Below are positions 1 to 64,000 of a stretch of DNA of 64,000 nucleotides, piece by piece. This DNA comes from Selaginella moellendorffii (lineage: Eukaryota > Plantae > Lycopodiophyta). The stretch lies in contig NW_003314262.1 of the NCBI RefSeq assembly GCF_000143415.4, positions 3,026,603 to 3,090,602 of the forward strand, written 5' to 3'. The notes below the pieces were generated by a model. It made no database searches, had not been told where the DNA came from, and saw only the letters and a program-made list of their open reading frames with translations. Positions within the stretch are counted from its first letter, which is position 1. The number at the start of each line of letters is the position of its first letter. A program made the position numbers and the translations under genes.

Positions 1-925
1 GTGCTACCACGATTCATAGAAATATTAGCTTGGACAATATTCAATACCTCTCTTGATGGAAGCATGTTATATACATGCTTCCAATTGGGATCATAAGCCT
101 CATGTACTTGTATAGCATTGGTCTCGAAATTCCAAGGTAAGTTGCAAGGTAATTAGTAGTTTTAGTCTAGAGAATTCAAGTAACAAAATTAATTAGACTT
201 CCAAAGCCTCGCAACTATACAAATTTAGTACACAATTAGTATGACAATAGATAATTTAACTTACCTCAAAAACATCTCTATCCTCAATGGTCTCACTCTC
301 AACACTTGATTTATCAGAAACATTAATGCCATGATATACAACACTATGTTCTTCATCCTCCATTAGACTTGCTTCTCCAATTAGATAAGGAAAAGCCTAC
401 ATAAATCAGGTGGTTCCACACACACCATTAGGAAATACTTTAGGCCAAAACAGTTTCAACATTGCAACCGAAAAAATAAATGATCTACAAACAGGAAATA
501 GACTTCACCTCCTACCAGAAAAACTGCCAGTTGAATCCTGTCTTGGGTAGCAACATTAGAGACCAGGACAAGCTACCAACCCTAAGTTAACAAGTCAAAG
601 TTATGCCAATGAATGAATGGTCCATGCATACGTGTGTATGAGTGATAATGGAAACATGCCATGGCCATCCGATGGGCATATTATGGCCATAAAATTATAG
701 ACGAATTGGAAGACAACATGTCAGTTTTTGCATATGATCATCCACACACAATTTATAAATTGAACACCATAACTTCCTCTTTTTTTAACCGATGCTACAT
801 TAGCCCTTTGATTCTACCTGAGGTAGATAGTTCAAGCCTCTCTCACCCCATGTTTATCCCAATAAGTTTGCAATTTTATTTAAATCAGATTTAAAATCAC
901 AATTCATTTTGTGCCTCCAATTTGG

Positions 926-1245
926 TTAGTTCTTGATGCAGTGGTCCTTTGCTCCATTTCCAGCCAAACTGGCATTGGTGGCACTTGTTGTTGTACCAGT
1001 ACCAGTTTCTCAGGCAACTCACGCATTTGCTTCCACTCCACTTCCATCTGGAGAGGCATCGGTGGCAATCGCTGCTATACCAGTACCAGTCTTTGGGACA
1101 CTGGATGCACTTATGGCCGTCCCAGTTCCATCCAGATTTTGCATTGCCAGTGGGCTGTTGCGTTGGTGGTCCCACTGACGTCCACTCCAACCAGGAGGAT
1201 TGTCACAAACATGGCCAGAAGCATCAGCTGGGACTTGCTCGCCAT
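926..1245 (-). pseudogene. Frameshifted copy of the secreted Cys/Trp-rich repeat peptide (type A, 5 modules)
   Basis: ATG at 1245 gives MASKSQLMLLAMFVTILLVGVDVSG, a near match to the signal peptide of the 2708-3016 copy. Relative to that copy there are two single-A insertions in A runs (~1137-1140 and ~948-950). The five C-x10-C modules appear in ORF 897..1190. Confidence 0.8.
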
Positions 1246-1832
1246 TGTATTGTCAATTTAGCAATATAAACTAATTTCTTTTCTTGTATCCCTTCTTTGC
1301 TTTGCTGTATTATGGTGCCAATTTATATGGAGGATTTGAGGCTGAGTCTAAGTAACAATGCTATGTACACGGTTTTTACTGCTTCTCGGGCATGATATGT
1401 CGTGTTTGATTGACGGGGTCAAGAAACAAGTGTACGACTTTATCCAGATGAAACAACCTCGAGTTTCGTTGTGAAATTATCAAAAATATCCCGGTGACTA
1501 TAAAAATGTTTATCTATCTATCTATCTCGTTGCGATCAATCACTATTTTATATGAATTGCCTCATATGCATTAAAAAATATGATAATGTTTTCAAAAGTG
1601 AACGCACTTATTGATATGGTGGAGAAAAGGCCTCCAAGCTTCTAAACATTCCGAAAAAACTTTATGAAATATTAGAAAATGAAACTCAAGCAGCAAGGCA
1701 GGATGAAATCTCTTCCGATCCTGCCAAGGAAATGGGACTTCCGCTACCATAGAATGGACGACACAGTTTATTTACCAAAAGGTTATTACAATTGGCTATT
1801 ATACAAGTTTCAGCATGGAAATGATGGGCAAT

Positions 1833-2106
1833 TCAGTTCTTACAGAACCTTCCAGTCCAGTGCCAGCCCCTTTTCGCATCGGTGGCAACCGATGTCATAC
1901 CAGTGCCAACAGAGCAGTGGTGGCAAGAACTGGTATACCAGAACCAGTACTCCGGGCATCGGTGGCAGGAATTGTTGTACCAGAGACGCACTTCTTCCTA
2001 ATCGTATCCCAGTGCCACCCCGACTTGCATTCCCACGTCAGGGCGCTTGCATTTGCAATGCCTCCCACCAGGAGCACCGCCTCACGCACTTCTTGTTGCT
2101 CGCCAT
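1833..2106 (-). pseudogene. Degenerate copy of the secreted Cys/Trp-rich repeat peptide (type B)
   Basis: It starts MASNK like 3659-3886, with deletions in the signal region. CKSGWHWDTIRKKC and fragmentary WYNNSCHRC, WFWY and GWHWTGRFCKN modules lie in shifting frames. Flanks match those of the 3659-3886 gene. Confidence 0.75.
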
Positions 2107-2707
2107 TTTCTTAAAACTCTCCTCTTGCCTCTGTCTCGACTTGCAAACGATAAGAAACTTTGAGTGCTAATCCTGTAAGACGTGGTCACCGCCTAGAACT
2201 GTAAATCCTCCCATCCAACACTTCAAGCTTCTTCAAGTTAGTTCAGGGCTACTCATTGACAATATCTACGTTAAAAAAAGCTGTGATACAATGTGGCCTT
2301 GGCTTGGACTGGGTACCGATTGATCCAGATTTGGTCCTTGCGTTTGAGACAACACAATCCTGTGGGGAAGGATGGAAACCAAGTGAACTAGAAAATTCAC
2401 GTAAACTTTTCTTGAAGTTTACCTCAAACAATGTCGAAAAGATGACATAAACACTTCTCTAGTAGCTTCTCTTGTACTAAAGCCTTCCTTTGTGTTCGTG
2501 GAGTATCTTGGCTGGAAGTAAAAATTAGTCGTAGAATGCAGCTAATTATTCACGCAGGATAAATAAAGGTTAGAAAGAAAGAAAGCAGGGCAGTCTGAGG
2601 TCGGGAGTTCGAGCATCTCTCACATCTTTCATATACTTTCATAACCAAATGGACATTTGGTCACAATTATTTTGTGACGATCCATTAAATATTGGATTCC
2701 AACTTGG

Positions 2708-3016
2708 TCAGTTCTTGATGCAATGGTCCTTGCTCCATTTCCAGCCAAATTGGCATTGGTGGCACTTGTTGTTGTACCAGTACCAGTTGCTTGGGCAACT
2801 CATGCATTTGCTTCCACTCCACTTCCAACCGTAGAGACATTGGTGGCTATACCAGTACCAGCCTTTGGGACACTGGATGCACTTGTGGCCGTCCCAGTTC
2901 CAGCCAGATTTGCATTTCTGCTGGGCTGCTGCACTTGCGATTCCACCAACGTCCACTCCAACCAGGAGAATTGTCACAAACATGGCCAGAAGCATCAGCT
3001 GGGACTTGATCGCCAT
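2708..3016 (-). CDS. Secreted Cys/Trp-rich modular repeat peptide, 102 aa (type A)
   Basis: Single-exon ORF MAIKSQLMLLAMFVTILLVGVDVGGIASAAAQ followed by five C-x2-G/N-W-x-W modules, with a hydrophobic signal peptide. TATAAAT lies ~90 bp upstream. Confidence 0.85.
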   Translation of the reverse strand: MAIKSQLMLLAMFVTILLVGVDVGGIASAAAQQKCKSGWNWDGHKCIQCPKGWYWYSHQCLYGWKWSGSKCMSCPSNWYWYNNKCHQCQFGWKWSKDHCIKN

Positions 3017-3106
3017 TGTATCGTCAATAGAAATGCAAACTGATTGCTTTTCTTGTATCTCTTCTTTCACTTGATGCTGGGTTATGGTGTTGCCAATGTG
3101 GGACCA

Positions 3107-3113
3107 ATTTATA
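3107..3113 (-). promoter_or_regulatory. TATA box of the type-A peptide gene (paralogous box at 1321-1327)
   Basis: CCATATAAAT is conserved upstream of both type-A copies. Confidence 0.55.
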
Positions 3114-3658
3114 TGGAGGATTTGAGGCTGAGTAAGACGGCTATGCACACGGTTTTTACTGCGTCTCCGGGACGACATGTCGTGTTTGTGCTTGATTGAC
3201 GGGGTCAATCCAGATGAAACAGTCTCTATTTAAGTCCCGTGAAATCATCAAAAGACAATGCATTAAAAAATATGATAATATTTTTAAAAGTAAATAGCTA
3301 GAAACTGCAAGAAATTTATGAACCGTAATTTCTTAAAGTCCACTCATACTTGTGGCCAAACTAAGAAGCATGATTCACATTTCCCTCTCATCTCTTGTCT
3401 CGAGTATGAAACTCAGCAGCGCAAGACTTCGGTATTTCGACAATCTTGCTGCTCGAGTTGCTAGAAACTAAAAGTGAAATTGGCAGCAAGTCTCTCGTCA
3501 AGTGGATTCTGGATGAGGAAACCGAGCCTTAGAATGGGATGTCATGGAAAGAAAAGCACACACATTTTATTCACCAAAAGGTTATCACAAGAAACAGCAC
3601 AACCACAATATTTATTGTCGTCGACATATTACATAAGCTTGGATCTTGATGGGCAACT

Positions 3659-3886
3659 TCAGTTCTTCTTGCAGGAACTTCCAGTCCAGTGCGAGCCCAT
3701 CTTGCAGCGGTGGCAAGAATTGTTGTACCAGTACCAGTTTGGCGGGCAATAGACGCACTTCTTCCCATCCCAGTGCCCCCCCGGCTTGCATCGCCCCTGG
3801 GCGCTCGCACTTGCAATTCCTCCAATGTCAACTCCCACCAGGAGCACCACCACAAGCATCGCCAGCAGCATCTTGTTGCTCGCCAT
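3659..3886 (-). CDS. Secreted Cys/Trp-rich modular repeat peptide, 75 aa (type B, 3 modules, 6 Cys)
   Basis: MASNKMLLAMLVVVLLVGVDIGGIASASAQ-GR-CKPGGHWDGKKC-VY-CPPNWYWYNNSC-HR-CKMGSHWTGSSC-KKN; intact ORF. Confidence 0.88.
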   Translation of the reverse strand: MASNKMLLAMLVVVLLVGVDIGGIASASAQGRCKPGGHWDGKKCVYCPPNWYWYNNSCHRCKMGSHWTGSSCKKN

Positions 3887-4308
3887 CTTTTTTAAGAACG
3901 CCTCTTGCTTTGATGTGATCCCAGACTTGTGAACGAGATCGGAGAAAGCTAGAGAAACTTGGAGGAGCTTGAATGTGAGCTTTGATGTGCTTGAGTATGG
4001 AGTGGGAGGATCTATAGTGCAGGAGAGCGTGTTATAGTTCCGGATAACTCGCTGACTTTTTCGACGTTGAAAAGTAAAATGTCAAGCCGCGCGGATACGG
4101 ATGTAGATCTTCGACCGTGTCAAGCGCGAAGTCAGACGTTTTGGGTATTTGTGCTTTCATTGTAGTAAAAAACATTAATGTTTTACAACGTCTGGAGTAA
4201 AATGGGTTTGCCAAAACATAATTCTTGCAAATGCTATGCTTGAGAATCTTTTAGATTCATGACTAATGGGGAATGTTATTGAATGAATTTCTTCCGCTTT
4301 TAATAAGC

Positions 4309-7300
4309 TCAGCTCCCAGACTGCATTTTTACCTGGATTTGCCTGTGCACGTAGACAAGGAACTCCACATAAGACGAGCCCAGCCCGCTCTTGTCTTCGA
4401 TCATGAAGGAGTGGAACATCATCTCTGTAACAAAACCGAATGAGCAAGAGTGCCTCGAAAAAGAAAAAAATGAGAGTGTTTGATCACCTAAAGGATCTCC
4501 CCGCTTCAGCAAATGCAACCTAGAATAGCAAGCATCCGCATTAGAAAGACTAGTGAGAGTTTTATTTTATCGAAACATACCGCAGGTAAGAGCAGCGTTG
4601 GCGACGGATCTCGTTCACCATCTTGTTCAGCAAAATTGATGGCTCGTTATCGTACTCTTGCAACAAAAACTGCAAAAGAGAAGAGTAAGAAAATTACGAG
4701 TCATACGAGCGAGGGAATGAAGTACCTGTCCGGGAATCACTTCGTTCACAGACCGCACTTCAAAGAGTTGATGAAGGAGCTCAGAGGAGACAGCCTTCCC
4801 TGCGTATAGAAAAGCGTCCTCACCGGTCTCCAAAAGAAAGATTCCTTCTGGGTCCAGGTTCTCGCTTGATAGAGGAAGCGTCGGTGGTAGACTCGACTCG
4901 TCCAGCTATGCAAAACGCGCCTTTAATCAGAGTACCAAAGAGATAACTAGTACCTTTGGTATGTTGTGGACGGAAAATAGTCTGGGATACACCAACGGTA
5001 TCGCGAGGGATGCCGAGATGCTTGTAGCTCGCATAAGCCAGTAAGCTCGTTCATCAACACGAACATCTTGCCGGAGACCCACGCTCTTTGTAAGAGCTGT
5101 AAAGAAGGAAACGAGATTGTGAAAAGTTAAAAAAACAAACGAAACGAAACTTACCGAGTGTATATAGCGGTAGCAGCTTAAGGCATTCGGGCAAGATAAG
5201 CTGGCCCGAAGAAGATGCAGTTGCGCAAAACTTTCTATACGAAAACAAGCTCTGAACGCACTGTCCAATGGTTTGCTCCCTAACTTGCGAAAGAGGGGAG
5301 ACAGGCACGCCTTGAGCAGCTGTATCAAAGGCAATTTCAGAACCTTGAACGAAAATCACACAGATTACTTACCAGTTTTCAAAAGATAAGTGAACTGTGC
5401 ATCTAGATCCGCGCCTTTGAAAAGGTTGCTCAGAACGTTCGTGCAGGTAAGTGATAGTGTACTAACTCTGATACGTCTATGCCCATCGACCGTGGTGTAG
5501 AGTAACGCCGACTACAAAAGCATTAGACAAGTTTGGCAATAGTCAGAACAGGCAATAGCATTATGTAAATGCAAGCGCACCTGAAAACAACAGTCCGCTC
5601 CTTCTTGGAATTTGTCTTCGTGCTTGAACGTGACCAGAATAGATTTATCACAATCAATCTAGAAAAACACACTGCATTACAGGAGCTTAGTTCCATGTAG
5701 ATCAATTACCGCAGGAAGATCGACATCAGTGGTAACCCGTTTACAGCTGCCAAAGTAGTCCTGGACTTTGATTCCCTACAAGAGAGATTCACACAGGTTC
5801 TAACCAGTTCATGTCTTTTACCTGACTACATCGCACACGCATCACGGCTTCAAGTCCTTGAGGTCTGGTTAAGTTCCATCGTAAATCATTATACAACTTA
5901 GCTGAATCCATGGTAGCAGAGAAGGGAAAATAATAATAAGCCTGAAACGATGTCAGTCGGACAAAAGTAAGGAGATTGACAGTAACATACTTGACCTCCA
6001 GTTGTGATGGGCACAACTGAAAGTGATGCTATATCGACGTATGTTTGGGTTGTCAAAAACAAGTCCACGCAAACCTGCATGATCGAAAGCTTACATGTTG
6101 CAGGGACAAACCTAGTTGCTTGGTACCTGGGACGAAGAAAACTCCTCTGCCATGGCTTTCAAAGTTTTATCTGCAGGTTGTAACACCTTGTGCGCTTCCT
6201 AAGAATAAAACAATAGAGTCACATGCCAAACAAGTAAATCTCCATACCGCAGATTTGTCTCGCGCCTCTGCCTCCCTTGGGGTTAAAGCTCCAAGGCCAA
6301 TAGATGGTAAAACTGCAAAGCCCATTTAAGAACGTTCGAAACAAAAGCTTTAGTCCATAGTACCTGATTGGAAAACTAAGAGCTTTCCCCCAGTAGGTTT
6401 CAAAGCCAGAAATGACCCCTGCAACAGAATAACACCTTGTATCAAGGTATCTAACTTAAAGCCCAAGCACCTTCATTGCTGCACCAAGAGCTGATTCCTG
6501 AACCACGTTGTCATGAAACATGTTGGGTATGTTCTCCAAAAGAGTTTCCATGTGCTCGCGGCCCTTCAATCATCAAAGATGAATACAGAAACTAGAAAGG
6601 TCAACTACAAACCTCAGCGACAGGAACCACAAGTCCGTTTTCAACTGGAACATATACGTCTTGTATGTCTGGCACTACGAGCATGGATGGCTGTCGATAT
6701 CGACTTAGGAAGGATTTGAATAAAAAGAGAACATTATCTAAACCTGTTGCAGGTCTTTACTCAAATTGTAGAAGTGTATAGTTGAATCAAACGTTGCAAC
6801 TCCAACCATTGTCCTAGGACCTTCCTGAACGTAAAGCAAAATCTTGAATGATTCAAGTAGCACAAAAAACTATGCACCGAGCTTACTGCAATATCCGCCA
6901 GAACTCTCTGAATAGCACTGCAAGCTGCGGCGGCCGCTCCCGTCTTGATAGCATTAGCTGAGACATCCACCAGAAAGAAGAACACTGGTGGCATTGGAGG
7001 TCGAAGCTACAAAATTTATTTTAACTCTTACGACTGTCTGTATATTGCTAATACGTACCAAATACTCTTGGGTTGCAACGAACTCGACTGTTCCACGAGA
7101 GAGTTCAGGCCTGTCGTCAGCGTCTCTCCTTCGTCCATCCGGTCCGAGGTTGCAAACGTAATCTCGCGGAGTTTCGTTTGTGTGTCCTGTTGATGTAGCA
7201 CGTTAGATTTCATGCTTGCATAGAAAACATCTTACCACAAATATTGCAAACAAAACGGCGTCCTTGGTCGATAAACTTCATAAAGGAATTAATGTATGCT

Positions 7301-8528
7301 TTACATCTATTGCACCGAACTGGCCCACTTTCTCCAAAGTCAACAACCTGCCAAGCATTTGAGCTACCAAAAACAACAATCTTTGCTTCTCTTGAGTACC
7401 TTGATAGGCTCTTCATTCACGTGAGGGAGGGCGAGTGGCTGAATTATCAGAGCCAGAGGCATTTTCGAGGTGTTTAGCAAATCCGCGGTGCATGGAACCT
7501 AAGTTTCTCACAATCAGAACACCAAAAACACCAGTGTTTACCACCTTACCTGATAAAGAGTGCTTCGCATAATCCTTGGGCTACAGTTTCCGGCATCTCT
7601 CACGTAAAAATCACTCGTCGAAGACTGCATCGAAGGAAAAAGTTATAAAAGGAGGAACACAAGAGTTTTCGCAGACTTACCGGAGGAATTGGACCGCTAG
7701 AAACTGTATCATAAACGGACGTAGCGAAGCTCGGCTGGGGGCGGGGAATTTGCGATGGATCAATGCGTTGCGAAGGAGTCGTAGAGGGAGAGCCAGGCTG
7801 CTGTAAATTATCTCCAATCTAGCAACAGAGAAAACAAGCATTAGAGAGCTCTCTCCAAAAAGCCCGATACTCACAGAGGGTCTCCAATTCTGGCCAGGAG
7901 GAGGCGGCATTTGCGAGTAACCAGGCCCTGGCGGCCGGCTTAGAAACTGTGGAGGCTGGAGAGGAGGTCCTTGCATCTGTAGAGGCTGTGGAGGAGCTTG
8001 AGGATGGCTCTGGAATGGCTGCGGCGGCTGTCCCTGGATCGAGGAGGGGTGGCTCTGGAAAGATGGAGGCCCCTGGATTGAGCTCTGGAACGATGGAGGA
8101 GGGCCCTGGAACTGGGGAGGCCCTTGGATCGACGCCGACTGGCTCTGGAATGGCGCCGGCATGCCTGAATTCGCCTGGAAGCTCGAAATTTCCTGTCCTG
8201 ATCCCACTCCCGGGCCCTGGAATGGACGAGAAGGCGGCGCCATACCTTGGAATGGAGGCGGAGGTCGCAGAGATCCGCCATACTGTGGCCGAAAACCTAC
8301 CATGCCCGGCTGATTCGACGCGCCATACTGTGGCACTGGCGTAGCTCCAGCTCCGGGAGGAGGAGCAGCGGCCTGAGATCCCGGCAGCGGCGGTGGCGGC
8401 GCAGATCCATACGGTGGCGGCCGGATGAAGGATCCATCGGGGGGAGCTTGCGGCGGCATAGATCCATACTGTGGAGGGAATCCGCCGGGCCGGATCGGGG
8501 CTCCATACTGCGGTACCTGGGAGCTCAT
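4309..8528 (-). CDS. SEC24: COPII coat subunit SEC24C/D-like (CEF-type), about 20 exons
   Basis: Pro/Gln-rich N-terminus; zinc finger [13 protein letters not shown]...FVCNIC; trunk domain [12 protein letters not shown]; [13 protein letters not shown]; [17 protein letters not shown]; C-terminal [22 protein letters not shown]. Probable 5'UTR intron 8534-8805. Confidence 0.95.
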
Positions 8529-9262
8529 TTGATCTGCGCTTCCAGAGGAAAACCCTAAAACAGAGGACTATACAATGGTTGCCCTAAAAAGGGCGATTTT
8601 CGATTGGAGTAACGATGAACGCTTAGAACGAACTTAGAAACGGGACTAGAAAACTTCCAGCGCTAGAAAACTCCATGGAACTTTGTGCCTGACTTGTAGC
8701 AAAGCTGACTTTACCAGCACGGAAGGACGAGCGTGGCAATTCTCCCGAATCGGCGCTAGCAGCGAGAGTACAAGATCCACAGCTCCAGGGAGTCCTCGAG
8801 ATCACCTTGCCGTGATCTGGGACGAGATCTTCTGGAAGAAGCCGAAGTGACTGAAAGTCACAGGCTTTCTCGATTTGCCTAGTCGTGCTTGCGAGGACTG
8901 AGGAGGAACGCTGGTGAAGTTAAGTTTCTCGAGCGTGGACAGGCTTTGCTCTTGGGAGCCGGGACGATACTTTCGAATCGAGGACACGAACCAGGAGAGA
9001 CGTCATCGACAGAAATTCGAGCAACATCTTCAACAGCTTGAAGTAGCAACGAGCAGCTTGCAGTAGATCCTGGGAAAAAAAAAAGAATCCGGTAAGAGAA
9101 GATACATCTGATAATACATCTGGAGGATACGAACGTCATCGACAGGAATGAACAGCTTGACGTTGCAACGAACAGTTTACTCCTGAGGTAGATCCTGCAA
9201 AAAACTAGAATCTGGTAAGAGAAAATACATGTGAATTCAACCAACCTTTTGTGCGATCTATT

Positions 9263-10538
9263 TTACTTCTTGAGAAAGTCTGTAAAAAATTTGATTTTCC
9301 GGGACGGCGACTTTCTCCTGGCGCTGCCACTGTCAAACTTGGCAGCACCCCAACCGCGAACTCTCTTTTTCGGCAGCATTAAATCTGCTGGCGTGCCATC
9401 AATGTCGACAATGGTGAGTACCTCTCTGAATTTCCCTCCAGGCGTGGCTAGCAGTCTCTCCTCCCAGGGTATGGCGTTCTCGTTCCTCCTCCATCGATTT
9501 GTATCGATGTCTATCACCAGCTTGTCCGTGGTGAATCCGTAATCTCTCCCGTACAATGGTCTTGATGGCGATTCCTCGTACCATTCCACAGGTTCTCCCT
9601 GGAAAAAGTCGTGCTTCAGAAAAACAAAAAGACAAAAAAAGAAGAAGAACGTAAGAGTACCTCTGTTCTTGGACAAAGTTGACAATGCGTCATCGCAAGT
9701 CGCTCGTTCATGCGTCTCATCTTCTCGGCCGCCATTTTTTCCGATGGAAGTGGAGTGTCTGCGTAGAGCGCATCCTCCTCGGGCCTCCAAAGTTGGAGCT
9801 TGATCCCATCCTCGACGCAAACTCCAGCCTTTTCCAGCTCTTTGACGATCGCGCTGCGCCTTTCCAATCCCTGCCGGGACAGAAAGATGACGGGGTTGGA
9901 TCCCTGTTGCTTCATCAGCTCTACTTCCACCCCGTGCTTCACAGCGGCCGACTCGATCCACGCTTTTGTTTTGGCGAATCTGTGCGAAGCTCTCGGACGT
10001 GAAGAAAAAAAAAACCTTTTTTTTCCTCGCTCTAGTACCTTGCTCTACGAACAACACCGTTCTTGGCGAGCTCTTCCTCGAGGAGCAATCTCTGGAGCTC
10101 CAGCGGTCTCAGCAGGACGTCGTGGTAGAAAAACTCTCGCCCCATCAGCTCCCCTGTCCACTGGCGAATCCGATAGCATCCCTTCTCGTGGAAGAGCTTT
10201 GGAATTGTGCACACCCCAATCTCCCTGTTGGCCGGGGTGTGCCCGATCGTCTCCATCGCCGCAATGCAGGCGGCCGGATCGAGCTTCGCGTAATCCATTG
10301 CTCCATCGCCGCTAGTCCCTCTGTATGCTCTCCGGAAGAGCGCGTGGAAATCTTGCTCGAACCAGAAGCTACCAATCCTGTTCGCGTAGAAGATTGGTAC
10401 CTCATTCTCAGCATCGAAGAAAAATCGGAGACGCCGATCACTGCTGCTGCTGCTGCTGCTGCTGATCGATCGAGGCGATGCGATCGATCCGTGGAGCGCC
10501 GCTCTCACGACGCTGCAACGTCCCCATCCACAGCGCAT
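9263..10538 (-). CDS. Hypothetical protein (~380 aa, 3 coding exons) with a possible organellar transit peptide
   Basis: Three long GC-rich ORF segments (10538-~10037, ~9990-9661, 9599-9263) are separated by T-rich GT-AG introns. The N-terminus is Ser/Arg-rich. No domain recognised. Confidence 0.65.
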
Positions 10539-10950
10539 GAGCCCTAACCCTAAATTTTAAAAAGTTGACTCGGGCAATCCGACGGCCCTGGGGGCGCCAC
10601 GTGGGACTATGCAGTATACTAAGTTGGGCCACATCTCGCCGTTCTTTTAAACCAATGGACGACCAAAAGTGCTCCACGATAGGGGTTTCTCTTTACTGAA
10701 TCTCCCTGTTCTACATTTTCGTGCGCGTGCGCTGATGCTCCTCCGAGAGGCGGCTCATCGTTTCCTCCGGATTTGCGCTGCTCGCGTGCGTCAATTCGCG
10801 ATTTTTATGTGGTAAGCATTGCTGTCGGCGCCTCCGGTGATGGCATCTGAAGAGATTTCGCTGCGGCTGCCTCAGATCCGGCTGAATATCGCGACCTAGC
10901 GCGGAGATCCCAGATCCGGAGCTCCCGAGGGCCTGTTGGGTGTAGCGAAA
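10539..10950. promoter_or_regulatory. Divergent promoter region (orphan gene / epsin)
   Basis: Telo-box-like CCCTAACCCTAAA at ~10542, G-box GCCACGTGG at ~10596 and site II TGGGCC at ~10625, between head-to-head genes. Confidence 0.5.
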
Positions 10951-13886
10951 ATGGATTTGAAGAAGGCGCTGGATAAGACGGTCCGGAATATGTAAGTTTT
11001 GCTTGATTTTCTTCGAACAGTGGGGGGAATTCCTGGTGATGCCCAACATTTTTTTTGGTGTTGCAGGAAGAGAGAAGTGAACAAGAAGGTGCTTAAAGTT
11101 CCAGAAATCGAGAGAAAGGTAAAGGTCTTTTGGTTTTGGCTCTCGAGATCTTACATGTAGCGCTACATTTTTGTTTTCGAAGGTCTTAGAAGCGACTTGC
11201 AACGAGCCTTGGGGTCCTCATGGAACACTCATGGCTGATATCGCCCAAGCGACTCGGAATTTGTAATCGCGAAGATTGTTTTGCTTTTCACAGTGCTTGA
11301 TCGCTTTTTGTGCTTTCCCTTCTTGCAGTAACGAGTATCAGATGATCATGACTATTTTATGGAAGCGTCTGAATGACCGAGGCAGGAACTGGCGTCATGT
11401 CTTGAAGGTAAGGTTTTTAAAGCATTTTTTTCCCCAATGCAAGCGAAGTTTTTTTGAACTTCTTGTTGTGTTTGTAACAGTCTCTGACGGTGATGGAGTT
11501 TCTTGTTGGTCATGGCGCTGAAAGATTCATAGATGAACTGCGGGAGCACACTTACCAAATCCAGGTTCGTAGCAGAACAAGCACAACTATTTCTAGTTCT
11601 TAGCCGCGTTGTTTTGCAGACTTTAGTCGATTTTCAATATGTGGACTCTAGTGGTAGGGACCAAGGACTTACTGTAAGGAGGAAAGCCCAGGCATTAGTT
11701 TCTCTTATAAACGACAAAGAAAAAATTCGTGAATTTCGTCAAAAAGCAGCTGCGAACAGAGACAAGTACGTAGATCACCCGTCAGTTGATTGTCACTCAA
11801 TGCTTGCATATGCAGGTACCGTGGCGTATCTTCTGTTGGAGGGATTTATCGCTCGAGTTCTTACTCGAGCACTGGCGGTACTTATTCAGACCGTGACGAC
11901 GATGATAGATATGGGGGTGGTCGCTATTCCGGAGATAGATACAGGGACGGGGATCGATATGACGACAGATACAGAGACGGAGACAGATACCGAGATGATG
12001 ATCGCTATGGCCGAGACAGTGATCGTCCTTATTCCGACAAGTATGATGCCACTGATAGAGACCGTGGCTATGAGGATGCAAGGTATGCAACTTCAGTGCT
12101 TATAAGTCTTCCCATTCTGATTATGCAATTTGCAGAAGTAGTGGGAGCAAAGATGACGACGACTGGTATGTATGCAGTTGTCGTTATAATGCTTACTTAT
12201 CCTCAATCGCGATTTCAGGAAATCCGAGAGAAAGCAGTCAAGAGGGAGGTCGAATCCCCCGAGCTATGAAGAGGTTTCTAGTCCGGCAAATGGATCTCAA
12301 AGCAAGGGGTATATACGTACTTAATGTATGCGTGCACCGGAGCTTACTTGCATATGTTGTATGTCAGCAGGAACGATACTGTTGCTCCTTTAGAGAGCCA
12401 CGCTAAAAAAGAGGAAGAGTTACGAGAAGAAACCAAGACGGAAAGCTCTCCAGTTGATGAATTTGACCCACGAGGCTCCATACCCGGTATGTACTGCTCA
12501 ACTTTGTGTTTCTTCTTTTTATTTTGTTGCCAGACTGATCACCTTTGTATAGGTTCTTCATCGGACCAAGATCTTTTTGGTCACGAGCCAAAACTGACAT
12601 CGGCAGGAACTGCACCTCCGACATTTCTAAGTGCTGTCGAGGAGCTATTTGCTCCCACTAGTGCTCCCTTCGCGTTAAGCACCGTAAGTATGGGGACCGA
12701 ATCGCAGCTCATGTTATAATCACGTGCTTTGGTGTTTAGGATCTTGACCCCTCGAATCCTTTCGGTACGCCAGAGTTTCACGCTAATGCTCCCGATGGCG
12801 CAACCAATGGTGTAGCGAATTCATTTGAAGACTCTCTAGCGTTGGCCCTTGTTCCACAGTCGCAGTACGAACAGGAATCTCAGCCTGAGTTGCCATCGCA
12901 ATTGTCTTCTGACAATCCTTTCCAAGCGCAAAACAGTCAATCGCCGCCGCAGCAACTTCCACAGCAGCAGCAAGAGCAAAGCTTGCCTCAGCAACAATTC
13001 CATGCACAGCAACAGTTTCCTCCGCAGCAGTTGCAGCAGCAGCTTCCATCGCAGCAACAGTTTCCTCCGCAGCAGTTGCAGCAGCAGCTTCCTTCGCAGC
13101 AACAGTTTCCTCCGCAGCAGTTGCAGCAGCAGCTTCCGTCGCAGCAACAGTTTCCTCCACAGCAGCTACCATCGCAGCAGCAGTTCCCTCCTCAGCAGCT
13201 TCCACCCCAGGAACAGTTTCCTCCGCAGCAGCAAATGCCACCTTTCCGTCCACAGCAGCAACAACAGTTCCCCCCTCAGCAGCAGTTTCCCTTCCAGCAG
13301 CAGCAATTCCCTCAGCAACAACAACCGGCCTTCCAACAGCAGGCCCAGTCTTTCGTGCCACAGCCACCAACTTTCCGTCCACCGCAGTTTGCACAGACCG
13401 GTTTCCCGCAGCAGCAACAGGCGCAGTCGTTTCTTCAGCAGCAGCAGCAAACTCCAACTTATTCACAACCTTTTGCTCCACAGCAGCAGCAGCATCAACA
13501 GCAGAGTTCGGTCCCAGACACAACTCTGCACGCCAAGCCGAAGCAGCAGGAGCCTTTCCAGCCAAAGTCCGCGGTCTGGGCCGACACTCTCAGCTCGGGT
13601 CTCGTGAACCTCAACATAGGACCATGTACGTATGACATCTCTGCTTCTTTTTCCCCTCCAACTCACATTTGTTTCACTGTTTGCAGTAAAGAGCGATCCT
13701 CTCGCGGAGCTGGGGATCCACTTGACGGAATCCAAAGTCTCAGCTTCCAGAAGAGAAGAAAAGAAAACATCGTCCGTGCCAGCGACGAAAGGCCAGGCAA
13801 TGGGGTCGGGCTCTGGTCTCGGGCTGGCTGGGGCTAGTATAATGCACAGGGCACCTCCGCCGCCACCACCCATCATGGGTGGACAA

Positions 13887-13925
<39 letters not shown>

Positions 13926-14042
13926 ATGCCTCCACCGCCCATGGGAATGCATCCTGGCATGATGCCCATGGCGCCGCCCATGATGAATGGCATGGGCATG
14001 GGGATGTATCACCCATCGCAGCAGCAGGGAGGATTCAGGTAG
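10951..14042 (+). CDS. ENTH-domain clathrin interactor EPSIN (EPSIN2/3-like), multi-exon
   Basis: [68 protein letters not shown] (ENTH). Also a DRY-rich tract, [35 protein letters not shown] and an MG-rich C-terminus. Confidence 0.93.
13007..13240 (+). repeat. Coding tandem repeat, 45-bp unit ([15 protein letters not shown]) x3 plus shorter variants, inside the Gln/Pro-rich epsin exon
   Basis: CAGCAACAGTTTCCTCCGCAGCAGTTGCAGCAGCAGCTTCCNTCG at 13007, 13052 and 13097, followed by truncated units. Confidence 0.9.
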
Positions 14043-14477
14043 AGAGAGTATACTGTGAATGGAGTGATTATTTTTTTGGATGATGTGAATAAAATAATTC
14101 TTGCAAATAAAACCTCTAGTAGTAACCACAACTAATTTCTTCACTTTTAAAACAATGCCTTTGTTTTGAAAAGTCGTGTATTTTCCTTAGAAAGTTATTT
14201 GCCGGTCACTAGAGGACGGCCAATTTGATCTCTCATGAGCCCAAGATTATTCCACACGTCAATTGTTTTGTATGTCCCCTTTGCTGTATAGGATGCTCAA
14301 GGTAACCCCTCTTTATTGTTGTTTTGCTTGATTCAAGGAGATTCCTATGCAAGTCTAGTTTCCCAGATTTGCGTCAATGAACCTTCCATGACAAACAGTC
14401 TTATCAGCAAAGTAATAATTAAGAAACCCTTGAACTTTGTCCTTTAAATTCAATTAACAATCCTCTTGTTTAGTTTA

Positions 14478-15417
14478 GAGCGAGAGGTGTGGACTGCCCA
14501 GCCAACTGATGCAAAGCATACCTTTGAGGGAGAACCACCCCCATTCAGACAGGTGAGCTATAGCATCATTACAAAAGCTTAAGCTATTTTGGCTGGTTAA
14601 AATCAACAGCTGATTGTATGAAGTGTAACAAAGCTCACAATCGGATAGATATTTTTTCGGAAGGCTGCTTATGCCTGAAATTTGATTTATTATATGTGGC
14701 TAGGATTAATTCATAGAGCACTCATGGGCGGCTTCCCTTGGAAGGATTCATCCAGTTTGGAGATATCACCAGCGCAAAGGTATATCGCACTTTCTGTTTT
14801 TACATTCTCTTCTTTTTCAATTATATCATGTATGACAATGGGCTATGGCCTCGTCACCTTTAGCAGCGAGACAGGCATGCGCAAGGCCATTGAGAAGATA
14901 GCCCTTGCCGGACACGGGCTACGAGCGCCACCCGCTAGAAGTGTTTGAAGCAAAACCAGGGAGGGCCTCTTGGAGCCGAGACTTGTGAGAGTGCGGGAGG
15001 TGTGGACTGCCCGGTCACAGCAAAAAGGATTGCAACACCATTCCTCCTACCGATCCAAAGCATGTCTTCGCGGGAGAGTTCAAGCGCGACCCATTCAGAC
15101 CTGAGGTGAGTTAAAGTTCGTAATTTCTCCTGGAAGTTTGTAATCTCAAGGAAATGGAGTACACGCTCACCCGTGAGGACTGGCCCTGCGAGGCCCCGTC
15201 GCCTGTTTACAGCCAGAGATAATGCCGGCAGGTGGTGAGAACGTATTGGAAGATGAAGGTCCCTGTGGATCCAAAGCAACTCCAGGAGAGCGTTTTGAGA
15301 GCCTTCACTATCTTACCGCCTGAGGAGTACTTCCACAATGATGCGCCAAGATATGATGGCTCTTGCCGTGAGTTCCCTGGCCATGAGCGTAAGGGACTGG
15401 GACGTTTGTTCTCATAG
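14478..15417 (+). pseudogene. Degenerate inverted copy (plus an extra fragment at 14478-14560) of the RRM/zinc-knuckle gene at 17315-18097
   Basis: GFIQFGDITSAK, MGYGLVTFSSETGMRKAIEK, the zinc-knuckle coding sequence and VPVDPKQLQESVLRAF all match the 17.3-18.1 kb gene. The copy has deletions and frameshifts and retains introns. Confidence 0.8.
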
Positions 15418-15529
15418 ATCGCGCTACTGAGTTGATTCTTTCACACCGAGCCCAAACACAAGATGCCTTCTCGTGCTCCAAGCGAAGACGTGTTACTGCC
15501 GGCACTTCTGGCCGTTTCACTTCTGGGCT

Positions 15530-15650
15530 GCTGCGTTCCACCAATGTCCATATCAACCAGGAGGATTGTCACAAACATGGATCCAGAACTGTAAACTGAT
15601 TGCATGCTTTTCTGTGTTGTGGTGTTGCCAAAGTTGTGCCAACTTATAGT
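15530..15650 (-). pseudogene. Relic 5' fragment of the Cys/Trp-rich peptide family
   Basis: Encodes MFVTILLVDMDIGG. AACCAGGAGGATTGTCACAAACATGG and GGTGTTGCCAA match 1189-1214, 2960-2985 and ~3086-3096. Confidence 0.7.
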
Positions 15651-15971
15651 CTGGATACCTTGATATGAATGCATTCAAAGATCTCATAACAGTTGTAAGT
15701 TTCTCAAACATAGCTCAAAACGCGATCATGGCTGATCAAATAATGCAAATGCCTTTGAGCGCTTGCAACTCTACACAAGTCCAAAGGGTAACTGAAAACG
15801 CGTGATCTTTCCAAGCACCACCTCGATCCATCGAGACAATCGGCCGAAGCGAGCTGAAGGAACAACAACTCTCAAAGACAATCGTCTCACTCCAAGCCAA
15901 GTGTAGTATGGAATCTTCCCAAACACAAAATCCCTTCTCGCGGTAAATGCTCCAAGCGAAGTGGAACTTGT

Positions 15972-16903
15972 TCATAGCAGTAGAGCATTCTCTTCTTGCT
16001 GGCTCCTCCAGTTGTGGACGGCGCTCACGAAAGAGGCGATGCGATCCAAGTCCTTGGCAATCCCATCCGGCCCAGCAATCCCACTCGAAACGTCCACTCC
16101 ACTCGGCCTCAGCAGCGAGATCGCCCTTCCCACATTCTCGGGCTTCAATCCTCCAGCCAAGAACCATCCTCTCTTCCCAACAAAGCCCAAGCCTGGCCGA
16201 CTCAAGGATTCCCAATCGAAACTCTCGCCACTGTCAAGTCCCACAGAGAAAAAAAAGTTTGTTCTATCCAAAGAACACGCAAAAGATCGCATACCTTCCA
16301 CCCTGAATGCTATCGATCAGTGTCCACTCCACGGGAGCCCCCGCCACAGGCTGTGGCGTTTGGATGGATCCATCCTTGCCGGCGTGAGCTACGTAGATCA
16401 CTCGTAGCGATGACGAGGACGATGCGAGGCCATCGAGCGCTGCTCTAGCACCGGTTCCATGGAGCTGCCAGTGCCAATCTCATCATCCTGGAAGACTTCC
16501 CCAATTCCCTGGAGCACTGGCTTACCTGCGCGCAATCTAGCCCGGCCTCCCGGCACGAATCCGCGATCGTGTGCGCGTCCTCGTCCACGAAAACCCCCAC
16601 CGGCACCGCGCCCTGCTCCCTAGCCGCGGCGGCGATCTCTCTCGCGAGGGAGATCGACACGGATCGCTTGGATCGCGGCCAGAGAATCATCCCAATGTAG
16701 CTCGCCCCGGCCGCCGCCGCGCGACTGGCATCCCCGGGTGTGGTGATCCCACACATTTTCACAACTGGAACGTAGTCGCGAGGAGGAGAAGATTCGCAGC
16801 ACCGGATTGACAACCTAGACGCCGAGAAGCCCTTCCTGTCTGACGATCTCCTGGCTAGAGGATGGATGCCAGGAGCCGACAAGCTGCCTAGCAGCACTGC
16901 CAT
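15972..16903 (-). CDS. PAI: Phosphoribosylanthranilate isomerase, plastid-targeted (3 exons)
   Basis: Transit peptide; [55 protein letters not shown] and GVDVSSGI are TrpF motifs. Confidence 0.95.
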
Positions 16904-16910
16904 AGCTCAA

Positions 16911-17290
16911 GAACCCTAAACTTCAAATGCGATCGAATCAGGCGATTGCCCTAGAAAGTTCGTTGGGAATTTAGGGTTCTTGGTAAGTCACCATTCGTTT
17001 TCTCCCAAGGGAGAAAAAAAGAGAGAGAAGCTTTTTAGTTCTTTAGCTAGAGTGTTAGAAGGATTGCGAGGTTTTATAAGATCCTCGCCTTCTAGATAGG
17101 TACCAAGAGGCCATCACTGAATCATCCAGAGTCGTTCCTTCTTCTAAGCCCGTACCTCAGATCGATGTTGATACTTCGGTGGACAAAAACCAAAATGGGC
17201 CGAGAAAGAAATAACCACTGCCACTGCTACTGCTTTCGTTGCAACCGTGGTGCACGGTGCTGCGAAAAAGACGAGAAGAGCAGTGATCTC
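16911..17290 (+). pseudogene. Deletion-collapsed direct duplicate of the CEP120 promoter and 5' region (18190-19390)
   Basis: An ordered mosaic of 12-45-nt blocks matches 18191, 18236, 18627, 18764, 18799, 19095, 19129, 19198, 19247 and 19344. Confidence 0.75.
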
Positions 17291-17314
17291 TAAATTTTGT
17301 GAACCCTTTATTTA

Positions 17315-18097
17315 CTAGAAAACAAACGTCGGCCTGATAATCCTGGGGACCGGACGCAAAGAGCCATCAGCTCTGTCCATAGGATCGTGGAAGAACTCCC
17401 AGGGGCCATAGCGATCAAAGGCTTCCAAAACGCTCTCCTGGAGCCGATTTGGATCCACAGCGACCGTCATGTTCCAATACGTTCTCCTCACCTGCCGCCA
17501 TTCTCTGTGGGTGTAATCAGGCGCCGGGGGCTCCCATGGCCAGTCCTCACGGGTGAGCGTGTACCGCATAACCTTGCACACACACAAGGAGGAGAGATGA
17601 CAAACTTTCACGGAGAAATTGCAAGCTTTAACGCACCTCGGGTCTGAATGGGTGGGGCTTGAGCTCTCCCGCAAAGACATGCTTTGGATCGGTAGGGGGA
17701 ATGGAGTTGCAATCCTTTTTGCAGTGGCCGGGCAGTCCACACCTCTCGCACTCTCGCGTGTCCCAGCTCCAAGAGTCCCTCCCTGGCATTGCTTCAAACA
17801 CGTCTAGCGGGTGGCGCTCGTAGCCCGTGTCCGGCAAGGGCTTGCCGTTCATCTTCTCAATGGCCTTGCGCATGCCTCTCTCGCTCCTAAAGGTGACGAG
17901 GCCATAGCCCATTGGGAAGTTTTTCTCGTCACGCATGATCTAATTAATTGAGAAAAGAAGAGAATTTCAGAACAAAAAGGGCATTGAATCTTGTGATTTA
18001 CCTTGGCGCTGGTGATATCTCCAAACCGGATGAATCCATCCAGGTCTCGTTGATCGGCATACCAGGGCAAGCCGCCCCAAGTGAAGCCGCCACCCAT
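17315..18097 (-). CDS. RRM + CCHC zinc-knuckle RNA-binding protein (RZ1-like layout) with an unrecognised C-terminal domain, 3 coding exons
   Basis: RNP2-like FTWGGL, RFGDITSAK, RNP1 MGYGLVTF, AIEKMNG, and CERCGLPGHCKKDC (CX2CX4HX4C). Introns at ~18001-17941 and ~17636-17573. Confidence 0.75.
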
Positions 18098-18261
18098 AAC
18101 CCTAGCCACTGATCAACACAATTATGATTAACTTTTACATACTTATTTGTGGTAATGAGAATAATGTTACCTTTATTTGTATGGTCCTGCCCTAAATTTC
18201 AAATGCGAAGCTTTGCCCTAGAAAAAAGGAAAATTCGTTGGAAATTTAGGGTTCTTGGTCC

Positions 18262-20903
18262 ATGGAAGGCGGGGGTGGAGCTGGCGATGCCGCCTTGCGG
18301 CTCTTCCGCGTGAGCGTGGATGTGCGAAGCTTCAAGGCGGGCGTGCGCCTGCCAATGCGCGCCGTGAATGCGTTCGTCAAGGTGGTGCTACCACCGGAGA
18401 TCGTCAAGCTGGCCCTCGAGTCGGCCAATCCGGGGGGCAATGCGGCCAAGCTTACGGCGCCGCTGAGGAGCCATCCTCCTGTTCTCGTGGAGCGATGCAG
18501 CGAAGTCACCATTCCAAATGGGTGAGTCTCCTCTTCCTCGTAGGAAGAAAAGAAGAGAGATCTCTTCCCCGAGAGAAAAGAGAGAGAGAGAGAAACGCTT
18601 TTCCTTTAGCTCTTTGTTGTTTGTTTGAGTGTTAGAAGGATTGCGAGCTTTTATAATGATACACTTCTCTACAGATGATAATCTGGTGCTGCCAAACTGG
18701 TTTTCAGCTACGTTGCTCTGGAGCTGCCGGTTTCTGTGCTTGGCTTGGCTGCGACGCTGGCACAAGATCCTCATCTTCTAGCGGAAGTCTACCATCGCGA
18801 TAGGTACCAAGAAAACAAATTCCTTTTTGGTTTCAAGCTCTTTGTTCTTCCACAGGTATGCAGCGGACAGCGTGATAGGAATTGCTCGAATCTCCATGGC
18901 TCCGCTGATGCACGACCCACGACTCGATGGCTACGTGACTGTGAGGAACGAGAAACAAGTAAGTTGAGTTGCATCCAGTTTTTGATCGCACTAATTGTAA
19001 GACAGGTCACGACTGGTTCCATCAGGCTCGTGCTCGCGACCGAGGAACTAGGACCCGTCCGTGGATCACAACACAAGCGCGTGGAAGGCAAGGAGCCATC
19101 ACTGAATCATCCGTGTCCGGGGCTGGAAGAGTCGTTCCTTCTTCTCAAGAACAACATCAGCCAGTACCTCGGATCAAAGGCGGTGGCTGTGCAAACCGAT
19201 ACTTCGGCGGCCGAAGGAGCTTCCAAAAAGAATGGGCAGAGGAATGCCGAGAAAGAAAAGACCACTGCCACTGCTGCTGCTTCGACTGCTCCTGCCGTGC
19301 AGCACGAGAAGGCATCGGTTTCGTTCCAACCGGTTAGCAAAGACGTGGTGCACGGTGCTGCCAAAGACGAGAAGAGCGATGATCTCCGGGAGCACGTCGA
19401 GTACGAGCTGGCATGGGAGTTTGAGATGTGGCGGCGGTCGGAAGAAGCGAGATGGCGCGCGGAGCTCAAGGAGAAGGAAGTCGCGACGATCAAGGCCCTG
19501 GAAGAGGAGTCCAAGAGGAAACAAAAGGACCAAGCTGCTGCCTTGGACAAGGTTAGACTTGAGCTCGCTAATCTGGAAGCAAAGCTAAGGTAAGGAAGAC
19601 AAAAGAACTATTGAGACTAGCTTTACTTCGTAGCGCCCTGAGAGTCCTTCTTCTTTTGTTCCAGGACGAAGCTACTAGCTGTGGAGAAACGAGATAGAAC
19701 GCTGGTTCATGCCGAAGAAGAAGCGGCTTTGAGAAAGGAAGCCTTGCAACGAGAATGCGCACAACGAGTAGCAGATGTCGAGGTTTTCTCGCTTTCTTTC
19801 TTTTCACTTTTGCCAATGCTCAAATCTTTTGCTTGTGCGTTTCAGAATGTTGCCAAGAGAATGCAAGCCGACTACCAGCAACGAATCGAGATGGAGCACG
19901 GCAAGTTTGTGATGCTCCAGCAGCAATACGCTGCCGTGGAGCAGCGCCTGGCAAGCACAAGCGCGACGCTGGCCGCGGTGGAAAAGGAGTTTGCGGCCTA
20001 CAAATCCGCACAGAGGCTATCCTCCGAGGCCGACCTCGCAGCCCAGATCCTAGTCCTCAAGCACCAGTGCCATGAACTGGAAAAGAAAGCTGACGCAGCC
20101 GAAAAGACCCGAGACGAGTACAAAGCACAGGTATCAAGAAAGTTCCGCCACCTTTTCTCTTTCCTTTTGACTCAATAGAGGGAGGAATTTGCTCACAGGT
20201 GATACGGCTGGCCAAAGAACTCGCAAACATGCGCAAGCGCTCGCAAGAGCCACCGCCCCCGCGGCCTAGCAGCGGCAGTCGGGACACGACGGCTCTCACG
20301 GCAATGCTCCAGGAACATCTTCGCGCAGCTAGCCAAGACAAGCTCGAGCTCAAGCAGCTGAAAGAACAAGTAGAGCGCCTCCAGCAACAGGAGCAAACGG
20401 CTCTCACGGCCGCCGCAGCTGCCGCCGCTGCTGCTGCCACCGCTGCTGTATCACGACGCCAAGTAAATACCGAGGCATTGAGCAAAGAGGCCACTGCCAA
20501 TGCCAAAGAGAGCGAACCTGACGAAAGCAAGCACGAGACCAAGGAGCACAAGGAAGCTGTGATCCCGGCAACCAGTCATCCAGTAGCTGCCGAGCCCGAG
20601 CAACGCAATCCAGTGCCTCAAAAGCCTCCACTGCCGCCGCCGCCACCACCACCACCAAAAGGAGAGCTTTACGAGAGACTAGCAGCGATGGAGCACATAG
20701 TTGCTCCTTCGTTTGACGATAGCGAGCCCTTCCTATCACAGATAACTGCATTCCAGAGGTCTGAGATAGTGAGGCTCACCAAGCAGAAGGCCGACTTACT
20801 GCAAACGGGAGTCTACACCGTCCACGACAGGATAATCCGGGGCCTCGACGAGGAGATTAGAAGGCTCCGGTCGATTGACACCGCGGGGCTCTGCTCGCGG
20901 TAA
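18262..20903 (+). CDS. CEP120: Centrosomal protein CEP120-like (C2 domain + coiled coil)
   Basis: C2-like LFRVSVDVRSF...LRSHPPVLV...EVYHRDR; EYELAWEFEMWRR..EARWRAELKEKE; long coiled coil; C-terminal RLTKQKADLLQTGVYTVHDRIIRGLDEEIRRL matches the CEP120 C-terminal motif. Confidence 0.85.
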
Positions 20904-21075
20904 CAAACCGTGCGTCATTAGCGAGAAAAGAGAGAGTGAGTAAACACAGATAGAAAGTCACGCTTAAAAACCAGTATGAGCGCTGCTACATTTACACAAA
21001 AATGGGTACATACCTTTCCTCGAGAGGAAACAGAGAACCTGGAAGCTGAGAGATTTAGAGGTATATGATGATAAA

Positions 21076-23946
21076 TTACCGGTACTCTTTCAAGAGATAC
21101 ATGGACGGACTGAATGGATCCAGCAGCCCCGCCGCAGCAGCTTGGCCCGTGTCGTCGGCTGCCAGTGGTCCGCGGAGCAAGTTCGTCAGGTCCATGTTTG
21201 GCGAGCAAATCTCCGCTTGGAAAGGCTGCAAGGCAGATTACTACTTAAGCCAAGTTGGGAAAGAGATGTAGAGAGAAGGACGAGCAAAACTTACGAGGAG
21301 CCAACTTAGTAACGATCCCGAGGTGCCCCCTGCGTTGTCATCCGACTCTGTCATGTTCTCCTTGGAGTCGTGAGAGAAAATGTTTTCATCCATTCGCATC
21401 TTACGAAGTGGAATGGGGGTGACCGCGCTTTCAGAGGACGGTACCTTGGCCAGCACCTCCTCAGCTTCCGAGTAAGCTGTGGCGGCATGCTCGCTCAGGT
21501 GCATCATAATGCCCAGCGCGTCGTCTCCTCCACCATCCATTGGTAAATTCATCCCCTGCTAGAAAGAACGTTAGCGAGACTCTCTAAATCCTTGCAAGAA
21601 AATCTTTGCACACCTGAAGAAGTGAAGGCGAGCCATCCTTTCCCAAGGAGAGGAACGAATCAAGCCTCCACGGAGACTTCGAAAGTGGTGACAAACCGCT
21701 GAAGAAACGATCACTGCACGCATTCCGGTTAAAACTGTACCAAAGAAAGAAAGAAAGAAAGAAACATGACTTGCCATTTATTAGCGGAGTTCAGTGTGCT
21801 CTGACCCAAGACGCCAAGCCGGCTAGGAGTTTTGATCGTCAGCTTTGCTTTTCCCTTCGCTTTATGGGGTGGCGGTGATTCTCCAGGATCCAACAGAAGA
21901 GGCCGATCAGAGGACGATGTTTGCTGCTGACAAAATGTCATAAAAACAATACAAACAGGGCAGTAAGAGGAGAGTAGAATACCTGGACTTGTTGCTTCTC
22001 GCTTGAGGTATCACCACCATCGCCAAGTCTTCCCCTCTTCGACTTAACCTCTCCTTCTCCACGAGCAGATTCCTCGGAGTCGCCTTTACTGCACTCTGCG
22101 TTGATATCAGCGGTGCATGCCTGGAAGTGCTGCCTGAGTCTTCGAAATTCGTCCACTCCAATATCATTTGCCTCTGATATTGAAGACAACTTTGAAGAAA
22201 CGTTGTAAGGAGGAGACAGTAAAACCGCGTTGCCTTCCGCTTTGCTGGCCGCATTCCCAGCATTATCCGTCAGCCTTGGCTCTGCAAACTTGGCTCCGTC
22301 ACCACCACCAGCCTGCGAAGGACTCAAGAGCTGCCTCGGTCTCTTTCGCAATATAGAAGGCGTTCCTCCAAAACTCTTTGCAGCAGACCTCAGCTTTTCT
22401 TGGGGACTGGTGAAGCTGGATGGAGAGTACGTGAACGGTGTTGTACAATTCACGAACGGCATTATCATCTGTCTCACCCCGAGAGGACTGTATTCTTCAT
22501 GCGCACTGCTGAGGTCATAGTTCATAAAAGGCAAGTCCGAGCTGGCCAGGCGAGGCGGTTCGTAGAAAAGAAGATCCTGTTCGGTATTTTCTTGTGAGGC
22601 ATCTGCTTTGGTAGTCCCTTCCCCGGCACTTTCTTCGAGCTTCATCTCGTTCAGCGATGAGAAAACCGGTTCAAAGTGCTCAACCATATTCTGATCCTGT
22701 CCATATGCCGCTGCAGATGGTTCTGTCGCAGTCGAAACGTCGAGCGAGTTGGACTGAGCTAGATCTTCCGTTGTAGGCTGACTGGCTGCGTCCATGGAGC
22801 ACTCTCCCGACAAATAATACGCAGGATACAATCCCGAAGGTGGCTGAGAAATCGGTCCGGGTTCCGTAGACGCAATCCTTTTCTGTCGAAGCGATGGATC
22901 AAAGCCGGGAGCCAGAGGAATTTTGGGATGCGGAGGCCTTGGGACCGCTTGTGCCTGCTTAGCCTCCATTTGAAGTTGATAGTCTGCGAGGGCTTTCGAA
23001 ATCGGGTCATTTGCAAGTGCTGGATCAACCTTCTTCTTCATGGTACTGTTCCAGTGATTCTTGATGGAATTGTCCGTCCTGTAAATGCGGAAGTCAGGCC
23101 GATTATTCAACAGAAGCAGGAGTACCTACCTTCCGGGTAAAAACTTCGCTATCTCGGCCCATTTGTTTCCGTAGCGTTGGTGTGCATAAATTAGAGCAAG
23201 ATCTTCCTGTTGAGTCCAAGCATCCCTTTTGATATTAGGATTAAGATGGTTGTGCCATCTCTCTCGACACTGCTTTCCGATCCGTCCAGGCAAGTTTTGC
23301 GCAATGACTGACCATTTCTTAGCACCATACTTGTTCACCAGCTCAATTATCCTATCATCCTCCTACAAAGAACCAAAAATGAGCAAACTTCACGGCCAGT
23401 ATCAACTAGTTGTTGTTCTTCTCACCTCTTTCGTCCACGGACCCTTCACAAGGTCGGGGTTTAAAACCTTTTGCCACCGATGCAAGCACTGCACATCGGT
23501 ACGATTTTTGAAAAACGCGGCTGGAAACAAACCAAAGACGCCGTTGAGCACAGAATTGAAAGCATCAGATCGACACAACATACCAATCTTTTTCCAATTC
23601 TTCGACTTGAAACATTGCACAGCTCGTCTCAGAACATCATCCTGGAAGAAGAAATAAAATTAGATTAAAACACAAAAGTCCTGGAAGAACCAAACGGTAC
23701 TAATGGATAATTCAATCACCTCGTCAGCGGTCCAGCCTCCTTTGGAAGATCTCCTCGTTGGCCCGCCAATTCGCCTGGACAGAATCCCAAAATCAAGCCA
23801 ATTCACGAGAAATCCAAGCCATACCCCTGCACCGGAGGCAATTGATTCGTCGCATCGTCGTCCGTGTCCGCTCCAGAGGAACAAATGGAGGAGTGGGGCG
23901 GATCATCAGTCGTGCTGTTGCTGCCTTTGACCTTGCTCGATGCCAT
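21076..23946 (-). CDS. MYB3R: R1R2R3-MYB transcription factor (MYB3R, A-type/activator-like C-terminus)
   Basis: Three MYB repeats (KGGWTADE, RTDVQCLHRWQKVLNPDLVKGPWTKEE, GRIGKQCRERWHNHLNP, GRTDNSIKNHWNS). C-terminal motifs LFYEPPR, EYSPLGVRQ, LRSAAKSFGGTPSILRKR, DALGIMMHLSEH and FSPSMYLLKEYR. Confidence 0.95.
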
Positions 23947-24190
23947 CTATCTGCTACTGCTCCTAATTGCGATTTCTACCATACCTGTTGGAAATCTATG
24001 CCCCGGCTCAAGTAAGCTGCAAAGATCTATGCTGGAAATCGAAATCCAAGGCCCCGGGACACCCGCGCCAAGGCCCTAGCCGCAATCTCAGCTCCCAGCA
24101 GGCGCTACAAACCCTAGAACCTCCATGGCGCCCCATGCTCGCTACCAAACGAAACCCTAGCTCCTTAGCTCGCGTCCATACCTGGCGGAT

Positions 24191-24398
24191 CTAACGGTGG
24201 AGATTCGAAAGATTGAGGGACGGACGGTGGATCCGAGTGCCCACAGAACGGTATTTGCTTGATGGGAAGGGCGGTGACGGGCAGCGACGGGCGGCTTTCC
24301 AAAGGCCTTTGACGGGCAGTGGCAATTTTGGCAACGGTTACCTGCCGGCCGGGATTAATGGCCGGAAAGCCCAAACGCACGCGTGACCGCTTTGCCGG
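24191..24398. promoter_or_regulatory. MSA (AACGG) cluster and an E2F-like site upstream of MYB3R
   Basis: AACGG at 24193 (TCTAACGGT), 24247 and 24333; TTTGCCGG (TTTSSCGS) at 24391. Confidence 0.5.
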
Positions 24399-24529
24399 CG
24401 TGCCGGGAAGTGCGACCGGCGACACATATTCGCCTGGGTTAAATTTTCAAATTTTACTCCTGTCGCCTTTCAAATTTTGGAACGTTGGGGGGGTTTGGTT
24501 AGGCCAAAGGCATCGCATTTAAGCTAAAG

Positions 24530-26636
24530 CTAATCCGAGTTTAGAGCCTGGAGCTGCCGCTCTAACTCTTCTAGATCGTTATCTTGAGCTGCGGCTCCAC
24601 CAACAAATGCCTCATCAAGTTTGCGAAACGCATCGTCCGCGTCTGGGAGCTCTCGCAGAAATCCCTCGGGAAGAATCTCTGCACACATCGCCAAAGTATG
24701 AGATTTCCCTTGCAAGATCTCTGGAGGAGAAAAGGAATGAGAAAACGAAGAACTTACGCGAATTCGGCGTCGTTTGAGCATCCAAAAACACGTCTTTGTC
24801 GTCGTCGTCGTCGTCCATTACGCTGCGATGAAACCAAACAGGAGGAGTAAACCCGAGAGCGCAAAACCAAACAACGAAGAAGAAACGAGAAGAAGAAAAC
24901 TTACGTGATGTTCCACTCGTTGTCCTCGTGAAGGGGTGCAACATCCTGTACGGCTCGATCCGCCTCGGCTTTGGCTCTCGCAAGAGCGTCTCTCTCGGGC
25001 TTCTTTTTCACGTATTCATGCTGTACAGAAAATTCAACACATCTCTCGATCGGTCGACTTTGCTTTCCTCGTAATTAATGCCTACCTGACGCTCCACACA
25101 GGCAGCATTTGTGCACTGGGTATTGGGCTTCATTTCCATCGTTGGAAAGAAATCCTTGAGTGCGCTATAGCCCTGATATACGCAGCTCTTTAAGAACTGG
25201 ATAGCGAAGAGAAGTAAATGATCCACTTACCAGGTATCTCGACACTTGTCCAAACTCCAACAGATATTTGAGCGTACTTTGGACCAGTAAACCCGCAACA
25301 ATTCCCTGCAAAACATTCCAAAGGGTCAAGACGGAGACGAATGAAACCGTAACCGCAATAACACCATCGTGGTTGGCAAGGAAGCAGCACAGACTCCCTC
25401 ACGTTTAAGCGTTCGCTCATCAATTCCAGATGCGACCACCTGAAGCCACGCATGAATGCAAGGAATAGAAAATCTGGAGAGTCTTACCAGCGGGGGTGCA
25501 CAAGCAAAACAGGCTGTTTCGCCAGGAATCAAAAGCTGTATATGACCAGAGACAGCATCCTCAGAAACTCCTGTTCCAAAAATTATGTGGCTCCACCTTG
25601 AAAAGATGTATTAGCTTTACCTGACTCTATCCAAGTTTGCCCAAGCTCGTTGCAGGCCTAGCACAAGGAAACATTAGAAAAGCTTCAACACAAAACAAAG
25701 AAAAAAGCTTTACCTGATTTACTACCATACGTGCTTCGTAGTTGTCCACACAACTAAGAACGAGATCAACTCCACTCGGAGAAGCACTCGATTTCTCCTT
25801 GAAAGGTCGTGCAAGACTCTCCATAAAGCTCCCGAATCCTTCCACTGTCGTAATGTTGAGCTTATACCCCTGCAGCAGGCTGGAGAGCTTTGGTCATTTG
25901 GTCATTACCAGAAAAGCTTTACCTCCAAAACAACATCCGGATTGATGCTGGTCAAGGTTTGCACGGCAGCATCCGTTTTCGATAGGCCTGCCTAAAACGA
26001 AGAACACAGAAGAGGAACTCAGAAGATCACTCACAACGACAGTACTTGCTCAGGACGGAAGAAAAGACGATTCATGTTGGCGAGTTCCACAGTGTCGTAG
26101 TCATAGAGAAGGAGGCGGCCTATTCCACATCTAGTGAGCATCTCCGCTGCAACACTTCCAACTCCTCCAACACCCTGAGAAAAAAATAAAGAGAAGAGTT
26201 TGACAAGCTCAAGAACAAGGAAAGATAATGCTCACCACAATCGCTACTGAAAATTCCCGAATTTTCTCATAGTTATTCACTATTCCCATGCGTTTGAGAG
26301 CCATCAACCTGCTGTAAGGATTACTTCCCACGACCTCGGCACTCATGTTCTAACCAAAGAAAGAATCACGCGACAATAAACGCAAAGAAAAAGAATTTCA
26401 CACCTGAATTTTCTGTCGAGCAGGCAGATCTGGATCTCTCTGCGACAAAACATCCAATTTCTCCACATTCTTCTTGAGCTACACGAACAAAAACGCTCTA
26501 ATCTCTTTCTAGATCAAAAACACATACGAACCTGATTGATCGATTCGCGGAGTAGATCCGAGGACGCTGCCGCGGGATCGGCGAGAAGATCGTCAGCAGC
26601 ATCGATGAGCGCCTTGAGCTTGCTGCCAGACGCCAT
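24530..26636 (-). CDS. UBA5: UFM1-activating enzyme (ubiquitin-like modifier-activating enzyme 5)
   Basis: [97 protein letters not shown], the EWNI (UIS-like) motif and C-terminal [11 protein letters not shown]. Confidence 0.96.
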
Positions 26637-26778
26637 GACAAAGAGAAAAGGGGGAGAGGTTTACAATTAGGGTTAGGGTTCCTGGCGCTTGGAATGGGCT
26701 CCGCGATCATCAGGTACTCGCCTAGATCTTAGCACAGGAATTCTCGAGCTTGGGAGGGATTTCGATCGAGCAAGAACG
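26637..26778. promoter_or_regulatory. Ultra-short bidirectional promoter UBA5/MFAP1 with telo-box
   Basis: There are 142 bp between the two ATGs, with TTAGGGTTAGGGTT at ~26667-26680. Confidence 0.6.
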
Positions 26779-28200
26779 ATGTCAGTCTCGGCGGGAGTGA
26801 CAGACGTCGCCATAGCCGTGAGGGAAAAGCTGCGAGGGAAGATCGGCCAGACCAAGGTCCAGCGCTACTGGCCGGGCAAGAAGCCAGAATGGGCGGCCGA
26901 GGAGGAGGAGGAGGAAGAAGAGGAGGAGAATTTCGAGAAGAAGAAGAAGAAGCCGGAGCCAGAGAAATCGAAAGCTCCGGTGGACGAGAAGGAGGTTGCT
27001 GCCGCTAGACCCGCTGCGAGGGTGGAGGATGATCCTCGGCTCCGGCGGCTGGCCGAGAGCCGGAGGAACCGCGATGAGGCGGTGGCGAGGCACAGGGAGA
27101 TCCGGCAGGCGGAGATCGTGTCCACCCGCCAGGAAGAGAAGTCGGGCGCCAGAGATGCTGGAGCGGAGGAGGTGGAGGACGAGGAGGCGGTGGAGGAGCG
27201 GCGGAAGAAGAACAGGGAAAGGATTCTACAGAAGCAAAAGGAGGAGGAGGAGGCCGCCGCTGCCGCCACGGAGGAGGATGAAGAGGATGGAGAAGAGGAA
27301 GAAGACGAGGAAGACGAGGAGGAGGAAGAGACCGACTCGGAGGACGAGCTGGGAGGGATGCCGATGATGAAGCCAACTTTCGTGAAGAAGTCCGACCGGG
27401 AGACCATCGCGGAACGCGAGCGGCTCGAGGCGGAGGAGATTGCAATGATGGAGGATTGGAAGAAGAAGCTGGAGCTGCGGAAGATCGAGTCCAAGCACCT
27501 CCTGGTGGAAGAGATCCGGAAGGAGGAAGAGCGCGAGAAGAACAAGGTGACGGACACGAATGGTGACGAAGTTAACACCGACGACGAGACCAACGGGCAA
27601 GAAGAGTACGAGGCCTGGAAGGCGAGAGAGATCGCGCGGATAAAGCGAGAGAGGGACGAGAAGGAGAACGCCAACAAGGAGAAGGAGGAGATCGAGAGGC
27701 TGAGGAAGATGAGCGAGGAAGAACGCAAGGAGTACGATCGGAAGAACCCAAAGGAGGCCCCGGCTCCGAAGAAGAAGTGGAAGTACATGCAAAAGTACTA
27801 TCACAAGGGAGTGTTCTTCATGTCCGACGACAAGGATCCGGCTGTTCCTGGAGGGAACGACATTTACAAGCGGGACTACTCGGAGCCGACTGGAGAGGAC
27901 AAGCTCAACAAGAGCATACTCCCGAAAGTGATGCAAGTCAAGAACTTTGGCCGCAGTGGGCGAGTGAAGTGGACGGATCTCGTGAACGAGGACACGACGC
28001 GATGGGACACGCCGTGAGTTTGTTCTTCCCTCGCCTTTGATTCGTTCTAATCGAAGTTTTTCCGGCCTTTCAGGTGGAGCTCCAATGACAAGTTTCGTGC
28101 GCAGTACAACAACAAGATGGCCGGGATGAACAAGCCGATCGAGAAGCCTCGGGGCACCAAGAAGATGAAGAGGAGCATCGAGGAGATGTACAAAGTTTGA
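26779..28200 (+). CDS. MFAP1: Microfibrillar-associated protein 1 (spliceosomal B-complex factor, Spp381 homolog); 2 exons, intron 28014-28073
   Basis: MSVSAGVTDVAIAVREKLRGKIGQTKVQRYWPGK, EYEAWKAREIARIKR, KYMQKYYHKGVFF, ILPKVMQVKNFGRSGRVKWTDLVNEDTT. Confidence 0.95.
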
Positions 28201-28302
28201 CGAGCAATCGTTTCAAGGGCCGAGCGAGCGAGCGAAAGAGCGCTCTCACAGGTTTGAGATGATGGAGCTATCAGGGTCCGAGTTGATGGTTTCCAGGATC
28301 TC

Positions 28303-31266
28303 TCATACACCGAAAGGAAGCCACCGACGTTTCGGCCTTGACAACTTAGAGTCGAGTGAAGAGCCTGTGTGTGTTTCATCGTCATCAGTAGAACGTAAGA
28401 GTTCCTCCTCTTCATCCTTTGTCTCGGGGCATGGAGTTTGAGAGTTCTCGCTTTGACCCCCCTCTGTATCAGTTTCTATAAAACTTCGATCCACCGAGAG
28501 GCTTTCCTCAGCTTTTTCACTCTCTTTTCCAGGAGATTCGTCATCATTCCTTCCAAAACTTTGGTGGCTTTCGTTGTCCCCATCATGAAAGTCATTCTGT
28601 AAGAGTTTTTCATCATCGCCCACAGCTTGCTCGTCCTGTTCCTTTCTCAAGTCGCCGTCCAGGTCGTCACAGTCTCTTGCAGAGCTTTGATCCGGCATGA
28701 GACTTCCATCATGGCTACCAGCTTGTTCATCTTGTTCCTCCCTCTCTGGACTGTCACCATTCCTCGGGCCTGGACTTTCAACAGCGTTTCCAGCTTCTTG
28801 CTTGCTGCTGCTGCTGCTTCCATCTTCCTGGACCAACTTTAGCAGCTTGCCAGACTCGTCCGACTTGCGAAGTCCGTCCAAGATCGCTGTGAAAGTAGCA
28901 GCATGAGGAGGAGAGCCGCCAGCAGCCATCTCCTGTAAAAGCTCCTGGGCCTTCTCAGTCTTCCCGGACCTCACCAGGCCATCAAACAGCGAAGCGGATG
29001 TGACGGCAGTGGGAACGTTGCCTCTGGAGATCATGTCCTCGAACAGCTTAAGCGCCGCGTCCACTTTCAAAGCCTTGCAAAAGCCGTGGATGAGAGCGTC
29101 GTAGATCATGACGCTTCCAACAAGCTCGCCCCGAGCAAGCATGCCCTCGAACCTGTGGAACGCCTCGTCGACGTTCCCGGCATGGCACAGCGCCTGGACG
29201 AGTGCCGTGTACGTAGCAACCGTCGGCTTCTGGCCTTTGCCGATCATCTCGTCGAAGAACTTGCAAGCGTCTTCCAGTTTCTTCCCCTTGATCAGCCCGT
29301 TGATGATGCAGCAATAGGCAGCAGCGTCCGGAGCACCACCCTGGCGGACCATCTCTTGGAACAAGCTCACTGCTCGATCGACTTGGCCTTGATAGCACAA
29401 GCCCGTGCATAGAGCAGTGTAAGCCACTACGTCGGCGTTCCAACCCCGGCTAGACGCCTCCTCGAGCATCTTCACAGCTCTGTCAACTTCGCCAATCTTG
29501 CACAGGCCGATGCAAAGCGGGGTGTAAGTCACGGCGTCTGGCAAGTAGCCAACCATCTCGAGGTCGTGGAGCAAAGCGAATGCCCGCTCCACTCGGTTCT
29601 CTCGGCTCCTGCACAGCCCGTTGATCAGGATGTTGTAAGTCGTTGCGTCGGGCTTGCATCCTTCCGACACCATTCTCTGGAAAATCCTGCAAGCTTCGTC
29701 GAGCCGGCCGGTCTTACACAACCCGACGATGATGCTGCAGCACAGGCCGGGATCCAAGTTTTCTGCTGCGGCTTTGCTCTGCTCGAATAGATCGTCGAGT
29801 GTATTCTCAACGCTGCCACCATCGCACAGTCCCTTCACAAGTGACGAGTAGAGCTGTAAGTTTGGAGAGCTGGAGCATTTGTCAAGCTCGTCCAAGAGCT
29901 GGGCAGCCTCGTCGAGCCTCCCGAGCTTGCAGAAGCCATCGAGAAGGCAAATGTACGTCACAGAATCTGGAAAACATCCATGAGCTATCATCCCTTTCAT
30001 AATCCTGAAAGCATTGGCCACTCTCCCGATCTTGCTGAGGCCCTGGATGATCGTCGTGTAAGTCACCACGTTTGGCTTGCACCCGCCTCGCATCATCTCC
30101 TCAAAGCTCTTTGCAGCTTGCTCAAAGTTTCCCGACTTGCACAGCCCGTCTATCATAACCGTGTGGGTGATCACGTCTGGACGGTACCCGGCCTCCACCA
30201 TTTCGTCAAAGAGAGAGCAAGCCTCTTTCATTCTTCCCGACTTTGCAAATCCGTGGATGAGAGACGTGTAGATGACTGAATTCGGCCGAAAACCACTAGC
30301 TGCCATCACTCGGAACAGCTCCTCGGCCCGTTCCAAGGTTCCTGCCTTGCAAAGACTGTTCACCAGAATCCCATACGTGACTTCTGTTGGAACACAAGCT
30401 TTCGCGAGCATATTGTCGAGAACCTTGAGAGCTTCTTGTGCATGGCCAGCTTTGGCGAGCCCGTCGATCATTGTGTTGTAAGCAATAGCGTCGGGAGGGA
30501 AGCCACACTTCTCCATCTGTCCGAAAACCTCTCGAGCTTCCTTCACTCTTTTCGCTTTGAGCAGCGTTCTCACCATCGCGGTGTGAAGTGCCCGATCCGG
30601 AGGAACGAATCCCATTGCCATCATCTCGTGAAAAACCTCGAAAGCCTTCTCGTCCATCCCAGCCTTGCACAGGCAATCCACAAGGATGAGAAACGTATGC
30701 AAGTCGGGCTTACACCTCTTCCTCTTCATGATCTCGAAGCACGTCACAGCGTCGTCGGCCCGGCGCGTCCTGGCGAAGCTCCGGATCAAGATGTTGAAGG
30801 AGAAAGTGTTGGGCGCGATCCCGGCCTTGAGCATCTCCTCGTGGATCGCGTAGCACTGCGAGTAGTTCTTCTCGGCCACCAGGAGATTCATGAGGCAATT
30901 GTAAGTGAAGACATCGTGCTGGAATCCCGCCTGTTCTCCAGCCCATCGGAAGAAACTGATAGCCGTCCCAGTGACCTTGAGCGATCGCAGCACCGCTGCG
31001 ACGTGGGATCCAAGCACCTGGCCGTGGACGGGGCCGAGCACGTTGCGGATATTATGGACCGACCAGGAGCTGCCGTCGAGCCTCACGTCCTTGATCGTCT
31101 CCACAATCGAGGTCACCAGATCAGCGCGACGCACGAAATCGGGCGTGAGGTGCTCGCGCTCTGGCTTACCGCTGGGGAAGCTCCTGGCGGTGTAGTGGCG
31201 GACAATCGCTCGTCCTCCTCCTCGATCAAGCAGCAGCAGCCATAGCTCGCGCTGCCGCAAAGACAT
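28303..31266 (-). CDS. P-class pentatricopeptide repeat protein, 987 aa, intronless, with an acidic C-terminal tail
   Basis: About 19-20 consecutive 35-aa PPR motifs (e.g. TYNCLMN, AYNTMIDGLAKAG, TYTTIIQGLSKIG) and a FFRWAGEQAGFQHD N-cap. No E/DYW domain. Confidence 0.95.
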   Translation of the reverse strand: MSLRQRELWLLLLDRGGGRAIVRHYTARSFPSGKPEREHLTPDFVRRADLVTSIVETIKDVRLDGSSWSVHNIRNVLGPVHGQVLGSHVAAVLRSLKVTGTAISFFRWAGEQAGFQHDVFTYNCLMNLLVAEKNYSQCYAIHEEMLKAGIAPNTFSFNILIRSFARTRRADDAVTCFEIMKRKRCKPDLHTFLILVDCLCKAGMDEKAFEVFHEMMAMGFVPPDRALHTAMVRTLLKAKRVKEAREVFGQMEKCGFPPDAIAYNTMIDGLAKAGHAQEALKVLDNMLAKACVPTEVTYGILVNSLCKAGTLERAEELFRVMAASGFRPNSVIYTSLIHGFAKSGRMKEACSLFDEMVEAGYRPDVITHTVMIDGLCKSGNFEQAAKSFEEMMRGGCKPNVVTYTTIIQGLSKIGRVANAFRIMKGMIAHGCFPDSVTYICLLDGFCKLGRLDEAAQLLDELDKCSSSPNLQLYSSLVKGLCDGGSVENTLDDLFEQSKAAAENLDPGLCCSIIVGLCKTGRLDEACRIFQRMVSEGCKPDATTYNILINGLCRSRENRVERAFALLHDLEMVGYLPDAVTYTPLCIGLCKIGEVDRAVKMLEEASSRGWNADVVAYTALCTGLCYQGQVDRAVSLFQEMVRQGGAPDAAAYCCIINGLIKGKKLEDACKFFDEMIGKGQKPTVATYTALVQALCHAGNVDEAFHRFEGMLARGELVGSVMIYDALIHGFCKALKVDAALKLFEDMISRGNVPTAVTSASLFDGLVRSGKTEKAQELLQEMAAGGSPPHAATFTAILDGLRKSDESGKLLKLVQEDGSSSSSKQEAGNAVESPGPRNGDSPEREEQDEQAGSHDGSLMPDQSSARDCDDLDGDLRKEQDEQAVGDDEKLLQNDFHDGDNESHQSFGRNDDESPGKESEKAEESLSVDRSFIETDTEGGQSENSQTPCPETKDEEEELLRSTDDDETHTGSSLDSKLSRPKRRWLPFGV

Positions 31267-32338
31267 AAAAACCTAACCCTTGGTGCTCATAGCTCGAATG
31301 TATCAGTCCGCGCTCTCCCTGCTAGAATGTAGCCCTCTCCGCAGAAAGGTATAAAGAAGCATATTCCTGTCCTAAACCCTAAACCCTATGAACAAATATC
31401 TTTTTAAGAATATGCCAGGCAAAAGAAAAGAAGCATAAATATTGTTAAGAATTTTTTTTATATTCCTACAATTTCCAATCTGCCTAGAACCAGAATGCAA
31501 TGAGGCTTTAGATGCATTTGGCCTCACGAGACAGACTTGCATTTGAAAGATCTTGTGTAGACATTTCGAAAGAGAATCAACATGGGCAGATAGCAAATTT
31601 TCTATTGCCACAACTTAGCCTTTGAGGATTTCCCAGCTCCGAGAGAATGACTCCATAGCCACAATGGCTATGGAGAAAATATTTGGACAATTTTCTTTAA
31701 AGGAACTCTGGGTTTCCCCTGGTTTTAGAATAAGTCACCAATGTGTGATGTCCTTAAAAAGAAGAGGTAGATTGGGAATTATTGAAATTGTAAAGGTAAA
31801 TTGGGAAATGCTAAAATTTTACTAAGTAGATCTTAAAGAGTTTATTCTAATATGTTGTAAAATTCTAGCAAAAAAGAAAAACCTTCTCTCCATTCTTAAT
31901 TTATAAATTATTATTAAAGTAAGCTAAAAAAGTAAAAATAAATTACTCTATTTAGAATATTTACAAAGGGAAAACATATCCACGTGTTTATCACTAATTT
32001 TTCTCTTTTTGTGTTTTCATTTGCTACAAGAATGCCGGGGAAGAAGCCAAATAACCACTTCAAATGTTCTTTGTTTTCCACCCCAAATATAAAATTACAT
32101 CTTAAATCAATTAGTTTTTATTTCTCATTAAAAATAATGGATGTGGAATAGAAGCAAACATTCACAACAATAAGTGGGTGTAAGTTATGGGATTCTTCCA
32201 ACATAACTATATAAGCTAGAAAATTTTGTAAATGCTATATATTATTCTTGTATTCACTTTCATCTTTCACATAGAAAAGAACAATTGTAGAATATTTGTG
32301 GTAATATTAAAACTATCTGAGTTTCAAGTAAACTCATT

Positions 32339-33211
32339 TTGAAGTCTATAAATCAGCTAAACAATGATACAAAATTAAATTTTATTTTTATTATAGTTTT
32401 TCTTTTTCCAACATATGTTATAGCACCAATTTATAAACCAAAGTTTGGGAGATTTATAATTTTAAATCCTCAGGACATTGTAAAAACTAGTACAATATTT
32501 CAAAAGCTATTATCTAAATTATATTATAATAAAATATATCCTATGGATTATTCAGATGGTGAGCTTATTAGTACTTCAGTAGGAATTCTTGATTTCAGAT
32601 TCAAAACAAAGTATGAATGTGAAAATGAAGAAACAATTACAAGTAAAATTTTGATAGCTGCTTTTGAAAGGATTTTTTATGCAAATATTAATGATATACA
32701 ACTTAATTGTCCAGACTATTTTGAAAATGAAAATAAAGGATATTTTATGCAATATAAATTAATTCAAGAGTGGGTATTTCATAATAGGTTACAATTTAAC
32801 TTTAGTGAAACTTCTAATCCTGTATGCTTTCTTAGACAACATACATTATATAATCCACAACAACTACAATAAAATCAATATTTATTTTCTCTAAATGGTA
32901 AAGTTATTTTAAGGGTAACATCAAATTGTCAAGTTATTATTTTCTATAAAACCATAAAGATATGGGGAACAAAAGTTTTTATAAACTATGATACTATTTG
33001 TGTACTAAAACTCCAAAATGATGGTAACCTTGTCTTATATAGTAATAAAAGAGTATTATGGGGAACCAATAAATACTGTTCTAATCAACCTAATTGTATA
33101 ATATTTTCATACTTAACTATTCAAAATGATTGTAGTTTAAAAATTTACCTAGCAGCATATCCTAATGTTATTTGGTGGATTTTACATAGTCATTACTTAT
33201 GTTTAACATAA
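32339..33211 (+). pseudogene. AT-rich chimeric bulb-type (GNA/B-) lectin ORF interrupted by one TAA (32870-32872)
   Basis: The frame of ORF 32339..32872 continues past the stop as NQYLFSLNGK...IWGT...LKLQNDGNLVLY...LWGT...LTIQNDCSLKIY. The QxDxNxVxY motif is at 33014-33040. No in-frame ATG precedes the hydrophobic N-terminal segment. Confidence 0.7.
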
Positions 33212-34577
33212 TTTCTTTATTCAACATATCTGAATGCTATCATTTTTATTATTATTTATTTTAAATATAAAAAGGAACTTTTACTCTCATTATCCTAGTA
33301 TCTTTTACCATCTAATTCTTGATACTTATGCCATAATTTGAATGAGTAGTTTTTCTTTGCAAATTACTATTTAAGTAGGTATTTGATTGACTGAAACACA
33401 GTGATCTCCCTTATACTACTTAAGTCAATGTTTCACATGATGCTAGAGCCATTGCTATATAACATTTTTTTGCAGCCTTCTAGCCACCCTAAGCCACTTT
33501 ACTCCAATGCTCATAACCCATGAATTAGAGATATTGAAGGATTATAGTATAAAACTAGTGTATAATAATCCTTCCTCCAACCCTATAACCACTTTTTAGC
33601 ATCTTTAAAATGCCCTAAGGTTTAAGGAGACAGTTTTCTTCCTCACCAAGTCCCTCCCAATTCATGGTAGAAGGTCTACTAAGTTTTAATGACCTTTAGA
33701 ACTTCCTCACTCTGTAATAATACTTTTGGTTATTAAGCAAAAGGATTAATCATTTTTGTTTCCTCACAATTAGAGATTTCAAGATAATATTTTAAAACAT
33801 TATAACCTAATACAAATTTTGTGGGTACTCCCACTACCTTCACCACCAAGATGCCCTAACCATGTGGTTAGAATAAACTTTCCAATGCTGCACATGTGAC
33901 CATTACAGTCAAATTGTGACAGCCATATCAACAATTTGAAGTGAAGTTGCCCTAGTACATGTCACCGTCATTGTCATTTTTTTGACAATGGCCTTGTGAT
34001 AATGAAATCAATTTGAATGATTTTTAAAACTGGCCCAGCTGGTTGACCACTATCAAACCTGCAATAGTAGGTTAAAGTGCTATTGCTGATGTGTCAATTT
34101 TTTGTTTTAGGGTTGAGTGAGTAGCAGTTGAACAACTTGGAGATCATGTTCTCCACTCAATATCAACAAGAGTTTCTATATTATAGTTCTCAATTCAGCA
34201 AGGGGAATTTTATTGCTCCCACTCCACTGAAGCCTCCAAAACCAGCTAGAAATCAGGGGCATTGGTCTTTGAATGAATTGTTGATTCTGAATGAAGCAAA
34301 GAAGCATGATTTCTTCTTATAGCAGTGAGGTAGCATTCAGGAGAGGCACAAAAAAAGATTGCAGTTGTTCATTAACAACAAGTCTCCGAGTAAGTTTTGG
34401 ATTTTTTAGACTTCTAGTCATTCACTAAGTTTGCAACTACTGTTTGACACATGGTGTCAACCATTTGCTTGGGCAATGCCAATCTCGGTGGGAGTATATC
34501 TACAAAGAGTTCAACAAAATCAAGTCATATAAATATCATGTTCCTACTAGCAGAAGCAGTTACTAGAACATGATAAT

Positions 34578-37500
34578 TGTAAGTGACTAAATTTTCCATT
34601 CTACTTTAGTCACTTAACCACACCTCCGACCACTTGGAGGAGTCTCACTCACAACCTCCATAAGTCCTATTTCGGACTTGGGGACTTGCTAGCCCCAAGA
34701 ATGGCATCCATGCCACTCAACCGTTGCATTTGGTCCAAGTGCTCCATGTGTCTGGTCCCATGACCGACACCCAAAGGTACCACTGACAGTTCAGCCCGTT
34801 ATGCTAAGGCCATGCCCATTCACCTTTGCTGCACTGGTGGTCCAATACCACTTGCATCACAGTCCCGTCTCTCCAAGACTGGGCCATCCGTCCACGAGTG
34901 GTCTTCCCAGATCCACTCCTTAGCATCCTTAGGATGCCCATAAACATGGGGAATAACCTTCCCCAATATCCCTTTCTCAGTTCCTACCAAGTCCCTTTTC
35001 TATCCATGACCATGTTTGCCAACACTACCACTAGATCAAGGCCCGCAGGCCCGGCCACTAAGTCCCATTGTCCTCTGGGACTTCTTCACCATGTGACCGT
35101 ATCTTTAGTCACTACACTAGAGGACTGCTCCTCCTCCTTTCCCTAGTTTGGGACTTTGGGACAACATTTCGGAACACCATGGCCCTACACGAGCCCCGTG
35201 GGTACTCTCCCCACCTTCCGCCTTTAGGTGCTCTAGCCATAGGCTTAGAGCGAGGTTCCGTTGAGCCACGCTAGGTATCCAAGTAGGTAGTACCACCCAC
35301 ACTTGGACTGAGAGCATCGGCCAGTCGATCTCCCGAGGGAACTAGAGCTGGCTTTTGAACACTTCACCAAACTACCCCACTTGTCGGTCCGTATTCACTC
35401 TAGTCTTGGACTTCCCAATGGATATCCCATCACCAACACTTGGGCACGGCCTTCCTGGGCCAAACTGGCTCCATTGGAGTTCTCCCCCTACTATACTTTT
35501 GGAGCTCACTAAATCCCCCAAGGTCTGGGAGACGAATGCTTTGGGCTTTCACCCTCTCAGACTCGAACTCGGACTCAGACTCGGACTCGGACTCAAACTC
35601 GGGCTCGGTCCTGGCCTTCGCCTCGGTCTCGGTCTCGGTCTCAGTCCCAATCTCGGTCTCGGTCTCAGTCCCGGTCTCGGTCTCAGTCCCGGTCTCGGTC
35701 TCAGTCTCGGTCCCGGTCTCAGTCTCGACCTCGGACTCCATCTCGAGTCCTTCTCGAACTCCATCTCAGATTCCATCTCAGGTCCATCTTAGACTCCATC
35801 TCGGACTCCGTCTCGGTCCATCTTGGACTCCATCTCGGGTCCATCTCGGACTCCATCTCGGACTCCATCTCGGACTCCACCTCGGGTCCATCTCAGACTC
35901 CATCTGGGACTCCACCTTGGGTCCATCTCAGACTCTATCTTGGACTCCACCTCGGGTCCATCTCGGACTCCACTTCGGACTCCACCTTGGGTCCATTTCG
36001 GACTCCATCTCAAACTCCATCTCGGGTCCATCTCGGACTCCACCTCAGACTCCACTTTGGGTCCATCTCAGACTCCATCTCGGGTCCATCTTAGACTCCA
36101 CCTCGGACTCCACTTTGGGTCCATCTCAGACTCCATCTCGGGTCCATCTCGGACTCCATCTCGAGTCCATCTCGGACTCCACTTCGGACTCCAACTCAGG
36201 TCCATCTTGGACTCCATCTCAGACACTTCCATGTGTCATGTGTTGGTCCTTTTGGGTCCCTTTTTTGGAGCTTTGCTTATTGCTCGCTTTGTGCTCGTTC
36301 CTCGAGCACCTTGTTGGGAGTTCCACTCCCACTCTCAACTTTTCAAGTTGGAGGTTTTGGTCCAAACGTGTTACGCTTGTTTGGCTTTCGCTTTGGCCAC
36401 TACCACGTAGCACCCTTCCGGCTCCACTTTGGGGCCTAGGGATTTTGTGTCTCACAACTCCACCACACATAGACGAAGTTCGATGTCCTCATCGAACGAT
36501 AAACTATTTTATAAAGTAATACCAACATGTATTACCCTTTCTATTCTTAGCATCTCGCCAATATTTGTTAATGGTTATATACCGAAGGCTCACCATACCT
36601 TGCCCTTCTTCCAAGGAGCATAATCTCTCCAAATTAGAGACTGATTGGACTACTTGTGGTGGTCCTCTCCTTTTATTAGTGTAGTTCTTGCTAAACCTGT
36701 TAAAGACACCGTCTCTATCTCAACCCCACTACTCCTTCTCAAGTAGTCTCAACTTTTATTAATATAACCAGTTCACCTTGGAACTTTTAATTTTGACTCT
36801 CAAAGTCAATTTCCTTGGTGTTTCTAACACCTTTCATTGCACATATTATGCAACTTCACTTCCCCATCCTAAGAAGTTCTTTACTTGAGGGCACCATCAT
36901 CCTCTCTTATATTTCGTGCCACCTTAGGCACTAAGTTCCAGTTATCATACTTTGTGCTAGGGCTGTCCATGGACCTATCATTTGGCTACTTTGCCACTCC
37001 CTCCTTGGAAATTTCACCTTTGCCAACTTGGAGCATTTGGGAATCCATCCTTGGAAGCACACTTCCTTTCTCACCATCCGTTAGCATCTAACACCTTAGT
37101 GTTCCATGCCTAACTTTGCCATTTGGATTCTCTCTAATGAACTCTATGGCTCATGCTTGGCCACTAGTCTTTTGCTCCTATCCTTGATTGTTGCACCCAG
37201 CAACATAGGATCGCTACCTCCATTCTCAAGGTATCCTTTCAGTCCCATAACAAACACTTTGCTTTGCCAAGTCCAAAGGGTGTTCACCCCTAGTATGTCT
37301 CTTTAACATTTTCTACTGTGGGCTCTATCCATGGCCCAACTTTGAGACCCTCCCATGAATCTATTATAGAGACTACTTTCCTCAGACTTACTATACCATC
37401 GCATTGACATAGCTTATTTCTCTTAGGTGTTCTTCCCACTTGGTCACCTTGACCAAGCCCCACCACCATCAACAGTTTCAATCAACATTTTGAACTAAAA

Positions 37501-40500
37501 ACCTTATTCCTTAACTTCACAAGGACCTTGTCCTTGCTTAGCTATAAGACCACCTAGTGATCTAACCTTGGCACCTTACCGGGTTTGGCAATAGGTACTA
37601 GGTCTTCCAGACCCTTAAGTTGTTCACCATGATCTCGGGGGCATCCCCTACACTTGGCGGTGCACCCAAGCCAGCCCTTCCAGCTAAGGTTCCATAGCAA
37701 CTAAGACTGGGTGTCCCCATCTCATTCACCACGTCCTTGGTGCCCCTTGCACTAAAGTATTCAAGTTAGATATGTTGAGCTTTCACTCTAAACAATCTAG
37801 CTGTGCATCATGACTCCAGAGCATCCTCCGCTTGGCGGTGTGCACAAGCCAGTCTTCTCACTGAAAGTCCATGACCACTAAAATATGAGTGTCCTCATAT
37901 TCCAAACTATCACCACGCCCTAGTGATTTGGGACTCGAACCCAAGCACTAGAGGGTCGGGACTCGAACCCAACCTCCATATATGCATCTACGGATGGCAT
38001 CACACCGGATGCCTGGCGTGACTCCCCATGTTGGTGCACCAACATATACTTAAAGCGCGCTATAGATCACAGCTTAGGAACCTAGTTCCTCCGCACTACC
38101 AAATCCTCTCACTTGACAAGTCTGTGATCATGTATGGACTCCTCCATGCTCGGCCCCATGGGCCACCCCTTTGAAGTTAAGACCTTCAACTAGGGAATTT
38201 GTTCCCCTAACTTGCCAATCTCACTTAGCAAGTCATCCGGCCACCGTAACATGGTTCATGCATAAGCGTGAAAGTCCTTAACCATCGACTTTCGTTCAAA
38301 GCCCTCTCTTCGAACACTCGAGAACTACTTCCCCAACCTTGATAGCCTCGCCTCATGGCCAGCTTTAAGACCACACTTCTATTGTGCCACTCTGATTTTG
38401 TGCGCTCTAGGAATCATTTACATTTGGCTTTTTAGGTACTTATCTACCCAGAATTGTCTTTGGGAACTTTCAAGGAACTCTGTTCCTTAGTTTGTTAAGG
38501 CTTCTCTTTTGCAAGCTCCCTACTCACCACATGGTCTAACATGGATAATTCCACATTTTAAACTTTCTATGGCACCATGGTTGCTAGTAACTACATCCTC
38601 GAAAACCCTCTTGATTCTCCACTCCCAACTTGTATAACCATCGTTGGTTATGCCCTTTAATTTCTATGGTTCAGTTCCATCCTAATACTACTTGCCTTTT
38701 GGCCCCATATGTTTCCTTTAGTTATTTTCCTCCAGACTAGGAGGATAGCTTTGCACGTTTTACCATGCCTTAGCAAGTATTCATAGGGATAAACCTACCC
38801 AATAGCTTAGGGAGTGGTTCCTCAATCTGGGCATGCTCACCACACACCGGGATTACCGTTGCTACTTATGGGCTTCCATATGCCCATCACTAGCTTTACC
38901 AAAATCCCATTTTTGGCTTTGTCCAAATCGAGTAGACGGATTCCTCCCGTCTCCACAACCTTGGACGTTTGGATGGCATCTCCTATCCATCATTTGCTAG
39001 AGATTTAGTCCCTTGGGCCTTATCTATTGCCCTCGCGACACTAAACACCATCTCCTGGTGTTCTAGAGTGTTTAGGTGTCCCAATGATGGTCTCCTTGAC
39101 AATGAGCATTTCCTTTTTCGACATTGACTCACTATATCACAACATAAGCAATTTATCCCCCGTAAAGGTATATCTAACTTTTTTATGCTATTAAAAAGTC
39201 TTGGGTAGCTACCTTCTACCTGTTTAACCAATTATCTTGCACCTCTTGCTTAATTGCCCTATAATTTTTAAGTTCTACAACTCATTGTTTGATGCTTCCA
39301 CACCTCCATCATTATCTGGGTCACCACACTCTAACCACATGCTTTCTAGCTTAGGCTATGCCATTCCCTTGGCAAGGGGTTCCCATGAACCCATCAACAT
39401 AACCTCAAGGTATCTCACTTTGGCATATTTGGTGTCTCCACACCAATGGCTCCATGAGCCTACCTCTATGACACTTTTTACTTGTGTCTAGGTTTTTGCC
39501 AAGACCAAAGCAGTTGTTTTTCATGCCAACTATCAGTTAACATTGCACCATAGTGTTCACACACAACTCTATGCCAAAGTTGCTTTCTTTTTTGGGGAAC
39601 ACCTTTCCCACGACTTTAGCATGGCCCATTTTGCCATTGATGAGATACCCTTTGTTCTCATCCTTGGATCCTATGATCCCCCCCCCCCCCATCCTTCGTG
39701 GGGTACAACACACCTCAGTCCAAATGCTTCCATCAATCCTTTAGGATTATTCCTTGACTCTATTTGAGTCATCCAGCTTTTTGGACTTTGTCATCTGACG
39801 ACCCATGAGGTCCTACCTTTGAGGTGCCAGCTCACTGGAATACAACTTCTTGTATTCAAGTCCCACTCATAAGGACCATCTTTGCAAGTGTTACTCTGAC
39901 ACTTGATTTGTTCTCTTGGGGCAACTTTTTGCCCCTTAGGACCACTTGCCCATGAGATGAGAATACCAACTTATCCTCTGAGTACACCCCCAACTCCTTG
40001 GGTTGTTCTAGCATTCATTAGAGGTAGCTCCGGCTACCATTTCAAGGACTCATGTTCTTTTCCATATTTGACCTCCCACTGTCATTACTTCTGGTCTCAC
40101 ATTTATGAGCACCAACCTCAACTATATGAGGATAATCTTATGACTCCTTTATTACTTTAGAGTTTTTATCTTTCACGTAATCCCAACTATAGTTGTTTAC
40201 CACAACTACATTAGCCAGTTGGCTACATCAAACACTCATCTGGATCACATCCTCAACTCTTCGAGGAAACCCTTATACTATTCCCAAGATCCCGAAGTTG
40301 TTCCCTTACTGGCCCCTTTTCTATCCACCACATCGCGCCCCAGTTCACATATGAACTTGAGTGGAGAGCCATGTACTCTCGATATGCAACTCCTCAAGGA
40401 TAGGCCCACTTCTAGGACCTCCCGATGCCAATATCAATAGTGATATACTTGAGCACCAATAAAAGTCAGACTAAGGAACCGCTCCGATACTAAGTTGTAA

Positions 40501-41029
40501 GTGACTAAATTTTCCATTCTACTTTAGTCACTTAACCACACCTCTGACCACTTGGAGGAGTCTCACTCACAACCTCCATAAGTCCTATTCCAGACTTGGG
40601 GACTTGCTAGCCCCAAGAATGGCATCTGTACCACTCAACTGTTGCATTTGGTCCAAGTGCTCCACGTGTCTAGTCCCATGACCGACACCCAAAGGTACCA
40701 CTAATAGTTCGGCCCGTTACGCTAAGGCCATGCCCATTCACCTTTGCTGCACTGGTGGTCCAATACCACTTGCATCACAGTCTCGTCTCTCCAAGACTGG
40801 ACCATCCATCCACGAGTGGTCTTCCCAGATCCACTCTTTAGCATCCTTAGGATGCCCACAAACATGGGGAATAACCTTCCCCAATATCCCTTTGTTAGTT
40901 CCTATCAAGTCCTTTTTCTGTCCATGGCCATGTTTGCCAACACTACCACTAGATCAAGGCCCGTAGGCCCGGCCACTAAGTCCCATTGTCCTCTGGGACT
41001 TCTTCACCATGTGACCGTATCCTTAGTCA
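34578..41029 (-). mobile_element. LTR retroelement: complete 3' LTR 34578-36456, degenerate internal region, tRNA-iMet PBS 40481-40492, truncated 5' LTR 40496-41029
   Basis: TGTAAGTGAC... is repeated directly at 34578 and 40496 (~95% identical over ~530 bp by eye). PBS TAGTATCGGAGC resembles TGGTATCAGAGC. The LTR end ...CTCACA is defined by the solo copies. No intact pol domains recognised. Confidence 0.85.
35555..36222. repeat. Minisatellite inside the LTR: 6-mer (CTCGGT/CTCAGT) block followed by a 10/12-mer GACTCCATCTCG / GGTCCATCTC block
   Basis: Directly visible. Shorter, decayed versions are at 45115-45500 (-) and 58000-58220 (+). Confidence 0.9.
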
Positions 41030-42029
41030 AGGTATGATTTGTAGTTTTTGTTCATAATCATGTTTGGCAATAACAGGAAACAACAACAATCTTGAAAAAC
41101 ATAGTTTAGGCCAGTTAAGGAAGAAGTCTGGCATATAATTTGTAGAACAACTTGCAAAAGCACTACATGACAAAAATGTGAGCTTTATTAATACAATGGA
41201 AGAAAGCTAGAAGGAAATTTATTGTCAAAATCTGAAGAAGGAAGAATTCATGAAGCATACTCTAATTATGGATAGCCAAATGGTGAAGAGTGTGGATCAA
41301 GTAGCTCAAGCTTTGTTTGCAATTGTTGATTTTTTGGTAAATTAATTCATTTTCTTATTCATGAACTTCACTTTTGTAATTTACAGCGTCGCTGATTACT
41401 ATCTCTGAAGCAATGAAAAAGATGATGAACTAATGAAGATGTGATGATTTACTAGAAAATAAATTAGTTTTAGGAATAGATGATTGAGGACACCATCAAT
41501 TGGTAGATTGTGTTCAATCAACTTGTGGTTTGGACTCAAAGCCTTCTCATTTGGCATCTGGTCTTCAATCAACTCATCACTCAGATCATCAATTGGGCTT
41601 GTTTTTGCACAAAAGAAAAAAAAAAAACAAAAACAAAAAGTAATTATAATATGTTTAAGACTGCATACCATTTGTTTGCTCCTACTTGGCATTTCCAAAT
41701 CCATCCACAAGAAAATTTCCACTCACTATAGTGTAGGATCTAGTTACAAAACTTCTGTAGAGACAAAGCAAGCAAAATATGACACAATTGATCAGTTGGT
41801 TGTTGCTTATAGAAGATCCAAAAAGCATCTCAAATAAGATTTTGAGGATGAGAGGCTTGAAGCTACTCTTCAACAACAATTAATGGTGGTGTATCATCAC
41901 ATATACTTAGTAGTAGTTGGGAGTTTGTTGCAGCTGAACCTCTTTCAGGAGAGAGATTTCTATATCAGACAAAGGTCTTTTCACTGGTTTTGTCATTGGG
42001 TGGATAAAGTTGAAATGCAAGATCCAACA

Positions 42030-42937
42030 AGGTGGAGAGAGTTCTTCAGAGTTTTCTATGAACAGTTTATGACAATTTGCAAACTTGTTACTTCATCAAT
42101 GCAGACAAGCTGCCTCTTAGTTTGAAAAACATTCTATCTAGATATGTTCCTGTTGGTAAGCAAGTTGCCATTGCTTTACGAAGATTAGCTTCAAGTAATT
42201 CTTTTGCTAGTTTGGTAGAGCATTTCTGTGTTTCTTCAACAACTATCTAGAAGTATTGTCAAAAGTTCTTCGACACAACATTTTAGCATCTAGGACAATT
42301 TCTCGTGTTGCCAGTAGATCTGTCAGTAGTAAAAATAAGTTTTGAGAGTCTTCATAACTTCCCAAATTGCTATGGTGCAATTGACAGCATGCATTTTGAG
42401 ATTAAACTTCCTAAAAATGCTTTTGTAAGTGATTATTATAATAAGGACAAGGCTTACTCAATTGTCATGCAAGCAATTGTGGATAGTGAAGCAACGTTCC
42501 TGGATATTCAAGTTGGAAATCCTAGGAGTTGCAACAACATAACTGTTTTGAGGAAGAGTTCATTCTACAAAAGGGCTCAATCAATTGAGATTTTTAATGG
42601 ACAAGTAGTCTCAAGAGGCCAATACCAGTTTTGGGAGTACATCATCGGAGACTCAAGATACTATGAGCTTTCGTGATTGGTTATACCATTTCCATATGCA
42701 AATGGAACTAAATGGAAAGAAGCATTCAACTTTTACTTGTTGTCTTTGAGAATGGTATGTGAAAGAAGTTTTGGATTGCTTAAAGATCATTGGAGGATAT
42801 TTAGGAAGCTAATTGAAGTTGAGACCATCACTCAGTTAATAGTTTCCATTAAAACAACTTACATTTTGCATAACTTCATTATTGATACAGGTGACATAGG
42901 GGAAATATACATTGAGCCTGAGTTAGTGACTTATTGA
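42030..42937 (+). pseudogene. Harbinger (HARBI1/DDE_Tnp_4-type) transposase, inactivated
   Basis: KQVAIALRRLAS, FPNCYGAIDSMH, YSIVMQAIVDS, YIIGDSRY and LRMVCERSFGLLKDHWRIF, with internal stops and a frameshift. Confidence 0.9.
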
Positions 42938-44891
42938 CCACAAGGCCGGCAATTGAAGCCTCATGTTGCTACTACAAATCTTAGAAACATTCTCACTAAT
43001 TATGTAGTAGACTTAAACAAATCCACTTGAAGCTCACGAATTTTTTTATCTAGCTACAAGTATCTTTAACGTATTGATTTGCATACTTATTGATACGGCA
43101 ACAACTGCAACAACAATTGCAGCAACCACATAAACCACAGTTGTTGCCTTGTCCATTGCACATGAACCCTAATGATGTGGTATTAATCAATGACAAATTA
43201 GCATTGACTCAGTAGTAACTTGATTTTAGAATATTCTAGAATAATCTAACATGGATGATGGTTACATATATAGTGCCACTGTCATTTTATCAACATCACC
43301 ATTAACAAAATGATGGTGATGGTCACATGTGCAATGTCTATTAGCCATATAAGGTATCTAAATAGGTAGTGCCACCACACTTTGATTACCATTTGATTTT
43401 CTATAAGAGTTAAAATTAACTATTAAACACTTTATTAAATCAATCTATTTATTCTTTGGTCATATTGATTCTTCTAGAGTCCTCCTCTCTATTATCCCAT
43501 AAAGATTTACTAAACTTTTTAAGGTTTTAAATACAATTATTTTATGATTTTACCCACCTTTGGATATGTTAACATCAGATATAACTAATACTTCAAACAT
43601 GTAATTTTTCAAGAGGGTGAGATGGTTTTTACATCATTCCACTTTAAGTCCTTAAGTTTTAGATTGTCTCAACACATTCATATGTAGACTTCTGCCCAAC
43701 CACTGCTATATACACACCTTTAGCTCAATTTTTGGAATTTAGGGATTTGTCTTACACCAAGTTATTTTTTAATTTTTATTTCCCTATTTTCTTATTGACA
43801 ACTATTAAAAATCCTTTTTTCATAGTTTTCTTTTAGTTTTGTTCTTCTTATTTTAGTGTCAAAAGAAACAAAATATTATCTAGAGAAATTTGGACCAACA
43901 TATGTCATCTTAATATATCACATGATTTTCCTAGCTAACTAATAAAGTTAGACCTAAGACTACTCATATACGAAATATAACCTTCTAAATTTAAATTTCC
44001 TAGGAACTTATCTTAGTACTATTCTAGCTCAAAAATTAAAAAAATGTGCACTTTTATTTATAATCCCTTCCCTCCTTATTTGAACTTCAACTCTCAAATT
44101 ATTTCTTTTAATTATTTACAAAAATTTCCTACTTTCTCTTTTTTGCCATAAATGTTTTTTTTATTTCTTCAAGAGAATGGGGTACAAGAGATGGACGAGA
44201 GTCTAGCCTTGAGGATGAGTGATAATGGTAGTCAAATAAAAATGACATAGATTATAGAGTGAGTATAAGTGTAGCAATGCCAAAAGGAACATCTAACCCT
44301 AATGGAATGAAATCAAAGTGTAGTGAAGTGAGTATAAATAGAATAAGTCAAAGAAAAACCAATGTTTTAAAAGTTTTCTTCTTTCAAAGATGGTTTAAAA
44401 ATGATGTGGAGATAAAATAGAATGACTTTATCCTTTCTACTAGACATAACTAAGAGATCATGATTCTCAATTAATGCAATGTTAATCACAAATTTTCTTT
44501 TGCCAATTTGCTAGTTTACCTTGTCTATTTGACCATTTTTACCTTAGCCTTACCTAAGTTCCCTTGCCAAGGTTCCATCCTATTATACTAATTCCAGCTT
44601 GGTCCTGCTTAAGTTCAACTACTTACTACATAAGTAACAAAGTGTTAACTAATTCTTTAGAAGTTCTAAACTCTATCCCAATCCTCCTCTTTGGGTTAAA
44701 CATGATTTAAGGTTTAACTACACTCCCCGAAGGCACAAATAACCAAACACACTAAGCACTGAAGGGAAATATCACAGCCTAATTACCTAATATAAATACC
44801 TCAATTCCCCGTATGCATCCCAAAGGGAAGGCCTAAGCCCCTAAAAAGGGGCAAGGACCAATAAGCCTCATAGTACATAAGTGGGGCACCA

Positions 44892-46491
44892 TGTAAAACA
44901 AAAATCCCTAAACCCTAAAGTGGAGTCGAAAAGGTGTTATAGCTCTTGATTTTCCAAGTTGAACCTTTTGGTCCAAATATGTTACGTTTGTTAGACTTCC
45001 ACTTCTACCACTACCAGGGAGTGGAGGAATAAGCATGAAGCAATCGGTGAATGAGTCTCTAATACTAACATATAGCAAGTGTCATGACACATGGAAATGT
45101 CAGGAACAAGTCCGAAAAAAAGTCCGAGAAGGAGTCTGAGAAGGAGTCTGAAATGGAGTCCGAGAAGGAGTCCAAGAAGGAATTTGAGATGGAGTCCACT
45201 ATAGACCCGAGATGGACCCAAGATAGAGTTTGAGATGGAGTCTGATATAGATCTGAGATGGAGATCGAGATGGAGTCTAAGATGGATCCGAGATGGACTT
45301 GAGATAGAGTCCAAGATGGACTCAAAATAGAGTCCCAAGAGGTAGTCTGAGATGGAGTCCAATATGGATCTGAGATAGACCCAAGATGGAGATTGAGACT
45401 AGGTCTGTGGTCGAGTCCAAGGTCGAGTCGAGGTTGAGACCAAGACCGAGACTGAGACCCAGATTGAGTAAGAGAACGAGACCAAGTCTAAGTGTAAATC
45501 TGAGGGTGAAAGCTCAAAGTGATCATCTCTTAAACCCTAGGGAGTTTAGTGAGCTCCAAAAGTATAGTAGGGGAAAGACTCTAGTGGAGCCAATTTGGCA
45601 AGAAAAGGCTAATGTAACCAAGGAAGGTTATACCCATGTGGTGGGTGATGATATAACCACTGAGAAGTCTAATGTTAAAGTGAATATAAATGGAAAAATG
45701 GGGTAACTTGGTGAAGTGTTCAAGAGCCGCTTTTAACTCCCTCGGAAAATAGAATAGTCAATGCTCCTAATCCAAGTGTGAATGGCACTACCTACTTGGA
45801 TACCTAGTGTGGCTCATCCGAACCTCGCTCTACCCACATGGTTAAGGCACCTAAAGGTGGAAGGTGGAAAGAGTACCTACAAGACTTGCATAAAGCCACA
45901 ATGTTTCGAAATATTGTCCCAAAATCCTGGATTGTGGAAGGGAAAAAGATCTTGCATAGTGACTAAAGGCATGGTCAAATGGTGAGGATGTTCCAGAGGT
46001 CAATGGGACTTAATGATCAGGCCCTCAAGCTATGACTCAATGGCAATATTAGTGAGCATGGCCGTGTTTGGAGAAGGACTTGGTAGAGACTAAAAAAAGG
46101 ATATTGGGGAAAGATGTTCCCCGTCTCTAAGCATCTTAAGGGTGCTAAAGTGTGGTCAAGGGATGACTACTCATGGATGGGTGGCCTAGTTTTTGAGAGA
46201 TAGGATTGTGATATAAATAGTTTTGGACTATTGATGTGACAAAGGTGAATGGACATGGCCTTAGCGTAACGGGCTGACATATTAATGGTACCTTTGGGTG
46301 TCAAATATGAGATTGGACATGTGGAACACTTGAATCAAATGCCAAGGCTAAGTGGCATAAATGCTATTCTCAGTGCTAGCATATCTCCAAGTTAAGAACA
46401 AAACTTATAAAGGTCAAGAGTGAGACTCTTTTAAGTGGTCAAAGATGTGATAAAATGACTAAAATAGAATGGAAAATTTAATTGCTTACCA
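44892..46491 (+). mobile_element. Solo LTR of the same family as 34578-36456, in the opposite orientation
   Basis: Reverse-complement similarity over the whole LTR including the minisatellite. Starts TG; imperfect TSD CACCA/CTCCA. Confidence 0.8.
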
Positions 46492-47099
46492 CTCCACTTA
46501 AGCCATGAGCACCACAATCAATTTCCCTTTTTGAGGTAGTAGTTACTTTTAAGCACTTTCTTGATGAGCCTTTTTAGCACACTTGAAGCCCATAATTACT
46601 CCCACCTAAGCCTACTAACCCCTAGTCTCAACCCCAACTCAGTTTGGAAGCACCACTATTCAATATTGGGTTTTAAACTTAGTCTCGGACCTAATCTTGG
46701 ATCTTAAACTTAATTTCATCTGATAAATTCTTTATCATTCTGATTGTAATTTTAGGGGATTCTCTAGCTTACAACACCCCAATGAGTTGGTTCCTTACAA
46801 CTCTACCACCCATAGAAAAAGTTCAATGCCCACATTGAACAAACCTATTAATCCTACAACTTGTTGACCTTGACTCTAGGGCATTCTCACTTAATGGAGC
46901 CTCCTTAGCCAGGAGCTCATGACAACAAGACTATACACCTCCCTTACCTCACCCTAGTAGGGGGTTGCCAATGGGACTTGAACTCCTTAGGACTTAAACT
47001 CAACCTTCATAAAATATGTTTAAGGATTTGACATCTTCTCAAGAGAGTTGGCTGAAGCTTCTTATGCTTGGTCTACTTAATTAAACCCATGCTAACTAG

Positions 47100-49330
47100 C
47101 TTACCTTTAGTGTGCCTTCGAAACCCACATTACTCTACTAGATCTTGAGCATTTGCTAGGTTCTCTTTTGCCTCCCATGTTGCTATGTTTAGTGGAAACA
47201 TTTTCTATTTCATATGGAACTCTTTCACCTTGTGTCTTTGTCATTTACTCTTACTCACATTGAGGATGGCCTAAACTTCATATTCCTCATCATTTTGGAT
47301 AACCTCGGGTAAGGGTCTCATTTAGTTTTTGCGAAACGGGTCCTCAAAGTATGGCTTGAGTAAATTGATATGGGACACATAGTGCATCCTTCCCATTTCT
47401 TAAGGACATTTGAGATGGTAAGCCACTTTATCAATTCAGGCCTTACTCCCATAAGATCCTGCAAACATGCTTAAAAAACTTAAGATCACTTCATTCTAGA
47501 AATATATACATTTTACCTTTGGGTTAATTTTTTACTAATTCTATTTGATAATTTTAGGTTTTTGATGTTTCAGCCATACCTTCTCCCCAAGTTGGAACTC
47601 TATGTCTTCACATTTCTTGTTCACATATTTAGTTTGCCTCTGTTAAGCTCGTTTCAAGGAATTCTTCATTAAATTCCAAATGTTAAGTCTTTCTACTATT
47701 AATGCCTCCATTATAGGTAACTCTCTATGATACTCAACATGCTGAGTTTTACAAGACATTCAATAGTTTACCCATTAATAACTTCCTATGGACTCACCTT
47801 GATACTCAAATATGGTGAGTTGTTATAATAGATTTTCACAATCCTAAATAACCTACCCAATCCGTTTAGTGTTTAAAGATAATCTTTTAATTGCCTATTT
47901 AACTTTTCTGTTTGTTCATCTATCAAGAAGTGTTATTACTACAATATTTGACTCCATACTTAATACATATCTAGGAGTGATAGGCCATATTGAATTTTAA
48001 CTTGGTGCAATATTGCTTTAGAAGAGTTCTCTAGAACTTATTAGTGAAAGTTTTATCTAAATCTAAAATAATTTCTTTTGGCCTTTCCTACACCAAACCA
48101 TTTGTTCAAAAAACAACTTTGCCACACCTTTCGTATTCAATTCTATTATAATGGGTATAAAATGTGCCATTTTTGAAAATTGATCCACCACTACAAATAT
48201 AACATTAAACCTTTAACTTAGGGGGAGTCCTACAATAAAGTCTATTCTAAGACATTTTTATGAACGATCTAGGATTTTAAAGCTTTGCAAAAAGTTCTCA
48301 CTAGCCTTAGTCATGGCTTTCACTTGCTTATATGTTGGCCATGTTTTTATAAAGTCTTAAATATCCTTAATTATATATAGTGAGTGATATATTCTTTAGA
48401 GCAAACCCATTATTTTGGGCATTTCACCATGTTTTATAAAAAATTTATCATAACATTATTTTAAAACTACTTTCCTTAATTCACCTTGTTTATAGAACAT
48501 ATACTCTTATCTATTTATAATAAATAAGTTTATTATGTTTTACATACCTAATTTTTAGCAGCTCACTTTATTGTTAAGAATTTTATGCCTCTTTGTTTCT
48601 TAGCAACACCTCCTATTCTTTAGCAACACCTTATATTTTGCACCAATACTTACTGTGCTAGACCATTATCCTTATATATCTTTTACACATCGTTCTAGAA
48701 GGTTGTTGTTGCACTAAATGTTAAGTTCATTTTACCACTTAGAGTATTTGCCATGATATTGCTCTTTTTGGGTTTATAAAATATTTCACAATTGAATTTA
48801 GCCAAAGCATTCACCTATCAATCTTGTTTCCTTTAAAGTTAAGTTTAAAGGTGTTCCCAACTTTTTGTCACTTTTCATTAAGAGTAAGCACAAAAATGTT
48901 ATCTTAGTTCCTTTAGTATTATAGACACTAAGTTCAAGTAAGAGTCTTTGGCCTTATATTACTCTACTTTTAGATTTTAGGCCTCCACTCTAAATTGTTC
49001 TCCTTAGGCATTTGGTAATATCATTAGGTTTCTACATTATCCATGCAAAGTTAGCATAAACCAATTGAACCAATCCATTCTGAAGATCATATCAAATCTT
49101 GCCATATCCAAAATAGTGAAATCCATGTCCACTTTTTAGATCCCTACTTCAACCTTTATTTGTTGAAGTACCTCATTGGTGCTTTGGTTACCTTGAATAA
49201 ACTATATAATCCTTGGTTCTCTTAGCCATTGCACCATTAGTCTAGTTTGCCGGCTTATGTTTGTAGCCACAAAATTATTTTAAGCACTTGTGTCAATAAG
49301 AATCTTAACAGAGTTACTTTTGAGCTTCCC
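47100..49330 (-). mobile_element. Ty3/Gypsy chromovirus pol remnant (protease, RNase H end, integrase, chromodomain; RT apparently deleted)
   Basis: Minus-strand translations: VKILIDTSA*NNF (~49290), YKPKKSNIMANTLS (~48760), DFIVGLP..FVVVDQFSKMAHFIP (~48160-48240), and EEYEV*AIL...K*KMFP...ATWEAKENLANA (~47150-47290). Confidence 0.85.
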
Positions 49331-49624
49331 TTGGGGGCTAATAAATATCACAAGTGATTTTTTACCAAAGTTGCTCATGTAATGAATAACTTTGAGTTAG
49401 GGACTAAAATACATACCTTAGTTTAGACTTCACCCAAGGTTACTAACCCTTAATTCTAACTTGGTTTGAGAGCACCACTAGAGAGTGCCTTCAAAACTAA
49501 CCTCACTATCTTTATTATACTTTTGGAATCCTTTATAGTCCTTTGCCCATAAAATTTTACCCTAACAAGTCTTAGATTCAATTTGGACTCAGTTTTAAAC
49601 TGTAAACAACTAAAGAGAACCACT

Positions 49625-50160
49625 TGAGAGATGATCTATTAAAGTTCAAATATATAAAGAAAGAGCTTATGAATAAGAGTGCACCTTTTTTTTGAATCGA
49701 TTAAGGGTCTTATAATATTTGGGGTTAAGTGTCCTTAGGTTTGAATAGTATTGCCTAAATGACCTCATGAGAAGTCCAAATCCAAAAGCTTATATTGAGT
49801 ATTAGATATTAATTGGCTTCACACTATATATTGAGATTGACATCTGATAAATTTAATTTGCCTCCAGTTGGGCCCTACTCTTCAGAGATTAATATCTGGC
49901 AGATCTAATTTACCTCTAATTGGGTTCAACTTGAGGGGTAGGGTGTCAAGAGAGTAGGGATCTCAAGAGAGTTGTGGCTCCCAACTTTGGAAACATGGTG
50001 AATTATAATCAACCAAATAGAACAACTTGAGAGATAATCTATTAGGGTTCAAATATAAAGGGCCCATGGATAAAAGTTTTTCCAATCTATTAATTTTTTA
50101 AAGATATTTAGTGTTAAACATCCTTGGGTTTGAATAGTATTAGAAATCCAAAAGCTTATA
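49625..50160. repeat. Two copies of an AT-rich dispersed repeat (~150-180 bp); third copy at 59620-59780
   Basis: Shared GAGA..ATCTATTA..GTTCAAATATA...GGTTTGAATA.TATT...AAAGCTTATA blocks at 49627, 50029 and 59622. Confidence 0.65.
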
Positions 50161-51690
50161 AAATATAAAGATAACTAGAGGAGGATGGTCTAAAGTCTGT
50201 AAATACTACAAAGTATATAGATCATCTAATTTAGATTGAACCATTCGTTAGAGGTTTTTACCCCAATTAATATAATCCTAAATAAAAAGAAATATAATAC
50301 CAAAGGAAACTAGCAACTCAGCAATGGAAGTCTCTTTAGCCATGTGTAAGTCCCATTTAAACATAATACTAAAAGAGCATAACTGGCTTGGGAATTGGAG
50401 CTCTTTTGTTGCAGCCCCAGCCAACTCACCCTAGTTTCCTTCAGTCCAATCTAGTCCAAATTCAGTCCAGAGGAATAGAGAGTCCAAGGCAGCCAGCCAG
50501 CCAACCAAATTTCCTCACTTTTTCTGTCTACTATTTGTTGCCTGTTTGCTGGTATTGTGTGCTAGCCAGCAAAGAAAGACCCCCTTTTTTCTGTGTGACA
50601 CCATGTGTTGGAATTATGCATTGTCTGTCTAGTAGGATGCTTTCAAGCCACACACACACACATAATACACAAAACTTGTCATTCTCTCTCAGCTCAGGGA
50701 TTAAATAAAGTACACCAGGCTTTGGAATGAATCTGAGAGAGAAGGGAGAATAAAGTTTCACCCCTTGCAAACAAACAAATCTCATCCTTCCTCAACTGCA
50801 CGGACGCTGATGTGCCTCTGTACGGAATTTAAGTGCTGTTGTACGCCACGTCTCTAAAGGCAGAGTTTGGCAGGAGCAAGTCACAATTGCAAGTGGTGCT
50901 GTCTGTCAATTGAGTCGAGTCTCCGTTCTAGCAGAAATCTTTTTCTCCATTTTTTTTTGTATATTCGAATATTTGTCTTTTTTATTTGTAGTTTTTGACA
51001 TTCATTCCCTATTAACCCCGTTCTTCACAGATTTCCAGGAACAAACCAGACAAAGGAGAGAAAGTTGGTGGACTATAAAACTAAGTTCTTTGTTTGCTTG
51101 CTGCATACATTTTCTACAAGATATTTCTTACAAACGGAAAGTGGGAATCATATACGAATTTGGCAGTGAACCAAATGAAAAAATAACATTTCATCCAGTG
51201 AAGTGAATTGGAATTGTTTTGAAAGAGCTGGCCTTTGGCATTGATTTCCCAAAGTAGATTGGAGGTCATTCTCACCCAGTACCACGTAGATGTAATGTAG
51301 GGCGCTTCCAGCTTGTAATGCCGGAACGTAGGAGGGAAAGGAGTGAAAGCTAAATAACTAGCTCCTTGGATTGGATCAGGTACGAGGCGATCGATCGGCA
51401 CTTGGGTCGCTCCAAGCTGCGACTTTGGCCACTGCCCACGAGATTTCTGGGTGGAATCGCCAGACCCATCAAACGGTAAATGGGAGAAACCCATCGATTT
51501 CTCTCAAACGGCCAGTTTGACGATTTTGCGGCGCCCACACCACGATCACCACCACGATCACTGTAGCTACAAGAAAGGGATCGCCAATCCCTCCGCTAGC
51601 TGGCTCGCATTCCCCCCCTTCTCATCACTATCACCATCTTCTCTTTGTTTGTTTTCTCTTTCTTTGTTATTTTTTCGAAAGTAGTAAGAG

Positions 51691-51731
51691 CTCTCTCTCT
51701 CTCTCGCTCTCTCGCTCTCGCTCTCTCTCTC
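51691..51731 (+). repeat. (CT)n microsatellite in the kinase 5' leader
   Basis: CTCTCT.../CGCTCT tract. Confidence 0.85.
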
Positions 51732-51973
51732 AATCTCGACTTTGATTTGATCCATCGGCGCCAAGAACAGAGTCGCGAGCTCGGTCTTCCTAGTGGGTTT
51801 TGGATCTGGATGCCTGCGAGGCTCGGGGGGAACAGCAATGGATGGATCGAATGTGGGTGCTCGAGATGGAGGCGACCCACATTGGGGATATCCGGCGAGC
51901 CACACCCTGATCTAGCAGCTAGAAGAGAGAAACACCCATCGATCCGATCGGCTCGATCGAGCGACGCCTCCCA

Positions 51974-54455
<2,482 letters not shown>

Positions 54456-55149
54456 AGTGGAAATATATTCGTAGTATATTCTAGATTTGCAGCCCTAGGT
54501 TTTGATCCAACGGTGAGACTGCGATGATTTAATGTGCACCGTGGATTCTAGGGCTCTTGTTCTAGCACTAGGGCTTGTGTGATGCCGCCGAGGATCTGCC
54601 TTCTTCCTCGCAGATGATGAGAAAAGAGATCCAATTCCGATCAAAGCATGAGGCTTACAGGAAATTCGAGCTTTTTAAATCTGATGCATCGACCGCTTTG
54701 CTCTTCTTTTGTATTCTTTTCTCTGTGATGACAAAAAGAGATGACGAGTCTGAGCTTTCATCTTTCCTGGCGTGCCCAATGGCTATCGCGGAGCAATGTT
54801 CTATTGTTCTTCGTGCTCTGGCTATGGAATCGCGCCGGAAGAAGCTGGATTTCTCTTTGAAATTCTGCTAGTAGTGAAGCACGAATCGAGGCATTTGTCT
54901 GAGAGAAGTTCTTGTGATATTTGTAAAGAGCTGTTCTTCCTTTTCCTCCGAGCGATCTCCCTTGGATGATGAGAAAATTACGACGGTCTTCAGAGAAATC
55001 TCGTGATAGACAAAACTTTGAACAAGAAAATCTCTGACAAGTTGAAGGATCACACACTTTTTCATCTCTCACCTCTTGATTCATTTAGTTTACAAGACTA
55101 GAACAAAACCAAAACTGTAGTCACGATAGGAAAGAAAAAATTCACTGAT

Positions 55150-56391
55150 TTATCTGCTGCTACTTCTTCGATCGCGCCTGTCGATGGAAGTGATCGATTG
55201 CGGCATGGACATTCCAACCGATGCTACAATTTCTGATAAAACCAGAGGATCGAAGTTCTAAGAACCAAGTAGAAAGATTGTAAGAACTTACCGATGCCTT
55301 CTCGAACTGACAAGTTGGGCCTGATCACGTCCCGCGAGTTCACGAGAAAGATATCTCCAATGTAGAGATGGTTTGTGGGAACGTAGATGCTGCAAAGTTC
55401 CTCGTCGCCAGATTCATTCTGGAAGATCACGCAACAAATGAGACAATGGGACGATGAAACGAAGCATTGGAGCTTTGAGCTTGATCAACCTGGAGAATGA
55501 GGCTAGACGTGATGAAACCAATCGCGTACTCTCCAACACGAGGGTGTCGTATGATCGCCACCTCCTTGAAAGCCTGGGTGTTTTGATCTGTAGGAAAGAA
55601 CATTAGCAAAGCAAATCAAACTAATCCATCGTGCGAAGTTCCTCATACCTGGAGAGATCGCAGCACTGATTTGCTTGGACGCCGAGTATATGTGTCTCAC
55701 GAGAGGCATACGTTTGATAACCCACTCGCCGACCATAAGAACCGACGCTCCCATCCACGACGAAACAAAAACTCCCACCAGGAATATGAAGACGATGGTG
55801 GTCACGAATCCAAGTCCTAAACAATTCGCGACAGAAATCTTAGAGATCAATGAATCCAGGCAAAGAACTCACCAAAGAAATTTATCCCCAGATGGGCATA
55901 GACCGGCCGGAAGAAGCTATCCACGAATTCCACAAACCACCAAGTGATGTAGAAGGTGATCGCCAGCGGAAAGAGGATCACACTGCAAAGGACAGACAGC
56001 AAGAACACATACGAAAAAAGAACTTAAATAGTATTCGTCTAGGCTAGAAAAAAAATTTCCTTCCTTGGAGGAGATGATAGAGAGTTCTTACCATCCACTC
56101 ATGAATTTCTTGGACGCCCAGCTCTGGAGGACCGCGTAGAAAGCCTATAGAGGAAAGATTTCTCTCCGAAATTTCGTGGATTGAATCCCTTACCTCGCGG
56201 CCGGAGTGATACCCAGACGGCGTGGGCGCGCCCTCCTTAAGAGGATCCTCGAGGTCATTGCCGATAGGCATGAGCATCTCCCGGTCGCCTACCCGATCCA
56301 CCGCCGCCGCCCTGGAAGGAGCTGATGGAGATGGAGAGGAAGAGGAGGAGGAGGAGGAGGAGGAGGAGATGGCGGCACCTTGAACTCCCAT
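55150..56391 (-). CDS. COV1/LIKE-COV (DUF502) Golgi/TGN membrane protein, 7 exons
   Basis: SWASKKFMSGC, VILFPLAITFYITWWF, GLGFVTTIVFIFLVGVFVSSW, IYSASKQISAAISP, AFKEVAIIRHPRVGEYAIGFIT, YVPTNHLYIGD. Confidence 0.93.
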
Positions 56392-57037
56392 GCTCCAGCG
56401 CCACGGCGAGATCGATCGCGAGCGCGAAGTGGAGTAGGGCCGCCAATTGCGTAGCTTAAGCGACTCGTCCCAGCCTTGGAAGGTGCGCTGTTCGAATCTC
56501 CACGGTTAATTGACCTAAACATTCTGATCAACAAACCTCAAATTAATAGAAAGAACAATGAGGATAAAGGTTGTGAAATACAAAGAATAAAACTATTGTA
56601 TATTTAATTAACTTAAAAACCTTAAATTAATCTCACTATATTAATAACATTATACCCCTTTGATTTCATATTATCCCCTGTTCACCAGGGTGAAAATTTT
56701 ACCCCTTGTGTTTCGTTTTGCGTGGTAAAATGGCATGGAAAGCATTTAAGATTTTCTAGTTGATGGGTTAAGATTTTGAAAGAGTAGACATCAGTGGAAT
56801 TTCTTCTTAATCTCTTTGTATAAAGCATTTCAAATGTTGCACATATATAGTTTTTGGAGGATTGATATCACGCAAAACATTATAAATTTGCAATCCAATT
56901 TGCTGTAACACTTTAAATAATCCCTTCCATTGAGTAAAGTAAATTGATAATGATGAAAGTTATAAAGCTCACTTTTGTTCTAATTTATCCTTATGCTTCT
57001 ACCTCTTTTTCTATCACTTTTGTCTCATTATTATTTT

Positions 57038-58465
57038 TGTAAATGATTAATTTTTCCATTCAACTTTAGTCATTTAACCATACTTTTTGACCATTTGGAA
57101 GAATTTCACTCATAATCTCTATAAATCCTAACCCCATGAGTGGCTTCTACCTTTGCATTTAATCCACATGCTCTATGTGTTTAATCTTACTATAGACACC
57201 CAAAAATACCATTGACATATCAATCTGTTATGTGCACTCCAAGACCACTTATATTATAGTCTTATCTCCTAAAGACTCTCACCATCCATCTATGAGTGGT
57301 CATTTTATGACCACACTTTAAGATGCCCGAAGATATGAAAAACATTCTTTAATATCCTTTTTTCAGTCTCTACTAAATCCCTCTCTATCCATGGCAATAC
57401 TCACAAATACTACCACTAGATTAATACCCAAGGGCCCGACCACTAAATCCCATTAACCTTTAACATTTCCTCACCATATAACTATACCTTGGTCATTATG
57501 CAAGAGGTTTATTTTTCTTCTTTTCTATAGTTTAGAACTTTGGGATGACATTTTAGAATACCGTAACTCTATACAAGTTTCATAGATACTCCCCCCACCT
57601 TCTACCTTTGAGTACCCTCACCACATGGCTAAAATGATGTTTCAATAAGCCATGTTAAATATCGAAGTAAGTAATATCACCCACACTTGGATTAGGAACA
57701 TTAACCATTCAATCTTTTAGGGGAGCTAGAATTAATTTTTGAACACTTCACTAAATTACTCCACTTGTCCATTTGTATTCATTGTAGCATTAGACTCTTT
57801 AATAGTTATATCATCACCCACTATATAAATGTAGCCTTCTTGGGTTATATTGACCTTTCCTAGCTAAACTGGTTCCACTGAAGTCCAACTTCCACACTCT
57901 CTCTATCGTACTTTTGAACACCCTACACCCCACAGCCCAACTTCCCCCCCCCCGGAGGATGATTGCTTTGGGCTTTCACCCCACAATCTGTATTAGCATT
58001 TGGACTTGGTCTTGGACTTTGTTCAGACTTGAACTTAGACTTGAACTCAAATTCAGTCTAAGTTTTGATCTCAGTCTCAGTTTCAGACTCCATCTCAAAC
58101 TTGGTCTTGGTCTCTATTCAGACACCTCAAACTCCATTTTGGACTCCATTTTGGATTCAGTCTTGATCCCTATTGGGGCTCTATTTCAAACTCCATCTTA
58201 AACTCCTTGAACTCGGTTTTGATACTTTTATATATCATGACACTTGCTATATGTTTGTCCTTCTTGTGTCCTTTTTCCAAAGACTCATTCATCAATTGCT
58301 TCATACTCATTCCCCGAGCACTTCGTTAGGAGTTCCATTCCTACTTTTAACTTTTCAAGTCATAAATTTTAGTCCAAATGTGTTACACTCATTGGACTCT
58401 CGCTTCGATCATTGCCATATAGCACACTTTTGACTTCAATGAGGTTTAGGGATTTGTGTCTCATA
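57038..58465 (-). mobile_element. Old, AT-shifted solo LTR of the 34578-36456 family
   Basis: TGTAAATGAT...GTCTCATA is collinear with the 34578 LTR. 5-bp TSD ATTTT (57033-57037) / ACTTT (58466-58470). Confidence 0.85.
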
Positions 58466-59779
58466 ACTTTCTATTGTATTTCCATTTTGCTCTTAGATTC
58501 CTTTTTCAAATCCCTCAATTAATCTTTATGTTGCAAAAAATGATTAGCTCAAGGAGGAGTATGTTGATTTCTTTGACTTTGATCTATCATTTGGGGCCAA
58601 GATTAAAATATATCATCTTATTTCAATTAGGGTTGCTTGTTCAATTAAAGTTATCATTTGGTGTTGGTCATCAAAAGAGATTAAGATTTATACATAAATG
58701 TTAAAGAAATGTTGAAAAGGGATGTTATCCAAAAGTCTCAAGTCTTTAACTATATGAACCTTATCTTGTGATGAAGCTTTCTGCTCATAGAATGGCTACA
58801 TATGCAAAGTAGCATTATATGTGGGGCACCACCAACACCCAAAAGAGATAAGTATTCTTTGATGAGAGTATTTAATTTTATATCATCTATCATTTATTAA
58901 ATAAGGTGACTATCCCAAATATGTACCTTCTTCCTCATATTATTGATTTATTAAATCATTTGGGACAAGTAATTGATTTACCAAATTAAATCTTACTTTT
59001 AGGTACTCGTTGTTTATAATATGCCAAATGTGATTATTGACTTCATTGATGATATTTTGATCTATATGAAGGAAACATAGGAGGAGTATATCTGTGATAT
59101 CTATAAGGTGTTAAATTGCCTATGGGAAATTAATTTAAAATTGAAGTGGTAAAAATGTGTGTTTGGGTCTTAAGACATCATTTATCTTAGATATTGTATT
59201 TCTTATAAAAGTTTATAAGTTGATCCTGGCAAAATTATGACTATCATAAAGTTTTTTACTCTAAAGTATATGAATGATGGGGAAGGTGTAATATATTTGC
59301 TGTTTTATTAATCATCTTTCTGGTTGTATTGCATTATTGCAAACATTTTTTAAGTCATCAATATTGTCTTTCATCTAGTTTAAAGACTACAAATGGGCAT
59401 TTATAAATCTCAAAAAACTGTTTATAACTCCTCCAATTTTAGTTTATCTTGACCACACTTGACCTTTTATTTTATGCATAAATGCTTTTGATATTGGTCT
59501 TAAGGGTGTGTTGATATAAGACAACACAAGTGTGTTTAGTTAGCATAATCCCATTATGTATATCAATTATACCTTATAACTAATAGAGGTGAACTATATA
59601 AATAGCAAAAGGGAATGACTCGAGAGACGATATATAGGGGTTCAAATATAAAAAGAAAGGGCTTATGAATATTAATACACCTCAATTAAAAGTTTTTGGA
59701 TATTTGGGGTTAAGCATCCTTAGGTTTGAATAATATTAGACTTCGTGACTTTTTAGGAAGTCCAAACTAAAGAGCTTAT

Positions 59780-61070
59780 AAACTAGTCCCTTGCTCGCCC
59801 GTGCTAAATCTTGATTGCCCTTGCTCGTTGTGCCGTTCCCAAGCCAATCCTCCTCCTAACCCTAGCTCCCACCACCTCCTTTTTTGCTGCCCTGCTGCAT
59901 TCCAAGAAGTCTTTGCTGATCCACCTCCCAATCCTTTGTAACAAACCCCTCCCCACCATGTCAGATCCCCTTGCCGAGTCATCCCTCCATGTGTTCTGCC
60001 TCACTTTGTTCTACAGGCTTGTTATTGGCCCCTACAGCTGTAGTGGTTCTTCCCCCCAATAAAATGGAGACACTTCCACGCGTTTCCCCTTATAGTCTTA
60101 GTGGTCTCCTACCTCAATTCTGATATAGAATGCCTGCTTTGCCATGCCCTCAGCCATTGCTGCATCACTGTTTAGCATCCTAGCTACCCAAATCAATGCT
60201 ACCTAGTACTGTTGCATGGACTTGCCTCTCTTGAATTTGTGATCCCTCATCGTGAGGAAGGCACGTTCAGCAGGCTGTCCAAGCTGGAAGTGGCGGCGGC
60301 CACGTTGAATTGCCTCCTCCCAAGATTCCTCTTCAACTCCACTCCGATGGGCCATAAAAAGTTGTTGTGCTTCCCCTTCCAGAGCCATGCATAATCTCTC
60401 TCTCTCTACGACTTTGTTGTTGTGCACTGCACACTCAAAAATCTCCAGATAGAGCTCAAAGTCTTCTCCCATTTTGTATATAGGATACTTGACGCGAGCC
60501 GATGACAAAACTTCTGGGCAGAAAAGCGCCTTTCTCATTGTAACATTTCCCACTACTGCTAGCAGTTTGCCCAATCACCATGTGACCTAGGGGTCCTTCA
60601 AGAGTGCAACCATGGCTGCAGCCAAATGCTCGTTGTCAGCATTCTCCAGCAGCCTCTCAGTGCTTGCCTCCACTTGTGGTTCCTTAGACAGCCAGTTAGA
60701 AGCATCCTCCCTTTCCCTGAGTGGGAGTGGAGCATTCGAGTCCCCTTCGTGGCCAGATGCCCGTCCTCGTGATAGTGGAGATGCCATGCTTCTAGTTCAT
60801 GCCAAATAAGAAAGGTGCCATGGCCCAAGCATGTCACTAGCACCTAGGGTAGATCACCAAGGTCCCCCCACCATTAGCCACCTTGACTTAGCTCATTCCT
60901 CAATAGGGTAGATCACCAAGATCCCCCCACCACTGGCCTCCTTGGCTCAGCTTATTCCTAGTGCCTAGGGTAGATCACCAAGATCCCCCCACCATTGGCC
61001 TCCTCAGCTCAGCTCATTCCTCAGCCCCTGGCTGGATGTATGGCAGCTCCAACCTTTGGATGCCATACCT
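59780..61070 (-). mobile_element. Retrotransposon gag-like remnant with putative PBS
   Basis: Consecutive in-frame ORFs 60787-60587 and 60574-60203 contain YKMGEDFELYLEIFE..LCMALEGEAQQLF..SWEEAIQ..F..KFKRGKSMQQY (gag capsid-like). A PBS-like TGGCATCC is at ~61058-61065, next to TGTGAC at 61071. Confidence 0.65.
60843..61024. repeat. ~60-bp tandem repeat x3 in the retroelement leader
   Basis: TAGGGTAGATCACCAAG.TCCCCCCACCA.T.GCC.CCT...CT.AGCT.ATTCCT at 60845, 60904 and 60966. Confidence 0.9.
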
Positions 61071-62984
61071 TGTGACCAAACCTCTTGGTCACACTGGCTG
61101 TCCTAGCTAGGAAAGTTCCTTTAGCCATGTGTGTCCTCCATGTTACTGCACAATGCACTCATGCTTGAAATTTCAATCATGCTAGAAATGGAATTGAAAA
61201 GGAAAATTCATATAGACTCCAATATGCCCAGCCAGATGTGATGAGGTGCCCCTCATCTCCACCATAAAATGTGGACCCTCAACCAGAAAGAAAATTTAAT
61301 AGTAATTTGGGATTTCAAGAAGCTTCATGTGTACTTATATAGTTCTTAAACATTATTCAAAGCTGATCATATTACAGTTACTTCATTATTAAAGTGGAAG
61401 AATTTAGTTGGTCGTACAACTTGATAGGTTCTAAACCTTTAAATATATAATTTTAAACTTGTTTATTTTTCAAGGAGTTTTATGGTTATTACTAATACCT
61501 TTTCTCAAGTTCCTCTCCATTCTTTGCTTCTTTTTCAATAAGTATAATATTTCAGTATTAATGGATTTTCTAGATGAAGATTTTATACCATTGACATTTG
61601 TTATATTTAATGTTTAGTGTCCACAAAGTGTGGAGCAAAATTTACCTTCTTTTGATGAAGTTTGTCAGGTTAAAAAGGTTTAATTATGGATTCAAAAGTT
61701 TTGTGATGGGTTTAAGAATTTTGCATCATTTCCTAATAACTTACTATTTTAGCATTAATATTTTTAATATCATCTTGAGGAAAACCTTCTTTATTTTATA
61801 AAGATTGATCCTAATAATCATTTACAGTTGGTGGTATTTCATGCTTTCTCCATATCTACCATAACTCTTATATTCTAGGCTAATATATAGGACATTATTG
61901 TGTGAATGAGAAGTTGTGCAAGTCTTTCTATTAGCTTGAAATATAATATGATGTTAACTAGTATATGCATAGTTATGTTTAGTGTCAAATTTATAATACT
62001 CTCCCTCATACTATATAAGGATGGTTCCCATGTGTTTGAGTTGTTGGTAATTGATTTAATGGAAGATTTTCCATGGTTGACTATTGGTAATGATTATTGC
62101 TTCCAACTATTTGACTTATTGAGTGGAAGTTAATGCTCTTATGAGTGCATCTACAACTACTGTTGAATACTTCCTCTTTAATGAAATATATTCCAATTTA
62201 TTTTTTTTAAAATGGATTCTCTTAGATAATGGTCATACATTTATATCTTAGGCAAGTGTTTAATATTCACAAACTAATGGTTTGTTTAATGGCTCATCTA
62301 GACCTTCAAAGGGATGATTATGAAGTATATAAGCTTATAGTATTTCGATTGGGATGGTTATTTGGCATTTCTTTAGTATGAGCATATCATAGGGGTATAG
62401 AGTTTCTTAAAAACTCTTATATAGTTATGATTCAATATTAATAATGGAGTTGAATTTTCATAATTGCCTTTGTGATTGCCATGAGTTATCAATGTTATTT
62501 CCTGGGATTAATATTTTACAACATTCTTCCACTGGTTTGGATGGAATCTAATAAACACTTAAGCCATATACAAATGAATAAAAATAAAAAAGTATGAAAT
62601 AGAAAGGAGAAGTCTTAAAGTCACATTTAGCATAATTACACTGCAACCAATCCATACTAAAAATGAAGTCAAAATATTGACATGACATCATTTAGAATGA
62701 TTGAACCTTAGACTCAAGATCACTTATACATAAACTAGGTCTACCTCATCTCATACATTACTATAAAAAATGAAGATTGGCACTATCATATAATATAAAT
62801 ATAGACAATAACATATGAGAATAAGCTAAGTGATAAAAGATAAACTCAAGCCTATATCAACCCACATGTAGAAGATAACAAGGGATCTCTTGTTATAATA
62901 ATGAGTTTGGAAAATAAACATTGGATGAATTAATGTCAAATGAAATTTTTTATAATACTCCTAAAATAAAGATAAAGTGGCTAT

Positions 62985-62986
<2 letters not shown>

Positions 62987-63028
<42 letters not shown>
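62987..63028. repeat. (AT)21 microsatellite
   Basis: Directly visible. Confidence 0.95.
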
Positions 63029-63030
<2 letters not shown>

Positions 63031-64000
63031 GTCTTTTACTACTCATGCAACTTCTTGTATCCCAGAAGAATCTTTATATCAAGACATTCCATTGCAATAA
63101 CAGAAAAATATTATTGATGTTAAGATTTCCACCCAAGAAATAAAGGATACCAATCTAAAAAACACTACTAATGTTGATACATATAGCCAACTTCATTACA
63201 TATCTAACATTAAATATCATGGCCATAACCACGTCCTGATCATTAGCTTTGAACATAAGTAGCAGTCACATCAACCTCTTTTCCCACAATAAGTGAAGCT
63301 AAAACATGTGCAAAAACAAGTGATAGATATGATATTTCATAATATTGTGTCAATTAAAAAGTATCGCTAAGGGTGGTTAGGCCAAGTGGATATATAATTC
63401 CTACAAATTTTTAATAAAACATTGGCCATAATATTCCCAACTTGATTCGTTCAAATATATTTACCTCTACACAAAATAATAGGCTCTAAGAGTGAACACC
63501 AAATTGCATAATTGACTCAAATGGCTTATGACTAAAATGGTACAATTACTAAAAGGCATCATCACAATTATCAATATATCTAAGTGTGTATTTGAAGAAG
63601 TCCGAAAGAAAGCTTCAATCTGCATAAGTGGTTACACTCAAACTATTATAATATTGTAACACCATCCCTTGGAGATATGTGGGAAACTTATGCAAATGTT
63701 AGATAACATCCCAAAAATAGTGTTTGGCAATCATTATAAAATGATTAAACCAATAGCACATATCATCCCTAGGATTCTCAAAACAATTAAACTTAGCAAT
63801 GCTACATTCATGACATATGGTGCAGCTCTTTCTATTTTTATTGTCAATCCTTATATTTAGCTAGAGATATAACCACATAACATTGAAAAATTGCACCATT
63901 GCTACTTTAGAGTTAAAGAAGGAGGAGGATGTTGCTTTGTTAAGAACAAGAATGAAAAAAAGAAAAAAAAAAACATGAAAAAAGTTATAACAATAAGAAA

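What the first reader, a model, noticed from the sequence alone, without database searches (positions are those of the whole stretch)
926..3886. Family of secreted Cys/Trp-rich peptides built from a 14-aa disulfide module (top candidate for a novel system)
Seen in sequence: four paralogs share a signal peptide ending GGIAS.AQ, followed only by tandem 14-aa modules C-x2-[G/N]-W-x-W-x4-C-x2. Modules alternate between a CxxGWxW[D/S/T]GxxC type and a CPxxWYWYNNxC type. There are 3 modules in one intact gene and 5 in the other. The mature peptides are cationic and rich in Trp/Tyr. The Cys spacing (C-x10-C-x2-C) fits none of the plant CRP classes I know (defensin, thionin, hevein, knottin, LTP, snakin, RALF, alpha-hairpinin). 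Inference: each module may be a disulfide-stapled beta-hairpin with WxW on one face, reminiscent of the CPxGW hairpins of peritrophin-type chitin binders and C-type lectin N-terminal loops. That would suggest a multivalent carbohydrate (chitin) binding or membrane-active defence peptide whose valency is set by module number.
Basis: partly seen in the sequence, partly recalled or inferred. Interest (0 to 1): 0.85.

Follow-up and report, generated by a model that had tools for sequence, protein, structure and literature searches.

The report
Selaginella secreted Trp-rich hairpin-repeat peptides
A clubmoss (Selaginella) gene cluster encodes small, secreted, positively charged peptides made of 3 or 5 tiny disulfide-closed tryptophan-rich hairpins; at least one is strongly expressed, the family is missing from protein databases, and its job (probably defence) is untested.

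Summary
On the minus strand of 926-3886 lie four paralogs. Two are intact: C (2708-3016, 102 aa, 5 modules) and D (3659-3886, 75 aa, 3 modules). Two are broken: A and B. Each has a signal peptide followed only by 14-aa modules that alternate strictly between two types.

The genome is Selaginella moellendorffii or a close relative. A fifth intact copy lies at another locus, where it is mis-annotated.

- **Expression:** raw RNA-seq reads show D as an intronless, strand-specific, highly expressed transcript. B is silent.
- **Selection:** paralog dN/dS in the mature part is 0.15-0.47.
- **Fold:** AlphaFold2 gives confident models (pLDDT 82-86) with one beta-hairpin per module.
- **Family membership:** no Pfam family reaches threshold and no plant CRP family appears. 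The module consensus nevertheless matches a widespread single-disulfide repeat class (DUF5874-like CPxGQxWNGxxC repeats; TNFR, furin-like and ephrin-receptor-like rods).

I read this as an undescribed lycophyte-specific CRP family built from a module type known elsewhere. It is not a new fold. Function is inferred only; defence by binding microbial surfaces or membranes is favoured. Unverified first-reader notes of this scan report the same motif at other loci of this genome.

The parts
3659..3886 (-). Gene D CDS: 75-aa precursor with a 29-aa signal peptide and a 46-aa mature peptide of 3 modules (a-b-a, 6 Cys)
   Evidence: ORF. The RNA is stranded, with depth up to 355 and no splice joints. 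AF2 pLDDT is 82.
3556..3991 (-). Transcript of gene D. The 5' end is near 3991. The 3' ends lie between about 3638 and 3556. AATAAA signals start at 3616 and 3571 (minus-strand coordinates, reading downward). A TATA-like CTATAGAT lies about 25-30 nt upstream of the 5' end.
   Evidence: Read starts and ends and the depth profile; motif scan.
2708..3016 (-). Gene C CDS: 102-aa precursor with a 71-aa mature peptide of 5 modules. A 3-aa deletion at the module 2/3 junction leaves 9 Cys.
   Evidence: Only 1-3x RNA depth, and those reads carry the variants of another copy or allele.
3108..3113 (-). TATAAA box 97 nt upstream of the ATG of C, inside a promoter and 5'UTR block conserved with copy A (TATA of A at 1322-1327)
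926..1245 (-). Copy A: a C-like 5-module gene broken by two one-base frameshifts (A-runs at about 1137-1140 and 948-950), with degenerate residues at motif positions
   Evidence: Three-frame reading. RNA reads laid here all differ from the window at 1008, 1012 and 1049, and 28 of 29 lack one base at 948. They therefore come from intact close copies elsewhere.
1833..2106 (-). Copy B: a D-like gene with at least 5 module remnants, several frameshifts and a truncated signal peptide; a pseudogene
   Evidence: zero RNA depth.
2303..2542 (-). Degraded pectinesterase remnant between C and B. It is context rather than part of the peptide genes, and it explains the chimeric RefSeq model XP_024531936.
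   Evidence: tblastn of P0001 residues 180-244 gives 41% identity.

Best explanation
This is a tandem cluster of a Selaginella-specific family of secreted cysteine-rich peptides that appears in no protein family database.

How the peptide is probably made:
- Each gene is intronless and encodes a cleavable signal peptide (likely cut after A-x-A, leaving an N-terminal Gln).
- The mature part is a stiff, cationic chain of 14-aa modules.
- Each module is a beta-hairpin (W-x-W strand, 4-residue turn, C-x-x strand) that is most likely closed by its own C-x10-C disulfide.
- Two module types alternate, so the evolutionary unit is a 28-aa (84-nt) pair. Copies differ by such units (3 versus 5 modules), probably through unequal recombination.

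The family evolves by birth and death: a two-gene unit was duplicated here, and one copy of each gene has decayed.

The most likely role, by inference only, is extracellular defence. The aromatic-and-basic surface would bind microbial wall polysaccharides (chitin or glucan) and/or membranes, with avidity set by module number.

What is shown: the genes, their expression, selective constraint, the predicted hairpin-per-module architecture, and the module's likeness to DUF5874/TNFR-A1/furin-like repeats.

What is inferred: secretion, disulfide pairing, and the function.
For: - **Anatomy:**
- **Organism and extra paralog:** P0001 and P0020 are S. moellendorffii proteins whose N-termini match this family. 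An intact 99-aa, 10-Cys paralog lies at L001:10001-10297, mis-modelled as a spliced 157-aa protein.
- **Expression:** D has depth up to 355 in X22 with 12% of the run read, roughly 165 reads per kb per million. All first mates lie on +, the boundaries are sharp, and there are no joints. D is about 10x lower in X21, where A-like copies are about 10x higher than in X22, so the copies are differentially regulated.
- **Constraint:** dN/dS in the mature region is 0.16 for E-C (dS 1.19), 0.15 for C-A, 0.24 for C-D and 0.47 for E-D.
- **Fold:** AF2 gives pLDDT 86 (76 aa) and 82 (46 aa), with two short strands per module.
- **Nearest shapes:** R-spondin furin repeats, the insulin-receptor CR domain, the TNFR family members HVEM and 4-1BB, the mGluR/CaSR Cys-rich domain, and ELAPOR1/ephrin-receptor-like/VSP/DUF5874 clusters.
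- **Module likeness:** hhalign score 105 against 15-34 in controls.
- **Charge and aromatics:**
- **Birth and death:**
- **Absence from databases and literature:**
Against: - There is no functional evidence of any kind: no tissue or condition metadata for the RNA runs, no peptide data and no binding data.
- The invariant Trp (position 7) is also the conserved Trp of the DUF5874-like repeats, so it may be structural (packing on the disulfide) rather than a ligand contact.
- All structural matches are weak (Foldseek E>=0.05, TM<=0.49, Z<=2.7).
- Signal-peptide cleavage was judged by eye, since no SignalP was available.
- Disulfide pairing was not read from coordinates.
- Gene C has an odd number of Cys and is barely expressed, so one of the two 'intact' genes here may be decaying.
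- The three allelic differences in D are all non-synonymous, but three sites prove nothing either way.
Confidence: 0.5

Rival explanations
1. The peptides are signalling ligands (developmental or reproductive), recognised by a receptor in the way R-spondin furin repeats, EPF/LURE-type plant CRPs or TNFR-like rods take part in protein-protein recognition. Module number and the variable position 5 would tune specificity.
For: The nearest shapes are protein-binding rods such as R-spondin Fu1-Fu2 and TNFR CRDs. Expression differs about 10-fold between samples and between copies. Many plant CRPs are ligands (established knowledge).
Against: D mRNA is very abundant. The peptides have a high net charge and high aromatic content, and half the local copies are pseudogenes. 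These features are more typical of defence peptides than of ligands. No receptor is linked in the window.
Confidence: 0.2
2. The peptides are cell-wall-associated proteins that bind the plant's own polysaccharides (cellulose or pectin) through the aromatic/basic face. They would act as non-catalytic wall modifiers or cross-linkers.
For: An aromatic strip on a rigid rod resembles carbohydrate-binding surfaces (established knowledge of type-A CBMs and hevein, cited from memory). Family members sit beside pectinesterase genes or remnants at three loci: the window at 2303-2542, L001 at 6758-7965, and the chimeric model P0001.
Against: The pectinesterase linkage is explained just as well by segmental duplication of one ancestral neighbourhood. 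There is no binding evidence.
Confidence: 0.15
3. The precursors are polyproteins cut into single 14-aa disulfide-cyclised hairpins, like the Impatiens Ib-AMP precursors or other multi-core peptide precursors.
For: The architecture is tandemly repeated with short units.
Against: There are no spacer propeptides, no acidic linkers and no dibasic or Asn/Asp processing sites between modules. Only two residues separate successive Cys. AF2 models a continuous rod with confident inter-module packing.
Confidence: 0.05
4. These are transcribed but functionless young ORFs, or decaying relics.
For: Two of the four copies are broken. C has an odd number of Cys and almost no reads. The family is absent from annotations.
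Against: dN/dS is 0.15-0.47 at dS up to about 1.2. All Cys, Gly and Trp motif positions are conserved across unlinked loci. D expression is strong and strand-specific.
Confidence: 0.05

Closest known systems
DUF5874-type repeats (Pfam PF19202): tandem CPxGQxWNGxxCVx modules in bacterial and metagenomic surface proteins and in fungal proteins
   Same: The period is the same (13-14 aa) and the consensus positions agree: C1, G4, W7, [ND]8, G9 and C12, with [IV] at 13. hhalign gives 99.3% probability and score 105, against 15-34 for controls that keep the Cys spacing.
   Different: The Selaginella peptides score only 10.7-13.9 bits against a 27.1-bit cut-off. They add a second Trp (position 5) and a second module type (CPxxWYWY) in strict alternation. 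They are tiny stand-alone secreted peptides rather than parts of 200-1700-aa proteins. Common descent versus convergence is unresolved, and DUF5874 has no known function. The comparison set was also picked from the hits of my own search, so it is selection-biased.
TNFR A1-type, furin-like and ephrin-receptor-like (GCC2_GCC3, ELAPOR1) cysteine-rich rods, for example R-spondin Fu1-Fu2, HVEM and the mGluR/CaSR Cys-rich domain
   Same: All are elongated chains of short disulfide-closed beta-hairpins with a C-x2-C-x2-G-x-aromatic signature. They give the best Pfam, Foldseek, VIA and Atlas rows.
   Different: Every score is below threshold (Pfam 9-17 bits against 23-33; Foldseek E>=0.05; Z<=2.7; TM<=0.49). 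Those domains sit in large animal, protist or bacterial proteins and mix one- and two-disulfide modules. Here there are only C-x10-C units with 2-residue links.
N-terminal hairpin of long-form C-type lectin-like domains (LOX-1, NKG2D)
   Same: LOX-1's CPQDWIWHGENC and the type-b module CPKDWYWYGNGC share C-P-x-D-W-x-W-x-G-x-x-C. From memory, the two Cys in LOX-1 form one disulfide that closes the hairpin. That is the pairing proposed here.
   Different: E is 0.03, which is not significant. The rest of the lectin domain is absent, and in lectins this hairpin is structural rather than the sugar site.
Modular plant defence peptides and lectins: hevein-domain repeats (wheat germ agglutinin) and Ib-AMP polyproteins
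   Same: They are secreted, disulfide-rich and aromatic-rich, and their valency is set by repeat number. Hevein also uses a W-x-W strand to stack on chitin (established knowledge, from memory).
   Different: There is no sequence or Cys-pattern relation. Chitin_bind_1 (hevein-type) was not reported even at E<=10. The modules here are 14 aa with one disulfide, against about 43 aa with four.

Membership tests
Known plant CRP classes (defensin/gamma-thionin, thionin, hevein, snakin/GASA, nsLTP, RALF) | A match to the family's Pfam model, or its Cys pattern | tested here: not met
   hmmscan of C, D, A-mid, E and the mature peptides at E<=10 lists none of these families. The Cys spacing of 10,2,10,2 fits none of them.
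Pfam DUF5874 (PF19202) | Whole-protein score of at least 27.1 bits | tested here: not met
   Scores are 10.7-13.9 bits for C and E and 7.8 for A, with no hit for D. Profile-profile likeness to DUF5874-bearing stretches is strong, so the peptides look like the family but membership is not established.
TNFR_ELAPOR1_6th (PF23091), Ephrin_rec_like (PF07699) and Furin-like_2 (PF15913) | Pfam gathering score (33.2, 23.1 and 28 bits respectively) | tested here: not met
   Observed scores are 13.6-17.1, 10.7-15.5 and 8.9-11.2 bits.
TNFR/furin-like cysteine-rich rod fold | Significant structural superposition on solved members | tested here: inconclusive
   These are the top rows, but Foldseek gives E 0.05-0.6 and TMq 0.33-0.41, VIA gives Z 2.0-2.7, and Atlas gives TMq up to 0.49. 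Flexible rods superpose poorly.
Secreted peptide (classical secretory pathway) | N-terminal signal peptide with n-, h- and c-regions and small residues at -3/-1 | tested here: inconclusive
   By inspection, C has MAIKS, then a 15-residue hydrophobic stretch, then GGIASAAA before QQ. D and E are analogous. No SignalP-type predictor was available.
Stapled beta-hairpin module (one intramodule C-x10-C disulfide) | Cys1-Cys12 of each module are bonded | not testable with these tools
The analogy to the LOX-1 and mGluR CRD pairings is from memory.
Chitin/glycan-binding or membrane-active antimicrobial peptide | Demonstrated binding or activity | not testable with these tools
   Only composition is known: pI 9.0-9.4 and 15-22% aromatic residues.

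The most novel reading that the evidence does not exclude
A lycophyte-specific family of secreted 'tryptophan-ladder' mini-rods forms a new structural class of plant defence peptides. It would comprise tens of genes if the scan's other first-reader notes hold. Single-disulfide hairpin modules of the TNFR-A1/DUF5874 type, otherwise seen in large bacterial, protist and animal surface proteins, are used on their own as valency-tunable binders of microbial wall glycans or membranes. Module number evolves by unequal recombination of an 84-nt two-module unit.
Probability: 0.3. Interest if true: 0.65.

Novelty: new variant of a known kind. Interest (0 to 1): 0.5.

Why it matters
Plant cysteine-rich peptides are a main source of antimicrobial and signalling molecules, but nearly all known classes come from seed plants. 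This family has several features that make it worth following:

- It is well supported: expressed, under constraint and confidently modelled.
- No correct gene model for it was found in the protein collections searched. The two public gene models that touch it are chimeras.
- It is built from the smallest conceivable disulfide module, repeated 3-5 times. That makes it easy to synthesise (46 aa for D) and a clean system for asking how repeat number tunes avidity.
- It shows that a module type known from large surface proteins of other kingdoms can work as a free-standing plant peptide.

It remains one of many lineage-specific CRP families in this genome, and no function has been shown.

Tried and rejected
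- **Word-indexed homolog searches.** One with C and one with the family alignment found nothing beyond the mis-modelled P0020.
- **Exhaustive phmmer.** It gave only two true relatives, P0001 and P0020, both S. moellendorffii chimeric models. The other 28 hits are repeat look-alikes, including actinobacterial GWTWD repeats without Cys.
- **Exact-sequence look-ups.** D, E and P0001 are not on record.
- **ESM Atlas by features.** No usable hit.
- **PDB by sequence.** Nothing significant.
- **Cluster look-ups of the look-alikes.** They gave no taxa. P0008 proved bacterial from its gene context, so it is not plant kin.
- **Literature.** Searches for Selaginella with cysteine-rich, Trp-rich, secretome or peptidome terms, for the SELMODRAFT id, and for DUF5874 found no description.
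- **BURP-type RiPP precursor.** Considered and dropped. There is no BURP domain, and the Cys-rich contiguous modules are unlike known cores.
- **Zinc-knuckle or zinc-ribbon reading of the CHxC motifs.** Rejected, because the peptides carry signal peptides and the Pfam hits are E 0.07-5.
- **Exons of a larger gene, as in XP_024531936.** Rejected for D, which shows no joints at 355x depth.
- **Not attempted:** complex prediction. Model coordinates could not be read.
Full report
**What is in the sequence**

Region 926-3886 carries four related small genes, all on the minus strand.

- **D (3659-3886)** encodes 75 aa. A hydrophobic N-terminus ends in GGIASASA, followed by QGR and three 14-aa modules (6 Cys).
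- **C (2708-3016)** encodes 102 aa. Its signal peptide ends in GGIASAAA, followed by five modules.
- **A (926-1245)** is a C-like five-module copy. It is interrupted by two one-base frameshifts in A-runs at about 1137-1140 and 948-950, and it has degenerate residues at motif positions.
- **B (1833-2106)** is a D-like copy with at least five module remnants, several frameshifts and a truncated signal peptide.

The cluster is a duplicated two-gene unit. A aligns to C at 82.6% over 530 nt, including the promoter and 5'UTR with a shared TATAAA box. B aligns to D, and patches of the spacer also match.

**Module structure**

I cut the peptides into 18 modules. Two types alternate strictly:
- Type a: C-x2-G-W-x-W-[SD]-G-x-K-C-[IV]-x.
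- Type b: C-P-x2-W-Y-W-Y-x-N-x-C-H-[QR].

Trp at position 7 is invariant. Trp at position 5 is replaced in 3 of 18 modules. The real repeat is therefore a 28-aa a+b pair. The 3-module and 5-module forms differ by one such pair: B has about 80-84 nt more than D.

Gene C lacks three residues at the module 2/3 junction and so has nine cysteines. Three RNA reads from a closely related copy carry ...SNDCHRWLS... at the same place, with Trp where the opening Cys of module 3 should be (loose end at 2846). C-type copies may therefore generally carry an unpaired Cys.

**Organism and other copies**

An intronless 987-aa PPR gene shows this is a land plant. The only true database relatives are two Selaginella moellendorffii entries:
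- XP_024531936, 'putative pectinesterase 11'. Its first 52 residues are a C-type signal peptide plus module 1, spliced onto a pectinesterase.
- EFJ36804 (SELMODRAFT_403507). It begins with the family's signal peptide and half a module.

Both are evidently wrong gene models. At the EFJ36804 locus (L001:10001-10297) there is an uninterrupted 99-aa ORF with five modules and ten Cys, which I call paralog E. The window itself has a decayed pectinesterase fragment between C and B, at 2303-2542.

No correct model of any member exists in the collections searched. First-reader notes of this scan report the same motif at other loci of this genome, one with about 15 genes. I could not verify those notes.

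**Are they real genes?**

Yes. I laid raw stranded RNA-seq reads of the same species on 700-4200.

- **D** is covered to depth about 355 in run X22, with only 12% of the run read. That is roughly 165 reads per kb per million.
- Every first mate on D lies on the + strand, which means RNA from the minus strand.
- Coverage is zero in the flanking spacers, and there is no splice joint.
- The ends are near 3991 (5') and between 3638 and 3556 (3'). The 3' ends lie downstream of AATAAA signals.
- Two D alleles appear at about 60:40. They differ by A29T, G37W and P48Q. G37W restores the canonical Trp at position 5.
- **B** has no reads.
- **C** has 1-3x depth, and those reads carry another copy's variants.
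- The reads laid on **A** (depth 34 in X21) all differ from the window at 1008, 1012 and 1049, and 28 of 29 lack one base at 948. They encode the canonical P and G where A has L and R. They therefore come from at least two intact close copies elsewhere, and the window's A is a pseudogene.
- D is about 10x higher in X22, and the A-like copies are about 10x higher in X21. The copies are differentially regulated.

Nei-Gojobori estimates for the mature region:

| Pair | dN/dS | Note |
|---|---|---|
| E-C | 0.16 | dS 1.19 |
| C-A | 0.15 | |
| C-D | 0.24 | |
| E-D | 0.47 | |

This is clear purifying selection.

**Fold**

I ran AlphaFold2 on five-row alignments. It gave mean pLDDT 86 for mature E (76 aa) and 82 for mature D (46 aa). 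All five models scored 78-86, and each module has exactly two short strands: W-x-W (or WYWY), then a four-residue turn, then C-x-x.

Searches with the E model returned only weak matches, but they were coherent:

| Search | Best matches | Scores |
|---|---|---|
| Foldseek | R-spondin furin repeats, insulin-receptor CR, HVEM/4-1BB, mastigoneme, CaSR Cys-rich domain | E 0.05-0.6 |
| VIA-align | mGluR Cys-rich domain, HVEM | Z 2.0-2.7 |
| ESM Atlas | ELAPOR1-TNFR-like, DUF5874, R-spondin, VSP, ephrin-receptor-like clusters | TM up to 0.49 |

Pfam gives the same families, all below threshold, and no plant CRP family at all. A PDB sequence search puts the N-terminal hairpin of LOX-1 and NKG2D lectin domains on top. 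CPQDWIWHGENC resembles the type-b module, but at E 0.03 this is not significant.

From memory, that lectin hairpin is closed by one C-x10-C disulfide, as are the consecutive hairpins of the mGluR Cys-rich domain. This is why I favour one intramodule disulfide per hairpin. I could not read the bonds from the model.

**The module is not unique**

The non-Selaginella phmmer hits include long bacterial and metagenomic proteins with tandem CPxGQxWNGxxCVx units of the same 13-14-aa period. Some pass the Pfam DUF5874 threshold. One of the long look-alikes (P0008, no Pfam family at E<=0.001) sits in a bacterial operon context.

Profile-profile comparison of the Selaginella alignment with six such stretches gives 99.3% probability and score 105. 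Reversing the stretches gives 34. Shuffling the columns between the cysteines gives 15-30. The likeness therefore goes beyond the Cys spacing and includes G4, W7, [ND]8 and G9.

Because those stretches were chosen from my own hit list, this shows a shared module consensus, not common descent. DUF5874 has no known function and no literature.

**Function**

Nothing was tested directly. The peptides are 5.4-8.9 kDa with pI 9.0-9.4. They have 8-10 basic residues against 1-3 acidic ones, and 15-22% aromatic residues. They are abundant as mRNA, variable in repeat number, and turning over by duplication and decay.

That profile is most typical of defence peptides. I favour extracellular binding of microbial wall glycans and/or membranes, with avidity set by module number. 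My confidence in the functional claim alone is about 0.35-0.4, and about 0.5 for the whole statement.

One caution: the invariant Trp7 is also conserved in the look-alike repeats and may be structural. The family-specific, more variable Trp5 and the Tyr face of type-b modules are the better candidates for a binding surface.

The rivals are a signalling ligand, a binder of the plant's own wall (suggested by the pectinesterase neighbours at three loci, though these are probably just a duplicated neighbourhood), a polyprotein cut into single hairpins, and functionless relics.

**Novelty**

I found no description in about 8.4 million full texts, and no correct protein record. I file this as a new variant of a known kind. 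It is a lineage-specific plant CRP family with an architecture not seen among plant CRP classes, made from a module type that exists elsewhere.

Noticed in passing
window 2303-2542 (-): A decayed pectinesterase fragment lies between peptide genes C and B. Intact pectinesterase genes neighbour family members at L001:6758-7965 and in the chimeric RefSeq model XP_024531936. This is either an ancestral peptide-pectinesterase neighbourhood that was duplicated, or a functional link.
   Followed up: partly
L001:10001-12028 (GL377566.1) and XP_024531936: Both public gene models that touch this family are chimeras. EFJ36804 splices out of module 1 of an intact 99-aa ORF. XP_024531936 joins a signal peptide plus module 1 to a pectinesterase.
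   Followed up: yes
window about 4150-8528 (-): A multi-exon Sec24-like COPII gene lies directly upstream of D on the same strand. It has a Pro/Gln-rich N-terminus at 7677-8528 and a [11 protein letters not shown] trunk motif at 6761-6994. Transcript contigs of about 3 kb end at 4151-4167.
   Followed up: partly
window 28303-31266 (-) and 26689-28017 (+): There is an intronless 987-aa P-type PPR gene with 17 PPR_2 hits, and an intronless MFAP1-like pre-mRNA-processing gene. The MFAP1-like region is strongly purine-skewed (AT skew 0.35).
   Followed up: partly
window 2846 (loose ends) and 2821-2850: RNA reads from another C-type copy carry Trp in place of the opening Cys of module 3, while the window's C has a 3-aa deletion at the same junction. 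These look like two different lesions giving nine Cys. That suggests either a tolerated or useful unpaired Cys (a covalent dimer?) or parallel decay.
   Followed up: partly
window 32001-34000, 42001-50000, 58001-64000; 34001-40000: There are long AT-rich blocks (28-39% GC), and a 6-kb stretch with strong negative GC skew (-0.19 to -0.28). ORFs there have no Pfam hit. They were not examined, and may be transposon or repeat sequence.
   Followed up: no
The look-up of sequencing runs rows X5 (organism B) and X33 (organism C): Runs labelled as two other organisms hold 36% and 6% of the 31-mers of gene C. This hints at near-identical copies in related taxa or in differently labelled samples.
   Followed up: no
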